In this document: positions 1-64,000 of the stretch, piece after piece
How the letters are laid out: the number at the start of each line of letters is the position of its first letter
How positions within the stretch are numbered: the first letter of the stretch is position 1
The notes under the pieces: model-generated
Told to the model about the DNA's origin: nothing
Seen by the model: only the letters and a program-made list of their open reading frames with translations
Databases searched by the model: none
Sequence record: OR437326.1
Strand: one strand, 5' to 3'
Length of the DNA: 64,000 nt
DNA from: Escherichia phage iGC_PHA_EC001
Made by a program: the position numbers and the translations under genes

Positions 1-6684: not shown

Positions 6685-7077
6685 ATGAATCTAAAGACTA
6701 AAACTGTATTGAGTTTTGTTTTAATTGTTGTTCTTATTCTTGCCGGAATGTTTGCTTATAACAAGATACGTGAGTCTGGCTACAAAGATGGTGTTGCCTA
6801 TCAAACGCAAGTATATCAAACAGCCCAAGCAAAAGCAAAACAAGATTTTGATGTTCTTCAAAAAAGAGCAGATGAAGAAAGAGCATTATTAAATACTCAA
6901 ATAAACAACTTGTCTAAAAACAATGCACAATTAAAAGCAGATTTAGAGAAGAAGAAACAAACGATCAATGAGGATACAACGAATTATGCAAAAACTAATT
7001 CTGGCAGTATGTCTTGCTTTGCCCCTAATGATGACGGGTTGTTCATCATCAACAAAAGTTTCCCCAGTTCTTATTGA
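6685..7077 (+). CDS. i-spanin (Rz-like inner-membrane spanin subunit)
   Basis: N-terminal transmembrane helix (VLSFVLIVVLILAGMFAY) then long coiled-coil periplasmic domain; o-spanin gene overlaps its 3' end in another frame. Confidence 0.6.
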   Translation: MNLKTKTVLSFVLIVVLILAGMFAYNKIRESGYKDGVAYQTQVYQTAQAKAKQDFDVLQKRADEERALLNTQINNLSKNNAQLKADLEKKKQTINEDTTNYAKTNSGSMSCFAPNDDGLFIINKSFPSSY

Positions 7078-7312
7078 TGAGTGTAAGGCTGTAGCCATAG
7101 AAAAGGTTAAAGGTCCAGATTCGGACTTGATGGATAAAGTATCGACACCTGTGCCATACACTAAAAATCAAATTGCAAAAGGGGTTAGTAGATCTGAAGT
7201 TGTTAACAACCAAACTCAAAACAATGCTCTTTGGGAGCAAGATAGACGAAAGGTTCTAGGTTTACAAACATATATTAAAACACTGCAAGAAAAAGGTATT
7301 ATTGCTGAATAA
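6968..7312 (+). CDS. o-spanin (Rz1-like outer-membrane lipoprotein); start may be ATG at 6986
   Basis: Signal peptide plus lipobox (LALPLMMTG|C), Pro-containing mature part with a second Cys; begins inside i-spanin gene in a different frame. Confidence 0.55.
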   Translation: MRIQRIMQKLILAVCLALPLMMTGCSSSTKVSPVLIDECKAVAIEKVKGPDSDLMDKVSTPVPYTKNQIAKGVSRSEVVNNQTQNNALWEQDRRKVLGLQTYIKTLQEKGIIAE

Positions 7313-7321
7313 GGAGGGAAT

Positions 7322-9397
7322 GTGGCAAAGAAAAAGGCAGCAGGTAGTTTAGCTGGAGTAGATATTGAAGTAAAGGCTCAACCAGGTAAACAGACTCTTG
7401 CAATGGATTTAATGCCAGAAGTTATGATTTATGGTGGTGCCGCTGGATGTGTTTCTGCTGAAACGGAATATCTTACAAAAGATGGTTGGAGGCAGATTAG
7501 TGAATATTCGGGAGAGGATATTTACCAATACAATCCTAAGAATAAGCGTTTAGAATTGGTAACACCTTATTTTGTAGAATACGATTTAAATGGAGATAAC
7601 CTATACAGAATAACAAATGGTGTAGGATTATTCCAAGAACTTAGTATGGAACACCGTTTTGTATTCTATAAGAAAAAGAAATCAAAGAAACATTTCGAGA
7701 TTCTTGTAGGAGATCTTATTGCATTACAGCAAATAGGAAAACCCCTGCAAGGTTATGTAGAAAATCCATTCGGTAAACGTGTTCCTTTTAACATACCTGG
7801 TAAAAAGAGCACTTACTTAAAAATACACGAGGTTATTTCAACAGATGATAAGAAATATTGTTTTGAGACTCCAAGCAGCTATATTGTCTTTAGACGTGGC
7901 GATCACTGCTTCGTTACTGGGAATAGCGGCAAGTCTCGTCTGCTATTGCTGAAAGCTTTAAAATACGCCTACAAAGACCCTTTGTTTGGTGGAATACTTT
8001 TCCGTAAGAACACCACTGCTCACCGTAAACCAGGTGGTCTGTTTACAGAAGCAAAACGTTTGTATCTTCCTTTACAACCACACGTAAAAGAAAGTACAAT
8101 GGATATCATTTTTGAAGCCACTGGTGGTGGAACCCTCAAATTTGACCATTTGGAAAATGATAACGTAACAGCAGAAACAAACCATCAGGGTACACAGTAT
8201 TCAATGGTAGGTTTTGACGAGTTAACCCACTTCACACAATATGAAATGCTCTATCTTCTGGGACGTATGCGTTCAGAGTCAGAAACAAGTTTCATGTTGT
8301 GCACATGTAACCCTGACGCAGATAGTTGGGTTTTGAATTGGGTGTTACCTTATCTTGATGAGGGTGGTTATCCTAGAGAAGATATGTGTGGTAAACAAAA
8401 ATATTTCATCATTGTTAACGATGAACCTGTTTTTGCTGACACACCTGAAGAACTGAAAGAAAAATATCCAGAAAACTGTTTCATGGAAAACCCTAATACA
8501 GGGGAGACAGTTGTTATTGAACCACAAACTTTCGTATTTATTGGTGGGACAATATTTGATAACCCAGAACTCATTAGGCTTAACCCTAATTACTTAGCAC
8601 AGCTTAAATCACAAACAGCTATCAAAAGAGCACAGCTTCTGGACGGTTGTTGGTTTGCACGTATCCAGAAAGAATCTTTCTTTCAACGTGAATGGTTACA
8701 TAAAATATCTTATAAAGATGTTCCTAACAATCTTAAACTAATGCGAGCATGGGATAAAGCTGTTTCAGTTCCTACAGAAACTTACCGTTATCCAGACTAT
8801 ACAACATCTGTCAAAATGGGTAAAGATCAAGATGGTAATATCTACATCTTTGGCGACTATGATTATGATGCTGTGGATGAGAAAAGTAAAATTTTCGGAA
8901 GGTTTCGAAGACTACCTGGGGAAAGGGATAACCTGATTCTAAATCAATGTAAGATTGATGGACCAGAAGTTACAGTAGTGCTTCCTAAAGACCCATCTGG
9001 TGCTGGGACAATAGAATACACAGAGTCTGCAAAGAAACTTATTCTAGAAGGTTTTGTTGTTAAACCAGATGCTATGCCAGGTAACAAGAAAAAGCTTCAG
9101 CGTTTTATGCCTTTTAGTAGTGCGTGTCAAAACGGTTTTGTTTATATTGTTGAAGATTCTTTCCCTAATGTGGAAACTTTAACCCACTTTTATAAAGAAT
9201 TGGAATCTTTCAATGGTGAAAGATCTACAGCCACTATTAAAGATGACATTCCCGATGCTGCTGCCTCTTGTTTTAATACTCTGTCAAAAGAGAATACTTT
9301 CAAAGCAGTAGCTATCCCTACAACAACAAATGCTCCTACAGGATACAGTAGAATGAACAGCGGATTTCACCAACCGTATAGTGTCCGTAAAAGATAA
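7322..9397 (+). CDS. terminase large subunit, precursor containing an intein
   Basis: After removing residues 43-201 the junction reads GGAAG|SGKS, a Walker A P-loop; ATPase/nuclease-sized protein directly upstream of portal. Confidence 0.8.
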   Translation: MAKKKAAGSLAGVDIEVKAQPGKQTLAMDLMPEVMIYGGAAGCVSAETEYLTKDGWRQISEYSGEDIYQYNPKNKRLELVTPYFVEYDLNGDNLYRITNGVGLFQELSMEHRFVFYKKKKSKKHFEILVGDLIALQQIGKPLQGYVENPFGKRVPFNIPGKKSTYLKIHEVISTDDKKYCFETPSSYIVFRRGDHCFVTGNSGKSRLLLLKALKYAYKDPLFGGILFRKNTTAHRKPGGLFTEAKRLYLPLQPHVKESTMDIIFEATGGGTLKFDHLENDNVTAETNHQGTQYSMVGFDELTHFTQYEMLYLLGRMRSESETSFMLCTCNPDADSWVLNWVLPYLDEGGYPREDMCGKQKYFIIVNDEPVFADTPEELKEKYPENCFMENPNTGETVVIEPQTFVFIGGTIFDNPELIRLNPNYLAQLKSQTAIKRAQLLDGCWFARIQKESFFQREWLHKISYKDVPNNLKLMRAWDKAVSVPTETYRYPDYTTSVKMGKDQDGNIYIFGDYDYDAVDEKSKIFGRFRRLPGERDNLILNQCKIDGPEVTVVLPKDPSGAGTIEYTESAKKLILEGFVVKPDAMPGNKKKLQRFMPFSSACQNGFVYIVEDSFPNVETLTHFYKELESFNGERSTATIKDDIPDAAASCFNTLSKENTFKAVAIPTTTNAPTGYSRMNSGFHQPYSVRKR
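7448..7924 (+). mobile_element. mini-intein (159 aa) inserted in the terminase Walker A motif
   Basis: Starts Cys (CVSAETEYLTKDGW, Hint block A-like), ends ...HCFVTGN followed by Ser +1; splicing restores GGAAGSGKS; too short for an endonuclease domain. Confidence 0.7.
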
Positions 9398-9400
9398 TTG

Positions 9401-9429
9401 TTGACAAAAGTCACTTTAAAGTGTATTAT
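9401..9429 (+). promoter_or_regulatory. near-consensus sigma70 promoter (TTGACA-N17-TATTAT) with 12-bp palindrome in spacer
   Basis: TTGACA 9401-9406, TATTAT 9424-9429; palindrome CACTTTAAAGTG at 9412-9423. Confidence 0.55.
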
Positions 9430-9498
9430 AACTAGATAGGTGAGGTTGTATATAATACAGCCTTGCCTTAACGATTTTATACCTGACTGGAGGAACAA

Positions 9499-11064
9499 GT
9501 GTCAACAGGAAAAAGAACGTACACTAAAAAGTCAGAATACTGGGACAAAGGTGCTGCAAATAAAGCTGCTCTCTCTCCAACAAAAGAGGCAGAGAAAGAG
9601 AAAACGTTACTCCTGTCACCTGAAATAGGAACGATCGGATTAAACTCAATCAAAGCATTTACGAATTTCATGCAACCTTATGAGACTCGTTTCCCAGAAT
9701 GTATTCGCACTTTTAAAGAGATGGGTGAAGACCCTGATGTAGCTACTGCTCTTGACGCTACATATATCTTTGTAGATAGAGCATTCTTTGATTTCAAGAT
9801 AAAATACAATGTAAACTCGGCAAAGTCAAGAAAAGCTGCTAAGTTTATTGATTACATGTTACGCAATATGCAAGCCCCTCTACGTCAATATGTTAGATCA
9901 CTTTTGACATATAAGCAATATGGTTTTGCATTTGCAGAGAAAGTTTATGAGTTGGATGAAGATCCTAAAAGTCCTTACTTTGGGTATTGGCGATTAACCA
10001 AACTGGCTTTTAGACCACAAGACACTCTTCACATGGCTCAACCTTTTACATATTCGGCAGACGGACGTTCTATTCTATCTGTTAACCAGAATATCACCAA
10101 TACGATGTTAGCTCCAGGCAATACAACTTTAGAAACTGGTATTAAAGAAATTCCTTTCAGTAAAGTTTTATTTGTTGGTAGCAACATTACAGAGAATAAC
10201 CCACTAGGAGTTAGTCCGCTTTTAGCTGTATATCGTAGCTGGCGTGAAAAATCTCTTATTCAGGAATTTGAGGTTATTGGGGTATCTAAAGATTTAGGTG
10301 GTATGCCAGTTCTTAAGGTTCCAAGTGACATTCTAAACAGGGCATCTTTAGATCCTGCTGGGGATGAAGCACAATCTCTTCGAGTTCTCCAAGCCAACAT
10401 CGCTAACCTGCACTCTGGTGAGCAAGCCTACATGGTATTGCCTTCAGACGTTTATGAAGGCACAGTGATGCGTCAATACGATCTTGTATTCCAAGGTGTT
10501 GATGGCACGGGTAAACAGTTTGACACTCAAGCACTAATCAAACAACGCAAGCTAGATATTTATAACCGCTTTGGTGCGGGTGTGTTGATTATGGGTGATG
10601 GTGATGCAGGAAGTTTTGCGCTTTCTGACAACAAACAAACACTATTGTCTCATTTTATTGAGCGAGATGTAGATATTGTTGTAGAAGCTATAAACTCTCA
10701 ACTGATCCCTCAAACACTACGACTAAACAATATCTTCCTTTCTGATGAAGATATGCCTAAGTTTGTCAGTGGTGAAATGGGTGATCCTGATATTGAAGTA
10801 AATGCTAAAGCTATTCAGCAGTTGGTAGCCTCTGGTGCAATACCTTTAACCCCAGAAGTTATTAACGAGTTCCTTGAAAAAATTGGTTTTGAATATCGCA
10901 TCCCTGACGATATTGTTGCCAATAAAGAGAAATTCTTTGAATTCATGGATAACTATATGCCTGACAAAACTTCACGATCAGGAGATGGTTTAGCTACAGC
11001 GGGAACTGGAACATCTGATACTGTTTCTGCTTTAGATCCTTCAGCACAAAACCTGTCGAATTAA
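9499..11064 (+). CDS. portal protein
   Basis: 521 aa immediately downstream of terminase large subunit; GTG start with GGAGGA upstream; size and position typical. Confidence 0.65.
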   Translation: MSTGKRTYTKKSEYWDKGAANKAALSPTKEAEKEKTLLLSPEIGTIGLNSIKAFTNFMQPYETRFPECIRTFKEMGEDPDVATALDATYIFVDRAFFDFKIKYNVNSAKSRKAAKFIDYMLRNMQAPLRQYVRSLLTYKQYGFAFAEKVYELDEDPKSPYFGYWRLTKLAFRPQDTLHMAQPFTYSADGRSILSVNQNITNTMLAPGNTTLETGIKEIPFSKVLFVGSNITENNPLGVSPLLAVYRSWREKSLIQEFEVIGVSKDLGGMPVLKVPSDILNRASLDPAGDEAQSLRVLQANIANLHSGEQAYMVLPSDVYEGTVMRQYDLVFQGVDGTGKQFDTQALIKQRKLDIYNRFGAGVLIMGDGDAGSFALSDNKQTLLSHFIERDVDIVVEAINSQLIPQTLRLNNIFLSDEDMPKFVSGEMGDPDIEVNAKAIQQLVASGAIPLTPEVINEFLEKIGFEYRIPDDIVANKEKFFEFMDNYMPDKTSRSGDGLATAGTGTSDTVSALDPSAQNLSN

Positions 11065-11092
11065 AAATATTTAATATTTTTTAATTTTTCTA

Positions 11093-11121
11093 TTGACAAA
11101 ACAACAAATATCCTGTAGACT
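11093..11121 (+). promoter_or_regulatory. sigma70-like promoter (TTGACA-N17-TAGACT)
   Basis: Shares CTATTGACAA extended -35 with other promoters in window. Confidence 0.45.
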
Positions 11122-11157
11122 AAGATTTATGGGATATCTGTTTTTAAGAGGTTTCAA

Positions 11158-11637
11158 ATGGAACTCAATAAAGATACACTGTGGGAACTCTTCAAAACCT
11201 TCGCTGGTTTTAAAGAGAATTCTGAATCCCAACAAGATTCTATACCATCTCAAAAACCTGAAACTCTAGTCAAACAAAATAAATTTGATGAAGAAAAGAT
11301 GCAGGTTATTGAGGTCTTGTATTGTCCACCTGAAGAAGACGATCTCCACGGAGAGCGCATGTCTGATTTGGAAATCAGGAAGATGGTTGACAACTTCAAT
11401 GAGAATATTACCAACATTAGTGGTAATCTTGGTCACATGAAGAACACCGATAAGTTTTCTCCAATTAAAGCTTGGGTAAATGAAGTCGATTGTTACATTG
11501 GTGACGAACTCGTTGTGGAAGGAACTCCCCTCGTTAAAATCCAATTCAACGACCCTGAATTATATCAAGCTCGTAAAGACGGCGTTCTTAAAGGTTTGAG
11601 TATAGGCGCAATGGGCGTTAAAGTCAAGAAGGACTAA
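11158..11637 (+). CDS. head morphogenesis protein (possible prohead protease or assembly factor)
   Basis: Position between portal and scaffold/capsid; 159 aa; no catalytic motif recognised with certainty. Confidence 0.35.
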   Translation: MELNKDTLWELFKTFAGFKENSESQQDSIPSQKPETLVKQNKFDEEKMQVIEVLYCPPEEDDLHGERMSDLEIRKMVDNFNENITNISGNLGHMKNTDKFSPIKAWVNEVDCYIGDELVVEGTPLVKIQFNDPELYQARKDGVLKGLSIGAMGVKVKKD

Positions 11638-11639
11638 TC

Positions 11640-12755
11640 GTGGCAAATACATATTTAACTAATGTAGACTTTTCTGGAAAAGCTACGGAAGAGTCACTAG
11701 GTGCTCATATTGCTTACACTTTTGATTTTCAAGGTGGAGCGGCATCTGGTTATAATACCCCCCTTTTATTTAAGTCAGACGGATCTCCAGACATAACTTT
11801 TGAAAAGTTAGAAGCTCTCACTAAAATGGGAGAAGATGTTACAGAGTTACGTAAAAGCTATATTCAACAAGTGATGGATCGCATTTCTGAAAAAGTGCGT
11901 GAAAAATTTGAAGCTGGTTGGGATTGGGTTTACGTTATTGATGCTGACTTCGATGCGAACGTTGCAATTTTCTGTTCAGATAACGGTATGTTCTCTGTTG
12001 GCTTTAAAGTTGACGGACTGAATGTTGAAGTTGAAGAGGTTGCTAAACCTGTTGTTCGTGTTACTGATTATCAAGTTGTTGATGGTGATGTAATGATCTC
12101 CATTGATTTCTTTGAGGACGTTTTAGACGATGCTTTGAGTAATCTCGTTAAGAGTTCCTTGAAACAAAGTCAAGTTAAAGATTATTTAGTGAAAGCTCAC
12201 GCTAAAGCTAATACAAACTCTGTGGATGCAGAGGCTAACCCCGCAGGTGATAAATCTGCAAACACAACTGGAATCAATAAAGGAGAAACCCCTTTGGAAA
12301 ATATCAACAAAGAAGAATTCCTGAAATCTGCTGAATTCCAAGAACTGATGAAAGCACAGATCGCTGAAGCTGTAGAAAAAGCAGCCGCAGATGCACGTGC
12401 AGCCGCAGAACTTGAAGCACAGGAAAAAATCGCTAAGGCAGAACAGGAAGCAGAAGAACTTCGTAAAGCTGAACAAGCTCGTATCGAAGAAGAATATACA
12501 ACTGTTGTTAAATCCTATTCTTTCGTAGAAGAAGACAAAGTTGAAGCTCTCGTTAAATATCTGGTAGACAATAAAGATATCGCTGAAACTATCGTCAAAG
12601 CATTCGAAAAAGCACGTGCAGAAGTGGACGCAGTTAAGAAAGAATTTGGAACAGAACGTGGTGTTGACGTGATCAATACTCAACCTGTAGCTAAATCTTC
12701 TTCTGAACTGATTAGTCAGAAAGCTGCTGAACTTAAAAAAGCCCAGAAACAATAA
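11640..12755 (+). CDS. putative scaffolding protein
   Basis: GTG start; C-terminal half is Ala/Glu/Lys-rich coiled coil (AAADARAAAELEAQEKIAKAEQEAEELRKAEQ); located before decoration and capsid genes. Confidence 0.45.
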   Translation: MANTYLTNVDFSGKATEESLGAHIAYTFDFQGGAASGYNTPLLFKSDGSPDITFEKLEALTKMGEDVTELRKSYIQQVMDRISEKVREKFEAGWDWVYVIDADFDANVAIFCSDNGMFSVGFKVDGLNVEVEEVAKPVVRVTDYQVVDGDVMISIDFFEDVLDDALSNLVKSSLKQSQVKDYLVKAHAKANTNSVDAEANPAGDKSANTTGINKGETPLENINKEEFLKSAEFQELMKAQIAEAVEKAAADARAAAELEAQEKIAKAEQEAEELRKAEQARIEEEYTTVVKSYSFVEEDKVEALVKYLVDNKDIAETIVKAFEKARAEVDAVKKEFGTERGVDVINTQPVAKSSSELISQKAAELKKAQKQ

Positions 12756-12774
12756 TCTTAGGAGATTAAATTAA

Positions 12775-13173
12775 ATGGCTAAAGGAATTACTTTATCTAA
12801 CTCTCGCCAGGAATTCGGACACCTGGTTCTGGGTGGAGTGTTTAGCTCTGACCTTGGACACTGTGTACGTGAAGTTAACCTGGTTAAAACAGCAACCATG
12901 AAAATTGGTTCTATCCTGAAAGCTGACAACACTGAAGCTGCTAAAGCTGAAGCTGCCGATGCTGCTAAAGTTCTGATTTGGACTGATGCTCTGTTCGGTA
13001 TTGACGATGTAGCAGTAGGTGATACTTTCACCGCAGTTGTTGGCGTACGTGATCTTACTCTGAACCGCTTTGCAGTATACTACAAAGATGGCTCCCTGGT
13101 AGATGACGCTGGCGTAGCAGCACTGGAAACACATGATCTGAAACTGACCGAAAAAGTCGTTTTCACTTCTTAA
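12775..13173 (+). CDS. putative head decoration protein
   Basis: 132 aa directly upstream of the major capsid gene, as in lambda D-E arrangement; strong RBS. Confidence 0.4.
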   Translation: MAKGITLSNSRQEFGHLVLGGVFSSDLGHCVREVNLVKTATMKIGSILKADNTEAAKAEAADAAKVLIWTDALFGIDDVAVGDTFTAVVGVRDLTLNRFAVYYKDGSLVDDAGVAALETHDLKLTEKVVFTS

Positions 13174-13194
13174 TTTTAATAGGAGATTAATATA

Positions 13195-14196
13195 ATGCCA
13201 GCAGTAATTTTAGATCAGGTTGTAGATTTCAGCCCTATGATCGAACTTCAGGATTCCCCTGATACACTGATTGCCAGCCTGAATCTGTTCAGTGTTGACT
13301 ATCATTCAACTACCGCTATTGAAATCGGTAAAGAAAAAGCTGAAGATGCTCTGATCTCCGCTCGTGAGCGTGGTGGTGAGCGTAACTTCCTGACCATGAA
13401 AAATACAGAACTGAAAGCGTTCCGCATTCCGTTCTTCCCTCTGGATAAAAACATCAAAGCTCAAGATATTCAATCTTTCCGTAGCTTTGCAATGGCAGGA
13501 ATCAATGACTCTCTGCGCACAGACGCTGAAGTTGTTAACCGCTATATGTCCCAGATTCTGCGTGACGTAGCAAAAACCAAAGAGAAAATCTTTGCAGAAG
13601 CAGTTATGGGTCGTGCCTATAACGGCGTAGGTGGTGCAGCTAACTCTGCATACAACTGGTATACCGAATGGGGTGCTACCCAGAAATCTGTTGCTGTAGA
13701 CTTTGCTTCTACCACTGTTTCTCCAGCAGCCACTATCGAACAAGAAGCTCGTGCTTACATCATCGATACTAAACAAGATGGCTCTACCGCTACCCGTATC
13801 GTAGCTCTGTGTTCTCGTGAGTTTTTCGCATCTCTGGTTAACTCTCCATTTGTTCGCCAGGCATATCAGTATTTCCAGGGAACTCCTAACCTTCTGCGTG
13901 ACCGCCTTAGCGGTAACATGGATGTTCAGGTGTTCGAATGGAACGGTGTAACTTACATTGAAGATATCCACGGTAACATCCCTGCTGGTGAAGCATATGT
14001 TCTGCCTATGGGTATCGAAGGTATGTTCCAGGCGCACTACGCTCCTGCGGATACTCCAGAACTGGCTAACACCCAGGCTCGTGAACTGTATACCTTCATG
14101 ATCAGCCAGCACCGCACTATTCAGCTTCAGTCTGAATTCTCGCTGCTCGCAGTTAACACCCGTCCAGAACTGGTAGTTAAACTGACTACGGCTTAA
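13195..14196 (+). CDS. major capsid protein (lambda gpE-like family)
   Basis: 333 aa, size and C-terminal motif pattern (...ANTQARELYTFMI...) reminiscent of lambda E; followed by a strong terminator. Confidence 0.65.
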   Translation: MPAVILDQVVDFSPMIELQDSPDTLIASLNLFSVDYHSTTAIEIGKEKAEDALISARERGGERNFLTMKNTELKAFRIPFFPLDKNIKAQDIQSFRSFAMAGINDSLRTDAEVVNRYMSQILRDVAKTKEKIFAEAVMGRAYNGVGGAANSAYNWYTEWGATQKSVAVDFASTTVSPAATIEQEARAYIIDTKQDGSTATRIVALCSREFFASLVNSPFVRQAYQYFQGTPNLLRDRLSGNMDVQVFEWNGVTYIEDIHGNIPAGEAYVLPMGIEGMFQAHYAPADTPELANTQARELYTFMISQHRTIQLQSEFSLLAVNTRPELVVKLTTA

Positions 14197-14216
14197 TAGA
14201 ACTCTGTTAATATTAG

Positions 14217-14248
14217 AGGCTCGTCCGTGATGGGCGAGCCTTTTCTGT
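14217..14248 (+). terminator. intrinsic terminator after major capsid gene
   Basis: 9-bp GC-rich stem AGGCTCGTCC / GGGCGAGCC with 5-nt loop followed by TTTTCTGTTT. Confidence 0.65.
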
Positions 14249-14280
14249 TTACAATAAGAGTTTACAACGAGGAGATTGAT

Positions 14281-14625
14281 ATGTCAAACCCAGAATTGAA
14301 ACGTTACTTTAGTTATCACGAAATGATTCGTGATTTCGAATCGCTTTCACCACTGATCGATGCTGATAAAACATTAGTATCTGCGCCACCAATGTCTTTC
14401 TATCTGAAAGATGGTCGTATTGCATTAGGTGGAAACTTCATTCACTTCCTCACGCGTTTGAGAGAAGAAACAGGTATTCTTGTGCATCCTTTTGCAAGTG
14501 AAGAACACATGGGTTACTATCTTGTAAGTTACGAAGACTATTCACCTGTAAAAATCAAAGAAGAAGTTTTAAAAGTAGAAGCGGTAGACACTCCAGCTAA
14601 AAAACGTTCCCTTCGTAAAAAATAA
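14281..14625 (+). CDS. hypothetical head-tail joining region protein (114 aa)
   Basis: ATG at 14281 with GAGGAG upstream; track start 14227 lies inside the terminator hairpin. Confidence 0.4.
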   Translation: MSNPELKRYFSYHEMIRDFESLSPLIDADKTLVSAPPMSFYLKDGRIALGGNFIHFLTRLREETGILVHPFASEEHMGYYLVSYEDYSPVKIKEEVLKVEAVDTPAKKRSLRKK

Positions 14626-14634
14626 GGTGGGCTT

Positions 14635-15183
14635 ATGCTGAATGCGGTAGAGTTGGCACCACTGATCCGAATTCTTGTTTATAACCCTTCTCAAGAAGTA
14701 TTGCCAGATGCAATGCTGATTCAGATCATCCAAACTTGGATTGATATTATAGGGAATGAAGATAAGGATAAGTGTGCAGTATTGTGGAACAGCTTGATTT
14801 CTGTTTTAGAGTATCTATGGAACAACGATGTTCTTAACAACAGTACTCAAACAGGAGGAGCTATGTCCCGCAGAGAAAAGATGGGTGAAGTCGAAGTTGA
14901 AGTTAAATTTAACAACGGTCAAGTAACTTATAAGTCTCCGTGGGAAGATATTTATCATAACTATTTAAATGGTCTTATGGTCATTCCTGGGTGCACGGCA
15001 GGACGAGGAGCAACCAGTAAAGTTCTTATTGGCGGTGTGGATGCTCGTGAGATTGATCGAGTAAACAGCGATCCTAACTCTGTGAATGGTCTTGGTAATG
15101 TTGCAAGTGTTGATCGTAATACACGCAACGTTAATTATTTGCGAAATTACGGACCTGTTTCTTTTTATCGTAGGGACAAATAA
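14635..15183 (+). CDS. hypothetical structural protein (182 aa)
   Basis: ORF track; in head-tail connector region. Confidence 0.4.
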   Translation: MLNAVELAPLIRILVYNPSQEVLPDAMLIQIIQTWIDIIGNEDKDKCAVLWNSLISVLEYLWNNDVLNNSTQTGGAMSRREKMGEVEVEVKFNNGQVTYKSPWEDIYHNYLNGLMVIPGCTAGRGATSKVLIGGVDAREIDRVNSDPNSVNGLGNVASVDRNTRNVNYLRNYGPVSFYRRDK

Positions 15184-15671
15184 TGGAAAGTGAGATCTTA
15201 CCAGGTGATGATACAGATTGGGAAACCATTATCAAAAAGATGATGGACCTTGAACAAGTTCAAATCGAAGCTGGTTTTTTAACAAACAAAAGGCATCCTG
15301 AATCAGATCTCACTATTCCTGCAATAGCAGCTATTCAACAATATGGTAATGAAACAAATAACATACCTGCTCGCCCTTTTATAACAGATGGTGCTGTTAT
15401 CTCACAGAACAATATCGCTAAAAAGATGAAGCAGGTGTTTGCAAATTACTTACTGAATAATGTCGGGTTAGCTGTTTTTGAGCCTATAGCGAGAGCCTCT
15501 AGAGAAGGAATAGCTCAAGCGATTGCAATGCAACGTTATCGTCCTTTATCTCCTGTGACAATTAAGATACGACAAGATAAAGGCAACTATTCTAATCATA
15601 TCTTAATAGATACGGCACACATGATAAATGCAATCGAAACAAAAATCACAAAAAGCAAGTCTAAAAAATAA
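15183..15671 (+). CDS. hypothetical structural protein (162 aa)
   Basis: ORF track; ATGA overlap with previous gene. Confidence 0.4.
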   Translation: MESEILPGDDTDWETIIKKMMDLEQVQIEAGFLTNKRHPESDLTIPAIAAIQQYGNETNNIPARPFITDGAVISQNNIAKKMKQVFANYLLNNVGLAVFEPIARASREGIAQAIAMQRYRPLSPVTIKIRQDKGNYSNHILIDTAHMINAIETKITKSKSKK

Positions 15672-15716
15672 CTTGCATAAACTTTGTTTTTGATGTATAC
15701 TAAAAAGGAGATACAA

Positions 15717-16133
15717 GTGTTACTAGATCAATTTACTCTCCTTGATCTAACTGAATACCAAGGTCGTAGACGAGTCTACAAAGAGGCCGTTGGTTCAGTT
15801 ATTGCTAACTTAGAAAGTAGTGTAGAATATGAACCATTTACTATTGAAGCGGCAAGCTTACAACCGATATCTGGTAAAACACTGAATGCACTACCCGAAG
15901 GTTACAGATCTAAGGCTCAATATAGTTTCTGGACTAAAACAGAAATGAAGGGGTTACAACAAGGAACAGAACAGTTATCAGATCAAATATTGATAGATGG
16001 TAAATGGTATTCTGTTTATTCCCTTAAAGATTGGACCAGAACATCTTTCTTAGTCCATCATCACTGTGTTGCAATATTAGACGATCAAAACAACTCCTGG
16101 TCTTATGGAACAGAAGGAGGAAACTTTGGCTAA
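15717..16133 (+). CDS. hypothetical structural protein (GTG start)
   Basis: GTG at 15717 with AAGGAG 6 nt upstream; track start 15684 reads through this RBS. Confidence 0.4.
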   Translation: MLLDQFTLLDLTEYQGRRRVYKEAVGSVIANLESSVEYEPFTIEAASLQPISGKTLNALPEGYRSKAQYSFWTKTEMKGLQQGTEQLSDQILIDGKWYSVYSLKDWTRTSFLVHHHCVAILDDQNNSWSYGTEGGNFG

Positions 16134-16764
16134 TATTTACCAACAAATAGAAGCATACGAAAATGCCATCTACTTAAATATAGGTGGCTTCCTTCAAGAA
16201 TTAGTGGGGTTGCCAGTCTATGTTATGGATAAGCCATTCATTAAACCGGATACTCCTTACCTAGCACTACGTATTATCACTTCCAGCGATTCTGGAGGTT
16301 GGTCTTACCGAAGCTCTATTCAAAATGATATGTATTCCTACGAGATGGATAATACCTACGAGATTGAACTTGTAGCCTATCGTGGAAGACCTACCACTTT
16401 GATGAGCTATGTTCTGGCTGCTCTCCGTGGTGCAGAGGAATTAAAATACAAACATCTCTATTCTAAAGGTCTTGGTTTTTTAGGAGCCTCCAATATAGCT
16501 CAAGCCAATACAATTGTAGACGGAGATAAGACTGAATTAAGAGCGCGTATGGTTATGACGTTCAACACTCGTATGAGTATTGAAGATATTGCTACTACAC
16601 CAATAGAAGCAATCAACATGCACATCCGTTCATTCAGAGATAGTTACAATGATCCTATCCCTTTAGATTTAATTCTAAACAGGGTTTATGCAATTACTTT
16701 GGTTCCAGGCGAATACTCGTCAGTCAATCAAAATGGATCATTATTTAACAACCCTACCGAATAA
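16105..16764 (+). CDS. hypothetical neck / tail-completion-region protein (219 aa)
   Basis: ORF track; precedes sheath gene. Confidence 0.4.
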   Translation: MEQKEETLANIYQQIEAYENAIYLNIGGFLQELVGLPVYVMDKPFIKPDTPYLALRIITSSDSGGWSYRSSIQNDMYSYEMDNTYEIELVAYRGRPTTLMSYVLAALRGAEELKYKHLYSKGLGFLGASNIAQANTIVDGDKTELRARMVMTFNTRMSIEDIATTPIEAINMHIRSFRDSYNDPIPLDLILNRVYAITLVPGEYSSVNQNGSLFNNPTE

Positions 16765-16798
16765 ACTCATTGGAATTAAGTTTCTAACAGGAGCATAA

Positions 16799-18172
16799 AT
16801 GGCAACTTTTCGTGAAAAGGTAGCAACCGTAACTTTACTGTATGGTGCTACATCAATTCGTGAAACCCAGTTCGATATTCCCCTGATCCTTACAGGTCAG
16901 AACGTAACTGGCGAAGCGATTCAATATTACTCTTCTTCCGATGCACTTTTGGAAGCAGGTTATGGATTAAATGATCCAGCGTATATTATGGCAGTCAAAC
17001 TGTTTAACGGTTTGTTCCCACCAGATCAAGTCATGGTTGGTAAGCGTGAAGTTACAAACTTTACTCTAACTCCAATCGTAGAAGATAGTGCAACTTACAC
17101 AATTACCATCAAAAATGGTACCAAGAAAAAAGAATTTAAATTCATTGCTGATGACACTGCAACTGCACAAGAGATTGTAGTTGGTCTGACTGAAATGATC
17201 AATGCAGATCTTGTTTATGGCCCACTGTTTACAGTAGCTAACAACGGCGCTGCAATGACTTTCACTCCAGTAGAAGGTAAGTTTGGTTCTATTGACAGCA
17301 CAGGTTTCACTCAAGAAACTGTCTATGCTAATGCTATTACGGAAGATATCGCTGCTCTGCATGATATTGATAGTAGCTGGTTCTGGACCCTTTCAGATTC
17401 CCATGAAACAGAAGATGTTCTAGCTTTGGCTGCATGGGTAGAAGAGAATGATAAAGTTTACTTCTTCTCTAGCTCTGAACCTGGAATTAAAACGAAAGCA
17501 GAAGATAACGTTCTGGAACGACTGAATGACCTCGGTTATAATAACACTTGCTTTGCTTTGTGGATGACCGATGCAGATTCTGTATTCCCAGAAGCGGCAG
17601 TTGTTGGTGCAATCTGTTCTCGTCAACCTGGTTTAACTACTCTTCACGGTAAAACACTGGTAGGTGTAGAGATCGAGAAACTGGATCAGACTTCGGAAAA
17701 CAATATTGTTCAACAGAACGGTAACATCTATCGTAAAGAGCATGGAACTCTGTTCTATCGTGATGGATTGATGGTTAGCGGTTTCTTTGTTGACTATGTT
17801 GTTCATGCTTTGTGGTTTAAAGCTCGCACAGAAGAATCACTGTTTACACTGTTTAAACAACAGTCTATGCTGGGTGGCGGTGTTCGTGCTACTTCAAACG
17901 GTCTGGCTTTGATTCGACAAGCTGTTCTGGCTAACCCGATCCAAGTAGGTATCCTCAACGGTTCCATCGCTAATGAAGTTGTTACTTCTGAAGAGACTGG
18001 TTTGCGTGTCGATCTGAAACCTATTGTTTATATTCCTTCTCGTGCCGATATGACTGATGCGCAAATCAATGCTCGTCTGGTAGATGGGATGAAGATTGAA
18101 TATGTTTACGCTGGCTTCTTCCATTACGTTAAAGTTCAGGTCAACGTCCTGACTAACCGTACTGCAAACTAA
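16799..18172 (+). CDS. putative tail sheath protein
   Basis: 457 aa followed by a 159-aa tube-like gene, chaperone and tape measure (myovirus order sheath-tube-chaperone-TMP). Confidence 0.45.
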   Translation: MATFREKVATVTLLYGATSIRETQFDIPLILTGQNVTGEAIQYYSSSDALLEAGYGLNDPAYIMAVKLFNGLFPPDQVMVGKREVTNFTLTPIVEDSATYTITIKNGTKKKEFKFIADDTATAQEIVVGLTEMINADLVYGPLFTVANNGAAMTFTPVEGKFGSIDSTGFTQETVYANAITEDIAALHDIDSSWFWTLSDSHETEDVLALAAWVEENDKVYFFSSSEPGIKTKAEDNVLERLNDLGYNNTCFALWMTDADSVFPEAAVVGAICSRQPGLTTLHGKTLVGVEIEKLDQTSENNIVQQNGNIYRKEHGTLFYRDGLMVSGFFVDYVVHALWFKARTEESLFTLFKQQSMLGGGVRATSNGLALIRQAVLANPIQVGILNGSIANEVVTSEETGLRVDLKPIVYIPSRADMTDAQINARLVDGMKIEYVYAGFFHYVKVQVNVLTNRTAN

Positions 18173-18177
18173 TACGG

Positions 18178-18200
18178 CGGGGGTTAAGCCCCCGTTATCA
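18178..18200 (+). terminator. GC hairpin after sheath gene (weak U tract)
   Basis: CGGGGG-TTAAG-CCCCCG followed by TTATCAAAAT. Confidence 0.4.
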
Positions 18201-18218
18201 AAATAAAGAGGATCTATA

Positions 18219-18698
18219 ATGGATAAAATGCTTACTGGCGTAATGGCCTACGACCCATCTCAAGTTATCCTTTCATTAGGTGGTTGGGAACCGTGGGGTT
18301 TTGCGGCTGATACTAAAATCGTTATTGCTAAATCTAACGATATTATCAACCCTTATGCAGGGACTGATGGCGACGTTTCACTAGCTTTGAGTCGTAACCG
18401 TTTGGGAACACTCACAATGTCTTTGCAACGCACATCTCCAGCTAACGAAGTACTTGCAACATATGCACAAACAATGTATTCTACTCGTCAAGTAGCATTC
18501 AGCGTTTACTTGGAAGACCCACGTGGCTATTACATTAGCACGATTGGATGGATTCAAAGTCAGCCTGAAGATACTATTGGCGAAATGATTACAGAGAACC
18601 AATGGGTTATTGGTCTTAAAGATGCAAGCCTTCTGCGTAATGAAGTTGGTGTAGGTTTGAGCACCCTTAACTCAATCTCTGCTCTGACAATTCAATAA
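18219..18698 (+). CDS. putative tail tube protein
   Basis: 159 aa between sheath-like gene and chaperone/TMP. Confidence 0.45.
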   Translation: MDKMLTGVMAYDPSQVILSLGGWEPWGFAADTKIVIAKSNDIINPYAGTDGDVSLALSRNRLGTLTMSLQRTSPANEVLATYAQTMYSTRQVAFSVYLEDPRGYYISTIGWIQSQPEDTIGEMITENQWVIGLKDASLLRNEVGVGLSTLNSISALTIQ

Positions 18699-18703
18699 TA
18701 AAT

Positions 18704-18727
18704 AAAGGGCAGAAATGCCCTTTTTAT
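18704..18727 (+). terminator. intrinsic terminator after tube gene
   Basis: GGGCA-GAAA-TGCCC followed by TTTTT. Confidence 0.6.
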
Positions 18728-18743
18728 CATTAGAGAGGAAAAT

Positions 18744-19226
18744 ATGTCACAAGAACAAGATAACACAATTCAAAAATATGCTCGACCAGAAGAAGTAGTT
18801 GAGATTCCGTTAGATGGAAACAGATCTGTTACTTTCCGTATTATGAAGTGGAGTCCATCTAAAGTGTTTGACAGGATTCCAGAATTAGGTAGTGTTCTGG
18901 TTGTTCCTATGACTATGTATAGCACAGCAACAATGTCCGCAGACGAAGACCTTGAGTCGCGTATTGCTATGGCACTGATCCAACTTTTTGCAGGTTTGGA
19001 AGAAAAGAATTTAACTGTCTTTTTGCGTAAAATTTTAGATGAGGTTTATACTCAAGACGGTTATAACGTTGCAGAAAATTTTGATGAATTATTTATGGCT
19101 CACCCAGAACTAGTGTTAGATCTTACTGCTAAAGTTCTGGAGGTAAACTACGGCCCTTTTTTCAAACGAGGTTTCGGAAAACTGTTCACACAGCTTCAGG
19201 CGATGACGAGTTTAGCAGCAAATTAA
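18744..19226 (+). CDS. tail assembly chaperone (G-like, zero-frame product)
   Basis: 160 aa directly upstream of tape measure; contains slippery heptamer near its 3' end. Confidence 0.5.
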   Translation: MSQEQDNTIQKYARPEEVVEIPLDGNRSVTFRIMKWSPSKVFDRIPELGSVLVVPMTMYSTATMSADEDLESRIAMALIQLFAGLEEKNLTVFLRKILDEVYTQDGYNVAENFDELFMAHPELVLDLTAKVLEVNYGPFFKRGFGKLFTQLQAMTSLAAN

Positions 19227-19492
19227 CACCTGCGATTGAACATGCTATCGACATAGCAACGAAAACCCTTACTTTGAAGTGGTATGAGGTTATTCTTTGC
19301 AAAGTCGTTAAAGATACCTCGGAAACACTGAAAACATTGGATAACTACGGTGTAGATTATCTTTTAAAACTATATGAGTATTTAACATACGAAGAGTATG
19401 TTGAAGCCATGTATGTTAAAGACACTTCAATAAAGAGAAAACATCAAAACCAGACAAATAAAATGTCAGATTTGTTTAAGAAACTTGTTTAA
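18744..19492 (+). CDS. tail assembly chaperone, -1 frameshift fusion product (GT-like)
   Basis: -1 frame is open from 19133 to 19492 and is entered at T_TTT_TTC (19157-19163); downstream track ORF 19274..19492 starts at TTG without its own RBS. Confidence 0.45.
19157..19163 (+). promoter_or_regulatory. programmed -1 ribosomal frameshift slippery heptamer TTTTTTC
   Basis: X_XXY_YYZ in zero frame (CCT TTT TTC); conserved position between chaperone and tape measure. Confidence 0.5.
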
Positions 19493-19512
19493 TCCAACAC
19501 GAGGAACATACT

Positions 19513-21501
19513 TTGTTAGAAATTAACGCCTCCAGAATTAGTAACGTGGTTACGTTTAAGGTGGACAAGAACAGTCTCAAGGAAGCAAAAGATGCCGTGT
19601 TGAGTGTTCAGAAGTTTGCAAATAAAATGCAACCCACTATGAACATGACCAAGTTTAGACAACAAATGAAAGAGATTGAGCGTGAACTTAAGAAAGCTCA
19701 AACTCAAAGTCAAAAACCTATGCGAGCACCTACTCCCGCTGGAGCGGGTGCTCCTGTAGGCGGATCTGGTAGACCTAGAACTCCTAAAACCCCGCAAGGA
19801 AGAGAAGAAGAAAAAGCTCGTAAAGCTGCTGAACGCGAAGCTAAAGCAGCAGCACGTAGGGAAGATTTAGGTAATCTTCGTTTGCAGAACTTTAACTATC
19901 GAGCAAGAGCATTTAGTAAAGCTAGTCCTGGCGCTATGCAAGAAGCTAGAGACGTTATGGGTAAAGCTGTAGAGCAATACAAAAAGGGTGAAATAACTCT
20001 TCAACGTATGAACCAAGCTCTTGCTCACCAGTTGGATGCTTTACGCAGATCTCATCGTGAAAAGAATGCTGAAATAGAAGACGAGGTTCGCGGTCGTCGC
20101 CGTATTCGTAGAGAGCTAGAAGCAGAAGCTAAAATGCGTATACGTATGCGAAATCGTGAACTTAGAGATATAGAACGCAACCGTAAGCGTGAATTAGCTC
20201 AACAAAAACGTGATCGTGATCGTCGATATGGACAATTAAAAGAAGGTGCAGCAGGTCTTAATCCACGCATGATTGCATCCTCTTTGATCGGTGCTGGACT
20301 GTTTGCAGGTGGTTCTGTAGTTGGTAACACTTTGATGAATACTAACGAAAGAATTAAACTTGTAAGCCGTGGCGCTGAAAACGTTCAGACAAACGCCAAC
20401 TCTATTTTAACGATGACAGCTTGGGGTGAACAGAACGGTGTAGACTCTGCAAATATTATTAAGTCAATAGATAATATTAAAGACGTTCGTGAACGTCTTG
20501 GTAATACAGTTTTAGCCTCAAAATGGAATGAGAAAGAAGGGAAGTGGAAAGGCGGTGATAATGGCATAAATGACATTATGAACTTGTTTGGATGGAATCC
20601 AGAACAGCTTAAACCTTTACAGAACGATCCTTTAGCTTTTATTCAGGCTACTGTTAATGAGGGTGAGCGTCGAGGTATGAACTCTGCTCAAATCGGGCGA
20701 CTTCTTGAAAACCTTGGTGACGACCTTATGCACTACCAACGAATGTTTAGTAAAAACGGCGAAGGATACAATGAAACATTGAAAATGCTTCAAAGAACAG
20801 GTGCAACATTAACTCAAGAACAAATAGACGCTTCTAAAGAGTTTACTCGTTTTGCTGCAACAGTTCAACTTGTAGGTCAAGGTATGCAGAACCATTTCTT
20901 AGAAGGTTTTGTAAAAGCTTTACCTAAAGATGATTCTTGGTTGGATAACGTTAAAGTGCTAGATCAGTTTGCCAAAGATTTAGGTGAAGAACTCGGTAAG
21001 ACAACAGTTCAATTAGGAGGTTTTGCTAAAGAATTGGGAGATGGTTTCGGATCTTTTACCAATTGGCTTAAAGAAACATTCCCAGATACATTCGGAGACA
21101 ACACAGATCCTAATAAATCCCTGGCCCAAAAAGCATACGAGGCAACGCAAAGTGGAGACAGCAATCCTGTAGCAGATTGGTTGTACAATTTAACAGGTAT
21201 TGATACACAAGATATTGGTCGTATGTGGAGAGGAGAACAAACAAGGACACGTGCTTTTGGATTTGGTAATCCTCTTGAAGATTTACGTGAATCAGCCTAT
21301 ACACCTAACGTAAGTTTGGCTCGTAATCAACCTGTTGTTGAGAATACGGTAGCAATACCAAGTGATCTTATCAAAGTTACGATCAGCCCTTCTTCAGAGT
21401 TTGGAAATATTCTTGATGCAAGAATTCAAAATAGCGGAAATAGCATTTTCCAACGTTTATCTCTTTCAACTCTAAGTGGACAATCTAACACTGGTGGTTA
21501 A
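19513..21501 (+). CDS. tail tape measure protein
   Basis: 662 aa, highly charged helical N-terminal half, position after chaperone pair; TTG start with GAGGA upstream. Confidence 0.6.
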   Translation: MLEINASRISNVVTFKVDKNSLKEAKDAVLSVQKFANKMQPTMNMTKFRQQMKEIERELKKAQTQSQKPMRAPTPAGAGAPVGGSGRPRTPKTPQGREEEKARKAAEREAKAAARREDLGNLRLQNFNYRARAFSKASPGAMQEARDVMGKAVEQYKKGEITLQRMNQALAHQLDALRRSHREKNAEIEDEVRGRRRIRRELEAEAKMRIRMRNRELRDIERNRKRELAQQKRDRDRRYGQLKEGAAGLNPRMIASSLIGAGLFAGGSVVGNTLMNTNERIKLVSRGAENVQTNANSILTMTAWGEQNGVDSANIIKSIDNIKDVRERLGNTVLASKWNEKEGKWKGGDNGINDIMNLFGWNPEQLKPLQNDPLAFIQATVNEGERRGMNSAQIGRLLENLGDDLMHYQRMFSKNGEGYNETLKMLQRTGATLTQEQIDASKEFTRFAATVQLVGQGMQNHFLEGFVKALPKDDSWLDNVKVLDQFAKDLGEELGKTTVQLGGFAKELGDGFGSFTNWLKETFPDTFGDNTDPNKSLAQKAYEATQSGDSNPVADWLYNLTGIDTQDIGRMWRGEQTRTRAFGFGNPLEDLRESAYTPNVSLARNQPVVENTVAIPSDLIKVTISPSSEFGNILDARIQNSGNSIFQRLSLSTLSGQSNTGG

Positions 21502-21508
21502 TAAAATA

Positions 21509-21530
21509 CCTCGCTTCGGCGGGGTTTTTT
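21509..21530 (+). terminator. intrinsic terminator after tape measure gene (UUCG tetraloop)
   Basis: CCTCGC-TTCG-GCGGGG then TTTTTT. Confidence 0.65.
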
Positions 21531-21538
21531 CGTTTCCC

Positions 21539-21568
21539 TTGACACGAAGTTTCTATATGTGTTACAAT
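21539..21568 (+). promoter_or_regulatory. sigma70-like promoter (TTGACA-N18-TACAAT)
   Basis: Immediately after terminator; precedes baseplate genes. Confidence 0.5.
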
Positions 21569-21627
21569 AATCAATATGGGAAGATCTTGCATCTTCCTTT
21601 TGGCATTATCATTACTACGAGGTTATC

Positions 21628-22329
21628 ATGGCAGCAATGACTCCACAACAGTCGGTGAGAGCCGTCTATAAGGCAGAACAGGAAATCAACTCTACCGAGA
21701 ATAAAAATACCTCGGCATCTACTGTAAAGGGTGATAATGGTTTCTGCATTTTAGCAAGTGTTTATAATAGTTCAAGTGATCAATACATTCAAAACTTTAA
21801 AGCAATTACTTTCGATTCAGTCCCTGAAATAGGTGTAACTCGTGAGGCAGATGTTACAAGTTTTCCAGTAGAATCAGGATCGGATGTAAGTGACCACGTT
21901 CAAATAAAAAACAACAGATTTAAACTTTCAGGTATAATTACCGAAACACCAATTCGGCTTATGCGAGATCAATTATACAGTGCAGGTGTAAATGGTGCAA
22001 GGATTTCTCAAGCAATAGAATATCTAGATCAAATATTTGAGTCAAGACAACCAATAGTTCTTTTGACAGAACACAGAACTTTTGAAAATGTTATCCTCAA
22101 AGGTTATTCGTATGATTATAAATCTGAATTTGCTATGCAATTTGATTTAGAGTTTGAACAAATCCGCCTCGTTTCTAAGGCCACTACTAACGCTATTGCT
22201 GTAAAAACAGCACCAAATAAGTCAACTGGTGGTGATGTGAAAGGTCAAGTTTCTTCGGATGGTCCTAAGTCAGATATTACAGTAAGAACTGGCAAAGCTA
22301 CTAATACCCCAACAAACAACGGAGGTTAA
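21628..22329 (+). CDS. hypothetical baseplate/tail protein (233 aa)
   Basis: ORF track; position after TMP. Confidence 0.4.
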   Translation: MAAMTPQQSVRAVYKAEQEINSTENKNTSASTVKGDNGFCILASVYNSSSDQYIQNFKAITFDSVPEIGVTREADVTSFPVESGSDVSDHVQIKNNRFKLSGIITETPIRLMRDQLYSAGVNGARISQAIEYLDQIFESRQPIVLLTEHRTFENVILKGYSYDYKSEFAMQFDLEFEQIRLVSKATTNAIAVKTAPNKSTGGDVKGQVSSDGPKSDITVRTGKATNTPTNNGG

Positions 22330-22331
22330 TA

Positions 22332-22745
22332 GTGACAACTTATTCTAAAACAACAAGGTCTACAAGTAACACTGGCTACAGTGCAGTTTATCTGGAGGAC
22401 CATTCTACTTATTTTGCATGGTACCTGAAAACTGAAGAGTATCCTGATCAAACATATACAGTTACATTGGATGGAGTTGATTATGACATTCGTTTAAGGT
22501 GGAACACTAGGGACGAGTCTTGGCAATGTCAGATTGGATTATCTGGAGATGATCCAAGTATAAGTTTCAAAGTTACAAATGGTTTAGATCTTCTTAAACC
22601 TTATAAATATCTTGAAAGTGTGCCAGATGGTCAATTGTATATAGTAGATACAGTCAAGATTAATGGTCGTCCTGGGTATACAACTACAGGTCGAGATAAA
22701 CGTTTTGTATTGGTTTATATTGATAACAAACCTAATCAGGCGTAA
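22332..22745 (+). CDS. hypothetical baseplate/tail protein (137 aa)
   Basis: GTG start with GGAGG upstream. Confidence 0.4.
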   Translation: MTTYSKTTRSTSNTGYSAVYLEDHSTYFAWYLKTEEYPDQTYTVTLDGVDYDIRLRWNTRDESWQCQIGLSGDDPSISFKVTNGLDLLKPYKYLESVPDGQLYIVDTVKINGRPGYTTTGRDKRFVLVYIDNKPNQA

Positions 22746-22754
22746 GGAGATAAT

Positions 22755-23765
22755 ATGGCAGAAAGAGAGTATACAAAAGCTCCTGCCCCTAATTTAAACA
22801 GGGCATACAAATTATTAATTGGTTCTGCCACAAACACAATACAGAAGAGAACTAAGAACTCGGCATTTAAATCTACAGTAGATTTGGATACCAAGTTAGG
22901 GACAACAGAAAAATCCTCTTCTAATTTGTATTTGTTGCAAGACCATCAAATAACCTTCAGTATTAAGAAAGATAATAACAAAGATCCTAACCAAGCAGAG
23001 ATTGTAGTTTATAACCTTTCGGATGATACTGTTAACTATATAAACCGTGGTATCCGAAATAACTTGGCTGTTGCTTTAGCGGTAGGATACGAAGGTGAAG
23101 AGTTGGTTATGATCTTCAAAGGAACTATCCAGTGGGTTAGTGATACTTTTGACTCGGTAGACAGGAAAACCACTTTACACTGTTTGGATGGCGGTATTAA
23201 CATTGCAGAAGCAAGAACAAGCCGCAGTTATCCAAAAGGAACTAAAATCAAACGTGTTGTGACAGATTTGGTAAAGGATTTAGGAACTACAGAAGGTAAT
23301 ATACACGTAGATAATGATCAAACCTTATCTTCAGCAACAGCTATGTGTGGAAACACTTCACATTACCTAGAACATATTTGTAAAAGTATTGATCACAATG
23401 TGTCAATACAAGATGGGTCTGTTTATGTCACTCCTCGTTCACAAATGTCTAGTGCACGTAGCGCCTATATTAGCCCTGAAACTGGTCTGATAGGAAGTCC
23501 AGAACCATTCCACAACGATATAAAACCTACTAAAAAAGTTACCAAATCCTCTAAGAAGGCAAAGAAACCTACAGATGGTGTTAAATTCAAATGCCAAATG
23601 AATGGTGCAATATTACCAGAAAAAACAATCTGGTTAAAAAGCCGAGATTATGATGGTCCATTTAAAGTAGTTTCTGTTTCTCACAACGGAGATAAAGAAG
23701 GTAAAGAGTGGGTTACTGAAGTGGAATGTGTATCCGTGTCTGAAATAATGACTAAGGAGAAATAA
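22755..23765 (+). CDS. hypothetical baseplate protein (336 aa, possible hub/gpD-like)
   Basis: Position and size only. Confidence 0.35.
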   Translation: MAEREYTKAPAPNLNRAYKLLIGSATNTIQKRTKNSAFKSTVDLDTKLGTTEKSSSNLYLLQDHQITFSIKKDNNKDPNQAEIVVYNLSDDTVNYINRGIRNNLAVALAVGYEGEELVMIFKGTIQWVSDTFDSVDRKTTLHCLDGGINIAEARTSRSYPKGTKIKRVVTDLVKDLGTTEGNIHVDNDQTLSSATAMCGNTSHYLEHICKSIDHNVSIQDGSVYVTPRSQMSSARSAYISPETGLIGSPEPFHNDIKPTKKVTKSSKKAKKPTDGVKFKCQMNGAILPEKTIWLKSRDYDGPFKVVSVSHNGDKEGKEWVTEVECVSVSEIMTKEK

Positions 23766-24499
23766 TGGATGCATTGAATTTTGTCACAGCAATGCGTGGC
23801 TTAATGACAGAACAATTAGCAGAAGTCCATACAGCCTTGCCAGTCCGTGTGACTGGCGTTAATTATGGTGCTAAAACTGTCACCTTAGAATCTATTGTTA
23901 AAAACACACGATCTAGTGAAGATGAAATAGATTATCCTACTTTTGAAGATGTTCCTTTTATGGTTAATGGTGGTGGGACAGGAAGAATCTCATTCCCTAT
24001 TAAAGCTGGCGATTTAGGAACTGTTATATTTTCTGAAAGAGATCCTTCTAATGCACTGCAAACTAGTGGAGAAACCTCTTCATCATCCACTTTTATGCAG
24101 CCTTGTGGATTATACCCTATTTGTTTTATTCCCAAAATAGCTACAGGAACAGATTCAACAGAAGCTGTAGATTCTGAAAAGGTAGTTATTTCTAATAACA
24201 AAAACACGTACGCTTCTTTCGACCCTACAGGTAATATTTCAATATGGAATAGTCAAGGGATGAAAATAGATATTACTACCTCTGGTATTACTATTACAGA
24301 TGGCACAGGGACTTTGGATCTAAAAGGTGGTAATTTAACTTTCAAAGGCGGCGTGGCAGATATCAATGGTCTTAAAATAGATCAGAACGGTTTGATGACA
24401 GATGGTAATGGCATCGGATTCCATACTCACACGCACACGGTTCGTAACATTCAGAGCGGTAGCTCAAGTGCCGAGTCCTTAAAACCAACAGGAGCCTAA
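23765..24499 (+). CDS. putative baseplate central spike (gpV-like)
   Basis: 244 aa; position before a gp25/W-like gene; Gly/Thr-rich C-terminal region compatible with a spike. Confidence 0.4.
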   Translation: MDALNFVTAMRGLMTEQLAEVHTALPVRVTGVNYGAKTVTLESIVKNTRSSEDEIDYPTFEDVPFMVNGGGTGRISFPIKAGDLGTVIFSERDPSNALQTSGETSSSSTFMQPCGLYPICFIPKIATGTDSTEAVDSEKVVISNNKNTYASFDPTGNISIWNSQGMKIDITTSGITITDGTGTLDLKGGNLTFKGGVADINGLKIDQNGLMTDGNGIGFHTHTHTVRNIQSGSSSAESLKPTGA

Positions 24500-24500
24500 C

Positions 24501-25127
24501 ATGGGAATCCCTTTTGACTTAAAACTTGGACCAAACAACGACCTCATCATGGATGATGGGGATTTGGTCCTCACTACAACCAGAACAGAAATTGCAGCAC
24601 AAACTCTTGGGATAACTCTGAACACGTATCGTGGGGAGTGGTTTTTAAATACTAACTTCGGTGTTCCTTACTTACAAGAGATTATTGGTGTTGCCAGAAA
24701 GAAAGATATTGTAGACAGAATATTTTTAGCAGAGATTGCCAAAAACGTTTACATAGATACAATAAACAGTTATAAATCTGCTTATGACATGGACCAACGT
24801 TATTATTCAATGACAGTTATGGTCACAGTTGGAGCAGATACAGTAACATCTATATTCAATACTCAACCTTCTGAAGAGTTTATTTACCCTGAAGCTGGTG
24901 AAGACAATGCAGCGATCATTTGTGAAGCTTACAGTATTGTTGAGAATTCGAATAGACTTTATCGCTTTATCAACTTTGTTGGTTTGCCACGTGATACCTA
25001 CTCTACTTGGTGGAATGAATGGTCTACAGAGTCAGCAGTGGAAAGAATCATGGTTAACGAAAAAGGTGATGCATTAGCTACAAACAATGACTTCGGTATA
25101 ACAGCTATGACAGGAGTAGAAGAGTAA
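24501..25127 (+). CDS. putative baseplate wedge protein (gp25/W-like)
   Basis: N-terminal pattern ...AAQTLGITLNTYRGEWFLNTNFGVPYLQEI resembles the gp25/GPW signature. Confidence 0.4.
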   Translation: MGIPFDLKLGPNNDLIMDDGDLVLTTTRTEIAAQTLGITLNTYRGEWFLNTNFGVPYLQEIIGVARKKDIVDRIFLAEIAKNVYIDTINSYKSAYDMDQRYYSMTVMVTVGADTVTSIFNTQPSEEFIYPEAGEDNAAIICEAYSIVENSNRLYRFINFVGLPRDTYSTWWNEWSTESAVERIMVNEKGDALATNNDFGITAMTGVEE

Positions 25128-25600
25128 TGGCAGATTTAACTACGATCAAAATTTCTGATCTTACACAAACAACCTCTGTGTCTGATACAGATTTCTTTGT
25201 AACAGATCAGGCTGGAATAACAAAGAAAACTTCTTTGAAAGTGCTGTTGAGTGGTGCAGGGGTAACTAGAAACCGTCTGAATGCACGGGGAACAGTAACT
25301 AGCACCTTGGCATTAGATATTAGTTCAGCAGAATATTTTTCTGCAACTTTATCTTCTGCAACGTGCACAATTAGTTTTACTAATATTCCAGTAGCAACAA
25401 ATGCAGTTTTAAACTTTACTTTAGCTTTGCGTCAAGGAAGTGGTGCAAATAAAGTCGTATGGCCTTCTTCTGTAAAATGGAGTTTTGGTCGTTCCCCAGT
25501 TTTGAGTTATCGTCAAGGTGCAACAGACACTTTTGAGTTTATCAGTTATGATAATGGAGCAACTTGGACAGGTAGCTTAGTTTTAGCAGGAGTTATTTAA
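25127..25600 (+). CDS. hypothetical tail protein (157 aa)
   Basis: ORF track. Confidence 0.4.
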   Translation: MADLTTIKISDLTQTTSVSDTDFFVTDQAGITKKTSLKVLLSGAGVTRNRLNARGTVTSTLALDISSAEYFSATLSSATCTISFTNIPVATNAVLNFTLALRQGSGANKVVWPSSVKWSFGRSPVLSYRQGATDTFEFISYDNGATWTGSLVLAGVI

Positions 25601-28476
25601 TGTCAAGAGTTAAGCACAATATTGACAACACGTTTCAGTTGATTGAAGGGTTGGTTCAGTTTTTGGAAAGAAATACTGGGCTTACCATAGATCCTACGGT
25701 TCAGCATTACATTATCAACCCACAAAACGTATTGGCGAACAACAGACACTTTATTAACTGGACAGCGCAGGAAGGGCAACCAAACGGTGACGCTACTACC
25801 GAAGGTCAATCTGTGCTTATCACTGGTTTTGCTTATGCATATTTGGCTACAGGGGATAAAAAATATCTTGAATCTGCCGAGAAGTATTGGCAAGCCTATA
25901 TAGATCACTTCTTCGGGGGCCAACCTATTCCTGATCCTCCAGCTAAATATCGTCCCAACTGGATCATCAATGGTAAAGAACCACGTTTAGCACATTACCC
26001 TCTCACAGATGATGGGTATCCTACGCACGGCGGGTTCAAAGGTAGCATGATGACTTGGATTAACGGAAGGACTGTTATTCCTAAAGGTGCGCCACATTGG
26101 GGAGAATACTTAGATAAAGCTTGGTTTGCTTTCAATGGTAATCTTGGTTGGAACTCTGTTAACGCAACAGTGTATGCAACTAACCCAGATGGTTCAACCA
26201 ACTGGAAAGAATATGGAGATCAGTGGGACGTTGAATGGATTATAGATCGTCTAGGACGTAAAGTTGATTGGGATGGTAATATTTTATCCACTGGGCATAG
26301 CTTTGCAGAATATGGAACAGTGCAACTTAAAAACGCTTCTGTGAACGGTGACTATAAATTCAACTACGCTACATGCAACCCTGTAGAACACGGTGGATAT
26401 CTGCTTAAGCGTAATGAGATGTGGCATAACCGTCCTGTAAACGTTCCGGTAGAGTTAGGTTATCAAGACAATGCTTCCGATGCTGAAACGTGGTGGTGTG
26501 ATGCAAACTACTTGATGTATCAGATCACAGGAGAGAGAAAATACTGGCTTTGCTGGCAATCTTCTTTATTGTTGTGTCAAGACTACTCAAACATCGATAT
26601 GTTTGATAAATTCTTCCGTAGATCTACGACAGCAATAATTCCTTTTACAGATGGTATCTCGTATGATTACTCATACCCATCTACAGCAATACCTAAATAT
26701 TCTCGTGACGAATTAGGATACACAGTAATTCGCCAAGATGTTTCAGCACAAACAACTCTAGAACAACAGGCAGTTTGGTTCAGAGTAGATCAGAATTCAA
26801 AACTGCGTATTGAGTTTCAAGGTGTAGATGATGCAGGGGAAGGTGTTCTTTTCCGTCCAGAGCTAGAATTAAGCAAAACTAAGAGTGAAACAGACACAGT
26901 GACATATCGTTGTGGCTTACCTCTTGGTGCAGCTAATATGACTAAGATGGATATACCTTTATCTAGTTTTATGCGCACCGAACCTCCTGGAGGTGGTGTA
27001 TATATTATTGCTGAACCCAGAATTATTGTTGACTGGGGAAGCAATACTGTGATACAATATAAATATGCAACTGGTATTGCTGGGACAAATAGTGATCAGA
27101 TAGTTTCTGCTAATATGGATTCAGATGGTGGTTTTACTGTTGGGTTTTGGTTAACACCAACTAAAACAGCCAATTTAAAATCTATTACGTATCGTTCATA
27201 CGCAGATGATTTTAACATCACTATTACGGATTCCGCAGGTTGGAGATGGTGGGCCATGTTAGAAAAAACAAATTCTGCATGGGTTACTAAAGCTTTAAGT
27301 CCTGCCGATTTCAAATTAAGTACTTGGCAACCTAATCACGAAGACACAGAGGCAAAACCTTCGTCAATAAACCTGACTGCTGTTGATCAGATCAATATTG
27401 CATTGGATTCTGAACCTGCAAATGGCTTGACAGGGGCAATCGACTTTTATTGCGTTAACGATATCCCATCTTTGTATTCTTCAGCCGCTGGCGATGATTA
27501 CACAATGTATTTCAGGGTTACAGTTTCATCTGAAAATCCTTATACAGCAAAACTTGGAGATTGTACAATACTGGACTACAAACTTGACAGTTTGAATTAT
27601 ACTCCAGGAATCATTCCATTTTCCAATATTAGTGATCCTAACACAGCATTATATGACGGTTGGCGTGGTATTCCTTACCCAGGTTATCAATACCCATCCT
27701 TATATTGTTTTAAAGGGAGAGATATTGACTGGGTTCGTATGAACAACAGTATAGACTTTTTATATGATTCACAAATGTGGTTTTATAATAAGTTTGCCCC
27801 TGTAATGCCTGGGCCAATGGCACAAGCTTATGTTTGGGATCGTTGGGATGCTCATAAATATGGAAACAAAAATGAGTTCACAATGTATCATTGGAACGAT
27901 AAAGCTTGGGATGGTTATGAAGCACGAGCATTCTTCTGTGCGTGTCATACGGTATACGAACTAAAGCGACGAGGAGCCGAAGTTCCTGAAAAACTTTTAA
28001 CAGTTTGTAAAAACTGGATCAACTACCTGAAGTGGTTCCAAGATAACAACGAAGGAAGAACACCAACAATATTTTATCCCAACGGAGAAGTGGCTGCGCC
28101 TGTAGATGACTTTACAAGTCACATGTCTGCGCTCTTTATGGCGGGATGTGCTATAATGGGGATGGCTGGATATGATTCAGAAATTCCTAACATTAAAATA
28201 GTAGCAGACCGCTGTTTTGAACTTATTCAGGAAAACTATATTGTTCTTGGTCCTAATCACGTTATGAATGGTTGTTGGAGTGCTGCTCCTAGACCAGACA
28301 GTGATAACGGAGTCTTCTTTGGCTTCCACGCTGGAGAGTTGTTACGTGGTTTTGGGTTGTATGCTTTATACAAAAAACTTAATCCCCAAAATGCATTACC
28401 TGTTTTGGATTCGAGCAATATTCCTGCACTTACTGTTTTGACAATGGCAAACATTAGTGTGGACGTTACCGAGTAA
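25600..28476 (+). CDS. large Trp/Tyr-rich tail-associated protein (958 aa), possibly carbohydrate-active
   Basis: Composition and size only; lies between baseplate W-like and J-like genes; no motif assigned. Confidence 0.35.
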   Translation: MSRVKHNIDNTFQLIEGLVQFLERNTGLTIDPTVQHYIINPQNVLANNRHFINWTAQEGQPNGDATTEGQSVLITGFAYAYLATGDKKYLESAEKYWQAYIDHFFGGQPIPDPPAKYRPNWIINGKEPRLAHYPLTDDGYPTHGGFKGSMMTWINGRTVIPKGAPHWGEYLDKAWFAFNGNLGWNSVNATVYATNPDGSTNWKEYGDQWDVEWIIDRLGRKVDWDGNILSTGHSFAEYGTVQLKNASVNGDYKFNYATCNPVEHGGYLLKRNEMWHNRPVNVPVELGYQDNASDAETWWCDANYLMYQITGERKYWLCWQSSLLLCQDYSNIDMFDKFFRRSTTAIIPFTDGISYDYSYPSTAIPKYSRDELGYTVIRQDVSAQTTLEQQAVWFRVDQNSKLRIEFQGVDDAGEGVLFRPELELSKTKSETDTVTYRCGLPLGAANMTKMDIPLSSFMRTEPPGGGVYIIAEPRIIVDWGSNTVIQYKYATGIAGTNSDQIVSANMDSDGGFTVGFWLTPTKTANLKSITYRSYADDFNITITDSAGWRWWAMLEKTNSAWVTKALSPADFKLSTWQPNHEDTEAKPSSINLTAVDQINIALDSEPANGLTGAIDFYCVNDIPSLYSSAAGDDYTMYFRVTVSSENPYTAKLGDCTILDYKLDSLNYTPGIIPFSNISDPNTALYDGWRGIPYPGYQYPSLYCFKGRDIDWVRMNNSIDFLYDSQMWFYNKFAPVMPGPMAQAYVWDRWDAHKYGNKNEFTMYHWNDKAWDGYEARAFFCACHTVYELKRRGAEVPEKLLTVCKNWINYLKWFQDNNEGRTPTIFYPNGEVAAPVDDFTSHMSALFMAGCAIMGMAGYDSEIPNIKIVADRCFELIQENYIVLGPNHVMNGCWSAAPRPDSDNGVFFGFHAGELLRGFGLYALYKKLNPQNALPVLDSSNIPALTVLTMANISVDVTE

Positions 28477-28484
28477 GGGGTAAA

Positions 28485-30638
28485 ATGAAACAAGCTATAT
28501 TTACTGTCACGCGAGACAAGAGAGTAAATGCGAGTTCATTTAACTACACGACTGTTGACGGAACAGCAGTCGCTGGTAGAGATTATATTGCAAAATCGGG
28601 AACACTTGTGTTCCCTGATGATGCTGATTCTGCTACTATTGTGGTTGAAGTATTTGAACGACCAAAGAACTCAATAGATCTTAACTTCTCCCTCCAAGTT
28701 TCAGGGATTAGTCAAAATAACATGATGGTTGAAACAACCATCAATTGTATTATAACTACTATCCAAGAAAATACTACTCCAATAACTTGGACTACAAAAG
28801 ACGTTAAAATGTTCTCTCCTATGTATTGGACAATAGATTCTCAAGCAACGGAAAGTTGTTCTATTGTATCTCATGGAGGCTCTTTTACTGCAAGATTTGT
28901 AAACAGAACAACAGCAGGTTTGGCAGGGGTTATCTGGAGCACAGTTGACAAATATGACCATAAAGGTGTTGGGTATTTACCCCACACAGATTTAAGTTCA
29001 GAGAAACTTTGGTTTAAAATGGAAATTAGTCAAAACATGCCAGGTTTTAAAGAAGAACCTTTGGTGCCGACTTTGACTGTAACTCTCCTGGATAAAAGTG
29101 TTCATTATGTCAGTTTAGGATTCTATGCTTCAGATATTTCAGAAGATGGTAAAACAGCCACAATCAAGCTAGATTTTGGTAATATCTTTTCTGGCCCTAA
29201 TAATGATATTCCTTTGGATATGAGTGCCGTAGACAATATTTTCTTCTCTTTGATTACAGCAAGGTATGAAGAAATAGAGGAGATTGTACCTATTGATAGT
29301 CAAGAGGCTTGGTTTACTTTCACTCTTCTTGAACCTACTTCTGGTTACAGTATGATGAAAGTCAGCAACCTTGTCCAGCCTGAACATGATATTCGCATGT
29401 GCACATCTTATGATGATATGTATAACCTGACTCCAGAGAGAGTTATTTATAATACATATGCACTAGGTTATCGTGGGATGATTAACCATTATAACGGAAT
29501 GTCTCACTATTATGAGTTCTCATGGAATGGAACATCTTGGGCTTTAAATAAATCTGTTTTCCTGAATCCGGCTACAGAAGCTTGGCTTAACAGCTTCCAT
29601 TCTATAGCAAACGAGAAGGGCTACACAATAATGAACTCTTTAAGTTTTGAATTGATGAGCACAGTTTGTCCTGTAGAATGGGTCCAGCATGATTGGAACG
29701 ATGCTCTTGCAGCAACAGGGTATAAACCTCCTAGTTATGTGTTGTCTCCAACTATTGACGAAGGTATGGAATATTTGCAAAATGTTATTAATAAAATAGC
29801 ATCTATTTCGCAAGCTAATAATATTCCAGTTGTCATTCAAATTGGTGAGCCTTGGTGGTGGTATAATACAGCAAGTAAAATGCCTTGCATATATGATTAC
29901 ACTACCAAACTGGCATTCAACACAGAAACAGGTTTATTTGCACAAGATGCAGGAACAATAGATAATTATAAAACAGGAACGCCGTTTGACGAATACTATG
30001 CATTTTTGTCTCGTAAACTAGGATTAAGAGTTACAAAGTTTGCAACAGACACTAGAGCAACCTATCCAGGAGCTAAAGTAACATTGCTTCCGTTCTTACC
30101 GTCAATTATTGGCAACGGTTTGATGGAGAAAGTTAACTTTCCGTCTGATTACTACATTCCTGAAACTTTTGATTTTTACTGTTCAGAGTGTTACGACTGG
30201 CTTCTGGAAGGTAAAATGATGAAAGCATTCGATGCAATTACCATACCACATGAAAAATTAGGTTTTGAATATTCTGATATTCACTATCTTTCGGGTTTTG
30301 TTCCAGATGCTACTCTTGCACCTTTGTATGGCTTCGATCCTGAATCAAACTACCGCACGTATCTTTGGAAAATGATTATAGGTAATATAGTGTTGAACGC
30401 CAATAAGTTCAATGGGCTTACACAATATATATGGGCCTATCCTCAAATAATGCATGATTCCATCACGGTAGTTAATTCTCAATCCCAAGTTTTCTATATG
30501 GGTAATGTGCCTTTGAATTGTTATTTGCAAGATATCACTCTTAAACAAGCAAATGTTGAGATTGCTACCATAAGTGGAATTACATTAGCTACTAAATCTG
30601 GAGAAGATTTAGTAACAACACAAAAATTTTATATATAG
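28485..30638 (+). CDS. large tail-associated protein (717 aa), function unknown
   Basis: ORF track; strong RBS; same inserted block. Confidence 0.35.
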   Translation: MKQAIFTVTRDKRVNASSFNYTTVDGTAVAGRDYIAKSGTLVFPDDADSATIVVEVFERPKNSIDLNFSLQVSGISQNNMMVETTINCIITTIQENTTPITWTTKDVKMFSPMYWTIDSQATESCSIVSHGGSFTARFVNRTTAGLAGVIWSTVDKYDHKGVGYLPHTDLSSEKLWFKMEISQNMPGFKEEPLVPTLTVTLLDKSVHYVSLGFYASDISEDGKTATIKLDFGNIFSGPNNDIPLDMSAVDNIFFSLITARYEEIEEIVPIDSQEAWFTFTLLEPTSGYSMMKVSNLVQPEHDIRMCTSYDDMYNLTPERVIYNTYALGYRGMINHYNGMSHYYEFSWNGTSWALNKSVFLNPATEAWLNSFHSIANEKGYTIMNSLSFELMSTVCPVEWVQHDWNDALAATGYKPPSYVLSPTIDEGMEYLQNVINKIASISQANNIPVVIQIGEPWWWYNTASKMPCIYDYTTKLAFNTETGLFAQDAGTIDNYKTGTPFDEYYAFLSRKLGLRVTKFATDTRATYPGAKVTLLPFLPSIIGNGLMEKVNFPSDYYIPETFDFYCSECYDWLLEGKMMKAFDAITIPHEKLGFEYSDIHYLSGFVPDATLAPLYGFDPESNYRTYLWKMIIGNIVLNANKFNGLTQYIWAYPQIMHDSITVVNSQSQVFYMGNVPLNCYLQDITLKQANVEIATISGITLATKSGEDLVTTQKFYI

Positions 30639-30646
30639 GAGTAAAA

Positions 30647-32878
30647 ATGTCAACTACAATTACTAATTTACCCGAAACATCAAAAGTTAATGATTCTGAT
30701 TACCTGGTTTTAGACCAACCTGATAAGACTGTTAAAAGCACAGTTTCCAACTTTCTTACTGACACTGGGGTGGTTTTAGCCACCCAGTTGAAAGATACAG
30801 ATGGAGCAGATTTAATACAATCCTCAAATGGTAATACTGTTCAGGAAGAGTTGAATAACAATCTTCTTAATGATCGTGAACAGTGGCGTCGTAGTCTTGC
30901 CGAGGCTGGGTTAACTCTTGTTGATGGTAGTTTTGAAGAAGGGGCTACAGTGGGCAGTGTAACTGATGCTGTCTGGTACATAGCGGGTGCTCAGTGCTAC
31001 ACATGGGGGTCTGGTTTCCCTAAAGATGTACCACCTAAATCAACCCCGACATCAACCGGTGGAGTAGGTGTAGGGGCGTGGATATCAGTTGGGGATGCAT
31101 CGCTGCGCAGCCAGCTACACAGCCCATCGCTACCAGGAACATCGCTAATCAAACACTCTGACGGCAAGACTGTTCAGCAGGAACTCAACAGCATTCTTTC
31201 CGTCCATTCGCGCGTTTTCAGCGTTGATGACCCGCAGTTTGCTGGCGGTGCAAAAGGTGACAGCAACGGCACGGCAGGTAATGGTACAGACGATACGGCA
31301 GCTATTTATGCTTGCTTCCAGGCTGCAATTGCTGCTGGTGGTGGGAAGATTGTCTTCTCCCCTGGTAAGATATATCGGACGACATACACCGTCTTATACG
31401 GCAGCAACATGGTTATCGATATGCAGGGAGCGTCAATTTTCTTTGATGTCAAGCCGAATGACGGCTCTGTGTTCATGCCAGACTCCTTCCAGTCTTACAC
31501 CAAATTCACGACCGATGTGATTTTTATGAACGGCCAGATTAACGGCAGAACCGGTGCCGGTAACGGTATCGGTGCTAACCGTGCTCGCCGCCTCACATTG
31601 TTTAACATTGGTAGTAAATATCTACATTGGCACCTGTTTGACGGTGCTGGCGCACAGCAGGTTAAAATCATTAATTGCTGGTGTGAGGGGACTAACTCTA
31701 CTCCTTTCCAGGTTGATAACGCCACTTATGATAAGGCATCGTGGGGTATAGACGCATCGGGAAATGTACTTCCCATATCATTCGACGCAACAGGGGTCGG
31801 AGGATGGTCTAACTGTCGTGACGTGCTGATTATGGGATGCACTGTAAGGAATGCCCTTTATTCATGTGTGCATATTCATAATACCAATAACCAAAATATT
31901 CAGGTTATTAACTGTCATTTTGAAAATTCTAAGGCAGGTGTCTTTGCAGATAACAACGCAACATTTATAACCACTAATACATTAATTCAGGGGTGTACCT
32001 TCATAAGATGTACTAATCCTATCAGTTGGAGTGGTGGTTTTAATGTACTGCGTATTCTGGATAACAACTTCTACGGGGAAAACAATACTACCTGGTATTA
32101 CGGTATTCGCATCCTCTTAGCTGCTGCCGGTACTTTGAAAACACTAGCAATTAAAGGTAATACCTTCACTGGATTGTACCGACCTATCATCGTTAATGGT
32201 GTACTTGGGTTTGCGGTTGACGATAACGTATTTCAAACATGTGGCGGGACAACACCACCTTCGTCAGGCGGTGTCATTACCGCTGAAAACCCGTTGTCCA
32301 TAGTTCGTCTGTCCGGGTGCAAAAGTGGCACAGCAGCAAATAACGTGTTCCAGGATTGCAATGACCCAGTATGTATATCTGTGGCAAGGGACCAAGTAGA
32401 TTCGTCATACTCTTCGTCTGTAGAAGTTAATGGGAACATCTCCCGTGCTTCTGGATGCTTGTTGTCGCTACACTATGCGGACCGTTGCACGGCAAGAGAC
32501 AACAAATACATTGGCTTGGCAACAGACTTCTACGGCATCTACGTTGGTGAGACATCCTTAGCTTGTGTTATTGATGGGTTCTATTGCTCGCAGGGTAGCG
32601 GTCAGGCTGTGCATGTCAATGGTGGCCCCCGTCACGTAGTCCGAGATGTTGTGGCTTTCGGGACTGACACCACAAAGGCAGCAATTGTCTTCCACAACAC
32701 CAACACTGCAAGGTCTATGGACAATGTGGTAATGGGGGGTTACTTGTCTTCTGGATACATCTTGTTATCCGGTACTACCGTGAACTACGTTGGTGATGAA
32801 CCAAACATGACTATTGCCAAGCAAGATACGGCAACAGGCGTGAAGGTTGTCTACACGAAAGCGGCAGTGCAAAACTAA
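30647..32878 (+). CDS. tailspike / depolymerase with pectate-lyase-like beta-helix
   Basis: Motif GDSNGTAGNGTDDTAAIYACFQAAIAAGGGKIVFSPGKIY matches the pectate-lyase-3-type start of a right-handed beta-helix; N-terminal region shares a motif with fibre gene 40732. Confidence 0.55.
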   Translation: MSTTITNLPETSKVNDSDYLVLDQPDKTVKSTVSNFLTDTGVVLATQLKDTDGADLIQSSNGNTVQEELNNNLLNDREQWRRSLAEAGLTLVDGSFEEGATVGSVTDAVWYIAGAQCYTWGSGFPKDVPPKSTPTSTGGVGVGAWISVGDASLRSQLHSPSLPGTSLIKHSDGKTVQQELNSILSVHSRVFSVDDPQFAGGAKGDSNGTAGNGTDDTAAIYACFQAAIAAGGGKIVFSPGKIYRTTYTVLYGSNMVIDMQGASIFFDVKPNDGSVFMPDSFQSYTKFTTDVIFMNGQINGRTGAGNGIGANRARRLTLFNIGSKYLHWHLFDGAGAQQVKIINCWCEGTNSTPFQVDNATYDKASWGIDASGNVLPISFDATGVGGWSNCRDVLIMGCTVRNALYSCVHIHNTNNQNIQVINCHFENSKAGVFADNNATFITTNTLIQGCTFIRCTNPISWSGGFNVLRILDNNFYGENNTTWYYGIRILLAAAGTLKTLAIKGNTFTGLYRPIIVNGVLGFAVDDNVFQTCGGTTPPSSGGVITAENPLSIVRLSGCKSGTAANNVFQDCNDPVCISVARDQVDSSYSSSVEVNGNISRASGCLLSLHYADRCTARDNKYIGLATDFYGIYVGETSLACVIDGFYCSQGSGQAVHVNGGPRHVVRDVVAFGTDTTKAAIVFHNTNTARSMDNVVMGGYLSSGYILLSGTTVNYVGDEPNMTIAKQDTATGVKVVYTKAAVQN

Positions 32879-32938
32879 GGAGCACCCAGCCATTTACATT
32901 GATTGATGAAAGCGCCAACTGCTGTCACTATTGATAAG

Positions 32939-32963
32939 CACCCCGCTCCGGCGGGGTGTTTTA
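32939..32963 (+). terminator. intrinsic terminator after tailspike gene
   Basis: CACCCCGC-TCCG-GCGGGGTG followed by TTTTAAAA. Confidence 0.6.
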
Positions 32964-32987
32964 AAACTACAACATGAGGACTAACCC

Positions 32988-33293
32988 ATGAATAAGATGT
33001 TCACACAGCCCACTGGCCCAGTGGCTAAACAGGTTAATAAACAAGCCATTGCCCGTAAGTTTGGTGTTAAGCAGAATGAAGTAGTCTACTTTGCTGTAGG
33101 TGCTGTACTAAGTGGATATAAGATTATCTATGATAAGGAGACGCAAAGGGCGTATTCCCTACCTGCTGATATTGCCCCAGGTACTACTGCCATTAGTCTT
33201 AGTGCTACTGTACTTGTGCATTCAGCGGGTTCTGTAGACCTTGGGGAATTAGCTGTATATCGTGATTTAAAAAGTAATGAGAACGCACTATGA
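32988..33293 (+). CDS. small protein paralogous to an internal module of tailspike 37617..40670
   Basis: About 70 residues align with residues ~228-300 of the 1017-aa protein (IARKFG...SVDLGELAV vs IARKYG...SVDLSALAV). Confidence 0.45.
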   Translation: MNKMFTQPTGPVAKQVNKQAIARKFGVKQNEVVYFAVGAVLSGYKIIYDKETQRAYSLPADIAPGTTAISLSATVLVHSAGSVDLGELAVYRDLKSNENAL

Positions 33294-33532
33294 GAAAATT
33301 TTTAATAGGTATGTTCTGTACATATCCTGATAATAAAGTCAGTTCTACGAAAGTCTGGAACGCTGTAGGCATGTCGGTTATGACAGGCATGTTTATCTTT
33401 TTAGGAATAGAAAAAGAAATTCCTGAATGGATGGGTTGGGCTTTTGTTTTCATGATAACTCCTTCTCGCCTCATGAAAAATCTTATTGATTTACGCTGGG
33501 GCAGATCACAATCTACCAAAGAGGATGACTAA
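33290..33532 (+). CDS. putative holin (class II-like, two transmembrane segments)
   Basis: 80 aa with two hydrophobic stretches and a charged C-terminal tail (KNLIDLRWGRSQSTKEDD). Confidence 0.35.
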   Translation: MRKFLIGMFCTYPDNKVSSTKVWNAVGMSVMTGMFIFLGIEKEIPEWMGWAFVFMITPSRLMKNLIDLRWGRSQSTKEDD

Positions 33533-35019
33533 TGGACGAATATGGTTTGACAGATGCGGGATTTGTAATCCCGACTTTTGACGATGTTTTAAACAACTAC
33601 ATGACAGCAGTAAAAAACACATTTGGTGCAGATGCAGCCACTTCGGAAGATACTGTAATCGGACAACTGTTTAGAATAATTGCATACACAGATTACACAT
33701 TGTGGGAAGGTATGCAAGGTGTTTATAATACTCAAACACTAGATGGTGCAGAAGGTATTTATCTTGACGAAATCTTTTCTAAACGCGGTTTCTATCGAGC
33801 AGGGGCAGCAGCAAGTACAGGTTATGCCTATGTTAAGAGTAATAACAAAGCAGCTTGGACTTATGAGCTAGGCACGGATATTTACTTCAACTCTGATAGT
33901 GATATGAACTACTATGTTAGCACACCGACTATGTTGAATGCTAAGATTGCAGCTTATCAAATCTCTCGTGCTAATGCAACTGCTACAGGTGTTCCAAATA
34001 TTACTTTTTATGCACAAAGTGCGGTAGATGGAGGACTAAACAGTAAAACACTTGCACCTGGTTCTTCTACATTTATAACCGATCTTGAAACTTTTATCAA
34101 GGCAAATTTAACAGAAGCTGATCGTAGTCTTGTATTTTCTGATTCAGGTAACTTATCAATTGGTTTTACTTCTTTAACTAGTGATACTCCAGTGGGACTG
34201 GTAACTCCTATTAAATTTTATGCTAGTGTTCCGGTTGGAACCAAGTGGAGTGAGATTCCGGTAGTTGCAGCAGAGAAAGGATACAACCCTGTTGGCGTGG
34301 AGTCTATTACAGGGATATCTTCTACCTTTACAGGTTATCTTGACAGTGGTAACTTTTATTCATTTTCTCCTGGTCGGGATGTTGAGACAGACGCAGAATT
34401 CCGCTCTCGTTTCAATGACAACGTTGATGAAGCTAACGCAGGGACACGAGCAGCTATTGTGAAAGCTCTGCTACTTACAGATGGTGTTACTAAGGTGAAG
34501 ATTTATGATAACCCTACATTACATGATCAAGAACATGCTCCAGCTATGACTTTCCAGACTATAGTTTATGGTGGCAGTGCAGAAGAAATTGCAAATGTTA
34601 TCTATAAAACCAAACCAATCAACACTTTGACACATGGAACAACCAACATAACTGTTACAACAGAAGACGGAGGACAAGAAATTATTCGCTTCTCCCCTGG
34701 TGCTTCTGCTATGTATTCTGTAAAACTTGTTTATCAAACTGTCAACGGAACAACTTTAAGTGGAACAGAAAAACAAAACATCGTAGAAGCTTTACAAAAC
34801 CTGCAAGCTTACTTTGAATTAGGTTCTTCAGTAACGAACGATCAAATCAAAGGTGTTATTTATGCAGCACTTGCTTTTGGACGCTTGACTTCTCTTCGTG
34901 TTTATGTTAAACTTAATACTGAGGATGACAGTAAATATACAGAGAATAATATAGTTCCTGCTTATAATGTTGTCCCTTCTTTTGACCTTGATAACATTTC
35001 TTACGAGTATGGAGTGTAA
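33532..35019 (+). CDS. putative baseplate J-like protein
   Basis: 495 aa followed by a gpI-sized gene and tail fibre genes (P2-like J-I-H-G order). Confidence 0.4.
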   Translation: MDEYGLTDAGFVIPTFDDVLNNYMTAVKNTFGADAATSEDTVIGQLFRIIAYTDYTLWEGMQGVYNTQTLDGAEGIYLDEIFSKRGFYRAGAAASTGYAYVKSNNKAAWTYELGTDIYFNSDSDMNYYVSTPTMLNAKIAAYQISRANATATGVPNITFYAQSAVDGGLNSKTLAPGSSTFITDLETFIKANLTEADRSLVFSDSGNLSIGFTSLTSDTPVGLVTPIKFYASVPVGTKWSEIPVVAAEKGYNPVGVESITGISSTFTGYLDSGNFYSFSPGRDVETDAEFRSRFNDNVDEANAGTRAAIVKALLLTDGVTKVKIYDNPTLHDQEHAPAMTFQTIVYGGSAEEIANVIYKTKPINTLTHGTTNITVTTEDGGQEIIRFSPGASAMYSVKLVYQTVNGTTLSGTEKQNIVEALQNLQAYFELGSSVTNDQIKGVIYAALAFGRLTSLRVYVKLNTEDDSKYTENNIVPAYNVVPSFDLDNISYEYGV

Positions 35020-35021
35020 AA

Positions 35022-35651
35022 ATGGCAGTGAGTGTTGACCATGTAACAACTTGGGCCAGTATCAATGAAGACGTTAAAAACCTTCTGATTGAAGATTTTA
35101 AATCTTCTCCTAACATTGTCAAGCTCCTCTACATCGTATCCAGTGAAAAGCAAAAGATAGATCAGGCAATGATCTATCTTGCTAAACACCGCTTGATCTC
35201 TACAGCTACAGGCAAATACCTAGATATTCTAGGGGAAGAAATGGGGATCGAACGTAATGGCTCTGATGATGAAGAGTATAGAACAATATTAAAAATCAGG
35301 GCTTACCGCGTAGCCTCATCGGGGACTCGTGGTGACATAATTGATATCTTCGCCCGTTTCACAGGAACAGAACGTGAAACGCTTAATACTTACGTAGGTT
35401 TGAATAAAACCTTTGATGTGTTTTTCTACAACCTGTGTCTTCAATCTGATCAAGCTTTAGAGCAGTTGCTAAGTGTTTTCCCTATTATTAGTAGCTACCG
35501 TCTTGGAGCAAAAGCAGGATCAGCTTTTGGTTTTAGTTCTTATTATGCTACCAAACCGCCTCATGGTATTGGTGGTTTAGGTTCCCTGTACATGGAATCT
35601 ACTGGGGATGAAACAGGACGCATGTGTACGCTTCTCAAGCAAATAGATTAA
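35022..35651 (+). CDS. putative baseplate protein (gpI-like)
   Basis: 209 aa directly after J-like gene. Confidence 0.4.
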   Translation: MAVSVDHVTTWASINEDVKNLLIEDFKSSPNIVKLLYIVSSEKQKIDQAMIYLAKHRLISTATGKYLDILGEEMGIERNGSDDEEYRTILKIRAYRVASSGTRGDIIDIFARFTGTERETLNTYVGLNKTFDVFFYNLCLQSDQALEQLLSVFPIISSYRLGAKAGSAFGFSSYYATKPPHGIGGLGSLYMESTGDETGRMCTLLKQID

Positions 35652-35660
35652 GGAGTTTAA

Positions 35661-36722
35661 ATGGCGAAGCCAATATATTATCCTGACTGGGCTACACAAA
35701 CTGTAACGCTCCCAGGAACTTTAAACACAAACAAAATTAGACCTAAAGAAACCATCCGCACAATTGGTATGGATTATGGTCAAATCATGACTTGCGAAGA
35801 GATGAACTGGATTCTTAATAATATCGGTTTATGGATTCGCTATTTGGTGGATGATTTTCTTCCAACTTTACCTAATACCTACTTGCCTTTAGTGGGAACT
35901 AAGATTACAATGGCAGGTGATGCTACTGGTGAGGCCACTTGGAACGGTAACAAAGAAGTTACTTTATCTATCCAAGTTCAAGATAACAGTCATAATCACT
36001 TGTCAGCAAACATTACAGATGCTACTAGTTCAACAGTAACACCAAACGTGTTGGTAAAACGTGATGCGGGTGGTGCTATTTATGGTGGTGATGTTTATGT
36101 TAACGGTACTTCCACAACAGATCCTGCAACACTGTTCTTCAAAAACTTTGCAGGACAAACAAATGGTGAGATTTCTGCCGAATACCAAAGTGGAGGTCAG
36201 CTTTATATTTATCGTAGAAATCCTAGCACAGGTAGTGTATCAGCAGGTGTTCGTTTATATGATGCAGGTTATGTTCTAATAGACAGTCCAAGATCAAACA
36301 GTGGACAAGATACTTCTAACGGAAATGCTTTAGTTCGCTTAGATTATCTGAATTCTCGTTTGACTTCTCTTCAGAACACATTGCAGACGAATATTAACAC
36401 TGTTCAAAACAACCTGAATAGTGTTAACAGCAACCTCTCTTCCCGTATAAACAATGTAGAAAGTAATCATCAAAATCAGATTACAAATAACTACAATTAT
36501 GCTAACGGAACATTTGTAAGAGATATTCGTTATACTAGCCAAGGTGTGTATTATCCACCAGGGAACGAGGTTTCTTGGACTTATATCTGTTCTTCTGGTT
36601 ATGTTCTTTCTGGTATTATTGTACAGGAAACAGGACGTAGCTCTGCGGATAACATCGGTGGGGTTTACTTCAAACGCCTCCAGCGCAACGTTAACGGAAA
36701 CTGGTACGATATTGGAGGCTAA
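35661..36722 (+). CDS. putative tail fibre protein
   Basis: 353 aa with Asn/Ser/Thr-rich heptad-like segment (NSRLTSLQNTLQTNINTVQNNLNSVNSNLSSRINNVESN). Confidence 0.45.
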   Translation: MAKPIYYPDWATQTVTLPGTLNTNKIRPKETIRTIGMDYGQIMTCEEMNWILNNIGLWIRYLVDDFLPTLPNTYLPLVGTKITMAGDATGEATWNGNKEVTLSIQVQDNSHNHLSANITDATSSTVTPNVLVKRDAGGAIYGGDVYVNGTSTTDPATLFFKNFAGQTNGEISAEYQSGGQLYIYRRNPSTGSVSAGVRLYDAGYVLIDSPRSNSGQDTSNGNALVRLDYLNSRLTSLQNTLQTNINTVQNNLNSVNSNLSSRINNVESNHQNQITNNYNYANGTFVRDIRYTSQGVYYPPGNEVSWTYICSSGYVLSGIIVQETGRSSADNIGGVYFKRLQRNVNGNWYDIGG

Positions 36723-37268
36723 ATGATATTTACAAACTTTAAAAAATATATTCCTGAAGATCCTGAACTAAAAGAATTGGTAGAAGCAAAGAACATTCTT
36801 TTTCTTCGTTGCGATCAAGGTTACGATTGGTATGATTTACGTAGCACAGAATTCAATAACGATAAAATGAAAGTCGTTTTTGATGATCAAAATCGTATTG
36901 TGTTTTGGAATACTGATCCTACACTACTTTGCCCTGAAGATCTTTCTATAGCACAAGTAGACTTTAATATAGATACTTTTGAGGATATTAGGAATAAGGT
37001 TCTGGATTTAGAAACCTTAACTCTTAAGGATAAAGAGTATTCCCGTGAAGAGTTGATGACACAAGCTAGTGCAAAAATTCGCTCTTTACAAGAAACAGCG
37101 GTAGCACTTATAACACCTTTACAGTATGCTAAAGATTTAGAAATGGCTACTGAAGACGAATTAGCTTATCTTAAAAATCTTCAAGTTTATGTGGTTAAAC
37201 TAAATCGTGTTCCGCTTCAAAAAGATTATCCTTACACTATAGATTGGCCTACATTACCGACGGAATAA
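36723..37268 (+). CDS. putative tail fibre assembly protein
   Basis: 181 aa directly downstream of fibre gene (ATGA overlap). Confidence 0.35.
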   Translation: MIFTNFKKYIPEDPELKELVEAKNILFLRCDQGYDWYDLRSTEFNNDKMKVVFDDQNRIVFWNTDPTLLCPEDLSIAQVDFNIDTFEDIRNKVLDLETLTLKDKEYSREELMTQASAKIRSLQETAVALITPLQYAKDLEMATEDELAYLKNLQVYVVKLNRVPLQKDYPYTIDWPTLPTE

Positions 37269-37277
37269 GGGATCACT

Positions 37278-37613
37278 ATGGAATTTCAAGAAGCATGGGG
37301 ACTTGCAAAGGATGCAATAATCCCTTTAATCGGAGTCATCTGGTTCTTTTTCAAACAAAAAATGGATAAATTCGGCTCTGATCTTGAGGAAATGGAGGAG
37401 AAAAGTCGAGAGCTAGAGAAGAAGTTGGTCTTTGTTGAATCAACTTATGCAACTAAAGCCGAACTTACCCAGATGCTAAATCAAATTAACTCTACATTAA
37501 TGGCAAATAATAACACCCTTGAGCAAAAAATTGAAAAGATTATGGACCTCAAGAATGCGACTATCCAAATGATGCTAGATGACATAGTTAAACGTACACA
37601 GAATAAGGGGTAA
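37278..37613 (+). CDS. small membrane-anchored coiled-coil protein (111 aa)
   Basis: N-terminal hydrophobic helix AIIPLIGVIWFFF followed by charged helical region. Confidence 0.4.
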   Translation: MEFQEAWGLAKDAIIPLIGVIWFFFKQKMDKFGSDLEEMEEKSRELEKKLVFVESTYATKAELTQMLNQINSTLMANNNTLEQKIEKIMDLKNATIQMMLDDIVKRTQNKG

Positions 37614-37616
37614 TTA

Positions 37617-40600
37617 ATGGCAACATTCCCAACATATCCAGCAACGTCTCTCGAACAGGGCGTAGATCTGGTTATTTTCTCATCTAACCAACTCCATGAT
37701 GTTATTAATGGAAGTGCTACAGAGAGTATTGAAACAGAATCAGGGTTGATACCAACCCTGAGAAAAGCCCTTGTTGACAACTTTTTCTTTAAAAGCCCAT
37801 TAGATTGGGCGCAAGGCACAAACGAAACAGTTTTTAACCAACTTCGTTATTTCCAGAATGGAGTATTGAGCGGTTATTACTATGCTCCTAACGCTACATT
37901 GGTTAACCCAATCCCTATGCAAGGGACTCCAGTAGGAGATAACAACTGGGTATTGTGGGGACTGAAAACAGAACAATTAGCAACAGAAGTCACCCCGTGG
38001 GTATACTCTGGTGCAACTGGTTATGAAACAGTAATTAGTCCTCCTTACATCTTTGATAGTGCTATTGTTACGATCAATGGTGTTATTCAGGTTCTGGGGG
38101 AAGCTTTCCGTATAGAAGACAGTAAGATCATCTTATCTGAACCTTTGGGACACGATCCTGCAACAGGACTGCCAAACAAGCTTTTTGCTTATATTGGTAA
38201 AATCGTAGCTTCAGCAGATACAGATCCTAATCTAGAGAACCGTCTTGTTAGTTTAGAAACAAAAACGGAAGAACTAACAGAAAGCATGGATAAAGTCCCT
38301 CTGCAAACTATTGCTCGTAAGTATGGTTTGTTAGATGATGAGGTGGCTTACGCAACAGCAGGTCAATCGTTAACAGGGATTAAAGCTCTGTATGATCCGG
38401 TAGCACAGTCTTCCTACACATTACCTCCTAACATCACAGGAACTTTAACATCCTTATCTGTTTCTGGAGTAATGACTTATTCTGGAGGATCTGTAGACCT
38501 TTCTGCACTGGCTGTTGAGCGTGGACAGTTTGTTCATTTGCCTACAAGCTTTGGTAATAACGTAACTCTGACAGCTAAAAATCAGACGATTGGACGTGGT
38601 GCTGGTCGTTATCGTTGGGCTGGAAGTTTACCAAAAAGTATTTTGGCCTCTGATACATTGGAGACAAGCGGAGGATTAGGTCCAAATGCATGGGTTCTGA
38701 CTAATACAGAAGGACTGTTAACCCCTCGTGGTGGAACATACAACGATCTATTCGATGTTGTCTACTTGTCAGAATTTGCTAACAATACAACTACCTATAC
38801 CACACCAGAAGCAGCTTTCCAGGCGGCACTGTTAGCAGCAAAAGCTTCGAAAAGCAAGATTCTCGATGCTTACGGTTGCGACATGACTTTCACGACAAGC
38901 TCTTTTGATATTCAAGATATCACTTTGCGTGGTGGTGTGTTCCGTGGTCAACGCGATTATCGTGTGCAGAATGCTACAATAGAAGGCACAACTTTCCGTA
39001 ACTCTCGTGTTATGTATTGGGGTGGTGCTGTGCGCATGTTCGATTGTTTGTGGGACGGTGCTCCTCGCGCAGGTCAAGTTGGTAGCTTGGTATTCCAAGG
39101 CAACCCAATATCAGGTACTTTTGAAATTGATAACTGTACTTTTAAAAACGGGTTGTATGGCATCCTTCAACAAGGAACAGGGGAACCAGTAACACGTGGT
39201 GTCTTCCGTAACCTTACCTTCATGGACATGCAAGGTGATGCAATAGAACTGAACGTCATCAATAAACATTATGACGATGGTTGTGTGATTGAGAATATTT
39301 ACCTGTCTAATATCGATGGGACTAACGCTCCTATTCCTCTGTCCAACTGGGGTATCGGTATCGGTATAGCTGGTAAAGGACCATATGGTTACGGAATCCC
39401 TGATGATCAATATTGCAAGAATATTACAATTCGTAACGTTTTTGCAAAACGTTGTCGTCAGATTGTCCACGTAGAAGTTGGTCGTAATATCTCTATCGAA
39501 AACATTCATGGCGATCCAGACCAGACCGTATCTGTTGGGACAGGTTTGGCAACTGGCGCAGTTGTAATGTATGGAAGTAAAGATTTTACGATTGACGGTG
39601 TTTACGGAGAGCCTAAAACAGACGGTAGCACACTTGCAAGTAATATCCGTATGATTTATTTGGAGTGGGGAACTAACGCAGTTCTGGACGAAGAGGGTAA
39701 TCCGGTAGTTCCGGCACAGGGTAGACCTTCAAACCCATGCTTTAACTATTCTGTTCGTAACATTCACACCAAAACTGGGCGTGTTTTTGCGGGAGTTTCC
39801 GCTGGGCCAGGTTATGAAAACAGAGTTAGCTTTGAAAATATTCGTTGCGCTGCATTGCAGTTGTTCGGTATAGCTTCTTGGCTTTCAATGTCTAACATCA
39901 CCTGTAATATCTTCGACTGTGTTGGTCAACCTGAATCTGGTCCAGGGACATTTTATGATGGATTCTTCCGTAGAGAAAAATCTGTTCTTGAAATGGTTAA
40001 CGTAAACTGTTACCCAGATGGCAAGACGATGGTTACTGGTCGTCCACAGTGGAGCCGTTGCCGTTACTCGGATATTCATCGTGTCAACTGTAATGTTGAA
40101 GCTAATATGTATACCAATATCGCAGGTGGTATTGGAGCTATTGTAGGGACAACGGGCAAAGTTTATTACTTAGAGCCTAATCCTAGTCGAAACATTGATG
40201 GAATGCATTTCCCAACAGGGAAAGAGTTTGACAAAGGTGATATGATAGTCAAGGCGGATAATACGTTCTTCCTTGTAACAACAAGTGGGGCATATATTCC
40301 AGATATCCCAGCTTTCGGTATTCGAGCTACACAGGCAGGAGATACCTTCCTGACACAGAACTTGACTCCTAACGGGACAGCAACAAATGCTTCTTGGTTG
40401 TATCATTACCCTCTGTCAGCAGGGACACGTATCCGTATTCCTGGTGCTGGCGTAGGTGGAGCAGATTTGGACACAGTTATTACTCGTGCACCTTATCAAG
40501 ATAATGATACGTGGACTAACCCAGTTAAAATAGACATTGCAGATCCAATTGTAACGCCTACAAGTGCTGGAGTTAGAATTAAAACCATACCTAATGATTC

Positions 40601-40670
40601 CAGTAATGTTTCTGTAGGTAATACTGCGGTTATTCGCCCAACGCCAGTAGTAGATGTGCCAACAACCTAA
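37617..40670 (+). CDS. large tailspike / receptor-binding protein with probable beta-helix (1017 aa)
   Basis: Repetitive beta-strand-rich central region (N/G/T/V-rich); contains the module shared with ORF 32988; terminator follows. Confidence 0.5.
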   Translation: MATFPTYPATSLEQGVDLVIFSSNQLHDVINGSATESIETESGLIPTLRKALVDNFFFKSPLDWAQGTNETVFNQLRYFQNGVLSGYYYAPNATLVNPIPMQGTPVGDNNWVLWGLKTEQLATEVTPWVYSGATGYETVISPPYIFDSAIVTINGVIQVLGEAFRIEDSKIILSEPLGHDPATGLPNKLFAYIGKIVASADTDPNLENRLVSLETKTEELTESMDKVPLQTIARKYGLLDDEVAYATAGQSLTGIKALYDPVAQSSYTLPPNITGTLTSLSVSGVMTYSGGSVDLSALAVERGQFVHLPTSFGNNVTLTAKNQTIGRGAGRYRWAGSLPKSILASDTLETSGGLGPNAWVLTNTEGLLTPRGGTYNDLFDVVYLSEFANNTTTYTTPEAAFQAALLAAKASKSKILDAYGCDMTFTTSSFDIQDITLRGGVFRGQRDYRVQNATIEGTTFRNSRVMYWGGAVRMFDCLWDGAPRAGQVGSLVFQGNPISGTFEIDNCTFKNGLYGILQQGTGEPVTRGVFRNLTFMDMQGDAIELNVINKHYDDGCVIENIYLSNIDGTNAPIPLSNWGIGIGIAGKGPYGYGIPDDQYCKNITIRNVFAKRCRQIVHVEVGRNISIENIHGDPDQTVSVGTGLATGAVVMYGSKDFTIDGVYGEPKTDGSTLASNIRMIYLEWGTNAVLDEEGNPVVPAQGRPSNPCFNYSVRNIHTKTGRVFAGVSAGPGYENRVSFENIRCAALQLFGIASWLSMSNITCNIFDCVGQPESGPGTFYDGFFRREKSVLEMVNVNCYPDGKTMVTGRPQWSRCRYSDIHRVNCNVEANMYTNIAGGIGAIVGTTGKVYYLEPNPSRNIDGMHFPTGKEFDKGDMIVKADNTFFLVTTSGAYIPDIPAFGIRATQAGDTFLTQNLTPNGTATNASWLYHYPLSAGTRIRIPGAGVGGADLDTVITRAPYQDNDTWTNPVKIDIADPIVTPTSAGVRIKTIPNDSSNVSVGNTAVIRPTPVVDVPTT

Positions 40671-40677
40671 TGGAATA

Positions 40678-40700
40678 GAGGGGGAATCCCCCTCTTCTTC
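40678..40700 (+). terminator. hairpin terminator after tailspike gene
   Basis: GAGGGGG-AAT-CCCCCTC followed by TTCTTCC. Confidence 0.5.
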
Positions 40701-40731
40701 CAATAGAATGGTCTAACGATAGGAGAGATAA

Positions 40732-42738
40732 ATGAATTTAACAAGACCTAATAGTGCGATAGCCGATCTGGTAGAAGCTACTTATCGAAAACGTCGCAGC
40801 TTTGAGGCAGGTTTTACATTACGTAATTCCCGTGAAGTGTTGCTGTTAGCAGCAGAAGGGAATTATTACCAATGGAAAGGAACTTTTCCTAAAGTAGTTC
40901 CAGCAAACTCTACGCCAGCCGCCACAGGTGGTATTTCTTCCCTTGCATGGCAAAGTGTTGGGACCGCTGATGATATAGCAATTATCAATGCCAAGTTTAC
41001 GGCAATGCAGCAACAAATTGATGATCTGTCGGAAACAATACCTGAAGCTGGTAAATCGGCTTATCAGATCGCACTTGATAATGGTTTTGTTGGAACAGAA
41101 GCACAATGGCTTGCCTCTTTGAAAGGGGATACTGGTGCTCAACTTAATATTAAAGGATCATTAGCAAGCACTAGTGAACTACCATCCACAGGTAACGTTG
41201 CAGGGGACGGTTATATCGTAGGCGATGTAATCTACGCTTGGGATGGTTCTGTTTGGAAACTTATTTCTTCTCTTGGGCCAGAAGGTAAATCAGCTTACGA
41301 GGTATGGTTGGCAGATGGTAATACAGGATCTGTTTATGATTTTCTTACCTCTATAAAAGGTGATAAAGGTGATGTTGGTCCTACAGGGCCACAGGGAGCA
41401 CCTGGTGTTAACGCCAACGGTTTTGATTATCGTGGGGATTTGCCTTCTACAAGTAACTTACCACAACCTAACTCGGAAAACGTAAGCCAAGCTTATTCTA
41501 TCAATGGTAATCTTTATGTCTCTAACGGGACAGCTTGGGTCAACATGGGTAATATTGTTGGTCCTCAAGGTCCACAAGGTGAGGCAGGTAAAGACGGTCT
41601 TGATGGAACAGATGGAGATGAAGGGAAATCTGCATATCAAAGTTGGCTGGATGCTGGTAATGAAGGGACAGAAGTAGATTTTATTGCCTCACTTAAAGGT
41701 CCAAAAGGAGACAAGGGTGATCAAGGAGAGCGAGGTCCACAAGGTGAACTAGGTCCACAAGGACCAGTGGGTGCAACAGGATCAGGCTTAGAGATTATCG
41801 GGGTTCTGAACAGTGAAGCTGAACTTCCTCCTACTGGAGAAGTAGGCGATGCATATAAAATTAATAATGATTTGTATGTTTGGGTTCAAGATGCTACGGA
41901 ATGGATGAATGTTGGCAGTCTTGGAGGAATATCAATTACAGCTAAAGGTCATGTTCCGAACAGTGAAGCTCTCCCTGTTTACAATAACTATGGTGATGCT
42001 TACTTAACTGAAGACACTAGTAATCTTTACATCTATACTTACGATCAAGACACCAATTCCGCATCTTTTGTTGACATGGGAAGTATTAAAGGTGACAAAG
42101 GTGAGAAGGGTGATCCTGGAACAAACGGAACCAACGGTACTGATGGGACCAACGGTAAGGACGGCGCACAGTGGTTTGTAGCAACAACTAATCCAGTCGC
42201 AGGAGACGGTGTTATCAATGATTACGCCTTCAATACTAACACTGGAGCAGTGTTTAAGAAAACAGATTCTTCTACGTGGACACTTATAGGAACTCTTCCT
42301 AGTATACCAGAAGCCCCTCAAGATGGCTTGACGTATGGTCGTTCTGATGGAAACTGGATCGAAATATCAGGATCAGACCCTACAGAAGCTATAACACCGA
42401 CTAGAGTTACAGCAGGTTTCATGGAACTTGAAACAACTACTGCCAACTCTGGAGCATCTTGGACTCCTTCTGGAACTTCCAATATGTATGTTGTTACAGT
42501 AACTGACGCTCTGACAGTTGGAGCATGGCCTGGTGTCACTGGCTCTACAAAACCTAAAGCGTTTTCAGCAATGATTTATTTGATTCAAGATACAACGGGA
42601 CACACGGTTACACTAGATGCGTCTTATGGAGCACTAAATGATACAGAAATAGCAACTACTGCTAACGCAGTAACAATTTTGCAATTAACGTATCCTGGTG
42701 TGGGTGATATCGTGGACATGGTTGTTGTAACACGATAG
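40732..42738 (+). CDS. tail fibre protein with phage-fibre repeats and collagen-like Gly-X-Y tracts
   Basis: Three copies of GKSAY..L..G..G....F..S.KG repeat, each followed by Gly-X-Y runs (KGDKGDVGPTGPQGAPG; GPQGPQGEAGKDG; KGPKGDKGDQGERGPQGELGPQGPVG; KGDKGEKGDPGTNGTNGTDGTNGKDG). Confidence 0.6.
   Translation: MNLTRPNSAIADLVEATYRKRRSFEAGFTLRNSREVLLLAAEGNYYQWKGTFPKVVPANSTPAATGGISSLAWQSVGTADDIAIINAKFTAMQQQIDDLSETIPEAGKSAYQIALDNGFVGTEAQWLASLKGDTGAQLNIKGSLASTSELPSTGNVAGDGYIVGDVIYAWDGSVWKLISSLGPEGKSAYEVWLADGNTGSVYDFLTSIKGDKGDVGPTGPQGAPGVNANGFDYRGDLPSTSNLPQPNSENVSQAYSINGNLYVSNGTAWVNMGNIVGPQGPQGEAGKDGLDGTDGDEGKSAYQSWLDAGNEGTEVDFIASLKGPKGDKGDQGERGPQGELGPQGPVGATGSGLEIIGVLNSEAELPPTGEVGDAYKINNDLYVWVQDATEWMNVGSLGGISITAKGHVPNSEALPVYNNYGDAYLTEDTSNLYIYTYDQDTNSASFVDMGSIKGDKGEKGDPGTNGTNGTDGTNGKDGAQWFVATTNPVAGDGVINDYAFNTNTGAVFKKTDSSTWTLIGTLPSIPEAPQDGLTYGRSDGNWIEISGSDPTEAITPTRVTAGFMELETTTANSGASWTPSGTSNMYVVTVTDALTVGAWPGVTGSTKPKAFSAMIYLIQDTTGHTVTLDASYGALNDTEIATTANAVTILQLTYPGVGDIVDMVVVTR
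41355..42165 (+). repeat. collagen-like Gly-X-Y coding repeats within fibre gene
   Basis: Four separate Gly-X-Y tracts seen directly in translation. Confidence 0.6.
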
Positions 42739-42741
42739 CAG

Positions 42742-42766
42742 AAGCCCCGAAAGGGGCTTTCTTTTT
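42742..42766 (+). terminator. intrinsic terminator after fibre gene
   Basis: AAGCCCC-GAAA-GGGGCTT followed by TCTTTTTAT. Confidence 0.65.
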
Positions 42767-42779
42767 ATGGAGGGTTTAA

Positions 42780-43814
42780 ATGTTTCCAATTCCAATATTT
42801 ACTATTATGACCAGCACTGGTGTCGTTCCTCTGCCAGCAGGTATTGTTAAAAAAGTAATCACTTTAGATTACCCAGATAATGCTGGTAATTCTAACAGCA
42901 GTTTAGCAATTTTGCTTAATGATGGTAGATTGTTCACTCAAGGCGCAAACCTTTTTGGTGAGATTGCAGATGGAACTCGTAGTGCACGATTCAATAATTT
43001 CCACTTGGCTTCTACTGTAGCAGCGGATGTGTTTACCGCAGATCGTTGTTTTGTTATTAAAACTAACAGTGGGGGATGGCAATATTCAGGATTGACAGCA
43101 GGGTTGGTAGGATCTATAGCAGCAGGTGGTACGGACGCATGTGTAACTACTTGGACCAGCTTTCCATCTGTAATAACAGGGACTATCTCTTTAGCCAATC
43201 TTAAAGAGGTTAAGGGAGGATATAACAACACTCTCTGGTTAATGAATAGTGGTGTTCTTTACGGATCTGGTCAAAACACAGTAGGCAGTTTAGGTGCAAG
43301 TAATACTAACGAAGTTTCTACTCCTCGTCAGATAACAAGTGCAGCAGTTGCTTTTGATGCAGGTTACAACCAATGCTCTTATGTCAACAATGTGGGAACC
43401 TTGCGTGTTTGTGGAGCTAGTAAAGGCTTAGCAGGTAATAATAACACAACAACAGCTTTTGTCAATGCCAAGATATCCGCTACTGAAACAGTGTATGTCA
43501 AAGATTACATCAATACGGTTTCCCAGACAATAGTTGTAGGAGATACCTCCGGTGGCACGGGTACAGTAAACTACTTATATGTTAGATCTAATACAGAAAC
43601 AACCTACACTAAACTGGATACCTTTGCAGCAGGTTTCTCAACATGGAAGTTTCCACCAAGCCGCCACTCTTTTTTCGTTGGGATCAATAATTCCTTGTGG
43701 GCTATTGGTAAGAACTACACTGCAAACTTAGGTTTGGGGTATGATTCTGCGAGCGGAGATCCACTCCAAGTGGAAAACCAGTTAAACCTGAAGGAGTGGG
43801 TTCCTGGGATATAA
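42780..43814 (+). CDS. RCC1-repeat-like beta-propeller protein (putative receptor-binding protein)
   Basis: Several repeats resembling RCC1 blades (LLNDGRLFTQGANLFGEIADGT; LWLMNSGVLYGSGQNTVGSLGASNT; NNVGTLRVCGASKGLAGNNNTT). Confidence 0.4.
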   Translation: MFPIPIFTIMTSTGVVPLPAGIVKKVITLDYPDNAGNSNSSLAILLNDGRLFTQGANLFGEIADGTRSARFNNFHLASTVAADVFTADRCFVIKTNSGGWQYSGLTAGLVGSIAAGGTDACVTTWTSFPSVITGTISLANLKEVKGGYNNTLWLMNSGVLYGSGQNTVGSLGASNTNEVSTPRQITSAAVAFDAGYNQCSYVNNVGTLRVCGASKGLAGNNNTTTAFVNAKISATETVYVKDYINTVSQTIVVGDTSGGTGTVNYLYVRSNTETTYTKLDTFAAGFSTWKFPPSRHSFFVGINNSLWAIGKNYTANLGLGYDSASGDPLQVENQLNLKEWVPGI

Positions 43815-45451
43815 ACAAGCTCACAAGCGTTCATACGCTGAATATGGATGTTACTAACCAATTAGGTTATCAAGGAACCTTTTTCGTTTATAATGGAGAT
43901 ATGTATTATTCCGGTATTTGGAAAGATGGGAAAGCCTCGTATCTGTTCAATAGTGGTCTAAACTATAATAAATTCACACCAATAGCAAGCTCCGTGATTA
44001 CGGGTGATATTCTGGCAACTGGTTTAACTACAGATTCTTTAGGAATTTGTATTGTAGGTGGAACTAAACAGTTGACACATTCTGTTAGCCCAGAAGGAGG
44101 TAAACTTTTCAATATTAAATACACTTCTTCTGCCCCTGCAAACATGACAATATCATCTACTGGTTTAATGACTTTCCATGCAGAAGGTGGTTTTGATGCA
44201 GGTATGACAGCCTTAAACGCTGAAGGAACAACTTTATCAGATACCTCTGGAGGATATGCTTCAACATTGAGTGTTTACACCCCTAGCTTATCTGCGATGG
44301 ATGTAGGAACAACACAAACAATGGTAGCAGAAATAACGCCAACAGGAGCAGCAAGCTTACCTGGTATGGTTGTTGAGTATACAACTACAGATCCTAATGT
44401 TGCTACAGTAGATCCTACAACTGGTGTAATAACTGGTGTTGGTGATGGTGGTTGTAGAATTGGTTGCACAGCTACGTATCAAGGTGTTGTTACCGCTTCT
44501 GATAGTTCTTATTTAACGGTGAACGCTGTTGCGGGAAAGGAGTTAGCTCCATCTCCGAGTAGTAGTTTAACGGTTCTAAACGGATATTTCAACCACTCGG
44601 CAGATGGGGCAATCACGTTCCCAATTTTATCGGGTACTGTCACACCAGCTAACTTTGTAGTTAAGGTGGATGACGTTGTAATACCTTCAAATAAAGTAAT
44701 ATTTAGAAATAAAGCTTTCTCTACAGTGGATAGTTATCCAGCAGGAGAATATAGACTGGCTATTGAATTTGCAAGTGCTTCGGTAGTGAATAGTGTTGAT
44801 GTGTCTATGGAAGCAAATCCAGATCTTTTAGAATTATGGGGCGGCAACAGAATTGGTTATTCTACAAGCCCAGCCTCACAATTCTTAAAAGGTTGTGCTA
44901 ACTTAAGACGAATAACTTCTGATTGTTTTAGTAACACATCTTACACCGGAACATCTATAAGTGGTATCTTCTCTGGCTGTACAAGTTTGACAGCTATCCC
45001 TGAAGGATTATTCAGTGATGCTTTATTTCCTTCAATGACAACAATGTCAAGCACGTTTGAAGGTTGTACATCTTTAACATCTATTCCTTCAGATTTATTT
45101 AAGAATCTATCAAAAGTTACAAGATATTCTTACACCTTTAAAGATTGCACCTCTCTTGCAGAAGTTCCAGCAGGAATGTTTGATAATATTCCAACGAAAG
45201 TGACCTCCTTAACAGCTACATTCCAAGGTTGTTTAGCACTTACAGATTTTAATAAAATCTTTAATGACAATCCAGGGTTAACTGTTTGTGGTAAACGTGG
45301 AGCATTATCTTCTTTCTTTAGTGGATGCACAAATCTTACAGGAACAGGAACAACATTAACAAATACATTAGGCGGAGTAGCTAATAGTTACCTATTCAGG
45401 TATTGCACAAAACTTTCTGATTATAATAATATTCCTTCGGGTTATAAATAA
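43796..45451 (+). CDS. Ig-like (Big_2-type) plus BspA-type leucine-rich-repeat protein; start uncertain
   Basis: Segment TTDPNVATVDPTTGVITGVGDGG is Big_2-like; C-terminal repeats of F.GCTSLT.IP..LF type; track start is a GTG embedded in AAGGAG, so the true start may be downstream or the gene may be frameshift-coupled to 42780. Confidence 0.4.
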   Translation: MGSWDINKLTSVHTLNMDVTNQLGYQGTFFVYNGDMYYSGIWKDGKASYLFNSGLNYNKFTPIASSVITGDILATGLTTDSLGICIVGGTKQLTHSVSPEGGKLFNIKYTSSAPANMTISSTGLMTFHAEGGFDAGMTALNAEGTTLSDTSGGYASTLSVYTPSLSAMDVGTTQTMVAEITPTGAASLPGMVVEYTTTDPNVATVDPTTGVITGVGDGGCRIGCTATYQGVVTASDSSYLTVNAVAGKELAPSPSSSLTVLNGYFNHSADGAITFPILSGTVTPANFVVKVDDVVIPSNKVIFRNKAFSTVDSYPAGEYRLAIEFASASVVNSVDVSMEANPDLLELWGGNRIGYSTSPASQFLKGCANLRRITSDCFSNTSYTGTSISGIFSGCTSLTAIPEGLFSDALFPSMTTMSSTFEGCTSLTSIPSDLFKNLSKVTRYSYTFKDCTSLAEVPAGMFDNIPTKVTSLTATFQGCLALTDFNKIFNDNPGLTVCGKRGALSSFFSGCTNLTGTGTTLTNTLGGVANSYLFRYCTKLSDYNNIPSGYK

Positions 45452-45485
45452 GAAAAGGAGCCATTTGGCTCCTTTCTTTTATAAA
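45451..45485. terminator. bidirectional intrinsic terminator between convergent modules
   Basis: AAAGGAGCC-ATTT-GGCTCCTTT flanked by A-run upstream and T-run downstream. Confidence 0.7.
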
Positions 45486-45507
45486 AACTCTTTATAAATC
45501 AATAAGA

Positions 45508-46395
45508 TCAGAACGGAATATCATCGTCGAAGTCCATTGGAGGTTCTTCTTGATTACTTGGAGTTGGTTCTGGTTGTGGTTCAGGCTTCTTAACTTCTTT
45601 CTTCTCTTCTTTCTTAGGTTGTTCTACGGAACCACGAATGGCAGCAGCAACTTTATCAGACAGAGCCAGAACTTTACGAGCAGAGTCAATCAGATCTTCT
45701 ACAGATACAGTTTTAATGGTATGGTCTTTACAAGCATTGAGAATAGCGTGACCAACAGATGCCCCAAGATCATAATCATTAATATCAACGCCACGAGATT
45801 CAGCAATTTCAGATTTCAGCGTGACAGTTGCAGATTGAACAACCCCAGCGATATCGAAAGCATCGCCTTTAACACCATTACGAATCAGTTCCAGTGCACC
45901 ATTTACTGCGTGACCAGTTTCCAGACCTACAGTATCACGTTTTTTATAGGACTGCTTAGGAGCAGCATCGTTGGAACCTTTATTGCCAGAAGATTTGTTA
46001 GACTTCTGAACACCATCGGTAGACAATACTGTAATACGAGATTTTTTAGTATTGTAGTAAGTCTTACCGCCTTTATTATCAACGCGATCAATATCAATAC
46101 TTACTTCTACACCTTTTTCAATAGTGATCCAATTATCACCTTCTTTGACTTGCAGGTTTTCATAACCTTCTTTCAGTTCAATGTCACCAAGAGAAATCCA
46201 AACACCTTTCTCATCTGGTTTAGCACCTTTCTCTTTCAGAACAAGAGAAGCTCGGTGAGTTGAAACAATCGTTTTTCCTTCCCAATGAAAAGTTTTAGGT
46301 TCAGCGAATTTATCCAGTTTAACGTAGTCTACGATACCAGTTGCATAAGTTACGGTTTTGCCTTTACGATCAGTTTCAGTATTAATTACGGACAT
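45508..46395 (-). CDS. single-stranded DNA-binding protein with E. coli SSB-type C-terminal tip
   Basis: C-terminus ...PSNQEEPPMDFDDDIPF is almost identical to the E. coli SSB tail; N-terminal beta-rich region consistent with an OB fold. Confidence 0.6.
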   Translation of the reverse strand: MSVINTETDRKGKTVTYATGIVDYVKLDKFAEPKTFHWEGKTIVSTHRASLVLKEKGAKPDEKGVWISLGDIELKEGYENLQVKEGDNWITIEKGVEVSIDIDRVDNKGGKTYYNTKKSRITVLSTDGVQKSNKSSGNKGSNDAAPKQSYKKRDTVGLETGHAVNGALELIRNGVKGDAFDIAGVVQSATVTLKSEIAESRGVDINDYDLGASVGHAILNACKDHTIKTVSVEDLIDSARKVLALSDKVAAAIRGSVEQPKKEEKKEVKKPEPQPEPTPSNQEEPPMDFDDDIPF

Positions 46396-46411
46396 TATTA
46401 TCTCCTCTATA

Positions 46412-46804
46412 TTACATTAATTTTGCACAGAAAGAGCGGAGTCTTTCCATATCATCTTGCTCTAACAGGTATTTACCTTTACCTATTCCAACTCCAATTT
46501 CACCATTAGGAAAATGAACTATTTGCACTGGGAAACCTCCGAGTTTAATTGTGGCAGCTTTGCCTTCTTCGTCTATAACGTTTCGGATTGTATCTTGCAG
46601 TGAAATGAATTCTTTGTTTGTAACAGTGGTTTCAATTATTTCAGATGTTCCAACACGAGCGGTTAGCTTCTTGTCGCCACCTTGAATAACCAAAATTTGA
46701 AAATAAAAAGAGTTGTCAAGACCTACAACATTTTTCTCAACTAGTGTCAAACTGGTGTAGTTTCCATAAACAGTTTCAACAGCTATCTTAGAACGTTCAG
46801 TCAT
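46412..46804 (-). CDS. hypothetical protein (130 aa)
   Basis: ORF track; TTGACA-like -35 upstream on minus strand. Confidence 0.4.
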   Translation of the reverse strand: MTERSKIAVETVYGNYTSLTLVEKNVVGLDNSFYFQILVIQGGDKKLTARVGTSEIIETTVTNKEFISLQDTIRNVIDEEGKAATIKLGGFPVQIVHFPNGEIGVGIGKGKYLLEQDDMERLRSFCAKLM

Positions 46805-46849
46805 TGAATGCTATCCTATCATAAAATGTTTAATATTGTCAAGCTTTAA

Positions 46850-47443
46850 TTACCAAGGAATATCATCTTCTTCCAATCGGGTATCTACTTGAGGTGGACG
46901 TGGAACCTTAACCTCTTTCACAAAACGAAGATACGGGAAACGTGTAGCAATTTTAATAACGTGTTTGGCATCTTCTCTAACATCTTTGTGCAAGAAGCAG
47001 ATCCCTGTTTCCAAAGTTGTTTCAAAATCTTTAGAGTAATAACAATCCTTTCCATCAAATGCAGCCTGGCAGATGGACAGATCAAACTCATTTAGAAAGG
47101 TTGTCATTACGCTTGGTTCCATAATCATAAGGTTGCAAAGCTGACCATCACGTTCAAACTCAAAAACGTGTTTAAGACCAGTAACACCTTCATAATTGTC
47201 AGAAGCCTCTTTGTTTCCTAGTTTACGAATATTGGTTCCCATTAAAGCAGATGCAATTAATCCTTGTATTTGTTCTTCAGTCCGATGTGCAGGAAGGGAC
47301 GTATAGAAATCCAGATCACGTCCAGCAATATCAAGAATACGCCAATCACGAACAGCACCGCCAGCCAAGACAGAATTAGGATCAGCGATCTTTAATACGG
47401 TAAGAATTTCTTTGGCAATATTGATTTGTTTTGATTTAGTCAT
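46850..47443 (-). CDS. Pol-beta-superfamily nucleotidyltransferase (CCA-adding-enzyme head-domain-like) with acidic ...EEDDIPW tip
   Basis: Motif VLAGGAVRDWRILDIAGRDLDFYT matches GGxVRD...DxD of tRNA nucleotidyltransferase/poly(A) polymerase heads; only 197 aa. Confidence 0.45.
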   Translation of the reverse strand: MTKSKQINIAKEILTVLKIADPNSVLAGGAVRDWRILDIAGRDLDFYTSLPAHRTEEQIQGLIASALMGTNIRKLGNKEASDNYEGVTGLKHVFEFERDGQLCNLMIMEPSVMTTFLNEFDLSICQAAFDGKDCYYSKDFETTLETGICFLHKDVREDAKHVIKIATRFPYLRFVKEVKVPRPPQVDTRLEEDDIPW

Positions 47444-47654
47444 TGATACGCTCCACAGTTACTTTTACAACATCGTCCATATTAATCTCATCCCCCAAGA
47501 CCTCAATAACACCTTCCTCATAAAGTCGAGCACATTCTTCCCACACTTCAGCTTCCGTCATTCCACCTGCAATCTTATTTGCAAGACCTTTAATAACATC
47601 TTCATTTTGTTCATCAACAAGAATTGAAACATTAAAGCTCACTAATTTACGCAT
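47436..47654 (-). CDS. hypothetical acidic protein (72 aa)
   Basis: ORF track; AAGGAG upstream. Confidence 0.35.
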   Translation of the reverse strand: MRKLVSFNVSILVDEQNEDVIKGLANKIAGGMTEAEVWEECARLYEEGVIEVLGDEINMDDVVKVTVERIND

Positions 47655-47661
47655 TGTTTTC

Positions 47662-47832
47662 TCCTTATACTTCTAAACGGAAAGTTTCTTTAGATACAAA
47701 ATCGTATCCACCTTTTTCAAGCCAGTCATTGTAAACCTCATCGGCTTGAGACTCTATCATAAAATACCGAGTGGTAACTTCGTCTCCGACAATACGCACA
47801 ATTTTATAGCAAATCATGATACCATTTCCCAT
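47662..47832 (-). CDS. small hypothetical protein (56 aa), not in ORF track
   Basis: ATG overlaps stop of upstream gene (TAATG); fills an otherwise empty 170-nt gap; stop is followed by RBS of next gene. Confidence 0.3.
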
Positions 47833-48044
47833 TAATCTTCCTCCAGATCAATTTCATTATAACAATGTATACAGAAACCATCATTGTGCATATGTTGTTC
47901 ATAAGACATATCTTTACCACAAGACCAACAACGGATATCCCCATCGTCCCATTCACGTTCTTCTTCGCCTTCAAATTCATCTGGTAGGTAAGGCATACCA
48001 AAATAATCTAAATCGTAACTCATATCTTCTCCTACCGAGTCCAC
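47832..48044 (-). CDS. small zinc-ribbon protein (70 aa)
   Basis: CWSC ... CIHC Cys4 pattern; acidic. Confidence 0.35.
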   Translation of the reverse strand: MDSVGEDMSYDLDYFGMPYLPDEFEGEEEREWDDGDIRCWSCGKDMSYEQHMHNDGFCIHCYNEIDLEED

Positions 48045-48622
48045 TCCTTACGTTGTTCAATATGTTCAAGCATATCGTTATACAATGTTTTAAGATGTGG
48101 AACAACTCTTTGATCTTCTGTTTCAAAAAACTTTGTAAGCTGTTCTGCTTTAGCTTTCAACCAACAAAGATGTGCCTCAAGTTCAGTATCAAAACGTCCG
48201 AGCGTTATAATACGACCATCTACTTTTATATGGGCTTTATATTTCTTACGATCTTTTTCGTAATAGAAGCCTACCATAGTGCCATGAGATCTTTTACTTA
48301 CCCTGTAAGCTAAAAACTTGTTAAGATCCCCTGTTACTAAAAGGCAGGTGGCGGGAGAGTAAACTCTCCCTCCTATGATATCTTTATCGAGTTCTAAGTT
48401 TTCCCAGTTATCCCAAGTTTTCAACCAAGTATAGAAGTTGGAAAACAGTTTCCATTCTTCACAGACCGTCACTCCATGATAACAAGGATCACGTTCTTGT
48501 TGGCAAGGGGAGTAACATCTCCCCAACATAGCCATCCATTTCATATAAGCAGGATGAGTTCCATGTTTATCCTTCACCACAATATGTCCATCGAAAACAC
48601 CAACACCATATACTGTTCGCAT
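48032..48622 (-). CDS. AP2-domain DNA-binding protein, homing-endonuclease-like
   Basis: C-terminal segment GFYYEKDRKKYKAHIKVDGRIITLGRFDTELEAHLCW fits the AP2 fold signature; N-terminal W..M..RC...Y.GV.VC..W motif common in phage HNH/AP2 proteins; lies next to the intein-containing polymerase. Confidence 0.45.
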   Translation of the reverse strand: MRTVYGVGVFDGHIVVKDKHGTHPAYMKWMAMLGRCYSPCQQERDPCYHGVTVCEEWKLFSNFYTWLKTWDNWENLELDKDIIGGRVYSPATCLLVTGDLNKFLAYRVSKRSHGTMVGFYYEKDRKKYKAHIKVDGRIITLGRFDTELEAHLCWLKAKAEQLTKFFETEDQRVVPHLKTLYNDMLEHIEQRKEWTR

Positions 48623-48648
48623 AAAACTCCTTTAAAATCAAGTAGATA

Positions 48649-51600
48649 TCAATGACATGTGGCCCAAGAGTTACCCACATCATATCCGGCAGTAAGCTGA
48701 ACGTTAAGATTGTAAAATTCTCCAGCCTTAGTAACAGCTAAAGCAGCAAGTTCTCCTGCCCGACTATAAGCTGTAAACCATCCACCTTTGGGAGATTCAT
48801 GAATGTTAGCCCAAATTTGTCCCGTTTCTTTTTCCTTATTATGCTTCCATTCTTCAACTTTAGCAAGGCATTCTTTATCAATTTTCTTTTGTTCTTCGGG
48901 ATCGTCTACTTTCTTCCAACCTAATGATTCAGGTGAAAACCATTTAAATTCTACAAGGTTACGAGAAACTTCAAGCTGGGCTTCATCGTGATATGCAATC
49001 ATTTGTTGCACGAAATCTTTATTCTTCCAGTCATCTTTAAAGAAGTCAACACTTAGTCCTTCTTCTTCGATCATGTCGTCATAAATAACCATTGCACGTT
49101 TAGCACAGATAACCCCACCACTTTGGAACAGAGAGTTAAGAATCGCGTGAGCAGAACGAGTAGGAACCTTACGACCGTCAATACCCAAAACATATTGTTT
49201 ACCAGTCTTAACCCAAAAATCGTTTAAACGTTCTTTAAGACGCGCCAATGGGAATGCAGCTTCCCAGAAAGCATCAAACACCAATTGACCTGTAAACTTA
49301 TCGCTACCAATTGTTTTAGCAACCTTGTCGGCTTGTGCACCATAGGTAATACCATACTTAACAGATTTAGCAGGACTACGTTCAAATTTACGTCCAATAG
49401 TTTCAGTAATACGTTTTGCCATCATTGTGTGAACATCATTAGGTTTCTCTAACAACAGAGCGTTACAATACTCGTGTGGCTCCGGCTCGTACCGCCAACA
49501 GTTTCCTGTGATGGTAATGCAGTCTTTCTGACGCATGACCCACGTACCAAGTTCTGTTTGTGGACACCAAACATCCTCTACACCCCACTCTTCAATAGTC
49601 AAACTTTGAACAGGAATGTGAGAGCGGTTAGTCAATGTTGCCACTTTTACTTTCTGCTCTTTTGTATTGAAAGCTACAGAGATATTGCCTCCATGCACCA
49701 GGTACGAGGCAGTTAAAGCTGCTTCAAAAAGTTCACCTGGGTTCTGCGCCCAACGCCAAACAGGTTTTTGTTTATGTTCGTGCCAGTAACCATCTGCAAT
49801 CAAGAAACCTTCCAAGAAAGCTACACGCTCGGCATGAGACATATTAACTACACGTTCTACCCACGGAACATCCCATTTACCTTGTTGAACAGAAGTTAAA
49901 CTATTTACCTGATCTTGTTCCATGTTAAATGGAGCATTACAAATAATGTTATCTCCTGTGCAAAGCTCGGCAGTTGTTCTGACTTTAGGCACATAAGTAT
50001 TCCCTTTACTACGGGTATTAACATACCAACGGTGATCTGCTGTTGCACGGTAAGTGTGTGATTTCCCTTTAATCTCAAACGTCTTACTATTTTTATAGAA
50101 GACCTTACCTTTTACTTTAGTCCATTCTTTCAGACCTGTTTCAGCATTGTACCCTAAAATCTCATCCCCTTCCTTCAGGTCGTGATATCCTACCCAACCT
50201 TTACGAGTCAAAGCTTGAGCATCCATCGGCACACAGTAGTGTGATTCAATTTTTGCTTCCAAAGAGTCGAAGTCGTAGCCGATCTGGAAGTATTTAGGAA
50301 CCTCTACACCAAACAAGTTACGCATCTCCCACCCAAACAAAGATGTGACACGAGGAATATTAGCTACAGATCTATGCTTCATACGAGAGGTTGCAGCATC
50401 ACATGTAGCGGCTGGGGTAGGAATACGCCCATCCGCCCTTACTGCGGCTAAGAAACCTTTATCGTATTCTTGATCTTCTTCATCTTCTTCCCAATCAGCA
50501 CCGCCACCTAAAATAGAGTTCCTACGATGCTTATACGTTAAGTATTCTACAATCTGTGTAGCATAAGGAAACTTCTCACTCAAAGCTTGCAGGTTAGGAC
50601 AAATTTCTTTTTCCTGACCTTTGGTAAAACACGGGTTAGTCAATACTTTAAGACCGCGACCTTTACCTTTTGCTATACGCTCTTGAATCTTCCTTTCCAG
50701 GGTTTCCGGTGTGCACTCCAGATGATCACAACGATCCTGACAAAAATTAGAAGATAGAGTTTGCTCAACGTAAGCTCGGATACCTTTCTGAAGTTCTTCC
50801 TCGCTCTTTTTAATCTTGGTGCCAGATTTAAGAGTCAAGTCTTTATCTTTATATTCAGACGGTACCCAACCTAATCCTACAAGCCAGTTTTTAATATGGG
50901 TTGTATCGTTTAATGTTGCAGGAATGTTAGGATCACATAGAGGTTCATCTGCTGCAACTGGCAGTTTCCACTCTTTCCCCAACATAACTAACCACCAATC
51001 GCCATCCCTCTCTTCCAAATGACCATCATGTTTCTTAGCAAAATTGATCATATGGTTAGTTGGCTCTAAGTTCTTTTTAATTTGCAACTTAGGTGGAATA
51101 AAAGCCTTAAGATAACCTTTTGTTGCTGGTTTAGGTGGCAAAATAGGCTCAACGAGTAAACGAAGACGCTCCATTTCTGCATCCAAAAAAGCAAGGTTCT
51201 CTTCTGCTTGTTTCATGTTAAAAGCAAACCCACGGTGTTCCTGGCGTGTAATAATGTCTGCTACACGTTGTTCAAGTTCAAATGGACCTTCCCATTTATC
51301 ATAATCACCCCATTCTTCCATAAGGTAATTATATACACTTGTATTGGCTTTGTTGTCATAGATACAGTAATAAAGCATATCCGCAGCAAAAGTCTTAAAT
51401 CGATCTTCTTCTGGAATCTCTTTACGGAAATCTATTTTTACATCACCACCTGCTTTTCGAGAAAGTGCTGCCAAACTATGTCCTGATTTGCCCTCAATCT
51501 TTCGATCTGGGTTTAACACTTTACTCAAAATCAAGGAGTCAATAAGTTTTACCTTATTTTTGCCCCACGTATTATATTTAACACTGTAATCTAATCCATA

Positions 51601-51981
51601 AAACAGTTTTGTAGCCAACCAGTCGTAGTTGATACCGTTGTGAGCCACAGCCATTTCAACCAGATATTCAGGCTTGTCTTTAAAATAACCTTCATGATTA
51701 ATAAAATCTGGGAAATCTTTTAGTTGAAAATGTGTGTAATCTTGCGCCACATACTCTTTAAGAACATATGTGTATTTACCATCTGACTCTTCATAAGGAC
51801 GCCCATCAAAGATGTATTTAGGGCCATCGTGGAAAGCTACTATTTCTCCTGTTTCATGGTTCTCTAAGACAATACAGTGCATTTGAAATGTGTCTTTGAG
51901 ACGATAAGGACTAGCTAAATAATCAATAGTGTCATTATTCAACAATCCGTTTGCTTCAATATCCCATGTAAACTTACTCAC
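48649..51981 (-). CDS. family A (T7-like) DNA polymerase with 3'-5' exonuclease domain, precursor containing an intein
   Basis: N-terminal DIEANGL (Exo I); motif A DFDSLEAKI; after the insert KSVKYGITYGAQADKVAKTIG (motif B region); C-terminal GIDGRKVPTRSAHAILNSLFQSGG and ...GNSWATCH match T7 gene 5 polymerase pattern; GTG start. Confidence 0.85.
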   Translation of the reverse strand: MSKFTWDIEANGLLNNDTIDYLASPYRLKDTFQMHCIVLENHETGEIVAFHDGPKYIFDGRPYEESDGKYTYVLKEYVAQDYTHFQLKDFPDFINHEGYFKDKPEYLVEMAVAHNGINYDWLATKLFYGLDYSVKYNTWGKNKVKLIDSLILSKVLNPDRKIEGKSGHSLAALSRKAGGDVKIDFRKEIPEEDRFKTFAADMLYYCIYDNKANTSVYNYLMEEWGDYDKWEGPFELEQRVADIITRQEHRGFAFNMKQAEENLAFLDAEMERLRLLVEPILPPKPATKGYLKAFIPPKLQIKKNLEPTNHMINFAKKHDGHLEERDGDWWLVMLGKEWKLPVAADEPLCDPNIPATLNDTTHIKNWLVGLGWVPSEYKDKDLTLKSGTKIKKSEEELQKGIRAYVEQTLSSNFCQDRCDHLECTPETLERKIQERIAKGKGRGLKVLTNPCFTKGQEKEICPNLQALSEKFPYATQIVEYLTYKHRRNSILGGGADWEEDEEDQEYDKGFLAAVRADGRIPTPAATCDAATSRMKHRSVANIPRVTSLFGWEMRNLFGVEVPKYFQIGYDFDSLEAKIESHYCVPMDAQALTRKGWVGYHDLKEGDEILGYNAETGLKEWTKVKGKVFYKNSKTFEIKGKSHTYRATADHRWYVNTRSKGNTYVPKVRTTAELCTGDNIICNAPFNMEQDQVNSLTSVQQGKWDVPWVERVVNMSHAERVAFLEGFLIADGYWHEHKQKPVWRWAQNPGELFEAALTASYLVHGGNISVAFNTKEQKVKVATLTNRSHIPVQSLTIEEWGVEDVWCPQTELGTWVMRQKDCITITGNCWRYEPEPHEYCNALLLEKPNDVHTMMAKRITETIGRKFERSPAKSVKYGITYGAQADKVAKTIGSDKFTGQLVFDAFWEAAFPLARLKERLNDFWVKTGKQYVLGIDGRKVPTRSAHAILNSLFQSGGVICAKRAMVIYDDMIEEEGLSVDFFKDDWKNKDFVQQMIAYHDEAQLEVSRNLVEFKWFSPESLGWKKVDDPEEQKKIDKECLAKVEEWKHNKEKETGQIWANIHESPKGGWFTAYSRAGELAALAVTKAGEFYNLNVQLTAGYDVGNSWATCH
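49501..50235 (-). mobile_element. intein (245 aa) after polymerase motif A, with LAGLIDADG-like motif
   Basis: Begins Cys (CVPMDAQALT), block-B-like TADH, LAGLIDADG-like LEGFLIADGY, ends ...ITITGN followed by Cys +1; excision brings motif A next to the conserved downstream palm sequence. Confidence 0.65.
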
Positions 51982-52775
51982 TATTCCTCCTTTCTAATGT
52001 TCTCCAGAACCCACTGAAGTTCTTTTAAACTTAAACTTCTTACTCCCGCAGTTTTACTAGCTTCAGCTTTAAGTAACGGGTAAGCCTCAATGATACGCGT
52101 TTTAAGATCAGAAGTCAAGGCTTTTAAAAAGTAGGTAGATGCTTCAGATAAAGAATCTTCTTCTGATAACACTTTACCTGCACTTGCTCCCGCTCTCCTA
52201 ACGGCTATATCGTAGTCTTTACTGTTACCTAATACGAACAGTTGATTCTCTCCTAAAACAACGGGAGAACGCTTCTCGTTGCGTTTAATCCATATCTGGA
52301 ATACACAAGGAACATCCCAAGGTTCTCCATGAAGAATAAAAGATCCTTTTGGACATTCTTCTTCGTAAAGAAGATGCATGTGGGGATTTAGTTTGTGTGC
52401 AAAAAAGATTTTTTGAAATGTGCGAGGCAAGATAAAACAAATACCACCTTCGTTATCCAACATTTCAGCACAATGGTTAAAGAACTTAATGGCAAGACTA
52501 GCATTTTTTCCAAACGGAGGATTACCGACAAAAGCAGTTACACTACCAACAGACTCAACAGATTGAGCTAAAAAATCTGCCTCAATACAATCTTCAAACT
52601 TAGGGTCAATATCAAAAGAAGTTATGTTTTTAAAACAAGAAGAGAAAGCCCCTTCTCCCGCAGATGGTTCTACGTAGTTAGCTTCCTCTCCAAAAATTTC
52701 TTTGATCTTATCACATAAGAACCCCGCATAAGCGGGGTTAGTGTAATATTGATCAAGTGTGTTCAACTTGCTCAA
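51981..52775 (-). CDS. N6-adenine DNA methyltransferase (gamma-class-like)
   Basis: SAM-binding EPSAGEGAF followed by catalytic GNPPFG (NPPF); stop overlaps polymerase start codon. Confidence 0.6.
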   Translation of the reverse strand: MSKLNTLDQYYTNPAYAGFLCDKIKEIFGEEANYVEPSAGEGAFSSCFKNITSFDIDPKFEDCIEADFLAQSVESVGSVTAFVGNPPFGKNASLAIKFFNHCAEMLDNEGGICFILPRTFQKIFFAHKLNPHMHLLYEEECPKGSFILHGEPWDVPCVFQIWIKRNEKRSPVVLGENQLFVLGNSKDYDIAVRRAGASAGKVLSEEDSLSEASTYFLKALTSDLKTRIIEAYPLLKAEASKTAGVRSLSLKELQWVLENIRKEE

Positions 52776-52784
52776 TAGTCCTCC

Positions 52785-53216
52785 TTAGTTGTTAGCGAAC
52801 TCAATAGTGAGGTCAACTTTACCATCGTCAGAAATAACCATGTTTTTGGTATTTTTAAAGATGATATCTACTTTACCTTCACTTACACGACAGAATGCAA
52901 CACCATCTGCAACTTTATCGATATAATATTTGTAAGAAAGAATACCCACTTTACTACGACCAGCACCTTTTGTGAAAGAAGGGTTTACATCGAAACGGAA
53001 ACCTTTAGAAGAAACAACACGGTAAGAACGTCCAGTTGGAAGATGTTCAATAACAGAGACATTATTCTCAACAACTTTTACAGCAAACTCTTCAGGATGA
53101 TCCTCAACAATCACATGTGGGATGGCAAATGCCAACGCTTGTTTGTGTTTAATAACACCAGCACCCAGAGCACCAGCAGCTTTAACTTTTGCATTCAGAT
53201 CGATTGTCATACGCAT
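52785..53216 (-). CDS. hypothetical protein (143 aa)
   Basis: ORF track; own promoter and RBS upstream. Confidence 0.4.
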   Translation of the reverse strand: MRMTIDLNAKVKAAGALGAGVIKHKQALAFAIPHVIVEDHPEEFAVKVVENNVSVIEHLPTGRSYRVVSSKGFRFDVNPSFTKGAGRSKVGILSYKYYIDKVADGVAFCRVSEGKVDIIFKNTKNMVISDDGKVDLTIEFANN

Positions 53217-53249
53217 TTTTACTTCTCCTCTTGTTTGGTTGATGAGACA

Positions 53250-53278
53250 AGTATAAGTCCCTTCCGTAAAGTTGTCAA
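53250..53278 (-). promoter_or_regulatory. near-consensus sigma70 promoter on minus strand (TTGACA-N17-TATACT)
   Basis: Reverse complement of 53273-53278 is TTGACA, of 53250-53255 is TATACT; followed by AGGAG and ATG of gene 52785..53216. Confidence 0.5.
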
Positions 53279-53308
53279 CAGGTATTTTTAATAAAAGGGC
53301 CGAAGCCC

Positions 53309-55087
53309 TTAATAGTTGCTATCCGTAGGCAAATTAGCAGGATTGTTGAAATACTGCTCTTTGTCATGCAGAGTTGCAGTTCTAATGTCATAGTAAAACT
53401 GCCCTGCCGGACCAGTTTCCGAGAACTCACGGTTTTTTAGGATAAAGCAATGAGTCGTATTGCGTTCTACAGGGTCTTCAGCGGCTTTATCTCGTTCCAA
53501 AGCTAAGGTAATACCAGCACCTTTAGCCAAGAAACTACTACCCATTGCATCGTCCTCTGTTAAGTGTTCATTGCCACCATTAGCCGATTTCTTAACGTGC
53601 GAGATGACGATAATAGTTATAGCATACTCTTTCATGATGCGCTTCAACCATGTTGCTAACTCTTCCTGGGCTTGAACATCCATACCAGAAAGCAAATCAG
53701 AATAAGGGTCGATAACAAGAATTGTTACTCCAAAATAGATGATCATCTCCAAAACTTTTTCTTTGATAGACTCCACATCTGCTCCACGATCATCACACAC
53801 ATAAAAACGTGGTGATCCATCTTCTCTTTCGTAAAAATCTAGGATTTTTTCTTTATTCTCTTCCAAGATTTGAAATTTCTCTTCCGGTGTTTTCCTGTGT
53901 AGAGGAATATGCAGGAACGAGGACAACAGGTTACGAGAATATTTCTTATAAGTTGCTTCCAAGGACAGAATACCTAGGGTATGTTCTGGGTGCGCAACAA
54001 TAATATGTTTGGTGATCTCGTTCACCATCAAAGTTTTACCGATACTGGTCTTTGCCAGGATGACTGTAATCTCTTCCTCTACTAAACCACCACCCAGCAT
54101 ATTTGCAGCAACACGCATAAAAGGAGGCAAGGTAATCATCTTGGATTCCAAGCATTCTAATGCAGCTTCATACAAGACATTAGAAGCATAAACACCTGCT
54201 GGGGTGTATAGACGAGCACTCCAAAAAGCTTTTACGAAATCTTTTGCACGACCTTCTTCCAGATACTGATTGGCATCCTTAAGATCCATCTGCATACGGT
54301 AGACTTTGTTACGAGGTAGCACCTTAACAATATTTTCAAATGCCTCATTACCTGCTTTGTCATTATCCATGCAAACAATAATCTTCTTAAATTTTTCAAA
54401 GAAAGGATATTGTGCCTGAACTTGTTTATACATACTGGTTTCACCAGTTGTGCCACTAACTACTGCTGGAAGTTCATATTTGTTGTCCAAGTTTTCAGAC
54501 AGCATTTGATAAGCTGCCAGAGCATCGTGTTCACCACCTGTAATTACCACAGTATGAGAACGGTCTGCAAAACGAATTTGTCCAAAAAGATCTACATCTT
54601 TACCTACTTGACCAATAGGTTTACTGAAATCTTTAGGATGAATACGACGCTTAAAACCAACCAATTCTTTACCGATGGTAGTTGGATATAAACAACTTTC
54701 TACTACCATCTGATCCCCTTCCTGACGGTATTCATAACGCACACCATAGAAAGATGAAACTTTTTCTTTAATGCCTCGATAACCACGTGGGTTGGTTGAT
54801 GTTTCTTGAACAATTTTACGATGAATCTGTTTATTAAATTCCGAACCCACAATCTCCTCCTCTTCTTCTAAAACTTCACCATTTTCTCGTAACCATTCTA
54901 CGCTAGGAATAGTGTATTCACACGCAAAGCACTTAGCACCTTTATGCTCTCCATTAGAATCTAATCCATAAACCATCAGGTTATTACGAGAGCGATCCTT
55001 GCCATTTTTCATGCAGCGCGGACAACCTGTATGCCCTTCCTTGCTAAGATCAACATCAAATCCATATTTAGTTATAATGTGCGACAC
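53309..55087 (-). CDS. primase-helicase (T7 gp4-like: zinc-binding domain, TOPRIM primase, DnaB-family helicase)
   Basis: N-terminal CPRC...CFAC zinc motif; TOPRIM acidic motifs (VVITGGEHDA; CMDNDKAGNEA); Walker A AKTSIGKT and Walker B VLVIDPYSD; GTG start with AGGAGA upstream. Confidence 0.8.
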   Translation of the reverse strand: MSHIITKYGFDVDLSKEGHTGCPRCMKNGKDRSRNNLMVYGLDSNGEHKGAKCFACEYTIPSVEWLRENGEVLEEEEEIVGSEFNKQIHRKIVQETSTNPRGYRGIKEKVSSFYGVRYEYRQEGDQMVVESCLYPTTIGKELVGFKRRIHPKDFSKPIGQVGKDVDLFGQIRFADRSHTVVITGGEHDALAAYQMLSENLDNKYELPAVVSGTTGETSMYKQVQAQYPFFEKFKKIIVCMDNDKAGNEAFENIVKVLPRNKVYRMQMDLKDANQYLEEGRAKDFVKAFWSARLYTPAGVYASNVLYEAALECLESKMITLPPFMRVAANMLGGGLVEEEITVILAKTSIGKTLMVNEITKHIIVAHPEHTLGILSLEATYKKYSRNLLSSFLHIPLHRKTPEEKFQILEENKEKILDFYEREDGSPRFYVCDDRGADVESIKEKVLEMIIYFGVTILVIDPYSDLLSGMDVQAQEELATWLKRIMKEYAITIIVISHVKKSANGGNEHLTEDDAMGSSFLAKGAGITLALERDKAAEDPVERNTTHCFILKNREFSETGPAGQFYYDIRTATLHDKEQYFNNPANLPTDSNY

Positions 55088-55099
55088 TTTGTTCTCCTG

Positions 55100-55378
55100 T
55101 TAAAATGGTTCGTTAGTCTCCATCATATATTCTGCTTCTAGTTCTTCCATATGCTTTCTAAATTGGAAAGCAATTTCTGCTACAGTTACATTTAAATCTT
55201 TTTCAAAAACTTCTGTAGAGCCTTCATAAAAACGAATACCGTCAATTAAAAGCCCTCCGTGGTAATCCCAATCACTTTCACGAGAAAGCGGGTTAGGCTC
55301 TTCATAATAGTAATCCACCTCCACAACTAAGGCTTTCCCGTTACGAGTGGTGTATTCAAAATCAAAAGTGTTAATCAT
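55100..55378 (-). CDS. hypothetical acidic protein (92 aa)
   Basis: ORF track; ATGA-type overlap with upstream gene. Confidence 0.4.
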   Translation of the reverse strand: MINTFDFEYTTRNGKALVVEVDYYYEEPNPLSRESDWDYHGGLLIDGIRFYEGSTEVFEKDLNVTVAEIAFQFRKHMEELEAEYMMETNEPF

Positions 55379-56322
55379 TATAGCTCCTCAAATAAAAGTC
55401 TACGACGCTCATTCAACACATCAATGTGATAATGAGTCCTGACATACTTAGCTAATGCTAATCCTTTCTCCATGCAAACATCGGGAGCACTTAATAAGTA
55501 TTCCGTAATATCTTTCCACTCGGAAGGTGTTTCAGCAAAGAATAACAAATCTTTAAACTCTTGTGGATGATAATTCTCACGAGGAGAACAGATCAAAGGT
55601 AAACCCTTAGCACCTGCCTCAAGAATTTTAAGATTGCTTTTTGCATTATTAAACACGTTATCAATCAATGGCGCAAGACTGATTTGATGACCATCGTAAG
55701 ATTCCATGTAGTTGGCATATGGTCTTACACCTTCATAAACACAAGTTGGTGCTACATTTTCTCTGATCACAGACCATTCACGACTACTTAAAACTTCAGA
55801 ATCCCTACGAAAACCACATATTGTAAGATCTTTACCAAAATCGGGCAAGATAGCCAAATCTTGTTTATGTGTTTCACTTCCAGCCCAGACTAATGGAGTT
55901 TTGGAGTAGCGATCACGGGTCAACACAAATTGACCTTCATCGTAAGGAAGTCCATTAGGGATTATGTGCACATTATCATTGTATTGTGAAAGTTCAACTT
56001 GCAAAGCAGGTGTCGTAGTTGTAACAAGATCGCTGTGCTCTAAAAACCATTTTAAATGTTCACGAATACCTGATTCAAAAATACCTTCTAGCATGTGTCC
56101 TTTTGGAATAACTAAAGAGTCATCCAAATCCATAACCATTTTAAAACCTAGGTTTTTAAGGGCTAAAAAGCCCTCTTTACCTTTTGTTGGCACCCCGTTA
56201 AAAACGAAAACGTTGTGTTTAGGTTGTGAAGAGAACTGCCTTGAGTAAGGCAGCACTACCCTATGGAAATCGCAGACACTATAATTGATTCCGTTACGAT
56301 TGTCAAGAATTATTTGTCCCAT
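55378..56322 (-). CDS. glycosyltransferase-like protein (GT-B-like), paralogue of 56330..57277
   Basis: C-terminal NAKSNLKILEAGAKGLPLICS resembles the GT-B nucleotide-sugar-binding motif; clear paralogy with the next gene. Confidence 0.45.
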   Translation of the reverse strand: MGQIILDNRNGINYSVCDFHRVVLPYSRQFSSQPKHNVFVFNGVPTKGKEGFLALKNLGFKMVMDLDDSLVIPKGHMLEGIFESGIREHLKWFLEHSDLVTTTTPALQVELSQYNDNVHIIPNGLPYDEGQFVLTRDRYSKTPLVWAGSETHKQDLAILPDFGKDLTICGFRRDSEVLSSREWSVIRENVAPTCVYEGVRPYANYMESYDGHQISLAPLIDNVFNNAKSNLKILEAGAKGLPLICSPRENYHPQEFKDLLFFAETPSEWKDITEYLLSAPDVCMEKGLALAKYVRTHYHIDVLNERRRLLFEEL

Positions 56323-56329
56323 ACTTCAC

Positions 56330-57277
56330 CTACAAACTTTCAATAACCTGGCGTCGCAACTCGTTTGCATCTGCCAGATTATAATGTGTTCGAACATGTT
56401 CAGCCAAGAACAAGCCACGATCTTCCCGATAGTTTGGATTGCGAAGAAGCTTAACAATTTCGTAATGCCATTCTGCTTTATTCTCTGCGTAAGCAACAGC
56501 GCGAGCATCTACAGGGTTAAAATAAGGTAATACCTTAGAACAAACAATTGGAATACCTTTTGCTCCAGCTTCCAGGATTTTGAGATTACTTTTACAATTA
56601 TTAAAATCGTTATCTACCAAAGGAGCTATAGCAATAGCATGACTTTCGTAAACACTCATGTAATTATCTAAATCTTTTACAGCGGCTTTATATTTGGCAT
56701 TTGGTAAATTTCTGCGAATCTTAATCCACTCTTGTCCCGTGATGCTTTGTGATGCTTCATATCCCGCAATAGTAAGAAGTTCATCATCGAAAGTATTAGA
56801 GACTAATCGTAAATCTGGTTCGTGACTAGCACCGCCAGCCCATACAACAGGGGTACCGGATGAACGATCATTTGACAAAGTGAATTGTCCGCTATCAAAA
56901 GGAAGTGCATTTCGGATCACAACGACATTTCTATTTAAGTGACGGATCTTATATGCCAAATATTCTGTAGTCACAATAACCACATCAGCAAGCTTAACCA
57001 TAGCTACAATAGCATGAGTGTTTGACTCGTATAGACTTGCTAAATAATGCTCTGGATTAAGTTGGTAAAAATCATCTAAATCTACAACAACCTTAACACC
57101 TTGACGTTTCAAAGATAAAACGTATTCTGCACCTTTAGAGTGGATACGGTTAAACACAACAATATCTTTCTTAGGTTGAAAATTATTGTTGTTAAATGGC
57201 ATAACAATACGATGATAGTCACAACCGCTATGAGGTTTTGCATCAATTTTTAGTTTAGACCATTTTTTATTTGACAT
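56330..57277 (-). CDS. glycosyltransferase-like protein (GT-B-like), paralogue of 55378..56322
   Basis: Shares blocks VWAGG..H..DL, NCKSNLKILEAGAKGIPIVCS, HVRTHYN with the neighbour; start trimmed to ATG 57277 which has AGGAGG 9 nt upstream. Confidence 0.45.
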   Translation of the reverse strand: MSNKKWSKLKIDAKPHSGCDYHRIVMPFNNNNFQPKKDIVVFNRIHSKGAEYVLSLKRQGVKVVVDLDDFYQLNPEHYLASLYESNTHAIVAMVKLADVVIVTTEYLAYKIRHLNRNVVVIRNALPFDSGQFTLSNDRSSGTPVVWAGGASHEPDLRLVSNTFDDELLTIAGYEASQSITGQEWIKIRRNLPNAKYKAAVKDLDNYMSVYESHAIAIAPLVDNDFNNCKSNLKILEAGAKGIPIVCSKVLPYFNPVDARAVAYAENKAEWHYEIVKLLRNPNYREDRGLFLAEHVRTHYNLADANELRRQVIESL

Positions 57278-57950
57278 GTGCCAGTGCCTCCTCATAGGAA
57301 ATTCGGATTTTCCCATTTTTAATATCCTCTAAAGATGCTTTATATTCTTCCCAGTTAATCCCGATAGCAGCTTCTTTCTCTTCTTTTGTCAGATTAGCAA
57401 AAGGCATAGGGTTGTTTCCAAAAACATCGTCTGGGTGGATATAAGCCATGATACGAAGTGGACAAGGTGTTGCCTGAATACCATGATTCAAACCAGCAGC
57501 TTGCAAACGGTGTCCCCATTCAGCATCTTCAAAACCATAGCCGTGAGTGTAAGGACGGAAATAACCCATCTTCTCAACAACGGCACGAGAATACATTGCA
57601 AATTGACACATTGCAAGTTCCCAGAGAATAACTTCTCCTTTGCTTCCAACAACTTTATCTTTGAAATACTCCGGCATACCAAAGAAATCCCATCCTCCAG
57701 AGACAGCTTGATCTACAAAGTATGTTTCCCATCCCTCCATGACTGGGTAGCAATCGTCGTCAAAAATAAACCAATAATCATAACCTTCTTCATAAAACTG
57801 GTGCATAAGTTCATTCCTGGCATAAGCTACACCTTTACGATCTGGATCGTTGAATACTCGAAAATCTGCACGTGGATCTGTTACAAGGTAGTCTTTAAGT
57901 GGACGGACACCTACAGTGATAACACCCACTCCAATTTTAATATTTTCCAT
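57267..57950 (-). CDS. glycosyltransferase-like protein (GT-A fold, DxD type)
   Basis: DxD-type motif in YDYWFIFDDDCYP and downstream YGFEDAEWGHRL typical of GT-A enzymes. Confidence 0.45.
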   Translation of the reverse strand: MENIKIGVGVITVGVRPLKDYLVTDPRADFRVFNDPDRKGVAYARNELMHQFYEEGYDYWFIFDDDCYPVMEGWETYFVDQAVSGGWDFFGMPEYFKDKVVGSKGEVILWELAMCQFAMYSRAVVEKMGYFRPYTHGYGFEDAEWGHRLQAAGLNHGIQATPCPLRIMAYIHPDDVFGNNPMPFANLTKEEKEAAIGINWEEYKASLEDIKNGKIRISYEEALAHVK

Positions 57951-57958
57951 TTTCTCTC

Positions 57959-58522
57959 CTAAATAGTTTTACTGTGATCATGACAGTGTAATAAATGATG
58001 TATAGACCGTTGAGGATTTGTTTGACCTAATCTGTAAATGTGAAACAGATACATTCCCCGCATCAATCCTAACCTCTTTCCTTTTTCATGTAAAGTGCGA
58101 GAGAAAATTAAGTCGAATTGGATAGATTTTTCTTCGAAAGGAATTTCATTCCACAATGATTTTCTAAAAAGCAAGAAGAAACCTGCCAGAGGTGTTCCGA
58201 AAGGAACTTCTTCAACACTCACTTTATGATATTCTCTTGCAATCTTAGCATATTCTATATGGTTTAGAATATCTGGATCATCATTAATTTGGTTAGAGAA
58301 AAGCTGATAACCACTGCCTAACCTGTTACAAGTTGCACCTATTACATCAAAAGGCGGGTTTGACATAACAAGCTCTTCAAGCATAGATGGTTGATCAGGT
58401 AGGAGGAACATTGTATCGGTATCTCTTAAACACACCCAACTATCATCTGGAAGAACGGCAATGGCTTCATTGATAGCCTTGCCGATATTTCCTGTCAGAT
58501 AGGGAGTAATATAATAAATCAT
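57959..58522 (-). CDS. possible glycosyltransferase-like protein (187 aa)
   Basis: DxD-like CLRDTDTMF; weaker than neighbours. Confidence 0.3.
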   Translation of the reverse strand: MIYYITPYLTGNIGKAINEAIAVLPDDSWVCLRDTDTMFLLPDQPSMLEELVMSNPPFDVIGATCNRLGSGYQLFSNQINDDPDILNHIEYAKIAREYHKVSVEEVPFGTPLAGFFLLFRKSLWNEIPFEEKSIQFDLIFSRTLHEKGKRLGLMRGMYLFHIYRLGQTNPQRSIHHLLHCHDHSKTI

Positions 58523-58539
58523 TCTCCCCCTCCGTTATA

Positions 58540-58731
58540 TTAACTGTCAGCTACAATCCCACGTTTAATCATTTCTTGTTGAATCTGGATCACACGATCT
58601 CGTGCTTCCATATATTCTTTAAAAGATTCTTGGAGATGGTCACGGGCTACGTCCCGTAGTTTAATCAGTTTGTCGTTTGTCACTTCTTGAAGAGAGATCT
58701 CGCCAGTTTCATTGGTCCCAAGCGTTTTCAT
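58540..58731 (-). CDS. hypothetical protein (63 aa)
   Basis: ORF track. Confidence 0.35.
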   Translation of the reverse strand: MKTLGTNETGEISLQEVTNDKLIKLRDVARDHLQESFKEYMEARDRVIQIQQEMIKRGIVADS

Positions 58732-58987
58732 TTACAACCTCCTTAATAGCTACTGCACAGTTCTTACAAATACATTGACCTTTGTTCTTAGAAATTTCAA
58801 TGTAAGGTTCATTTTCGTTTTCTCCGCGTCGTGAGTCGTATATTACTGTATTGAAGCAGACAACGCAAATGTTTTTAATAACGACATATTTTTGCACTTT
58901 CTGTTTAGTGCGAAAATTGACTTCAATGACTTCTCCCATCAATGAATCTCCCCTAAAATGTTGTTTTGAGACATTACTGCGGAGCAT
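58709..58987 (-). CDS. small Cys-rich zinc-ribbon protein (92 aa)
   Basis: CVVC ... CICKNC pattern. Confidence 0.35.
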   Translation of the reverse strand: MLRSNVSKQHFRGDSLMGEVIEVNFRTKQKVQKYVVIKNICVVCFNTVIYDSRRGENENEPYIEISKNKGQCICKNCAVAIKEVVNENAWDQ

Positions 58988-59223
58988 TCTACAGCATCAT
59001 GAGTCCTTGCAAAACGCTCCCACAACACAGCATCTACTTTAAGAACCATACAAGGATAAATACTGTCGTTGATCATATCAATGCTATATTTATCTACATC
59101 CTTTTCATCTTCCATAAACAAAGTAGCGTATGCTTCTAAATGCTTACGGGTGTAGTATACATCCTCTTCAGTAAGACCGACAACCAGGTAACTTGCTACA
59201 ACAACAGTATTATCTTCTTGCAT
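58939..59223 (-). CDS. hypothetical protein (94 aa, start trimmed)
   Basis: ATG at 59223 with GGAG upstream, immediately after stop of upstream gene; track start 59286 lies inside that gene. Confidence 0.35.
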   Translation of the reverse strand: MQEDNTVVVASYLVVGLTEEDVYYTRKHLEAYATLFMEDEKDVDKYSIDMINDSIYPCMVLKVDAVLWERFARTHDAVECSAVMSQNNILGEIH

Positions 59224-59224
59224 T

Positions 59225-59746
59225 TTAACTCCCCTTTGGTAGATAGAAACCATGCACTTTATCTCGATAAACAAGACGCATATCACGTTCCCAGTGTGTC
59301 CTTATATTCCGTTTCTTGAAGTATAGAGCACCTTTAGTAACATCTAAAACAGACCGCAATTCAGGAAAATGTTTCTCTAAATAAAGTAAACGCTCCGCTA
59401 TTGCTTTTGCTTCCTGCCACTTATCTTTCTCTGTTACGTTAAAAGTTTTCGCATATGAGAATTGTCCTTTCTGGAACAAGACTCCTCTGACTGTGTTAGG
59501 GAAGTAGGTATCATTTCTTCTGTTGATTACCACATTCCCAACGGCATTCATTCCTTTTTTACCCAGACCGCGACCTTCTGCGTAAATTGCACAAGCTAAT
59601 AGAATTTTATCATTATATTGCTTTGTACATTTGTGAACTACTTTAGCGGTTTTTACGTTTGCAGCTTCGGCTTTCGCCACAACAGGTGTAAATGTAAAAG
59701 CAGTTAAGGATAGTAACGCAACTGTTACAAAGTTTTTTATCAGCAA
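59225..59746 (-). CDS. secreted cell-wall hydrolase (SleB / Hydrolase_2-like), candidate signal-peptide endolysin
   Basis: N-terminal signal peptide ending AKAEA; core ILLACAIYAEGRG...GMNAVGNVVINRRND..FPNTVRGVLFQKGQFS matches the SleB-type hydrolase signature. Confidence 0.55.
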   Translation of the reverse strand: MLIKNFVTVALLSLTAFTFTPVVAKAEAANVKTAKVVHKCTKQYNDKILLACAIYAEGRGLGKKGMNAVGNVVINRRNDTYFPNTVRGVLFQKGQFSYAKTFNVTEKDKWQEAKAIAERLLYLEKHFPELRSVLDVTKGALYFKKRNIRTHWERDMRLVYRDKVHGFYLPKGS

Positions 59747-59807
59747 ATTTTGCCTCCTTTTTAAGTTAACGAATTTCTAGTATAACACGATAGAGGCTTT
59801 ATTGCAA

Positions 59808-59827
59808 GAGGGGGATTTCTCCCCCTC
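59808..59827 (-). terminator. 8-bp GC-rich hairpin between TerD-like and hydrolase genes (weak U tract)
   Basis: GAGGGGGA-TTTC-TCCCCCTC; flanks not strongly U-rich on the transcribed strand. Confidence 0.35.
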
Positions 59828-59845
59828 AAAATCATTTGTTAATTA

Positions 59846-60448
59846 TTATGGACATTCATACCATTCTTTTTTACCACCGAAGGCCATCACCACATCACAA
59901 ATATCCAGACCAGCTTTACCTACACCATATGCTTTCAGCTTCCATTCCCCATCTTCACGAACCAAGGAAGCCACGTGGCAGATTGTGTTGCCAGCTACTT
60001 CAGGAGCCAGGAAGTCAAAATCCAGAATTTCCACATTGCGCTCGGAGTCGAAGATTTTAAGCATACCTTCAGAAGCATGACCAAAACGTTTCAGACCTGT
60101 ATCATCATCAATGGTCAGAACAAAGGCAATCTCTTGTGCATCAGGAGAGATTTTAGCCAGAGTAATATCAATCTGCTCCATGCTGCCAGTTCCATCACGA
60201 ACATCGTCACCAGCGAAGGTAGAACGTTCAGGATCAAACTTGTTAGCATAGCAAACCAGATGACGTGCAGACAGCATTTCAGGATTACCAGCGGCATTGT
60301 GACGACAAACCAGTGCACTTACATCCAGATCCAGTTTAGAATCAGATTTCCAAGAGAATTCCAGGCGCAGTTCTTTCAGAGCCGGAGCAACTTTCTTCAG
60401 GGAAATTTTTTCGCTAGAGCCTTTTTTCAGGGAAATTTTATCAGTCAT
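59846..60448 (-). CDS. TerD-family protein
   Basis: Tandem ISLKKG...ISLKK N-terminal repeats, DLDVSALV, GDDVRDGTG acidic metal-binding-like loop, IAFVLTI, EDGEWKLKAYGVG all parallel E. coli TerD. Confidence 0.7.
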   Translation of the reverse strand: MTDKISLKKGSSEKISLKKVAPALKELRLEFSWKSDSKLDLDVSALVCRHNAAGNPEMLSARHLVCYANKFDPERSTFAGDDVRDGTGSMEQIDITLAKISPDAQEIAFVLTIDDDTGLKRFGHASEGMLKIFDSERNVEILDFDFLAPEVAGNTICHVASLVREDGEWKLKAYGVGKAGLDICDVVMAFGGKKEWYECP

Positions 60449-60463
60449 CTTTTGTCTCCTCTA

Positions 60464-60733
60464 TTATTTAAGTGTAATACCAGTTACAGTCAATTCTACT
60501 TCCAAAAGCTTAGATGTGTTTTGGATTGATACTAATTGTGCATGATGGTTTAGTTCTACAGCAGAATAATCATTTTCCCCATCATCTACTTTTAAATAAA
60601 CAATGATTTCACTAAGGTCTAAACCATTTTCGTCAAATGCATTTTCATAGACGAAAGTATCTCCTACATCCAAATCTTTAATGGTAAGGCATCGTTTATT
60701 TACTTTTTGCTCATCAATTTCGAAGTTTAACAC
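60464..60733 (-). CDS. hypothetical small protein, paralogue of 61755..62033
   Basis: Shares DLDVGDTFVYENAFDENGLD ... EVELTVTGITLK blocks with the other copy. Confidence 0.4.
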   Translation of the reverse strand: MLNFEIDEQKVNKRCLTIKDLDVGDTFVYENAFDENGLDLSEIIVYLKVDDGENDYSAVELNHHAQLVSIQNTSKLLEVELTVTGITLK

Positions 60734-60962
60734 TTCTTCCTCCTAATGTTATCTCCGGTTTGTATATACGAAGAATTATAGCATTTTCATTTTCTTTGTC
60801 AACCCATTCTTCATAATCGGGCCATACATGAATCTCTACTCTACTTACAATATCTTCCATTCGCACAGTCCCAATGAAATACTCTTTGAGACTGCGCATA
60901 ATGAAAGCTTCTCTCTCGCGCCAATAATTTTCTATGACTTGAGAGGCAAGCTCGTCGATCAT
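60714..60962 (-). CDS. hypothetical protein (82 aa)
   Basis: ORF track. Confidence 0.35.
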   Translation of the reverse strand: MIDELASQVIENYWREREAFIMRSLKEYFIGTVRMEDIVSRVEIHVWPDYEEWVDKENENAIILRIYKPEITLGGRSVKLRN

Positions 60963-61753
60963 TTTTTAGCACCCACTTTAACAACCCACTCTCCGAACTC
61001 TTCAGATAAGAGTTTGTCATAAAGCTCTGAATCTGTCAAGTCTAAATCTTTAATGCCAATAAAACCAACATTATCATAAGCATTTGCCAGTTCTTTCAGG
61101 AAGCCAAACTTCTCATTACCAACGCCAACCATGAACCAATAAATAGGTTTATTCTTATTCTCTTCGATAAGACGACGAACAGCACTAGGATCACCATTCT
61201 CACCATCCGTCTGGAAGAATACAACACTAGGGGTAACGTCAGCACCTGGTTCAGATACAGCTACAACTTTTTCACGCTCTACAGACACTGTTTCAGTTTT
61301 ACCAAGCAGACGATTAAAGAAGCCTTTCTTTGGAGCCTCCTCTTGTACCACTTGTTTAGTGGTAATATATTTAGTAACAGTGCCAAAATACTCATCGTAG
61401 ATATCCGCCATTACAGGGGCGTAATTTGTTCCACCTCCGATACGAACATTACGCATACATTTACCAACATAGTCATCGTAAACATCTGCTGTTGCTGGAG
61501 TAAGCTCTTGGGAACTCGTATTGAAGGCCCACATATCAATTTGTTGATTATCGTCGAACAGCATACCAAAAGGAAGCAGTTTACCTACAAAATCACTCAC
61601 TACCCCACTAGAATATAGACCATGCATACTACCAGAAATATCTAGAGCACATGCTACACGAAGAACAATCTTACCTTCATTCAGGTTCTTATTCTTTTTC
61701 AGAGAGAAAGCAAGGTTTTCTTGACGTTTTTTCAGGCTGATTTTCTCGGACAT
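60959..61753 (-). CDS. von Willebrand factor A domain protein (TerY-like) with TerD-type N-terminal repeat
   Basis: MIDAS motif in ACALDISGSMHG (DxSxS); N-terminus MSEKISLKK echoes the TerD N-terminus. Confidence 0.55.
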   Translation of the reverse strand: MSEKISLKKRQENLAFSLKKNKNLNEGKIVLRVACALDISGSMHGLYSSGVVSDFVGKLLPFGMLFDDNQQIDMWAFNTSSQELTPATADVYDDYVGKCMRNVRIGGGTNYAPVMADIYDEYFGTVTKYITTKQVVQEEAPKKGFFNRLLGKTETVSVEREKVVAVSEPGADVTPSVVFFQTDGENGDPSAVRRLIEENKNKPIYWFMVGVGNEKFGFLKELANAYDNVGFIGIKDLDLTDSELYDKLLSEEFGEWVVKVGAKK

Positions 61754-61754
61754 A

Positions 61755-62033
61755 TTATTTCTCCTTTTTAAGTGTAATATTGGTAACTTCTAAATCTACT
61801 TCCACCATATTTGTATCTGGTGGGATGCAATGAGTATAGCCTCGTTGTGCTAGTGATCCATTAATACAAATCGCACTGTTTGTGGAATTTTTAATGAACA
61901 CCAAGTTACGGTAGGTATCCAACCCTGCGTCTTCATAGGCATCATAATACATGAATGTTGCCCCTACGTCAAGATCTTCGAAAGCAATAGGTAAATCTTG
62001 ACTTTTTTCTTCTTGAATATTGAATCTAAACAC
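61755..62033 (-). CDS. hypothetical small protein, paralogue of 60464..60733 (GTG start)
   Basis: GTG at 62033 with GAGGAGG 5 nt upstream aligns with the start of the paralogue; track start 62099 overlaps upstream gene by 74 nt. Confidence 0.4.
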   Translation of the reverse strand: MFRFNIQEEKSQDLPIAFEDLDVGATFMYYDAYEDAGLDTYRNLVFIKNSTNSAICINGSLAQRGYTHCIPPDTNMVEVDLEVTNITLKKEK

Positions 62034-62589
62034 GCATACCTCCTCTACCAATTTTGAAGCCCAAATCGTAAGCTTCCTTAGTGATCTTTTGTAACTCACT
62101 TATAGGAAGTGTTACAAGAGGATCATCTTCTTCAATTTCCATCTTGTCATCTTCTGTTTCAATGAGAGTATTATGCACTTTGTGATAAGGGTTGTCAACA
62201 CGTTTAAACTTATTCTTTTCTGTGCTGAAAAAACAATCTGGATCTTCTTCACCATCACCCCAACCTTGGTTAGGATCTCCGTCAGATTGTTCTGTAGGGA
62301 TTTCACCTGTAAAGTACTCTTCCAGCACCATAGCGATACCGTCCCTTGGATTTGAGGAATGCATCAAATCACAAACCTTACTCCAATCCATAGCCCATTC
62401 AAATCGTTCACGAACGCCGTTTTCATCCTCCTTTCCAGAGAAAACACAACCATAACTATCATAGTTGCCATACATCTCTTCAATAACAACACCGTCCTTC
62501 AAAAGAAAAAGATAACAAGGTGATCCGTCGAAAGAAGTAGAAAGGGCAGCTTTGCCCGATTCTTTGCACAAAAAGCTAAAACAACCCAT
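62026..62589 (-). CDS. hypothetical acidic protein (187 aa)
   Basis: ORF track. Confidence 0.4.
   Translation of the reverse strand: MGCFSFLCKESGKAALSTSFDGSPCYLFLLKDGVVIEEMYGNYDSYGCVFSGKEDENGVRERFEWAMDWSKVCDLMHSSNPRDGIAMVLEEYFTGEIPTEQSDGDPNQGWGDGEEDPDCFFSTEKNKFKRVDNPYHKVHNTLIETEDDKMEIEEDDPLVTLPISELQKITKEAYDLGFKIGRGGMRV

Positions 62590-64000: not shown

Follow-up and report, generated by a model that had tools for sequence, protein, structure and literature searches.

Two genes overlap on the same strand immediately ahead of the terminase large subunit gene in the phage DNA analyzed here, with neither a holin nor an endolysin gene beside them. Do they encode the two subunits of a spanin and, if so, which proteins would act with them in lysis? 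We addressed these questions in 64 kb (hereafter, the window) out of a genome of ~150 kb. The best explanation, in which we have high confidence, is that positions 6685-7312 encode a two-component spanin of the phAPEC8/phi92 family, that its partner is most likely a lysozyme encoded outside the window, and that the lysis genes are scattered in a T4-like manner.

A 3.5-kb query around the spanin locus could be aligned for the greater part with 62 phage genomes (95-99.7% identity), and several sequenced phages reached 99.7%. All 62 belong to Phapecoctavirus (phAPEC8-like, Stephanstirmvirinae; e.g. Mt1B1_P17, ESCO37 and nieznany). Judged by these matches, the window is part of a Phapecoctavirus genome, that of a phAPEC8-like E. 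coli myovirus, with its position 1 corresponding approximately to position 51221 of the ESCO37 record. Its + strand carries the packaging/head/tail block and its - strand a portion of the replication region; a cluster of 10 tRNA genes is also present. The spanin genes stand at the head of the packaging/structural block. For comparison, we used 64 close-relative records of at least 95% identity (for the lysozyme count), four divergent relatives (phiWec186, the Klebsiella phages phi1_175008 and 05F01, and the phi92-like BASEL phage EmilieFrey), and the complete-genome annotations of ETEC-TG (pharokka-style, PHROG-based) and EmilieFrey (curated by hand, BASEL), which were read through.

An overlapping gene pair ahead of the terminase

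The locus comprises the following features:

6373-6394, + strand: terminator-like hairpin and U-run, 5′ of the spanin/terminase unit (fold -12.3 kcal/mol, z = -2.1)
6685-7077, + strand: i-spanin gene, 130 aa (ORF, PHROG 4297 match, near-identity to phAPEC8 gp121)
6703-6759 (approximate), + strand: i-spanin transmembrane helix, residues ~7-25, VLSFVLIVVLILAGMFAY (Kyte-Doolittle; boundaries estimated)
6968-7312, + strand, +1 frame relative to the i-spanin: o-spanin gene, longest ORF 114 aa (ORF, PHROG 1267, phAPEC8_00146)
6986-7077, + strand: dual-coding stretch, encoding the i-spanin C-terminus and, in the +1 frame, the o-spanin signal peptide and lipobox
7025-7042, + strand: lipobox L-M-M-T-G-C, with the Cys codon at 7040-7042 (read off the sequence)
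7322-9397, + strand: terminase large subunit (PHROG 979 at 1.4e-216; Pfam Terminase_6N)

The product of the upstream gene matches PHROG 4297, labelled 'Rz-like spanin' (4.9e-35), and near its N-terminus a single segment is strongly hydrophobic (Kyte-Doolittle maximum 2.99 with a 17-residue scan window). AlphaFold (AF2) models of both spanins were built from single sequences. For the i-spanin, the model is a single continuous helix from residue 3 to residue 104 (pLDDT ~90), with the tail beyond it at low confidence; a coiled coil has been predicted at residues 42-106 of the phAPEC8 i-spanin (PMC6139136). The C-terminal tail is conserved, with C111 invariant in five homologues, and the whole protein is 37-55% identical to those of the four divergent relatives. 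An N-terminal transmembrane helix followed by a largely helical periplasmic domain is the arrangement expected of the i-spanin in a two-component system.

The product of the downstream gene matches PHROG 1267, also labelled 'Rz-like spanin' (8.7e-21). Besides PHROG 4297, the Rz-like PHROGs matched by the pair are 8821, 1403, 739 and 1267, and neither protein scored above threshold against any Pfam or NCBIfam model. The conserved o-spanin start appears to be the ATG at 6986, which gives a protein of 108 aa beginning MQKLILAV, because its lipoprotein homologues all begin with MQK, MRK or MTMKK. Counting against this start, the Shine-Dalgarno-like GAGG lies ~12 nt ahead of it, a long spacing. Translation from 6968, which gives the longer form, would likewise yield a valid precursor of a lipoprotein.

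Within its context CLALPLMMTGC, the lipobox places the cysteine at residue 19 (from 6986) or 25 (from 6968). This cysteine is the predicted lipidated first residue of the mature o-spanin, which comprises 90 residues. When the 180 window ORFs of at least 60 aa were compared with a PROSITE-style lipobox pattern, the o-spanin ORF alone matched. The Met at the -3 position counts against the assignment, as Leu is commoner there; the Gly-Cys is invariant in five homologues, and the lipobox is kept in the four relatives. Residues +2 and +3 are Ser-Ser, without Asp, which is consistent with sorting to the outer membrane; the protein thus combines a lipoprotein signal with the lack of a +2 Asp retention signal, as expected of an o-spanin. 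It is 53-71% identical to its counterparts in the four divergent relatives, and a second cysteine, the periplasmic C33 (numbered from ATG 6986), is invariant in five homologues. Each subunit therefore carries one invariant periplasmic cysteine, as spanins that form disulfides do; the disulfide itself is a prediction. The AF2 model of the o-spanin contains a helix at residues 69-102 (pLDDT 80-89), with the remainder at low confidence.

In two-component spanins, the o-spanin gene is expected to lie within, overlap or directly follow the i-spanin gene on its strand; here the two ORFs overlap by 110 nt (6968-7077), or by 92 nt counted from ATG 6986; in the four divergent relatives the overlaps are 92-98 nt. 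The overlap is the best-conserved DNA of the locus (mean pairwise identity 0.73, versus 0.47 and 0.62 in the flanks), as expected where a sequence is read in two frames. In all four divergent relatives the overlapped pair lies directly 5′ of the terminase large subunit gene, and the retention of this layout argues that the pair is not a product of chance.

The terminase gene begins 10 nt past the o-spanin stop codon. The insertion in the terminase showed no intein signature in searches of Pfam, NCBIfam and PDB sequences. On the 5′ side lie a 98-aa gene (6027-6323), then the hairpin, which was overlooked by a pattern scan and found by RNA folding and which presumably acts as a terminator, and then two small hydrophilic ORFs (6464-6634 and 6612-6701), the second of which encodes 29 aa and is annotated in relatives. 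No membrane segment was found in either small ORF or in the 98-aa protein. With such ORFs upstream and the terminase downstream, nothing that resembles a holin or endolysin adjoins the spanins, and the window contains no canonical cassette in which both flank them. A sigma-70 promoter scan of the locus returned 13 sites versus 10.2 expected, no better than shuffled sequence. From gene position alone, at the head of the packaging/structural block, we infer that the spanin genes are expressed late and co-transcribed with the terminase.

These results bear out much of the original prediction, which had described an i-spanin with a transmembrane helix and coiled coil at 6685-7077 and an o-spanin with the lipobox LMMTGC at 6968-7312, overlapping by ~110 nt in different frames and lying beside the terminase without an adjacent holin or endolysin.

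The pair has been described before. Kongari et al. 2018 (PMC6139136) group '(phi92, phAPEC8)' in one i-spanin family and one o-spanin family, and their supplementary tables list phAPEC8 gp121 (130 aa) and phAPEC8_00146 (114 aa) as an 'ovl' pair with a 110-nt overlap, the lipobox MMTG and one Cys each. The window i-spanin differs from phAPEC8 gp121 at 1 of 130 residues, and the window o-spanin is identical to phAPEC8_00146; identity to a phi92-like phage is 48% for the i-spanin and 66% for the o-spanin. By sequence, the pair thus falls within the phi92/phAPEC8 spanins of Kongari et al. Both the spanin pair and the dispersed lysis layout were already known, and our finding is a re-discovery of a catalogued pair. 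Separation of the spanins from the other lysis genes is normal in phAPEC8-like phages, an ordinary result.

Its practical worth is in correcting annotations in a much-sequenced genus of therapeutic phages. Both genes are labelled as spanins in RefSeq, in several GenBank records and in BASEL, and one or both are 'hypothetical' in many of the 64 near-identical GenBank records. The ESCO37 record begins the o-spanin at MMTGC, by which the signal peptide is lost, and one pharokka-style record leaves out the intact i-spanin ORF. Missed and shortened spanin annotations are a problem described by Kongari et al. (PMC6139136).

A T4-type lysozyme and a SleB-like hydrolase

A 166-aa lysozyme of the T4 e type, without an export signal, is encoded in 64 of the 64 close relatives (98.8-100% identity). 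It matches Pfam Phage_lysozyme (5e-11) and, over the full length, hundreds of T4 lysozyme PDB chains (~1e-48). The gene lies ~25.5 kb upstream of the spanins in these relatives, which corresponds to ~19 kb left of the window start; because it falls outside the window, we infer its presence in this phage from the relatives. The announcement of the Phapecoctavirus iGC_PHA_EC001 reports two 'lytic proteins', phage_lysozyme and Hydrolase_2 (PMC10793346). In EmilieFrey, the lysozyme homologue is annotated 'endolysin' and is encoded between PhoH-like and glutaredoxin genes, and several records misname the free T4-type lysozyme 'baseplate hub + tail lysozyme'.

Comparison with these relatives suggests that the T4 e-type lysozyme is most likely the murein-degrading partner of the spanins. 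Without an export signal, it needs a hole-forming holin. Its gene is solitary, with a 49-aa upstream neighbor that is highly charged and not membrane-bound. The relatives, then, encode a scattered set of the T4 type, with a cytoplasmic e-type lysozyme away from the spanins. A canonical lysis cassette elsewhere in the genome, which the original prediction had named as evidence that would speak against it, was sought in the complete annotations of ETEC-TG and EmilieFrey; none was found, and the lysozyme gene does not lie in a cassette either.

The window encodes a second type of murein hydrolase:

59225-59746, - strand: cell-wall hydrolase of the SleB-like (Hydrolase_2) type; its N-terminus, ending ...PVVAKA/EA, is of the Sec type (PF07486)

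The Hydrolase_2 domain is clear (PF07486 at 1.9e-17; score 64 bits, cut-off 27), and the protein also matches the SleB structures 4f55 and 4fet (3.6e-7). A YAEGRG motif is present, and Thr, Ser and Ala abound in the N-terminal export signal. In EmilieFrey, the corresponding gene is left hypothetical. The window gene is transcribed in the opposite direction to the late block, and its surroundings are replication, glycosyltransferase and TerD genes. SleB-like homologues occur in rV5-like and T5-like phages; for an rV5-like phage with such a homologue, a lysozyme-type endolysin has been characterized. T5-like phages use a separate peptidase endolysin. Because its homologues are found in phages with other endolysins, and because of its gene context on the other strand, we regard the SleB-like protein as probably a second, accessory murein hydrolase, and it is unlikely to be the principal endolysin. 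The choice of this protein as the best endolysin candidate in the original prediction is therefore probably wrong, given a T4 e-type lysozyme in all 64 close relatives.

Holin candidates

Two small membrane proteins encoded in the window deserve consideration as holins:

33290-33532, + strand: holin candidate of 80 aa, a membrane protein in which two hydrophobic segments precede a charged C-terminus (PHROG 1322)
37278-37613, + strand: protein of 111 aa, membrane helix at the N-terminus, C-terminal part helical and coiled-coil-like (PHROG 15210)

In the first of these, segment 1, which clears the hydrophobicity threshold (1.61), is weakly hydrophobic and rich in Gly, Ser and Thr; inspection by eye suggested segment 2, WMGWAFVFMITP, and a charged tail. 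The resulting topology is plausibly that of a class II holin. The protein matches PHROG 1322, 'membrane protein', alone, and searches of Pfam and NCBIfam gave no match to it; no holin family was matched. In 371 phage records its homologues occupy the same tail-module position, and the label holin appeared in none of 50 sampled records. The gene itself lies between tail genes, with neither an adjacent endolysin gene nor holin homology.

The second, directly 3′ of the tail-fibre chaperone gene, is a candidate for an alternative holin or lysis regulator on the strength of its sequence features and position. PHROG 15210 is labelled 'lipoprotein', yet the protein contains no Cys. It has a weak match to a spanin PHROG (1.2e-3), and its family is found in 135 records, which nearly coincide with the 133 of the i-spanin. 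No resemblance to a holin family was detected.

Several other proteins were considered and set aside. Neither a homologue of the T4 holin T nor a member of any other known holin family was found in the complete relatives, the PHROG-based annotation included. A hydrophobicity scan of a whole relative genome returned ~10 more small membrane proteins; the function of all their PHROGs is unknown, and no holin family is among them. The product of the ETEC-TG gene annotated as 'hol-like chemotaxis' is soluble, forms a coiled coil and has no membrane segment. Directly downstream of the SleB-like gene, the ORFs at 58939-59286 and 58709-58987 are of marginal hydrophobicity and lack a Pfam match.

The sister genus presents a similar picture. 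In the Justusliebigvirus BME3, which encodes two hydrolases and a spanin from two genes, the holin is not located ahead of the endolysin, proteins encoded near the endolysins lack membrane domains, and two distant proteins of 61 and 81 residues are class II holin look-alikes (PMC12210895).

The strongest competitor to our explanation takes the SleB-like protein, Sec-exported or of the SAR type, as the endolysin and the 33290-33532 product as its holin or pinholin, which together with the spanins would make a complete, scattered system inside the window. The hydrolase domain, the YAEGRG motif and the export signal are real enough, and several annotations do say 'endolysin'. However, every close relative encodes a full-length T4 e orthologue, the SleB-like homologues of rV5- and T5-like phages coexist with other endolysins, and the gene is not on the late-block strand but in a region of replication, glycosyltransferase and TerD functions, where neither neighboring ORF has a convincing membrane helix. 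As for the holin, the Gly/Ser/Thr-rich first segment, the second segment and the charged C-terminus do recall pinholins, and an 81-residue class II holin candidate is named in the sister-genus paper (PMC12210895); against this stand the lack of any holin family match and the fixed place in the tail module. On balance, we consider such a self-contained system improbable. The dispersal of lysis functions claimed in the original prediction was right in spirit, as the genes are indeed scattered, but was built on what is probably the wrong endolysin and on an unproven holin.

There may also be a small chance that the Stephanstirmvirinae have an undescribed holin family, represented by 33290-33532 or 37278-37613, together with two hydrolases that take different routes and feed into one spanin pair. 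Of these routes, that of the lysozyme would be cytoplasmic and holin-dependent, and that of the SleB-like protein would be Sec export. For the engineering of lysis timing in phage therapy, it matters which protein is the holin, and what the SleB-like protein does, in rV5-, phi92- and phAPEC8-like phages.

Proposed mechanism and comparison with known spanins

Returning to a phAPEC8/phi92-family spanin served by a T4-type lysozyme, we propose the following mechanism, in which the topology signals, gene architecture and conservation come from this analysis and the remainder is modelled on lambda Rz/Rz1 and T4 PseT.3/PseT.2. The genes would presumably be expressed late. The i-spanin would be anchored by its N-terminal helix in the inner membrane, with its long helical domain extending into the periplasm. 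The o-spanin would be translated from the internal start in the +1 frame and, once lipidated at its Cys, would reside in the inner leaflet of the outer membrane. Each subunit would probably homodimerize by way of a disulfide at its one conserved periplasmic Cys, and binding between the C-terminal regions of the i- and o-spanin would create a periplasmic bridge threaded through the murein. Intact murein would keep these bridges in place. Upon triggering of the holin and degradation of the murein by the lysozyme, the bridges would be freed, cluster and collapse, and this collapse would fuse the inner and outer membranes to complete lysis.

That the pair adjoins no lysis gene could also be read as a sign of some other envelope system, such as superinfection exclusion or receptor masking, and phage lipoproteins with exclusion roles do exist (T5 Llp and Cor). 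We consider a role of this kind very unlikely. All of the spanin hallmarks are present, several independent Rz-like PHROGs match, no other spanin candidate is annotated in the two complete relatives, and the T4 spanins are likewise distant from their partners (PMC6139136). That 6968-7312 is an unexpressed chance open frame, as its omission or truncation by some depositors (the ESCO37 start at MMTGC among them) might suggest, has a negligible probability and appears effectively refuted by conservation: the o-spanin is better conserved across the relatives than the i-spanin, 235 nt of its ORF lie outside the overlap, its lipobox is unique among the window ORFs, and it matches a spanin PHROG.

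As a two-component spanin of the phAPEC8/phi92 family, the window pair is closest to that of phAPEC8 itself, which it resembles in the 110-nt overlap and in its place before the terminase; the start that we propose, ATG 6986, is six codons downstream of the one in the table of Kongari et al. With lambda Rz/Rz1 it shares a helical inner-membrane protein, a lipoprotein of the outer membrane whose gene is in the +1 frame, and periplasmic cysteines for disulfides. The two systems differ in that Rz1 is encoded wholly inside Rz, whereas the window genes overlap in part, and in that the lambda pair ends an S-R-Rz cassette, whereas the window pair has no lysis neighbors. Lambda Rz1, with 40 residues when mature, is a short, proline-rich protein that is not helical, whereas the mature o-spanin of the window is 90 residues long, with a helix predicted in its C-terminal part. 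The window pair is not significantly similar in sequence to the lambda spanin family, although weak matches to other Rz-like PHROGs occur.

The T4 system offers a closer parallel. As with PseT.3/PseT.2, whose genes are distant from those of the endolysin (e) and the holin (t), the likely partner is a T4 e-type lysozyme and the lysis genes are scattered in a large virulent myovirus. PseT.2, like the window o-spanin, is a larger protein with a C-terminal helix, which brings the latter closer to PseT.2 than to Rz1. In contrast to the overlapped genes of the window, the T4 spanin genes are separate. The position of 37278-37613 after the tail-fibre chaperone gene recalls that of gene t after gene 38. 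Finally, the layouts reported for BME3 (PMC12210895) and iGC_PHA_EC001 (PMC10793346), in papers that are descriptive, as is our analysis, likewise comprise a two-gene spanin, small distant two-helix proteins of 61 and 81 residues as holin candidates, and two murein hydrolases with no holin beside them.

A split terminase P-loop and the gene upstream of the spanins

In the terminase large subunit, encoded immediately downstream of the spanin pair, the Walker A motif is interrupted by a 159-aa insertion. The small gene just upstream of the spanins and this subunit is listed with it:

7448-7924: 159-aa insertion in the terminase large subunit (7322-9397), residues 43-201
6027-6323: 98-aa protein, PHROG 3330 (function class: unknown)

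Removing the insert re-forms GGAAG|SGKS, which matches GxxxxGKS. The first residue of the insert is Cys and the last is Asn, with Ser the next residue after it; an S-x-x-H block lies within the insert. Judged by these sequence features, it looks like a mini-intein placed in the P-loop. Searches of Pfam, NCBIfam and PDB sequences returned no intein match to it. Whereas the records from Phapecoctavirus, the genus of this phage, align in two pieces, Felixounavirus terminases align in a single piece over the junction, indicating that they lack the insert.

The 98-aa protein has the motif KRGRGRP at its N-terminal end, and its C-terminus is acidic and helical. Because the annotations of the relatives include no small terminase subunit, we speculate that this protein could be a candidate for that subunit.

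Small genes in and near the tail module

Two small products are listed here, first the neighbour of the 80-aa membrane protein (33290-33532), a holin candidate, and then the alternative holin or lysis-regulator candidate itself:

32988-33293: 101-aa ORF, tailspike N-terminal anchor domain only (PHROG 7992 at 1.5e-52)
37278-37613, + strand: 111-aa protein, N-terminal membrane helix and helical C-terminal part

The 101-aa ORF shares its last 4 nt with the start of the gene for the 80-aa membrane protein, and its PHROG 7992 match spans profile positions 328-420. The anchor domain of which it consists is the N-terminal part common to many tailspike proteins. The annotation of the related phage ETEC-TG has no separate ORF at the equivalent position; in BME3, a Justusliebigvirus phage of the sister genus, the tailspike is divided between CDSs of 102 and 552 aa (PMC12210895). 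The ORF may be a remnant or adaptor from tailspike module exchange.

Across the Phapecoctavirus records sampled, the 111-aa protein is 100% conserved, with 64 records at 99% identity or above. PHROG-based pipelines label it 'lipoprotein' despite its having no cysteines.

Hydrolase neighbourhood, lysozyme and public annotations

The exported SleB-like hydrolase is flanked by a TerD-domain protein (Pfam TerD, 3.2e-28) and other stress- or tellurite-resistance-like genes:

59846-60448 and 60959-61753, - strand: TerD-domain protein and further stress- or tellurite-resistance-like genes

In ETEC-TG, a protein annotated as 'tellurite resistance' lies near the same place, as does an annotated membrane protein with 10 helices.

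The top PDB match of the Phapecoctavirus T4-type lysozyme is 7rgr, 'Artificial protein L056' (E = 1.1e-71). Its initial ~71 residues are identical to the phage enzyme, so the designed sequence appears to closely reproduce this natural lysozyme family.

Several public annotations of relatives contain errors. The ESCO37 o-spanin (OM386659.1 58248-58532) is begun at MMTGC, losing its signal peptide, and an intact i-spanin ORF is left unannotated in ETEC-TG (OR786310.1 70084-70476). The free 166-aa lysozyme is often named 'baseplate hub + tail lysozyme' and, in one record, 'tyrosine 2,3-aminomutase'.

Follow-up and report, generated by a model that had tools for sequence, protein, structure and literature searches.

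The window, that is, the whole 64,000-nt stretch of phage DNA that was analysed, contained two interrupted genes, one coding for the large terminase subunit and the other for a family A DNA polymerase (Table 1). The product of the terminase ORF was 100% identical to TerL of Escherichia phage Mt1B1_P17, and its residues 202-460 matched Pfam Terminase_6N (E 5e-17). The insert in this gene began with CVSAETEY, was followed directly by SGKS and contained no endonuclease domain. It split the Walker A motif (GGAAG/SGKS, where the slash marks the insertion site), and excision rejoined YGGAAG/SGKS. Translation of nt 7910-7924 (TTCGTTACTGGGAAT) gave FVTGN, the C-terminus that had been noticed in an earlier, sequence-only reading of this DNA. 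The insert in the polymerase ran from CVPMDAQ to ITITGN and was followed by CWRYEP; the position and the ending assigned to it in that reading were found to be exact.

Both boundaries were proven by empty-site alleles in related phages. PolA of phage nieznany contains an uninterrupted KIESHY/TWRYD, the empty allele of the polymerase site. After in silico excision the polymerase aligned with this protein without gaps, both being 865 aa long and 97.9% identical. TerL of Vibrio phage K406 contains an uninterrupted MIYGGSAGSGKSRLL, the empty allele of the terminase site, and Vibrio phage 501E54-1 carries an intein ending in TGN at this very position. The restoration of the Walker A motif agreed with these boundaries.

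Table 1. Positions of the two precursor genes, their inteins and the intein residues considered in the text.
Feature	Position (nt)	Strand	Basis
Terminase large subunit precursor gene, 691 aa, GTG start	7322..9397	+	ORF list
Terminase mini-intein, 159 aa, aa 43-201 of ORF	7448..7924	+	Family profiles, fold model, empty site
Terminase intein Cys1, block A position 1	7448..7450	+	
Terminase intein block B positions 7-12, SMEHRF (Ser66, His69, Arg70, Phe71)	7643..7660	+	
Terminase intein Cys138 in YCFETP, block F position 4 (class 3 branch-point position)	7859..7861	+	
Terminase intein Thr157-Gly158-Asn159, then Ser+1	7916..7927	+	
Family A DNA polymerase precursor gene, 1110 aa	48649..51981	-	Pfam DNA_pol_A
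Polymerase intein, 245 aa, aa 583-827 of ORF, site just after motif A (DFDSLEAKIESHY/C)	49501..50235	-	
Polymerase intein Cys1	50233..50235	-	
Polymerase intein block B positions 7-12, TADHRW (Thr65, His68, Arg69, Trp70)	50026..50043	-	
Polymerase intein Cys224 in VWCPQTE, block F position 4	49564..49566	-	
Polymerase intein Thr243-Gly244-Asn245, then Cys+1	49498..49509	-	
Insert of ~105 aa in polymerase intein, single LAGLIDADG-like half domain	49621..49938	-	AF2 secondary structure, weak Pfam LAGLIDADG_3

The residues required of an intein were present in both inserts, namely Cys1, His69, Asn159 and Ser+1 in the terminase intein and Cys1, His68, Asn245 and Cys+1 in the polymerase intein. Neither possessed the penultimate His of class 1 inteins or the usual Asp4 and His13 of block F; Gly at position 6 of block G and Cys and Val at positions 4 and 13 of block F were found in both. 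The terminase intein had no match at E<=1 to Pfam (Intein_splicing/Hint), and the polymerase intein scored 16.6 bits against a curated intein model, below the cut-off of 35.8. The NCBIfam intein models TIGR01445 and TIGR01443 matched neither intein, and no intein annotation was found in PHROGs for either insert. It was concluded that the curated models cover this family poorly and that their silence is not evidence against the intein identity. Splicing of both inteins would be expected, as essential Walker A and polymerase motifs are interrupted and homologues splice (PMC7891396, PMC5050341).

The AF2 model of the terminase intein showed a HINT fold with moderate confidence (pLDDT 67). The top Foldseek match was 6ZGQ (E 1.6e-5), and the matches at E<=0.001 were two chains of the AceL NrdHF intein; weaker ones were nearly all to intein, hedgehog and bacterial intein-like (HINT) domains. 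A few low-probability matches of this model to Tudor domains (E>0.4) were also recorded. The polymerase intein was modeled with a pLDDT of 92 and a pTM of 0.89. Its best matches were the endonuclease-containing inteins TliVMA and PI-SceI, and class 1 and class 3 folds were not separated by its Foldseek ranks. According to the AF2 secondary structure, the insert within this intein consisted of the helix AFLEGFLIADGY followed by a beta-beta-alpha-beta-beta arrangement.

The relatedness of the two inteins was then assessed. Only ~18% of the aligned columns were identical, and pairwise BLASTP returned short terminal matches only, at 33% identity over the N-terminal 30 aa and 35% over the C-terminal 23 aa (E 0.004 and 0.12). 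This signal was too weak alone, hence profiles were compared. A polymerase-type HMM was built from 104 members, excluding terminase-type sequences and both window inteins. It scored the polymerase intein at 286.5 bits, the terminase intein at 46.9 and AceL NrdHF at 41.8, versus 1-22 bits for the control inteins Npu DnaE, gp41-1, Ssp DnaB and Mxe GyrA, whose sequences may be approximate. The reverse, terminase-type HMM gave 21.7 bits for the polymerase intein versus 3.6-9.5 for three of these controls, and no match to Mxe GyrA was reported with it. The HHalign comparison of the two profiles extended over the full length (probability 99.8%, E 5.6e-29). Arg at position 11 of block B, Cys at position 4 of block F and Thr at position 5 of block G were common to both inteins. 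Hence, when the two were aligned with each other and with intein families, homology well beyond the terminal tripeptide was found, at profile level and specific to one family, and the relationship suspected by the sequence-only reading was borne out. In single-sequence phmmer searches of the PDB, the terminase intein matched no intein and the polymerase intein gave marginal matches only; a 38-aa C-terminal peptide matched nothing there.

Two unrelated inteins might by chance or convergence each have lost the penultimate His and come to end in TGN. Such losses have occurred repeatedly, leaving Ala or Ser in DnaE, Ser in KlbA and Gly, Lys or Ser in phage inteins, among which they are described as common (PMC4031507, PMC5050341). 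However, the homology was specific to the family at profile level, and Cys1, Arg B11, the block F Cys and the block G Thr were co-inherited in both copies. Chance convergence was rejected on these grounds and is considered highly improbable.

It was also considered that the intein had been transferred recently between the terminase and the polymerase gene within this phage lineage. Both copies in the one genome have the TGN ending, Cys1 and the block F Cys, and the terminal BLAST matches given above would agree with such a transfer. The overall identity, however, is low and the subclade motifs differ, being SMEHRF, YCFETP and RR in the terminase intein versus TADHRW, WCPQTE and RQ in the polymerase intein. 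The polymerase intein belongs to the core of the family, and its nearest relatives, 45-53% identical, are almost all found in family A polymerases unrelated to this one. As an outlier, the terminase intein has its nearest non-orthologous relatives at only ~30% identity. These reside in a metagenomic 1181-aa protein of the representative library (P0098), in phage PhoH and in an unannotated phage protein whose splice junction is P-loop-like, all closer to it than the polymerase intein is; profile searches added RtcB, ribonucleotide reductase and primase-helicase to the terminase-type hosts. Recent intragenomic transfer was rejected on the basis of subclade placement and profile scores, and its probability is judged to be close to nil. 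The earlier suggestion that one lineage had invaded two essential genes therefore stands as regards the common family, but not as a local or recent event. We propose that the TGN ending was inherited from the family ancestor and arose neither by convergence nor by recent copying between the two genes. The two copies would be distant cousins from different subclades, each site having been colonised independently; no recent jump between the genes is proposed because the inteins lie in different subclades.

The size of the family was estimated by an exhaustive HMMER search of cluster representatives, as a word-indexed protein search gave only 5 and 10 matches, mostly fragments. At E<=1e-3 the search matched 11,732 representatives, of which 3,350 remained at E<=1e-10, and a six-frame scan of the window found no third intein of the family. 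Residues were counted in the 146 full-length copies that the best 150 of the 11,732 representatives contained, a sample enriched for the signature since the census profile was built from six TGN members. Within this sample of the best 150 proteins, Cys1, His at block B position 10, Gly at block G position 6 and Asn at block G position 7 were each present in all 146 copies, and Cys at block F position 4 in 145. Position 7 of block B was Thr in 141 and Ser in 5 of these copies, position 11 was Arg or Lys in 138, position 12 was Trp in 128, and position 5 of block G was Thr in 136 and Ser in 6. The +1 residue of the same 146 copies was Ser (75), Thr (45) or Cys (26), and 92 of them fell into the size class of the polymerase intein (236-262 aa). 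Among the best-scoring relatives, down to copies of 20-30% identity, Cys1 was found at 204 of the 205 N-termini scored, while 183 of the 185 C-termini scored had a penultimate Gly and 171 ended in TGN. One copy, at aa 134 of protein P0112, had Pro at position 1 in place of Cys. Eleven independently fetched phage relatives, located in TerL, PolA, PhoH, RtcB, ribonucleotide reductase and primase-helicase, started and ended in the same way.

The sequence signature of the family starts with Cys1 and continues with T/S-x-x-H-(R/K)-(W/F/M) in block B, (W/Y/F)-Cys4 with no His13 in block F, and a TGN end in block G. Both window inteins carried it completely (C1, His10 and a basic residue at position 11 of block B, Cys4 of block F, T5-G6-N7 of block G). 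The shared ending noted earlier thus appears to be part of a shared variant active site, with the His of blocks G and F missing and Arg B11, Cys F4 and Thr G5 present in both inteins. A reading of the TGN ending as special to this phage did not hold, since the family that shares this trait has thousands of members, spread over many host genes.

Searched against the PDB, the family profile matched best to the AceL NrdHF intein (6ZGQ, E 6e-12; next best 3e-5), a crystal of which bears the mutations C124A and N146A. This intein, which originates from a phage-like contig, also ends in T144-G145-N146 and has no His at position 13 of block F or position 6 of block G. Its block B, S65-P-N-H68-R69-M70, aligned with SMEHRF of the terminase intein, and its Cys124 (in HCLSVPG) with Cys138 in YCFETP, following the pattern hC(L/F)x(V/T)P. 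In contrast to the window inteins, it begins with Ala1, is split in nature, its halves being separated by a gene for a GIY-YIG endonuclease, resides in the beta subunit of ribonucleotide reductase and has no RR/RQ pair after block F. Its C124A, C124S and G145H mutants were inactive, R69A was slow and T144A was 10-fold slower, and in the structure a distance of 2.5 A separates R69 from the C-scissile carbonyl (Hoffmann et al. 2021, PMC7891396).

The intein of the mycobacteriophage Bethlehem RDF protein scored 58.6 bits with the family HMM. It has Cys1, TANHRV in block B, VWCLRVPNG in block F and the ending LTGN/S. According to Kelley et al. 2016 (PMC5050341), it spliced efficiently, while G316H slowed splicing and led to precursor accumulation. 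It differs from the window inteins in its length of 317 aa, in a full, active two-motif LAGLIDADG endonuclease, in the actinobacterial host of its phage and in its assignment to class 1, apparently made with no discussion of its block F Cys. As the Gly-to-His change has been tested in two homologues, the variant C-terminal chemistry proposed in the sequence-only reading is non-canonical but already studied. Both window inteins are further members of a known, tested kind, in which TGN is inherited and is not new chemistry.

The Ssp and Npu DnaE split inteins resemble the family in the missing penultimate His (Ala or Ser instead) and in a basic residue at position 11 of block B. Arg73 of Ssp DnaE was proposed to aid Asn cyclisation. 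They differ in Asp4 and His13 of block F, in their class 1 mechanism and in their cyanobacterial origin. Npu DnaE scored 15.0 bits with the polymerase-type HMM, 3.6 with the terminase-type HMM and 8.3 with the six-sequence A2 profile. Compensation of the kind proposed for Ssp DnaE is cited by Hoffmann et al. (PMC7891396).

By analogy with AceL NrdHF, the following roles are proposed. Thr at block G position 5 would hydrogen-bond the block B His and keep it at the N-scissile bond. The Arg of block B position 11, which is Arg70 of the terminase intein and Arg69 of the polymerase intein, would contact the C-scissile carbonyl and replace the absent penultimate His in Asn cyclisation. The penultimate Gly may have been retained to avoid a clash between this Arg and a larger side chain. 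Position 11 is Thr in three terminase-type relatives (Av-05 TerL, SP3 ribonucleotide reductase and BCP8-2 RtcB), therefore the Arg compensation would not be universal. Since AceL NrdHF begins with Ala1, its mechanism may not apply to members with Cys1. The block F Cys4 is very probably a catalytic thiol and would form a class 3-type Cys-His-Thr triad; the order of the acyl transfers is likewise proposed by analogy.

The combination of Cys1 with a class 3-type block F Cys in both inteins was missed in the sequence-only reading and is a more interesting feature than the TGN ending, as the family pattern is the class 3 Trp-Cys-Thr signature plus a retained Cys1. In a pure class 3 mechanism, Cys4 of block F would attack the N-scissile peptide bond directly and Cys1 would be a dispensable relic. 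Trp-Cys-Thr inteins with Ser1 or Cys1 reportedly splice without the N-terminal nucleophile, and Tori and Perler are said to have relaxed in 2011 the class 3 criterion of no Cys, Ser or Thr at position 1, a criterion from which both window inteins deviate by their Cys1. The class 3 triplet at B12/F4/G5 was found as Trp-Cys-Thr in the polymerase intein (W70, C224, T243) and as Phe-Cys-Thr in the terminase intein (F71, C138, T157). Deviating triplets occur among class 3 inteins, such as Met-Cys-Thr in AceL NrdHF and Phe-Cys-Val or Phe-Cys-Ser in others. The +1 residue was Ser or Thr in 82% of the copies from the best 150 proteins, as in class 3; it is Ser in the terminase intein and Cys in the polymerase intein, and Cys+1 also occurs in Bvi IcmO, an accepted class 3 intein. 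AceL NrdHF, the nearest of the characterised homologues, has been proven to belong to class 3 (PMC7891396), the P0112 copy begins with Pro, and three Trp-Cys-Thr inteins with Ser1 or Cys1 are listed by Tori et al. 2010 (PMC2807308).

The canonical class 3 inteins (MP-Be DnaB, Msm DnaBi1, Mch DnaB1; PMC2807308) share Trp B12-Cys F4-Thr G5 with the family. They are also phage-associated, favour P-loop/helicase sites and mostly have Ser or Thr at +1. They differ in having Ala, Pro or Gly at position 1 with no Cys1 and in ending with Thr-His-Asn, and none of their sequences was among those that the family profile matched in the PDB at E<=10. A dispensable residue should drift as it does in these inteins, yet Cys1 was almost invariant among the best-scoring relatives, and the class 1 TxxH motif was kept, 97% of the copies from the best 150 proteins having Thr at position 7 of block B. 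A pure class 3 mechanism is therefore regarded as rather unlikely.

An ordinary class 1 mechanism, with Cys1 as the sole initiating nucleophile and the block F Cys as a mere helper in place of Asp, was judged somewhat less likely still. Both inteins possess Cys1, TxxH and a +1 nucleophile, and the Bethlehem intein was handled as class 1 by Kelley et al. (PMC5050341). According to reviews, only Asp is more common than Cys at position 4 of block F (PMC4031507), and Tori and Perler knew of inteins that have Cys there but lie outside the clade of class 3 (PMC3196547). However, the block F Cys was kept at 99% together with Trp B12 and Thr G5, that is, as the full class 3 triad and no loose substitution of Asp, and in the AceL NrdHF homologue it is the obligate nucleophile.

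Tentatively, and with considerable doubt, it may be suggested that inteins with Cys1, a block F Cys and TGN are a mechanistically distinct 'two-cysteine' kind and a reservoir from which class 3 inteins arise upon loss of Cys1. If this were true, such a loss would have happened independently in AceL NrdHF (Ala1) and in the Pro1 copy of P0112, and the class 3 mechanism would be polyphyletic and not one single event.

Based on all analyses, both inserts are very likely inteins that actively splice in cis and belong to one large family found mostly in phages and metagenomes, from which they inherited the TGN ending. The terminase and the DNA polymerase would be functional only after the predicted splicing, and therefore intein activity would gate both packaging and replication. 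The Pfam and NCBIfam intein models miss the family, and therefore the precursors appear in most GenBank records of Phapecoctavirus and Justusliebigvirus phages plainly as 'terminase large subunit' or 'DNA polymerase I'. According to a 2024 paper, there had been no report of inteins in coliphages (PMC11162368). Small, fast, His-free inteins like AceL NrdHF are of interest for protein ligation. The family joins a class 1 nucleophile to a class 3 catalytic triad, both near-invariant, and these easily handled proteins of an E. coli phage would allow a direct test, with a few mutants, of how class 3 splicing evolved from class 1.

Escherichia phage Mt1B1_P17, a phAPEC8-like Phapecoctavirus myovirus, and the window proved to be essentially identical, with 100% identity in the terminase gene. 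Nucleotides 7910-7924 were translated as FVTGN, and in-silico excision of the terminase intein resulted in YGGAAG/SGKS (slashes mark intein sites), an intact Walker A motif. A natural empty terminase site was found in the TerL of Vibrio phage K406 (MIYGGSAGSGKSRLL), and its relative, Vibrio phage 501E54-1, carried a 146-aa insert ending in FITGN exactly at that site. The polymerase intein was located just past polymerase motif A (DFDSLEAKIESHY); phage nieznany provided the natural empty site as uninterrupted KIESHY/TWRYD. The intein-excised window and nieznany polymerases were both 865 aa and aligned without gaps at 97.9% identity. The boundaries were considered confirmed because natural empty sites exist, and the coordinates and sequences assigned to both inteins by the sequence-only reading were correct, as judged by the translations, the restored Walker A motif and these sites.

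Coordinates of the two inteins and their host genes
Feature	Position (nt)	Strand	Remarks
Terminase large subunit ORF	7322-9397	+	Pfam Terminase_6N, E 5e-17
Terminase intein	7448-7924	+	aa 43-201; 159 aa; starts CVSAETEY, ends CFVTGN, then SGKS
Family A DNA polymerase ORF	48649-51981	-	ORF list and Pfam
Polymerase intein	49501-50235	-	aa 583-827; 245 aa; CVPMDAQ...ITITGN, then CWRYEP

Two overlapping ORFs, 6685-7077 (+) and 6968-7312 (+), immediately preceded the terminase gene; the first feature noted was an N-terminal membrane helix in one of them, the second a lipoprotein-like signal, LALPLMMTGC, in the other. They resemble an i-spanin/o-spanin pair, and phage Av-05 has equivalent genes with the annotation Rz-like spanin. 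The polymerase gene was followed directly by a 196-aa ORF (48032-48622, -). Its nieznany counterpart bears the annotation HNH endonuclease, so the ORF may encode a free-standing homing endonuclease beside an intein-bearing gene.

The two inteins had also been proposed to be related. Direct BLASTP gave short matches at the ends only, 33% identity over the first 30 aa (E 0.004) and 35% over the last 23 aa, and identity over aligned columns was ~18%. Relatives of each intein were recovered by tblastn and protein searches. All those whose ends were read started with CV(D/P)..TE.L(T/S)..GW, carried (Y/F/W)-Cys ~20 residues before the end and terminated in Gly-Asn; the ending was TGN in all but the SP3 RNR (CGN) and P0001, a representative-library protein (SGN). 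The hosts were TerL in Vibrio, Gordonia and Avunavirus phages, PolA in nieznany and Pseudomonas KIL phages, and further PhoH, RtcB, ribonucleotide reductase, primase-helicase and a small DUF protein. An HMM was derived from 104 polymerase-type members, with the window and every terminase-type sequence excluded. The terminase intein scored 46.9 bits against it, and the classical class 1 controls Npu DnaE, gp41-1, Ssp DnaB and Mxe GyrA 1-22 bits. With the reciprocal terminase-type HMM, the polymerase intein reached 21.7 bits and three controls 3.6-9.5 bits, no match being reported for Mxe GyrA. HHalign matched the 12-sequence terminase-type and the 104-sequence polymerase-type profiles along the full length, at a probability of 99.8% and an E-value of 5.6e-29. 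On this profile evidence, which was regarded as decisive, the two inteins are related. A six-frame scan of the window with the polymerase-type HMM recovered the polymerase (E 9e-86) and terminase (E 4e-12) inteins and no third copy.

When 1.84 billion cluster representatives were searched exhaustively by HMMER with a six-sequence query, E-value limits of 1e-3, 1e-10 and 1e-30 gave 11,732, 3,350 and 133 proteins, respectively. The residue census took in the 146 full-length copies found among the 150 top-scoring proteins and was skewed to sequences like the query, but the scores of 120-220 bits were independent of the few columns counted: Cys was present at position 1, His at block B 10, and Gly and Asn at block G 6 and 7 in all 146 copies; Trp at block B 12 in 128 and Cys at block F 4 in 145; block B 7 was Thr (141) or Ser (5), block B 11 Arg (83) or Lys (55), block G 5 Thr (136) or Ser (6), and the +1 residue Ser (75), Thr (45) or Cys (26). 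Split matches added Cys at 58/59 N-termini (the exception being Pro) and TGN at 35/39 C-termini. Because of this census, the TGN ending is regarded as a family trait. Its companions were Cys1, a block B of the form TxxH with a basic residue next to it, and Trp-Cys-Thr at block B 12, block F 4 and block G 5, the class 3 signature defined by Tori et al. (PMC2807308). The triplet was complete in the polymerase intein (W70, C224, T243); the terminase intein had F71, C138 and T157, with Ser at block B 7. Four metagenomic proteins of 2,200-2,900 aa (P0027, P0029, P0024 and P0123) each contained two to several copies of such inteins, with up to seven matched stretches per protein and two full-length copies in P0123.

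The best PDB match of the family profile was 6ZGQ, the AceL NrdHF intein (E 6e-12; second-best 3e-5). It also ranked first in Foldseek (E 1.6e-5) when the query was the terminase intein as modeled by AF2 (pLDDT 67), nearly all other hits being HINT domains. AceL NrdHF is a phage-like metagenomic intein and a proven class 3 member; it starts with Ala1, has Met-Cys-Thr as its triplet, is devoid of the block F 13 and block G 6 His and ends in T144-G145-N146 (Hoffmann et al., PMC7891396). Its blocks B (SPNHRM) and F (HCLSVPG), taken from the supplement of that paper, closely resembled SMEHRF and YCFETPS of the terminase intein. Both C124A and C124S were inactive; T144 hydrogen-bonds His68, and T144A was tenfold slower; the C-scissile carbonyl is 2.5 A away from Arg69 (block B 11), and R69A was slow; G145H abolished activity, since His would clash with Arg69 (PMC7891396). 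The Bethlehem RDF intein (gp52 in its GenBank record; CSW...TANHRV...VWCLRVPNG...LTGN/S, 317 aa) scored 58.6 bits against the family HMM. According to Kelley et al. (PMC5050341), it splices efficiently, its G316H variant accumulates precursor, and the penultimate His is described as poorly conserved in mycobacteriophage inteins, with Gly, Lys or Ser instead. The Gly-to-His substitution suggested from the sequence alone has therefore already been made in two family members, and Gly is functionally preferred. Among 205 family copies, the metagenomic P0112 (aa 134 onwards, PVPQSTEILT... to ...VWCPTTGLGSWVARDAEGRIFLTGN/C) was the sole one with a non-Cys first residue; it may represent a second, independent loss of Cys1 besides AceL NrdHF.

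By homology, block G 5 Thr would fix the block B His, block B 11 Arg would stand in for the penultimate His in assisting Asn cyclization, and the block G Gly would be kept for steric reasons. Block B 11 was Thr in three terminase-type relatives, which means that some other residue must be capable of this role; a candidate is the conserved Arg/Lys two positions past block F 13, basic in 89% of the census and represented by R149 in the terminase intein. A catalytic block F thiol is favored by its accompanying Trp and Thr, by a +1 position rich in Ser and Thr and by the precedent of AceL, and splicing through Cys1 by pure class 1 chemistry was considered quite unlikely. Pure class 3 chemistry, which these same features favor, was judged unlikely as well: Cys1 was retained in 204/205, near-absolutely, across very divergent copies, the class 1 TxxH motif was also present, and canonical class 3 inteins, unlike this family, carry Ala or Pro at position 1, the working definition of Hoffmann et al. 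being the lack of an N-terminal Cys (PMC7891396). Because the block F Cys looks catalytic and Cys1 indispensable, participation of both thiols was favored, with about even confidence.

The polymerase intein was modeled confidently (AF2, pLDDT 92, pTM 0.89). Its insert of ~105 aa (49621-49938, -) was modeled as one LAGLIDADG-like helix (AFLEGFLIADGY) with beta-beta-alpha-beta-beta after it, which amounts to one half of the two-motif endonuclease usual in inteins. Of the family copies, 92/146 fell into its size class (236-262 aa); the module may therefore be conserved, and may act as a homodimer or have another role. The nieznany polymerase carried a different family intein (324 aa, 32% identical to that of the window; nt 3001-3972 of L004, the nieznany sequence) in polymerase motif B (site B, KYG/CTYG), 50 aa downstream of the empty site of the window intein (site A). 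The window was reversed, with site A filled and site B empty (KYG/ITYG, about 49350/49351, -), and the Phapecoctavirus alleles appear mutually exclusive. Between the two exteins, 12/18 amino-acid differences lay in extein aa 583-651 (window 49294-49500, -), clustered around both sites, and 6/18 no more than 10 residues from site A, the +1 residue (Cys vs Thr) among them. The pattern resembles co-conversion, or divergence of the target sites, around homing sites.

Both inteins escaped the intein models of Pfam and NCBIfam. In GenBank, the precursors are called simply terminase or DNA polymerase I in most records of these phages; one record labels the terminase insert an "N-terminal endonuclease domain", and a few, such as PaulScherrer, annotate the polymerase intein. 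Both belong to a known kind, inteins with a class 3-like active site and no penultimate His, and two homologues have been studied experimentally. Our literature search found no publication on the Cys1/block F Cys/TGN family as such or on the terminase intein of these coliphages; a 2024 paper describes inteins as unreported in coliphages (PMC11162368).

The terminase mini-intein, devoid of an endonuclease domain, was found at 73% identity or more in ~130 Phapecoctavirus, Justusliebigvirus and related Klebsiella phage records of the phage collection, and no intein-free terminase was seen in a spread sample of terminase-extein matches from these phages. The polymerase intein was polymorphic. It belonged to the family core (median identity 37%), its nearest relatives, at ~50%, being almost all in other family A polymerases among those checked, with one in a primase-helicase. 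The terminase intein was an outlier (median 21%); its nearest non-orthologues (~30%) were in P0098 (1181 aa, representative library), a phage PhoH and an unannotated phage protein whose junction is P-loop-like. Given these different relatives and identities, a single element jumping between the two genes of the phage was rejected. Of the earlier suggestion that one lineage had invaded two essential genes, the common family stands and the jump within the phage does not: by sequence comparison, the terminase and polymerase inteins are distant cousins that would have colonized their sites independently.

Follow-up and report, generated by a model that had tools for sequence, protein, structure and literature searches.

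Probable programmed -1 frameshifting by ribosomes on the tail assembly chaperone gene of Escherichia phage iGC_PHA_EC001, a phAPEC8-like myophage

Introduction

In a phAPEC8-like myophage, the gene for the tail assembly chaperone very probably contains a programmed -1 ribosomal frameshift, a conclusion that we draw from its sequence and from comparison with related phages. Most ribosomes would translate positions 18744-19226 of the window (the whole 64,000-nucleotide stretch of DNA analyzed here, from Escherichia phage iGC_PHA_EC001, sequence record OR437326.1) into a 160-residue short chaperone, and a minority would slip back by one base with two tRNA-Phe positioned on UUU-UUC within the sequence U_UUU_UUC (19157-19163). 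The slipped tRNAs would re-pair on UUU-UUU, and reading would go on in the -1 frame to position 19492. The product of the slip would be a long form of 249 residues, in which residues 1-140, common to the short form, are followed by a C-terminal extension of 109 residues; the ratio of short to long form would be set by the efficiency of the shift. By analogy with lambda G/GT, P2 E/E+E' and other chaperones, the two forms are expected to coat the tape measure protein and to recruit tube subunits during tail assembly, and both are expected to be absent from the virion. The paper on the phi92 virion structure does not give the chaperone among the virion proteins, which is consistent with this expectation and is not a test of it. 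We infer the occurrence of the shift, its efficiency and the roles of the two proteins. An initial annotation of this DNA had proposed a programmed -1 frameshift in the tail assembly chaperone, in the conserved G/GT arrangement before the tape measure gene, and the protein family, the gene order and the conservation described below support that proposal.

Results

The window is that of a phAPEC8-like Escherichia myophage, Phapecoctavirus, and its tail genes are ordered, 5' to 3', as sheath, tube, chaperone, -1-frame ORF and tape measure. The sheath gene (16799-18172) lies upstream of the tube gene (18219-18698), which directly precedes the chaperone gene. Between tube and chaperone genes there is a terminator-like hairpin, AAAGGGCAGAAATGCCCTTT, followed by a T-rich tail (18704..18723, plus strand). 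The phAPEC8 record annotates the counterpart of this hairpin as a putative terminator, and the hairpin probably lowers transcription into the chaperone/tape-measure unit. The chaperone gene is preceded by the Shine-Dalgarno sequence GAGAGGA (18733..18739, plus strand; context TTATCATTAGAGAGGAAAATATG). The tape measure gene (19513..21501, plus strand; PHROG 16051, E = 0) starts at TTG, has the Shine-Dalgarno sequence GAGGA at 19501-19505, and is followed by another terminator-like hairpin (21508-21525). The chaperone ORF and the -1-frame ORF are thus placed as a gene pair of the G/GT type, downstream of the tube gene and directly upstream of the tape measure gene.

The zero-frame ORF (18744..19226, plus strand) encodes the 160-residue short form, G or TAC-N. 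It matches Pfam family PF21822, Phage_TAC_15 (E = 5e-23; 82.4 bits against a cut-off of 22), and PHROG 3840, tail assembly chaperone (E = 3e-50), and these profile matches identify the first ORF as a member of the recognized tail assembly chaperone family PF21822. A fold search gave no independent confirmation that the short form has the fold of solved chaperones such as that of HK97 (PDB 2ob9), and a sequence search of the PDB returned no match. In an AF2 model of the short form the core ends with a helix at residues 121-141, and the tail (143-160) is of low confidence; the end of the modeled core, residue 141, coincides exactly with the proposed shift site.

The heptamer T_TTT_TTC (19157..19163, plus strand) lies in frame as X_XXY_YYZ over codons Phe139-Phe140, where the zero-frame codons are CCT (19155-57), TTT (19158-60) and TTC (19161-63). 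A second heptamer, C_CCT_TTT, overlaps the first at 19154-19160, and a shift at either would yield an identical protein. After the heptamer the zero frame continues for 20 sense codons to the TAA at 19224-19226, so that the short form has its own tail of 20 residues, KRGFGKLFTQLQAMTSLAAN, which is specific to it. The -1 frame is closed by a TAA at 19130-19132 and then stays open from 19133 until the next stop, the TAA at 19490-19492. Both frames are open together for 94 nt (19133..19226, plus strand), and only within this overlap can a -1 shift join the two ORFs. The codon positions and the flanking stops bear out what the initial annotation had stated of this site, namely the presence of T_TTT_TTC in the zero frame of the chaperone gene, the extent of the open -1 frame (19133-19492), and a shift site about 20 codons before the zero-frame stop.

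How often such a site would arise by chance can be estimated from the window itself. In-frame X_XXY_YYZ heptamers occur in its ORFs at a rate of 0.004 per codon, and TTTTTTC, with 5 occurrences in 22,561 codons, would be expected about 0.007 times in the overlap. A long -1 extension (88 codons) is found, among the 90 in-frame heptamers of the window, only at the two overlapping ones described here; the next-longest (39 codons) is in a probably spurious minus-strand ORF. For a single genome by itself the heptamer is suggestive. Conservation across relatives places the site, on comparative grounds, far beyond what chance would be expected to produce.

The relatives compared comprise 52 loci, 26 of them non-redundant, from Stephanstirmvirinae and Vequintavirinae, with chaperone identity down to about 24%; 12 GenBank loci and 39 IMG/VR loci were the sources of relatives. 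One of the two peptide patterns by which the IMG/VR loci were retrieved included Phe-Phe, which means that conservation of the amino acids is partly ascertained, and that of codon choice is not. Exact in-frame TTTTTTC is present at the homologous codons in all 52 loci. In the non-redundant set a Cys, Pro or Ser codon (TGT, CCT or AGT) precedes the two Phe codons, always with T as its third base (26/26), and the Phe codons themselves are TTT (26/26) and TTC (26/26), such that all three synonymous positions are invariant. Nearby invariant residues do differ synonymously, as for a Val encoded by GTT in 17 loci, GTG in 5, GTA in 2 and GTC in 2. Given Pro-Phe-Phe, the probability of CCT TTT TTC under the codon usage of the window is 0.13 per independent lineage.

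These data bear on the reading that there is no functional recoding, in which the heptamer and the -1 ORF are the result of chance or a relic and only the 160-residue protein is made. Chance alone would supply about 0.12 in-frame heptamers of any kind in the 31-codon overlap. Against this, the -1 ORF runs 80-92 codons past the zero-frame stop in every one of the 52 loci (one being cut by a contig end) despite saturated synonymous divergence, whereas the +1 frame closes after 2-20 codons; the heptamer is invariant, and the -1 frame shows a pattern of purifying selection, described below. We regard this reading as barely credible, and the comparative data effectively refute it.

Joined by the shift, positions 18744-19163 and 19163-19492 (plus strand) would encode the 249-residue long form, GT or TAC-NC. 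The -1-frame extension, or T part (19163..19492, plus strand; 109 residues and stop), consists of a QTRFRK motif, a variable linker rich in Gly, Ser and Asp, and a conserved helical domain; its AF2 model is all-helical (pLDDT 71), and it matches PHROGs 16039, 10409 and 8811, each of unknown function. Predicted tryptic peptides that would distinguish the two proteins are VLEVNYGPFFQTR, at the junction of the long form, and VLEVNYGPFFK for the short form. In a set of 5.8 billion proteins neither a natural in-frame fusion of G and T nor an annotated fusion protein was found; the matches were only G proteins of 158-175 residues, nearly all of about 160, and T fragments of 64-85 residues. No second copy of the chaperone was found, and the window has one locus with overlapping frames.

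Translations of the -1 frame align across both subfamilies from the heptamer onward, and the aligned part takes in about 35 residues that precede TTG 19274, the earliest ATG, GTG or TTG codon in this frame. Over positions 19227-19273, 12 of the 18 substitutions that separate the window from phiWec186, and 11 of the 18 that separate it from muut, fall on third positions of the -1 frame, and in both comparisons the synonymous changes of this interval are mostly synonymous in that frame. By this pattern of substitution, the -1 frame is under constraint of a protein-coding, purifying type, including the part that lies upstream of any start codon.

GenBank and RefSeq records carry instead a 72-residue "hypothetical protein" from TTG 19274 (19274..19492, plus strand). 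Were this an independent small gene, the heptamer would be incidental. Such an annotation is used for phAPEC8, WPEC4 and many other records, PHROG 16039 was itself built out of the 72-residue calls, and a few relatives (Hena1-like phages and some Certrevirus) have an ATG or TTG codon of the -1 frame at the heptamer itself. However, TTG 19274 has no Shine-Dalgarno-like sequence in the preceding 25 nt (CGACATAGCAACGAAAACCCTTACT), and several RefSeq records call no gene at the downstream ORF at all. Nor is the position of the start conserved: the first -1-frame start codon follows the heptamer by 30-85 codons, depending on the lineage, and gene callers put the N-termini of database homologues at seven alignment columns, which lie within conserved sequence. 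Both protein conservation and the third-position bias reach back beyond 19274, through 19227-19273, to the heptamer, whose invariant synonymous sites are unexpected for an incidental sequence. An independent gene is, in our judgment, highly improbable, and the 72-residue call represents the T part without its N-terminal portion. The initial annotation had described the downstream ORF as beginning at TTG with no ribosome-binding site, which holds, and had named an independent promoter or ribosome-binding site as grounds for abandoning the frameshift; besides the missing Shine-Dalgarno sequence, no promoter-like site was found between 18845 and 19600.

Elements that might stimulate the shift were sought on both sides of the heptamer. 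Upstream, an internal Shine-Dalgarno-like GGAGGT (19139..19144, plus strand), 12 nt 5' of the heptamer, is a candidate stimulator of the dnaX type. Over the 300 nt that precede the heptamer it is the strongest anti-Shine-Dalgarno match (-10.7 kcal/mol), and the strongest match occurs at equal spacing in 17 of 28 lineages, the distant FelixO1-like phage Moogle included. The Glu codon at this element is GAG in 20 of 24 lineages, as compared to 25% GAG usage in the window, and internal GGAGG is found only 6 times in 13.8 kb of neighboring genes. Several lineages that keep the heptamer lack the element. We consider GGAGGT an element that may stimulate the shift.

The initial annotation had suggested a search for a stimulatory structure downstream, and folding, RNAalifold and an Rfam scan found none. 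The 100 nt after the heptamer in the window (19164-19263) fold no better than shuffled sequences (z = 0.04); across 10 lineages the 100-nt folds range from z = -2.7 to +1.7 with no common helix, pseudoknots not having been searched for specifically. RNAalifold on 11 Stephanstirmvirinae gave -0.68 kcal/mol, the sole helix being one of 5 pairs at a distance of more than 75 nt, and the Rfam scan (E <= 1) gave just two sub-threshold matches to sRNAs, both at the terminator. The conserved sequence GGTTTCGG (19170..19177, plus strand), which lies 6-9 nt past the heptamer on its 3' side, is translated as Gly-Phe-Gly in the zero frame and as Arg-Phe-Arg in the -1 frame, and its counterpart in KPP10 is CTCGGTTTCGAC. 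Since it is double coding, its conservation is probably explained in this way and not by an RNA element. Small hairpins around GGTTTCGG, with stems of CGA/TCG in the window and of CGAAA/TTTCG in some Vequintavirinae, were rejected as candidates; they start 1-3 nt after the heptamer and show no covariation. The locus thus has, of the elements of a dnaX-type site, the Shine-Dalgarno-like sequence about 10-14 nt 5' of the heptamer and not the stem-loop 5-9 nt 3' of it. Because no downstream stem-loop was found, the efficiency of the shift could be low.

It is possible, and we advance it tentatively at less than even confidence, that upstream pairing of rRNA and mRNA, between the internal GGAGG(T) and the anti-Shine-Dalgarno sequence of 16S rRNA, mainly tunes the frameshift, and not a downstream structure. 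Placed 12-13 nt before the heptamer, GGAGG(T) would bind the 16S anti-Shine-Dalgarno sequence of the translating ribosome, much as at dnaX, and biased choice of synonymous codons would keep its spacing in Phapecoctavirus, Justusliebigvirus, Vequintavirus and distant Moogle. If so, lineages without GGAGG(T) would set a different ratio of short to long chaperone, and the family would form a natural series for the study of tail chaperone stoichiometry.

The same long protein could also arise by transcriptional slippage, if RNA polymerase added an extra U on the homopolymer run T6 (19157-19162) to produce mRNAs with fused frames. The product, ...PFFQTR..., would be identical, and the comparative data do not tell the two mechanisms apart; that no downstream RNA stimulator emerged from the folds or from RNAalifold also agrees with slippage by the polymerase. 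Bacterial RNA polymerase slips efficiently only on longer runs, however, of about 8-9 A or T or more; T6 falls short of that length, and KPP10 relatives have only T5 (G_GTT_TTT) at the same codons. The flanks of the run are invariant as well, with C as the Z base and in-frame X_XXY_YYZ placement in 26/26 lineages; in-frame placement matters for tandem tRNA slippage and not for transcriptional slippage, and therefore counts against the latter. The Shine-Dalgarno-like element at dnaX-like spacing likewise indicates a ribosomal mechanism. We consider transcriptional slippage very unlikely, and ribosomal frameshifting remains our preferred explanation.

Discussion

The arrangement described here is of the textbook G/GT kind, and the phage group is what is newly added, having so far been mis-annotated. 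A frameshift annotation is absent from all phAPEC8-like, phi92-like and rV5-like records examined, and the papers searched on rV5, phi92, PhiTE, Phapecoctavirus, Vequintavirinae and Stephanstirmvirinae yielded no mention of this frameshift and no mass spectrometry, western blot or ribosome-profiling data on the two proteins. The main value of the finding is for annotation. In GenBank/RefSeq, at least 60 genomes, near-identical to one another and belonging to E. coli phages that are candidates for therapy (phAPEC8-like, phi92-like and rV5-like), show only a shortened "hypothetical protein" or no gene in the stretch that would encode the C-terminal half of the long chaperone. The understanding of recoding and of tail assembly is unchanged.

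The nearest known systems include the G/GT frameshift of lambda and the chaperone frameshift that is reportedly conserved among long-tailed double-stranded DNA phages. As in lambda, the window has a pair of overlapping ORFs flanked by the major tail (tube) gene and the tape measure gene, the second ORF being startless and in the -1 frame. The heptamers differ, G_GGA_AAG in lambda and T_TTT_TTC in the window, and the shift site, which is a few codons before the zero-frame stop in lambda, is 20 codons before it here. Unlike lambda, the window belongs to a contractile-tailed lytic phage of 150 kb, and its chaperone is of a different Pfam family (PF21822).

Closer in tail type are the E/E+E' genes of P2, which are also said to employ a frameshift, and gp41/42 of Mu. 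The P2 heptamer is T_TTT_TTG. Both phages resemble the window in having a contractile tail and a -1 shift at a T-rich heptamer in a chaperone gene that lies directly before the tape measure gene; they differ in being temperate, in having small genomes, and in showing no detectable sequence-family kinship to it.

For the upstream element the obvious comparison is the dnaX gene of E. coli, where a -1 frameshift at A_AAA_AAG is reported to involve an upstream Shine-Dalgarno-like element and a downstream hairpin. The spacing 5' of the heptamer is 10 nt in dnaX and 12 nt for the GGAGGT of the window, and a spacing of 12 nt is among those at which stimulation of -1 shifting has been reported. In contrast to dnaX, the window has no downstream hairpin, and the Shine-Dalgarno-like element is not universal among its relatives.

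Frameshifting is not the only route to two chaperone forms. According to PMC10885494, which summarizes Vladimirov, Gautam & Davidson 2022, some T4-like phages make the two forms from separate genes without frameshifting. On that account, the T4-like chaperones are like that proposed for the window in that a short and a long form are both needed, whereas the window has a single locus with overlapping frames.

A deposited precedent exists in the FelixO1-like Citrobacter phage Moogle (KM236239), whose "tape measure chaperone" is a two-piece joined CDS. Like that of the window, the Moogle chaperone belongs to PF21822 (E = 7.5e-20), is located upstream of the tape measure gene, and has T_TTT_TTC, preceded by GGAGG 13 nt upstream; the homologous motif is NFGSFF in Moogle and NYGPFF in the window. 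Moogle differs in its family-level lineage, in its low sequence identity to the window, and in having its frameshift annotated.

The case for a -1 frameshift with a "GTTTTT" motif has been made in Vandenendeviridae (Pakpunavirus Adele and KPP10) and in Andersonviridae, on the grounds that the -1 frame is universally open and that a T-rich motif is conserved at the 3' end of TAC-N (Viruses 2025, 18:42; PMC12846349). That study links these families, by their capsid, portal and terminase, with Vequintavirinae and Stephanstirmvirinae, and the chaperone loci of the two subfamilies lie outside its scope. The KPP10 chaperone, like that of the window, matches PF21822 (E = 9e-25), has its site at the same three codons, and has a -1 product that opens with a TRFRR motif. 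Its G_GTT_TTT is imperfect, with perfect re-pairing only by the A-site tRNA, whereas T_TTT_TTC in the window is fully canonical. Together, these comparisons show that Stephanstirmvirinae, Vequintavirinae, FelixO1-like phages and Vandenendeviridae have in common one predicted frameshift site, which occupies the same three codons where PF21822 ends. The ancient conservation that was recently proposed would thereby reach two more subfamilies, in which the site takes its fully canonical form.

Organization of the tail chaperone locus

The window is affiliated with Phapecoctavirus in the Stephanstirmvirinae (phAPEC8-like). Its 18200-21600 region shares 99.4% identity with Escherichia phage vB_EcoM-P3322 and 98.6% with phAPEC8, and matches 64 phage records at at least 95% and another 63 at 60-80%. 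One match, 99% identical, is by name an Acinetobacter phage (vB_AbaM_ABPW7, OP562383.1), and the Campylobacter phages C11, A12a and A13b (MG065652.1, MG065666.1, MG065677.1) match the query at the chaperone locus like E. coli rV5-like phages; these four records look like host mislabels or contaminants. On the plus strand, the tail sheath (16799-18172) and tail tube (18219-18698) genes are followed by the 160-residue open reading frame of the chaperone short form (18744-19226), by a -1-frame open reading frame, and by the tape measure gene (19513-21501), the G/GT-type arrangement that the initial annotation had recognized. Terminator-like hairpins on the same strand flank the chaperone/tape-measure unit on both sides: one at 18704-18723, between the tube and chaperone genes, which is annotated in phAPEC8, and a second at 21508-21525. 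The first would reduce transcription of the chaperone and tape measure genes relative to the sheath and tube genes. Annotation of the tape measure start differs among near-identical genomes; phAPEC8-type records place it at TTG 19513, preceded by a GAGGA Shine-Dalgarno sequence, and that of WPEC4 (at 1928 of the compared locus) lies about 115 codons further downstream.

The slippery heptamer and its chance expectation

The heptamer T_TTT_TTC at 19157-19163 is in the zero frame of the chaperone gene (codons CCT 19155, TTT 19158, TTC 19161) and conforms to X_XXY_YYZ. Twenty sense codons separate it from the zero-frame stop at 19224-19226, and the -1 frame, closed by TAA at 19130-19132, is open from 19133 to TAA 19490-19492. 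A -1 shift here would yield a 249-residue protein composed of short-form residues 1-140 followed by QTRFRK...KKLV; in the window's lineage a second heptamer, C_CCT_TTT, overlaps the first, and the product from either is identical. Very probably, two tRNA-Phe would slip -1 in tandem on U_UUU_UUC, generating a minority 249-residue long form beside the 160-residue short form; this is the best-supported mechanism. Transcriptional slippage on the T6 run would make the identical long protein, but the run is short, the heptamer is placed strictly in-frame and the variant in phage KPP10 has T5, so that we consider this route improbable.

TTTTTTC occurs 5 times in the 22,561 codons of the window's open reading frames, and among 90 in-frame heptamers a long -1 extension (88 codons) follows only the two overlapping ones at 19154-19163. 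In-frame heptamers, whatever their type, have a frequency of 0.004 per codon in these frames, so that about 0.12 would be expected in the 31-codon overlap; the window genome by itself is therefore only suggestive. The evidence that we regard as decisive for frameshifting is comparative.

Conservation of the heptamer among relatives

With the predicted fusion protein as query, tblastn matched 358 phage records, and matches across the junction fell into two segments, which is what two frames would produce. We compared 12 GenBank loci representing seven named genera and three unassigned phages (phAPEC8, WPEC4, ESCO5, muut, phiWec186, KP13-16, slur16, Mydo, Hena1, SSE121, CR8 and ChuuTotoro), in which chaperone identity to the window falls as low as 24%. 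All 12 carry an in-frame TTTTTTC at homologous codons and a -1 open reading frame reaching 80-92 codons past the zero-frame stop, and in all 12 the +1 frame stops within 2-20 codons. An additional 39 IMG/VR loci have the same pattern; they were retrieved with two peptide patterns, and because one of these included a Phe-Phe motif, their amino-acid conservation is partly ascertained, whereas their codon choice is not.

Among 26 non-redundant loci, the first Phe codon is always TTT and the second always TTC. The preceding codon is TGT in 14, CCT in 11 and AGT in one, so that the first base of the heptamer is T in every locus even though the encoded amino acid varies. Neighbouring invariant residues vary synonymously (Val: GTT 17, GTG 5, GTA 2, GTC 2; Tyr: TAC 19, TAT 7). 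Given Pro-Phe-Phe and the window's codon usage, the probability of CCT-TTT-TTC is 0.13 per independent lineage. That the heptamer and the -1 frame are a chance relic is effectively excluded.

Coding in the -1 frame upstream of the annotated start

When the -1 frame is translated from the heptamer onwards, the products can be aligned across the Stephanstirmvirinae and Vequintavirinae. Common to them are FF-x-x-RFR(K/R), a variable linker rich in Gly/Ser/Asp and then a conserved domain, which begins about 15-20 residues upstream of the window's TTG 19274, the first canonical start codon of this open -1 frame. Between 19227 and 19273, intergenic in GenBank, the window differs from phiWec186 and from muut by 18 substitutions each, of which 12 and 11, respectively, fall at -1-frame third positions. 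When codon differences are split into synonymous and non-synonymous, the -1 frame gives 7:5 and 6:6; read in frame 0, the two comparisons give 2:12 and 2:10, and in frame +1 they give 0:13 and 1:12. This pattern points to translation of the -1 frame even ahead of its first available start codon.

Independent initiation at 19274 is how phAPEC8 and WPEC4 are annotated, with a separate 72-residue protein, but conservation of the -1 frame extends further upstream, and no Shine-Dalgarno sequence precedes this TTG, as the initial annotation had stated. Gene callers place the start of this downstream frame in seven different alignment columns, all within conserved sequence, several RefSeq records have no gene call there, and no promoter-like site was found across 18845-19600; expression of the 72-residue protein from 19274 is therefore not supported, and we judge it even less probable than transcriptional slippage.

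A -1-frame start lies directly before TTT TTT in five compared loci (L009, which is Hena1, L034, L035, L044 and L045): ATG in Hena1-like phages (1151-1160 of the Hena1 locus) and TTG in some Certrevirus loci. These starts arise from synonymous variation in a frame-0 Gly codon (GGA/GGT TGT), where the window has CCC. Internal initiation of the -1-frame portion could in principle occur in these lineages.

Candidate stimulatory elements

A downstream stimulatory structure, which the initial annotation had proposed seeking, was not found by folding, RNAalifold or Rfam. The 100 nt 3' of the heptamer in the window fold at -17 kcal/mol (z = 0.04 versus shuffles), no downstream helix is common to 10 lineages, RNAalifold gave -0.68 kcal/mol for 11 Stephanstirmvirinae, and Rfam gave no match. 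The sequence GGTTTCGG at 19170-19177, 6-9 nt downstream of the heptamer, is kept in nearly all lineages (loci L004-L012 and that of KPP10 included). Frame 0 reads it as Gly-Phe-Gly and frame -1 as Arg-Phe-Arg, and because both motifs are conserved, double coding explains its retention with no need for an RNA element. Conservation within this double-coding stretch thus covers both the tail of the short form and the beginning of the extension.

Upstream, an internal Shine-Dalgarno-like GGAGGT occupies 19139-19144, 12 nt 5' of the heptamer, and nowhere else in the preceding 300 nt of the window is the anti-Shine-Dalgarno sequence matched as strongly. In 17 of 28 lineages, the distant FelixO1-like Moogle among them, the strongest match likewise has this spacing; the element is absent from Mydo, KP13-16, CR8, ChuuTotoro and KPP10. 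Codon choice at the contributing Glu is strongly biased: 20 of 24 lineages use GAG, which makes up just 25% of the Glu codons of structural genes in the window; internal GGAGG occurs only six times in 13.8 kb of neighbouring genes. Since a Shine-Dalgarno-like element about 10-14 nt upstream reportedly stimulates -1 shifting in dnaX (Larsen and colleagues, 1994), GGAGGT is a plausible candidate for a dnaX-type stimulator.

Predicted protein products

The short form belongs to Pfam PF21822 (Phage_TAC_15; 82 bits against a cut-off of 22) and also matches PHROG 3840; for the extension, the only matches are to PHROGs without an assigned function. In the AF2 prediction for the short form (pLDDT 72.9, pTM 0.67), the final confident helix (residues 121-141) ends at the slip-site Phe-Phe, and the 20-residue tail peculiar to this form has low confidence. 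The extension is predicted, with modest confidence, to be all-helical. Against the PDB, Foldseek returned nothing significant; the HK97 chaperone 2ob9 came up only at E = 3.1. From lambda and other systems, we infer that the two forms would coat the tape measure protein and recruit tube subunits.

Comparison with known systems

No joined coding sequence was present at the chaperone locus in about 14 phAPEC8-like, phi92-like or rV5-like records inspected, the papers searched, on rV5, phi92 and others, contained no mention of a chaperone frameshift, and large-scale protein searches turned up neither a natural in-frame fusion nor a deposited fusion protein. The locus has the arrangement that Xu, Hendrix and Duda reportedly described in 2004 for long-tailed phages. 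Our analysis confirms what the initial annotation observed and supports its interpretation as a programmed -1 frameshift, an ordinary feature of a well-known class that is systematically mis-annotated in these phages. Two precedents stand particularly near to this locus. The record of the FelixO1-like Citrobacter phage Moogle contains a two-piece joined coding sequence, "tape measure chaperone", whose short form is PF21822, as in the window, and whose T_TTT_TTC lies within an NFGSFF motif and is preceded by GGAGG at a distance of 13 nt.

The other is the -1 frameshift with a GTTTTT motif whose conservation in Vandenendeviridae and Andersonviridae was argued in 2025 in a paper on Pseudomonas phage Adele (PMC12846349). 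The same paper related the two families to Vequintavirinae and Stephanstirmvirinae, whose chaperone loci lie outside its scope and are examined here. Upstream of the chaperone gene, where the window has a single tail-tube gene, KPP10 carries three tail-tube paralogues in tandem (6066-7646 of the compared locus); its genes from sheath to baseplate spike are otherwise arranged as in the window's relatives. The KPP10 chaperone is likewise PF21822, the three codons that form T_TTT_TTC in the window carry G_GTT_TTT in KPP10, and its -1 product begins TRFRR where the window's begins QTRFRK. The slip site is therefore homologous across all four groups (Stephanstirmvirinae, Vequintavirinae, FelixO1-like phages and Vandenendeviridae), with its fully canonical form in the window. 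The locus has two minor points of interest: that the heptamer is invariant across these four groups, and that it may have a dnaX-like upstream stimulator.

Follow-up and report, generated by a model that had tools for sequence, protein, structure and literature searches.

A conserved gene block, probably for host adsorption, with a recently exchanged tailspike tip in the baseplate operon of a phAPEC8-like Escherichia phage

Gene content and flanking genes

The window (the whole 64,000-nucleotide stretch of Escherichia phage iGC_PHA_EC001 that was analyzed; record OR437326.1) belongs to a phAPEC8-like Phapecoctavirus with ~98% nucleotide identity to Ro121c4YLVW and SKA64. Between a W-like and a J-like baseplate gene it holds a block in which the original prediction, made from the sequence alone, had seen three large proteins (958, 717, and 743 amino acids [aa]), a small tailspike-module paralogue, and a holin-like open reading frame (ORF). 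An ORF check of the window recovered the ORFs of the block at exactly the predicted coordinates, all on the plus strand; their length, strong homologues, and tight or overlapping packing mark them as real genes rather than chance ORFs.

The calls for the flanking genes also held. In the left context lies the central baseplate spike gene (P2 V-like, orthologue of the phi92 spike; 23765 to 24499, plus strand; 72.5% identical to phi92 gp138), whose product matches the Pfam models for both the N-terminal domain and the beta-helix of phi92-type spikes (PF18352 and PF21930; E values of 8e-11 and 8.5e-32). It is followed by the gp25/W-like sheath initiator gene (24501 to 25127, plus strand; phrog_120 and phrog_4233; 73% identical to phi92 gp139), the last baseplate gene before the block; in the cryo-electron microscopy (cryo-EM) structure of phi92, gp139 is modeled as the sheath initiator (PMC13450770). 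The right border is formed by the J-like wedge gene (33532 to 35019, plus strand; Baseplate_J, PF04865; 80% identical to phi92 gp145), and the I-like wedge gene follows (35022 to 35651, plus strand; DUF2612, phrog_4056; 87% identical to phi92 gp146).

The proposed 157-aa adaptor and its neighbor

The first gene of the block (25127 to 25600, plus strand; phrog_9017) encodes a putative 157-aa short fiber or adaptor, the orthologue of phi92 gp140, in which an N-terminal, lineage-specific anchor motif of ~45 aa is followed by a conserved C-terminal domain of ~100 aa. This C-terminal domain is encoded directly upstream of homologues of the 958-aa protein in all eight phage lineages compared and at 69 of 75 IMG/VR loci, with a spacing of 0 to 62 nucleotides and on unrelated backbones; the two are neighbors in rV5, 4MG, Felix-O1-like phages, Rosemountvirus, the T7-like phage ISAO8, Vibrio phages, and SU10-like phages. 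Other anchors replace the N-terminal part (the T7 tail-fiber N-domain in ISAO8, Tail_spike_N in rV5 gp43). The pair fills the single fiber slot of ISAO8, where the small protein has the T7 tail-attachment domain and its 930-aa partner has no recognizable anchor. Where the small protein is missing, in the true P2-like prophage P0087, the N-domain of the wedge protein gpI is fused instead to the N-terminus of the 958-aa homologue.

It is unlikely that the 157-aa protein works on its own as a short fiber with a receptor-binding knob, the 958-aa protein acting elsewhere (as a chaperone or soluble enzyme) and the adjacency reflecting co-regulation. Such a fiber would suit the occurrence of the same C-terminal domain at the end of long fiber families (phrog_3904, positions 997 to 1080, and phrog_7760), and phi92 gp140 is described as fiber-like and similar to a Pa223 head spike (PMC13450770). 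The near-universal adjacency across unrelated backbones, the division of labor in ISAO8, and the fused anchor in P0087 argue against it and for an adaptor that carries the 958-aa protein.

The 958-aa and 717-aa proteins

The second gene (25600 to 28476, plus strand) encodes the 958-aa orthologue of phi92 gp141. In the structure model this protein adopts a glycosidase-type (alpha/alpha)6 fold, a glycoside hydrolase (GH)-like barrel with beta-sandwich insertions, interrupted by beta domains at residues ~122 to 276 and ~353 to 660 and ending in a disordered tail (residues 928 to 958). By sequence it matched no Pfam family and no PDB entry at an E value of ≤0.01, and no curated GH family. The (alpha/alpha)6 enzymes of clan GH-M and the GH-like group (GH8, GH76, GH88/GH105) share 9 to 14% sequence identity with it and, unlike it, have barrels that are not split by beta domains. 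Among 40 homologues (42 to 83% identity), ~100 columns are invariant; they include the acidic residues D64 and D294/E296 (NAADAExW), with E68 (GDATTEGQ) nearly so, all of which lie at helix N-termini; they are possible candidates for catalytic acid/base residues in the barrel center. The family is widespread, occurring in 533 phage records and in many prophages, but has neither a curated family nor a solved structure.

The third gene (28485 to 30638, plus strand) encodes the 717-aa orthologue of phi92 gp142 and rV5 gp34, with Calx-beta (PF03160), NCTSP_N (PF23844; 57.5 bits), and TIM-barrel_NCTSP (PF23845; 265.2 bits, with the cut-off at 27; E value, 1.1e-78) domains. Residues 361 to 606 match residues 114 to 367 of N4 Gp64 (PDB 9lc0_M; E value, 1.8e-30); at the sequence level, the protein thus carries a TIM barrel of the N4 gp64 type, homologous to that in PDB structures 9LC0 and 9YF4. 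In the podovirus N4, gp64 pairs with the 1,382-aa gp65 around the tail tube, as the small partner and a virion structural subunit of a non-contractile gp64-gp65 sheath (PMC13434306), whereas in the window Calx-beta and NCTSP_N domains come before the barrel, which would sit on a myovirus baseplate. A full gp65 homologue that could serve as large sheath partner is absent, the sole likeness to gp65 being a 76-residue segment of the 717-aa protein (residues 269 to 344) that resembles gp65 residues 343 to 416. The natural fusion partner of the 717-type barrel is the 958-aa family, not a gp65-type protein: in P0100, the C-terminus of a 958-aa homologue runs on into 717-like residues 108 to 689, and all other long variants of the 958-aa protein are likewise extended at the C-terminus. 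The partnership is not obligatory, since in rV5 the homologue (gp34) follows the I gene rather than adjoining the 958-aa homologue, and none was found in the region of 4MG that was examined.

N4 Gp64 has been reported as homologous to a conserved lateral fiber, both phage groups being wecB dependent (PMC8594841), and one wecB-dependent glycan, known as the N4 glycan receptor, is required by N4 as well as by phAPEC8/phi92-type phages (PMC8594841, PMC11990801). Reversible glycan (NGR) binding has been assigned to N4 gp66, not gp64 (PMC13434306, 2026), which weakens the case for an NGR role of the gp64-type barrel.

These proteins could also be non-enzymatic, rigid parts of the baseplate wedge, akin to T4 gp6, gp7, and gp10, their enzyme-like folds being exapted scaffolds; we consider this distinctly unlikely. 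The proposal draws on the high conservation of both proteins within the genus (at least 95 to 99% identity in most Phapecoctavirus records), which is unlike that of typical receptor-binding tips, on the sheath role of N4 gp64, on the lack of a curated GH match for the 958-aa protein, and on the fusion of one 958-aa homologue to the gpI wedge domain. Against it stand the phi92 structure, in which the ordered baseplate consists of gp134 to gp139, gp145, and gp146 only and the fibers are flexible, low-resolution densities (PMC13450770); the fiber slot of ISAO8, which offers no candidate receptor-binding protein other than the pair; the invariant columns, with acidic motifs at the N-terminal ends of the barrel helices; and the glycan dependence shared with N4.

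The tailspike and its exchanged tip

The 743-aa protein (30647 to 32878, plus strand) is a beta-helix tailspike (PF18668, AF2 model, and Foldseek) of three parts. Its N-terminal anchor (aa 1 to 54; 30647 to 30808, plus strand) is conserved across Stephanstirmvirinae and 94% identical to the N-termini of phi92 gp143 and the VEcB tailspike; nucleotide homology to phAPEC8, phi92, anhysbys, and ALITA ends at 30796 to 30817. The linker and TSP1/gp66-type N-terminal domain that follow ("module B"; 30809 to 31132, plus strand; PF18668 at aa 93 to 150) are common to a subset of relatives, Ro121c4YLVW, PaulScherrer, ZCKP1, and ukendt being homologous to ~31101.

The distal part (31133 to 32880, plus strand) is a predicted receptor-binding or depolymerase domain, and GC content and sequence comparison identify it as recently exchanged. 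Its GC content is 0.45 to 0.53 against a background of 0.39. No nucleotide match to it was found in 50,697 phage records, other Phapecoctavirus genomes included, and the sole tblastn match in that collection was 28% identical; no close source of the tip was thus present there as nucleotide or protein. The segment is the exact span of 88.9% nucleotide identity with a siphovirus-like contig (L013). Matches were obtained in 4 of 5,426 complete Escherichia coli genomes (71% identity over 41% of the query), and the closest relatives were found only in a large metagenome protein set.

No direct Pfam match was found for the distal domain even at an E value of ≤5, and only its homologues match NosD/Beta_helix, so that a structure model was needed. 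The beta-helix anticipated by the original prediction was borne out as a right-handed parallel one (AF2 pLDDT of 81; Foldseek probability of 1.0 to the HK620, Sf6, and CBA120 TSP3 tailspikes), preceded by an N-terminal virion-docking module with PDB matches to tailspike N-domains. The protein is therefore a modular tailspike whose distal domain was recently swapped. At the same position phi92 has a 918-aa endosialidase with a C-terminal chaperone domain (gp143) and phAPEC8 a 921-aa putative endosialidase, whereas the distal part in the window is an unrelated beta-helix.

Downstream hairpin and small ORFs

The block's only sizeable intergenic gap contains a GC-rich hairpin (32939 to 32958, plus strand) with an 8-bp stem, followed by TTTT (CACCCCGC-TCCG-GCGGGGTG TTTT). 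It is possibly, judging from its sequence, a terminator that came with the tailspike module; its T-run does not reach the threshold set in the terminator scan. Both the hairpin-containing spacer and the ORF after it are missing from phi92.

That ORF (101 aa, orphan "module A"; 32988 to 33293, plus strand; phrog_7992 positions 328 to 420; E value, 1.5e-52) is the small tailspike-module paralogue that had been predicted, 45% identical to residues 226 to 302 of a 1,017-aa colanidase-like protein encoded at 37617 to 40670. It corresponds to the first ~93 residues of Kuttervirus/Gamaleyavirus-type tailspikes standing alone (62 to 74% identity to Kuttervirus tailspike N-termini; tblastn matches in 478 phage records). 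The ORF is intact, with the same C-terminal end, in five relatives, hence six genomes with the window; carriers of the 101- or 102-aa form include Ro121c4YLVW, anhysbys, ukendt, and ZCKP1. It is 5' truncated in ALITA and absent from phAPEC8, phi92, and VEcB. That the ORF is just a decaying scar lacks clear support, given six genomes with an intact copy and a dN/dS ratio of 0.12 to 0.33 in diverged pairs; on the side of a scar are the truncation in ALITA, the absence from several phages, and the fact that such a ratio could also arise through gene conversion from full-length tailspikes, which would look like purifying selection.

The last ORF (80 aa; 33290 to 33532, plus strand; orthologue of phi92 gp144) overlaps the 101-aa ORF at its start and the J gene at its stop. 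Of the holin-like call, the small membrane protein stands (phrog_1322, "membrane protein"; one clear hydrophobic helix at aa 22 to 40) and nothing shows a holin: no lysis gene lies in the neighborhood, and in relatives the gene is always in the tail-fiber cluster. The protein is 81 to 85% identical to those of phi92 and VEcB, and homologues lie elsewhere in the fiber cluster in rV5 (gp29) and 4MG (gp040).

Conservation and age of the block

Gene for gene, the block is orthologous to phi92 gp140 to gp144 (full-length aa identity of 83% for gp140, 83% for gp141, 76% for gp142, and 81% for gp144). Annotations and tblastn mapping gave one order (spike, sheath initiator, short fiber, ~958-aa protein, ~717-aa protein, tailspike, small membrane protein, J, I) for Ro121c4YLVW, phAPEC8 (gp098 to gp094), VEcB, and phi92 (73 to 87% aa identity per gene to the last), the order between spike/sheath initiator and J/I being identical in this Justusliebigvirus (Schwarzer et al. 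2012, J Virol 86:10384; PMC13450770, 2026). Within the genus, the 157-, 958-, and 717-aa proteins are 95 to 100% identical to those of phAPEC8, Ro121c4YLVW, SKA64, anhysbys, ukendt, and ZCKP1, and 65 phage records match over at least 80% of positions 21000 to 41000, mostly at 95 to 99% identity. Phapecoctavirus, Justusliebigvirus, Seunavirus, and rV5 share the arrangement of spike, W, 157-aa protein, 958-aa protein, variable receptor-binding genes, J, and I. No Stephanstirmvirinae genome examined departs from this placement of the genes, and in Vequintavirinae (Seunavirus 4MG and rV5) the 157/958 pair has it as well. On these sequence comparisons, two subfamilies have the block as an old and fixed trait, and it is not strain cargo.

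The gap between W and J measures ~5.7 kb in 4MG, 8.4 kb in the window, and ~12.7 kb in rV5, where it additionally contains the siphovirus-like gp37 to gp40; its content differs by genus, and, from this comparison, it behaves as a slot for receptor-binding genes. As the original prediction had it, the block parts genes that are neighbors elsewhere, W adjoining J in P2-like prophages and Felix-O1-like phages. The adjacency in the latter makes an old insertion into the gap, or a relocation, plausible in terms of gene order.

The further claim, that the phage had received the block as inserted cargo, did not survive, the related phages phAPEC8, phi92, VEcB, and Ro121c4YLVW having the same genes in the same order at this position. 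Recent acquisition fails for 25127 to 30800, which is present in all relatives at background GC content (0.37 to 0.41 as far as ~30800), and holds only for 31133 to 32880, within the stretch (30800 to 33200) where GC content climbs to ~0.5. Across 24000 to 35500 no direct or inverted repeats mark an insertion, the only matches being of chance level (16 to 22 nucleotides). The block is also tied to W and J by overlapping start and stop codons or translational coupling. A promoter scan for an independent unit found sites at shuffle expectation (47 found, 48 expected), and the only convincing promoter and terminator signals lie upstream, at 21508 to 21568, between the tape-measure and baseplate genes. 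A horizontally inserted island comprising the whole 8.4-kb block and confined to this phage or a handful of strains, for which the W-J adjacency elsewhere, the clear mobility of the 157/958 cassette among unrelated backbones, and the raised GC content could be cited, is extremely improbable in view of the conserved position, background GC content, lack of flanking repeats, and codon overlaps, and synteny rules it out for the block as a whole. Recent arrival is limited to 31133 to 32880 and the downstream hairpin, possibly with the 101-aa ORF.

Proposed role and assembly

With good confidence, we interpret the block as the conserved proximal half of the lateral-fiber/tailspike (host adsorption) module of a phAPEC8/phi92-type myovirus, expressed within the late baseplate operon. 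The expectation of receptor-binding or glycan-acting virion proteins agrees, at the level of prediction, with the (alpha/alpha)6 fold, the N4 gp64-type TIM barrel, and the beta-helix tailspike. Large orthologous lateral-fiber loci occur in all Vequintavirinae and relatives (BASEL 2021, PMC8594841), and a passage in PMC5380687, citing Schwarzer 2012, lists for phi92 a multivalent adsorption apparatus of the Gp141 and Gp142 glycosidases, the Gp143 endosialidase, and the Gp150 colanidase. The host-recognition gene set of the block is one already described and common to all phi92/phAPEC8-type coliphages, only the tailspike tip being a recent swap. The phi92 apparatus has been published under the label "Swiss-army-knife." The analysis mainly confirms textbook-level knowledge, namely, that broad-host-range phages of this type hold several glycan-acting fibers or spikes in the baseplate operon.

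The natural fusions (958 with 717; P2 gpI N-domain with 958) suggest, indirectly and from domain order, a chain running from the adaptor through the 958-aa to the 717-aa protein. The 157-aa adaptor, presumably a trimer, would be anchored by its N-terminus at the periphery of the J/I wedge, and its conserved C-terminal domain would hold the N-terminal side of the 958-aa protein, whose C-terminal side would carry the 717-aa protein. The tailspike may dock to this arm, or beside it, via its conserved 54-residue N-terminus. The conserved 958-aa and 717-aa proteins would act on conserved envelope glycans, either binding or processing them; by analogy with N4, which also needs it, the likely target of the 717-aa protein would be the wecB-dependent N4 glycan receptor/ECA. 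The exchangeable tip would recognize and cleave a strain-specific O- or K-antigen.

In phi92, fiber I is L-shaped, with an unassigned arm that bears gp143, fiber II is unassigned, and gp141 and gp142 were left out of consideration (PMC13450770). Speaking against the chain, the phi92 authors were unable to fit gp140 into the density of fiber II. Gene linkage and the natural fusions yield a testable assignment for these densities from the 2026 cryo-EM study. Tentatively, and with rather less confidence than the general role, we propose that the 157-aa C-terminal domain and the 958-aa protein may form an ancient, portable two-gene receptor-binding cassette with interchangeable anchors (for myovirus baseplates, T7- and SU10-like podovirus tails, and P2-like prophages), that the gp140-gp141-gp142 chain may be the fiber I arm and/or fiber II, and that the 101-aa ORF is perhaps kept as a docking stub rather than being a mere scar.

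Among near-identical Phapecoctavirus isolates, host-range differences would map to the one exchangeable cassette at 31133 to 32880, with its clean recombination joints, which makes it useful for engineering phage therapy candidates. The arrangement proposed resembles the adaptor-plus-enzyme tailspikes of the K1E/K1-5/SP6 podoviruses and the branched tailspike complexes of Kuttervirus CBA120 and G7C, where large glycan-degrading proteins are borne by a small adaptor that attaches to the tail through its N-domain. The block showed no branching domains of the T4 gp10 type. These systems also have modular tailspikes with exchangeable N-terminal docking modules, and Tail_spike_N is present in the 743-aa protein too; they differ in that their cargo is a trimeric beta-helix, whereas the 157-aa adaptor would carry an (alpha/alpha)6-barrel protein that is presumably a monomer.

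Gene content and signals

All six predicted open reading frames (ORFs) of the block at 25127-33532 were present on the plus strand, encoding products of 157 aa (25127-25600), 958 aa (25600-28476), 717 aa (28485-30638), 743 aa (the tailspike; 30647-32878), 101 aa (32988-33293), and 80 aa (33290-33532). The flanking baseplate calls also held: the central spike (23765-24499) has Pfam domains of the phi92 spike family, the gp25/W-type protein (24501-25127) belongs to phrog_120, and the Baseplate_J (33532-35019) and I-like DUF2612 (35022-35651) proteins were identified by Pfam. The block is tightly packed, with one-base overlaps (TAATG) joining the W, 157-aa, and 958-aa genes, 8-nt junctions with ribosome-binding sites at both 958/717 and 717/tailspike, and overlaps linking the 101-aa, 80-aa, and J genes in turn. 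Its sole real spacer (109 nt, 3' of the tailspike gene) contains a GC-rich hairpin (32939-32958). No promoter or terminator signals beyond expectation were found inside the block.

A terminator-like hairpin (21508-21525) separates the tape-measure gene from the first baseplate gene, and immediately after it comes the region's best promoter-like site (TTGACA-18-TACAAT, with TG upstream; both within 21508-21568). In phAPEC8, a terminator is annotated at the corresponding position. The sign of the GC skew changes near ~45 kb (cumulative maximum, 44-45 kb) and again near 3 kb, in agreement with the change from a structural operon read rightward to genes transcribed leftward.

Conservation of the block

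The original prediction was of inserted cargo, receptor-binding or glycan-degrading, interrupting a P2-like baseplate cassette. The functional part stands, and the tailspike tip qualifies as cargo; the insertion does not, at the level of this phage. Gene order was identical in the annotated regions of Ro121c4YLVW, phAPEC8, VEcB, and phi92, the very observation that the prediction had named as contrary to it. GC content was at background (0.37 to 0.41) from 25127 to about 30800, no repeats flanking the block were found, and the 157/958 pair is likewise found after W in rV5 and Seunavirus 4MG. Positions 21000-41000 matched many Phapecoctavirus genomes, including Ro121c4YLVW, SKA64, and phAPEC8 (Stephanstirmvirinae), at 97 to 98% identity across 87 to 90% of the length; the remaining ~10% is a single segment. 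By tblastn, correspondence with phi92 was one-to-one (amino acid identities): 157 aa with gp140 (83%), 958 aa with gp141 (83%), 717 aa with gp142 (76%), tailspike residues 1-54 with the gp143 N-terminus (94%), 80 aa with gp144 (81%), J with gp145 (80%), and I with gp146 (87%). GenBank records named “Campylobacter phage” (C3, B15, A112b, and A13b; host, C. jejuni) were 74 to 95% identical in this region to E. coli Stephanstirmvirinae or Vequintavirinae; the hosts given for these records seem questionable, and coliphage contamination may explain them.

This locus has been described. According to a review table that cites Schwarzer et al. 2012, phi92 Gp141 and Gp142 are glycosidases, Gp143 is the endosialidase, Gp150 is the colanidase tailspike, and Gp151 is a fibre (PMC5380687). 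The BASEL study reported large orthologous lateral-fibre loci in all Vequintavirinae and relatives, mostly conserved and with many glycan-binding or glycan-hydrolysing domains, whose conserved lateral fibre can be aligned with N4 Gp64 (PMC8594841). In the 2026 phi92 cryo-EM study, the model of the ordered baseplate comprises gp134-139 and gp145/146; gp147 was assigned as fibre III and gp143 as the tip of the L-shaped fibre I, whereas no protein was identified for the fibre I arm or for fibre II, and gp141 and gp142 are not mentioned (PMC13450770). Phages of this group are thus already known to carry the block (phi92 gp140-gp144). Modest additions made here are the precise recombination joints of a tailspike swap, the assignment of a fold to the 958-aa family, the strict linkage of adaptor and 958-aa genes, and a fusion-derived assembly order that gives the unassigned phi92 fibre densities a testable identity.

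At a deep evolutionary level, the insertion intuition is reasonable. A genuine P2-like prophage has the order V-W-J-I, and in the Felix-O1-like phage SB18 the phrog_120 W-type gene adjoins J and I, with the 157/958 cassette downstream of the fibre genes. The W-J gap is a variable slot, holding the 157/958 pair and a colanidase-like spike in 4MG; the pair, the 717-aa gene, the tailspike, the 101-aa ORF, and the 80-aa gene in the window; and the pair, a 1,272-aa fibre, and four siphovirus-like tail-tip genes (gp40-37) in rV5, where the 717-aa homologue (gp34) is placed after the I gene. The siphovirus-like genes of rV5 (record L005, 12300-17707) form a siphovirus tip module nested within a myovirus baseplate operon; the annotations of gp40-gp38 note similarity to proteins of Yersinia phage PY54, and that of gp37 (1,279 aa) reads “central tail fiber J.”

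Exchange of the tailspike tip

The tailspike comprises a family anchor (residues 1-54), a TSP1/gp66 N-terminal domain (within residues ~58-187; PF18668 and PDB matches), and a right-handed beta-helix (residues ~163-743), the last as predicted: the model (pLDDT, 81) matched PfbA and the CBA120 TSP3, HK620, and Sf6 tailspikes with a Foldseek probability of 1.0. Nucleotide homology ended at 30796-30817 for phAPEC8, phi92, VEcB, anhysbys, and ALITA and at about 31101 for Ro121c4YLVW, PaulScherrer, ZCKP1, and ukendt, restarting at 32928-33295, phage by phage. No record in the phage collection covered more than 38% of 30600-33600. The distal domain had one tblastn match in that collection (28% identical) and matches in only 4 of 5,426 complete E. 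coli genomes (71%). In a large protein set, its closest relative (94% identical) came from a siphovirus-like contig, followed by a protein with a T7 tail-fibre N-domain (91%) and E. coli proteins (77% and 58%). The siphovirus contig matched 31133-32880 at 88.9% nucleotide identity, a span that coincides exactly with the distal module and runs to its stop codon. GC content was 0.45 to 0.53 over 30800-31800 and 0.47 to 0.50 over 32200-33000. The tip change is an ordinary modular exchange of a receptor-binding domain, and this domain is the only part of the block that is cargo in the sense of the original prediction.

The 157-, 958-, and 717-aa proteins

The 958-aa protein had no sequence match in Pfam or PDB. 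Full-length homologues occurred in 533 phage records of very different backbones (rV5-like, PVP-SE1-like, Felix-O1-like, Rosemountvirus, jumbo Salmonella phages, Vibrio phages, and T7-like podoviruses) and in many enterobacterial and Pseudomonas genomes. Its acidic motifs GDATTEGQ and NAADAExW lie at helix starts, with key residues invariant or nearly so, and catalysis is plausible.

The C-terminal ~100 residues of the 157-aa protein are a conserved partner domain of the 958-aa family, encoded immediately 5' of the 958-aa homologue in all eight fetched lineages, in an SU10-like podovirus contig, and, at a spacing of 0 to 62 nt, in 69 of the 75 IMG/VR loci with enough upstream sequence; W, J, or hub homologues were nearby in only 8 of 80 IMG/VR loci. 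The N-terminal part of the partner varies with phage backbone: rV5 gp43 has Tail_spike_N, and the partner in T7-like ISAO8, whose only fibre slot is taken up by the pair, has a T7 tail-fibre N-domain. In the window, this N-terminal part has a motif in common with the tailspike N-terminus. Just 5' of the SB18 pair lies the gene for a 502-aa protein (phrog_23426; L007, 8272-9780) that resembles a mini-paralogue, with an adaptor-like N-terminus followed by a partial copy of the 958-aa beta-sandwich region (aa 384-623, 31% identity).

The 717-aa protein contains Calx-beta (residues 4-82), NCTSP_N (107-292), and TIM-barrel_NCTSP (299-658; E, 1.1e-78) Pfam domains, the barrel being homologous to N4 Gp64 (PDB 9LC0/9YF4; E, 1.8e-30). 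N4 and Vequintavirinae-type phages both require wecB and the N4 glycan receptor (PMC8594841; PMC11990801), which makes this protein the leading candidate for the conserved-glycan step. In the N4 paper, however, reversible glycan binding is credited to gp66 (PMC13434306).

Natural fusions indicate polarity. The 958-aa unit of a P2-like prophage bears the gpI N-domain at its N-terminus and has no small partner; in the SU10-like contig, 717-like residues 108-689 are joined (51% identity) to the C-terminus of a 958-type unit; and the remaining long variants all have C-terminal extensions. From this polarity, gene order probably mirrors assembly order. The 157-aa protein would act as an adaptor carrying the 958-aa protein, on which the 717-aa protein would be mounted, with the 717-aa Calx-beta region and the 958-aa disordered tail as candidate interfaces; the tailspike would be held by its conserved N-terminus. 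Such an order would fit the phi92 densities left unassigned, the L-shaped arm and fibre II. The 958-717 link may be optional, as argued by the rV5 717-aa homologue not lying beside the 958-aa homologue and by none being found in the 4MG region examined.

The prophage (ENA contig NODE_33; L099, 4599-11294) encodes tail X, holin, lysozyme, gpR, V, W, and J, and the last gene of the cassette encodes a 1,097-aa protein (Tail_P2_I N-domain plus 958-aa-family unit, apparently in place of the normal gpI C-terminus); the contig stops 48 nt past it. The SU10-like contig (Logan SRR10874396; L098, 5931-11364) has SU10-type capsid and adaptor genes, and a 255-aa coiled-coil protein with the 157-aa C-domain precedes the 1,557-aa fusion. 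Homologues of ~1,600 aa (among P0089-P0107) have an N-terminal 958-aa unit and a ~650-aa extension ending in Gly_rich_2 (PF21722), another distal module on the 958-aa platform.

The 101- and 80-aa ORFs

The stand-alone 101-aa ORF matches Kuttervirus and Gamaleyavirus tailspikes over their first ~93 residues (62 to 74% identity), the N-terminal docking module of Kuttervirus/G7C-type tailspikes. It was correctly taken for a small paralogue of a tailspike module, as it shares 45% identity with the colanidase-like protein (37617-40670) over residues 226-302 of the latter. It is intact in five relatives from both genera of the subfamily, with a constant C-terminal end (…DLKSNENAL/P), 5'-truncated in ALITA, and absent from phAPEC8, phi92, and VEcB; dN/dS was 0.12 to 0.33 in diverged pairs. 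The ORF, 101/102 aa long when intact, was located at 32988-33293 in the window and, in fetched records, at L001 18186-18494, L011 4976-5281, L012 4062-4370, L015 and L016 3501-3809, and L017 3480-3671; their N-terminal 20 residues are mosaic, with two variants. The ORF is either a retained docking stub or a scar, left by a tandem-tailspike donor and preserved intact through recombination. In the 1,017-aa colanidase-like protein, tailspike N-modules “A” and “B” are internal (aa ~207-369; phrog_7992 positions 345-487), behind a 200-residue N-terminal region common to rV5 gp28-type fibres, an arrangement that suggests branched or stacked attachment.

The 80-aa ORF, previously read as holin-like, found no support as such: it encodes a conserved small membrane protein (phrog_1322) whose family (phi92 gp144) is always within the tail-fibre cluster, at variable position. 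It precedes J in the window (33290-33532) and the gp28-type fibre gene in rV5 (L005, 25196-25462) and 4MG (L004, 21644-21913).

Follow-up and report, generated by a model that had tools for sequence, protein, structure and literature searches.

ORF80, a small predicted membrane protein gene in the tail-fibre/baseplate region of a Phapecoctavirus, is a candidate holin gene

The DNA analysed here (64,000 nucleotides of Escherichia phage iGC_PHA_EC001, record OR437326.1; hereafter the window) belongs to a Phapecoctavirus, a phAPEC8-like myovirus of the Stephanstirmvirinae. At 33290..33532 on the + strand it contains an open reading frame with an ATG start that encodes 80 amino acids, which we call ORF80. 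The first-pass annotation had placed this frame between a paralogue of a tailspike module and a baseplate J-like gene, and profile matches bear this out on both sides. Directly 5' of ORF80 is a 101-aa ORF (32988..33293, +) that comprises a tailspike N-terminal anchor module only: it matches positions 328-420 of phrog_7992 (E 1.5e-52) and also aligns with positions 1-92 of many tailspike PHROGs. On the 3' side, a 495-aa Baseplate_J-like protein (33532..35019, +; PF04865, E 4.2e-8; phrog_6, E 6e-42) is encoded by a baseplate wedge gene that, by position, is the counterpart of phi92 gp145. Codons overlap on both sides of ORF80: its ATG with the stop codon of the 101-aa ORF (ATGA), and its TAA with the ATG start of the wedge gene. 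No terminator-like site was found on the + strand from 30000 to 35508. ORF80 appears from its sequence context to sit within a late tail/baseplate operon, with probable late timing and translational coupling.

The 2.2 kb surrounding ORF80 is 94-98% identical to many Phapecoctavirus phages, including 96.8% identity to anhysbys (NC_052656). Homology break-points between Phapecoctaviruses fall at 33290, the start of ORF80, or slightly upstream, and ORF80 retains 93-100% identity among close relatives while the neighbouring tailspikes are swapped. The 101-aa ORF stops exactly where ORF80 begins, as though exchange of a tailspike cassette had left it behind, either as a remnant or as a free-standing docking module.

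ORF80 matches PHROG 1322 ('membrane protein') with an E-value of 1.8e-27, residues 1-80 aligning with profile positions 3-82 of 87, and tblastn detects homologues in 371 phage records; judged by these comparisons, the 80-aa gene called in the first reading of the DNA is therefore a true gene and not a chance ORF. A longer antisense ORF (33205..33519, −) has no PHROG or homologue support of this kind. Orthologues in RefSeq relatives are likewise annotated as 'membrane protein', and the PHROG category of phrog_1322 is 'moron, auxiliary metabolic gene and host takeover'. Homologues occur in Phapecoctavirus, Justusliebigvirus (phi92), Vequintavirus (rV5) and Seunavirus (PVP-SE1), and further carriers are found in Certrevirus (phiTE, CB7), Aeromonas Plateaulakevirus, and phages of Erwinia and Serratia. 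Since none of the 185,579 bacterial and archaeal genomes covered by a pattern scan yielded a relative, the family is so far met almost wholly in phages; one 37.8-kb Mu-like IMG/VR contig that carries a relative may come from an isolate genome. Many records named 'Campylobacter phage' (MG0656xx) share 97% identity with Phapecocta- or Vequintaviruses of E. coli, and are therefore probably mislabelled or contaminant.

We examined the features of the predicted protein. An alignment-based AlphaFold2 model of moderate confidence (mean pLDDT 68) contains helices at residues 2-9, 19-41, 46-56 and 59-69, with a kink at the conserved Pro58. The additive Hessa ΔGapp is +2.4 kcal/mol for residues 22-40 and +8.5 kcal/mol for residues 48-66, and family-wide the values range from +2.4 to +7.9 for the first segment and from +4.0 to +9.8 for the second, which contains a conserved proline together with Lys/Arg. 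By comparison, the most hydrophobic segment of other small membrane proteins of the same genome has a ΔGapp of between −6.2 and +0.7, with the exception of gp095 at +5.5. The values of the ORF80 segments lie within what we take, from the phage 21 S sequence, to be the range of signal-anchor-release (SAR) domains. Application of the positive-inside rule suggests that both termini would be cytoplasmic (N-in/C-in). In the last 12 residues (69-80, RWGRSQSTKEDD) three positive charges are balanced by three negative ones, so that the tail is charged but net neutral and not basic; across the family the C-tails are variable, hydrophilic and frequently very long and charged. Family-conserved motifs are found before helix 1 (S18-x-T20-K21-x-W23), at the turn (E46-W47) and after helix 2 (L68-R69-W70-G71).

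The first-pass annotation had proposed a holin from two hydrophobic segments and a charged C-terminus, taken as the hallmark of class II holins. The two predicted helices and the charged tail stand, whereas the hydrophobicity is weak, the tail has no net charge and the rV5 supplement gives no transmembrane domain (TMD) for gp29, the rV5 homologue of ORF80. Since the hydrophobicity is marginal and the C-tail non-basic, these grounds by themselves are weak. Nor is there a dual-start motif, the N-terminus reading MRKFLIGM with Met8 replaced by Leu in relatives. A Pfam scan of ORF80 and of sets of 27 and 10 relatives gave no holin family and no significant family of any kind; the best holin match in the family was to Phage_holin_9, for one relative (E 0.13). 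PF10841 (DUF2644) has precomputed matches on four ORF80-family members, a likeness that ORF80 itself does not share: by direct hmmscan the best DUF2644 score in the family was E 0.036 and ORF80 had no match at E <= 10. Literature searches for DUF2644 or PF10841 returned nothing relevant. Mu gp18, gp19, gp20 and gp24 were considered as DUF2644 proteins and rejected, as they have no DUF2644 match. A BFVD fold search with the ORF80 model, of low confidence, recovered only one family member and unnamed proteins.

In every large-phage lineage the ORF80-family gene lies within the tail-fibre cluster, and the gene directly 3' of it varies by lineage, being a wedge gene, one of various fibre genes, or none. 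A scan of IMG/VR for the family gave 69 loci, and the 28 closest were used for gene-order counts. The usual order at these 28 loci is short fibre, fibre-assembly protein, a TM plus coiled-coil protein (~104-120 aa, with the TMD at its N-terminus), a protein with 4-5 TMDs (~152-157 aa, PHROG 7451), the ORF80-family member and a large fibre. The TM plus coiled-coil partner is found no more than four genes upstream of the family member at 26 of the 28 loci, and a multi-TM gene stands between the two at 21 of the 28. In Phapecoctavirus the module is split, with the partner, ORF111, placed after the fibre-assembly gene. A search of the window phage for the PHROG 7451 protein, whose gene stands between the other two in Seunavirus and Certrevirus, found none. 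In Salmonella phage SPLA5a, an unannotated 157-aa multi-TM ORF (locus L005, 4452-4925), flanked by the TM/coiled-coil gene and the ORF80 homologue, has homology to CB7_34 (PHROG 7451). In Aeromonas phage phiA009 an unannotated 146-aa multi-TM ORF (L004, 4439-4879) occupies the same position, with undetectable homology.

Some family members, of 127-168 aa, have a third TMD at the N-terminus and a long C-tail rich in charges, a difference like that between class I and class II holins. An unannotated 127-aa member with three TMDs lies beside the DNA polymerase gene of Stenotrophomonas phage Moby (L085, 4836-5219, +); it is antisense to the annotated CPT_Moby_033, which may be a mis-call, and an annotated terminator then follows. 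Because the Moby member adjoins gene 43, identity with T4 Imm was considered and rejected (hhalign probability 0.2%; Imm is far more hydrophobic). Three-TMD variants of 159-168 aa whose tails are very long and acidic or basic (L064, 4863-5357, and similar loci L049-L059 and L063-L074) are found on contigs of 120-150 kb, some apparently from human-associated metagenomes. ORF calling is fragmentary around several of these loci, and at the one locus checked, L064, the variant is the lone + strand gene amid − strand replication genes.

Distant members of PHROG 1322 are carried by small, often high-GC phages, with E-values of 1e-12 to 1e-24 for all those scanned, whether in lysis cassettes or elsewhere. 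A profile built from the large-myovirus members alone scores the small-phage cassette proteins at 40-72 bits. In at least ten unrelated small phages, Mu-like and others, the family member adjoins an endolysin gene, with six enzyme types represented and spanin genes usually alongside. The 37.8-kb Mu-like contig (L048) has the order Phage_lysozyme endolysin, 82-aa protein, family member, i-spanin with embedded o-spanin (lipobox LMAGC), TM plus coiled-coil protein, winged-helix protein, Mu gp27-like small terminase and large terminase. Elsewhere the family member adjoins an endolysin of the Amidase_2 (L044), Phage_lysozyme (L045, L072), Peptidase_M15_4 (L047, L061), Peptidase_M15_3 (L062) or GH108 plus PG_binding_3 (L066) type, or a DUF5675 protein (L046). 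The isolated Mu-like Ralstonia phage RS138 has the family member as ORF27, between ORF26, which matches the PDB endolysin 7q47 (E 4e-32), and ORF28, annotated 'Rz protein'. The cassette stretches inspected in L044, L047, L061 and L066 contain no small membrane protein besides the family member. The small-phage homologues have endolysin and spanin genes as neighbours, and fibre genes are not adjacent. A small membrane protein beside endolysins of many unrelated enzyme types and spanins is the classical holin signature (R. Young), and it is this context that supports the holin-like character claimed for ORF80 in the first-pass annotation.

In the window phage itself, ORF80 is 26 kb away from the spanin genes and from the gene for a SleB-like endolysin. 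The i-spanin gene (Rz-like; 6685..7077, +) lies just 5' of the large terminase gene and is overlapped by the o-spanin gene (Rz1-like; 6968..7312, +), for which the lipobox LMMTGC was read from the anhysbys orthologue. The SleB-like endolysin (59225..59746, −) starts with MLIKNFVTVALLSLTAFTFTPVVAKAEA, a Sec signal peptide or SAR-like domain, and its gene has no membrane protein gene as a neighbour, in contrast to what is reported for Certrevirus CB7. In anhysbys, a 97%-identical relative, gp188 is a soluble T4-lysozyme-like enzyme. Given this lysozyme, the SleB-like endolysin and the spanins, the phage requires a holin, and the anhysbys genome annotation names none anywhere.

Published suggestions for the holin vary by genus. 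In rV5 the candidate is gp129 (PMC3606486), in Certrevirus CB7_82 was proposed (PMC7344957), and for the phi92-like phage BME3 the proposal is 'two small proteins of 61 and 81 residues' (PMC12210895), the larger of which probably corresponds to ORF80, whose homologue in that genus has 82 aa. gp129 resembles a textbook class II holin but is confined to Vequintavirus-type records (116 records), whereas ORF80 has homologues in all genera of the supergroup. At least six further small proteins with two TMDs, most of them far more hydrophobic than ORF80, are encoded in the same genome: gp037, gp068, gp072, gp095, gp150 and gp212. In anhysbys NC_052656 the six lie in small-ORF regions at 22641-22862, 37947-38123, 38911-39075, 49300-49506, 69420-69629 and 99995-100177. 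Each is a possible lysis, exclusion or host-takeover factor.

The partner, ORF111 (37278..37613, +; 111 aa), has an N-terminal TMD (~14-25) followed by a coiled coil of ~85 aa, and the positive-inside rule predicts an N-out/C-in topology. Among 135 matching phage records its sequence is 100% identical in nearly half, and 64 are at 99% identity or above. Orthologues in RefSeq relatives are labelled 'lipoprotein' (PHROG 15210/462), a label that is wrong because ORF111 contains no cysteine and hence no lipobox. ORF111 matches PHROG 462 (E 5.7e-7), as do the TM/coiled-coil proteins that occupy the position of Mu gp25 (releasin) in L044 and L045 (E ~1e-14), and this common PHROG is the sole tie between the ORF111 family and the gp25-position proteins. 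The PF10805 (DUF2730) model was not reached by ORF111 and its relatives, nor by the gp25-position protein of L048, and comparisons of ORF111 and its relatives with Mu gp25 by Pfam, BLASTP and hhalign (2.7%) were all negative. Since these direct tests were negative, we describe ORF111 as releasin-like in architecture and position, and not as a DUF2730 member. It probably modulates the membrane step of ORF80 from the cytoplasmic face.

How does ORF80 compare with known lysis systems? Class II holins and pinholins such as phage 21 S68/S71 and the LambdaSo HP1-family pinholin are ~70-90 aa, and ORF80 is similarly small. It also shares with them two helical segments in a predicted N-in/C-in arrangement, at least one of them weak and SAR-like, a hydrophilic charged C-terminus, a presumed late gene, and homologues beside endolysin and spanin genes. 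As in pinholin systems, it co-occurs with an endolysin bearing an N-terminal signal or SAR-like segment. Unlike these proteins, ORF80 has neither Pfam holin similarity nor a dual-start motif, its C-tail is non-basic, and its gene stands apart from the endolysin gene in the window phage. Phage 21 S has one good TMD, whereas both segments of ORF80 are weak and the second is Pro-kinked and contains Lys/Arg.

The first-pass annotation had drawn attention to T4 gene t, which lies beside tail-fibre genes 37 and 38. Like gene t, ORF80 is near fibre and fibre-assembly genes and far from the endolysin and spanin genes, and further points in common with T4 are the soluble T4-type lysozyme seen in anhysbys and an rIIB homologue in rV5. 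However, T4 T is a 218-aa protein with one TMD and a large periplasmic domain, it has no homology with ORF80, and its likeness to ORF80 is positional only. A third comparison is with the lysis cassette of Mu and its releasin gp25 (DUF2730; PMC9239132), which is resembled by L044, L045, L048 and L061 in the order endolysin, (family member), spanins, TM/coiled-coil protein, gp26-like and gp27-like proteins. ORF111 is similar to gp25 in size (~100 aa) and in predicted architecture and N-out/C-in topology. Unlike these four cassettes, Mu itself has no ORF80-family gene.

Taking the sequence evidence together, we put the chances at about even that ORF80 is the holin, or a core and indispensable part of the holin system, of the window Phapecoctavirus and of the rV5/phi92/phAPEC8/PVP-SE1/phiTE supergroup. 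Its membrane topology, late timing and hole formation would then fit the following scheme. ORF80 would be made late, translationally coupled within the tail-fibre/baseplate operon, and would enter the inner membrane as a hairpin of helices, its two termini remaining cytoplasmic. It would build up harmlessly until, at a set time or critical level, it forms oligomers that make the membrane permeable or depolarise it. This event would allow the soluble T4-type lysozyme to reach the wall and would activate the secreted SleB-type endolysin, and the spanins would complete lysis. ORF111, as a membrane-tethered cytoplasmic coiled coil of Mu-releasin-like architecture, would modulate the membrane step. 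Against a holin, besides the weakly hydrophobic helices, the non-basic tail, the lack of a Pfam holin match and the 26-kb distance from the spanin and SleB-like endolysin genes, stand the unbroken linkage to tail-fibre genes in every large-phage lineage, which a fibre-related role could explain, the ability of the Mu lysis cassette to do without any holin (PMC9239132), and the hydrophobic 2-TMD proteins elsewhere in the genome, any of which could be the real hole-former.

The last of these points leads to an explanation that we hold to be rather unlikely, namely that ORF80 is an antiholin, a timing regulator or a helper like LambdaSo Lcc6, and that another, more hydrophobic protein forms the hole: gp129 in Vequintavirus, and gp037, gp068, gp072, gp095, gp150 or gp212 in Phapecoctavirus. 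The weak, SAR-like segments of ORF80 would suit such a protein, and the conserved motifs SxTKxW and LRWG at the cytoplasmic face suggest specific protein contacts. Accessory small lysis proteins are known (10.1101/2024.01.23.576932), and the textbook-like gp129 and the several strongly hydrophobic 2-TMD proteins supply potential hole-formers. However, gp129 is limited to one genus, the other candidates are annotated in anhysbys in small-ORF regions outside the structural operon, and in the inspected stretches of four cassettes (L044, L047, L061 and L066) no small membrane protein other than the family member stands beside the endolysin.

The linkage to fibre genes could also mean that ORF80 is a membrane-associated assembly factor for the tail fibres or baseplate, or a minor virion component, with no role in lysis. 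In its favour are the position in the fibre cluster, directly 5' of a large fibre or wedge gene, in every large-phage lineage, the apparent translational coupling to the wedge gene, and the fact that phi92 fibre II is still unassigned. However, the near-atomic structures of phi92 (PMC13450770) and phiTE (PMC11972413) contain neither the ORF80 homologue nor the partner among the modelled baseplate and fibre proteins, and a PDB search with the ORF80-family profile matched no chain. CB7_35 lacks the 'MS/MS confirmed' note that neighbouring CB7 genes carry, and rV5 gp29, unlike its neighbours, has no MS evidence. As far as can be seen, and consistently across these four phages, ORF80 is not a part of the virion, although this is absence of evidence only, since small hydrophobic proteins are readily missed. 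The identity of the downstream gene differs between lineages, and the small-phage homologues adjoin endolysin and spanin genes with no adjacent fibre genes, both of which also speak against an assembly role. We regard it as improbable.

Superinfection exclusion or receptor masking (as by T4 Imm, T5 Llp or Cor), which the first-pass annotation had offered as an alternative and which the location of a small membrane protein gene beside receptor-binding protein genes and the PHROG category might suggest, is highly improbable, because ORF80 belongs to the conserved core of phages that use different receptors and infect Escherichia, Klebsiella, Salmonella, Cronobacter, Pectobacterium, Erwinia, Aeromonas, Stenotrophomonas and Ralstonia, is nearly invariant beside swapped tailspikes, lies in a probable late structural operon and not among early genes, is unrelated to T4 Imm (hhalign probability 0.2%), and has no relative in the bacterial and archaeal genomes scanned.

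Returning to the holin reading of ORF80, it is possible, and we advance it tentatively, that PHROG 1322 is an unrecognised, widespread holin family of two short, weakly hydrophobic (SAR-like) helices, acting as a two-part trigger with a releasin-like PHROG 462 partner. In the rV5/phi92/phAPEC8-type phages, the pair may be what is left of an ancestral lysis cassette once located after the tail-fibre genes, and may govern both a secreted and a soluble endolysin. If true, this would link the 'releasin' lysis control of Mu with the holin-dependent lysis of large virulent phages. Phages of the phAPEC8, phi92, rV5 and PVP-SE1 types are common candidates for therapy and biocontrol, and a single conserved holin candidate, with cassette context in unrelated phages, offers a directly testable answer where published suggestions vary. 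The annotation of several hundred genomes would also gain, as the gene is now recorded as 'membrane protein' or 'hypothetical' and its partner as 'lipoprotein'. If a weak hairpin and a releasin-like partner do act together, they would represent a new variation on how the timing of lysis is set.
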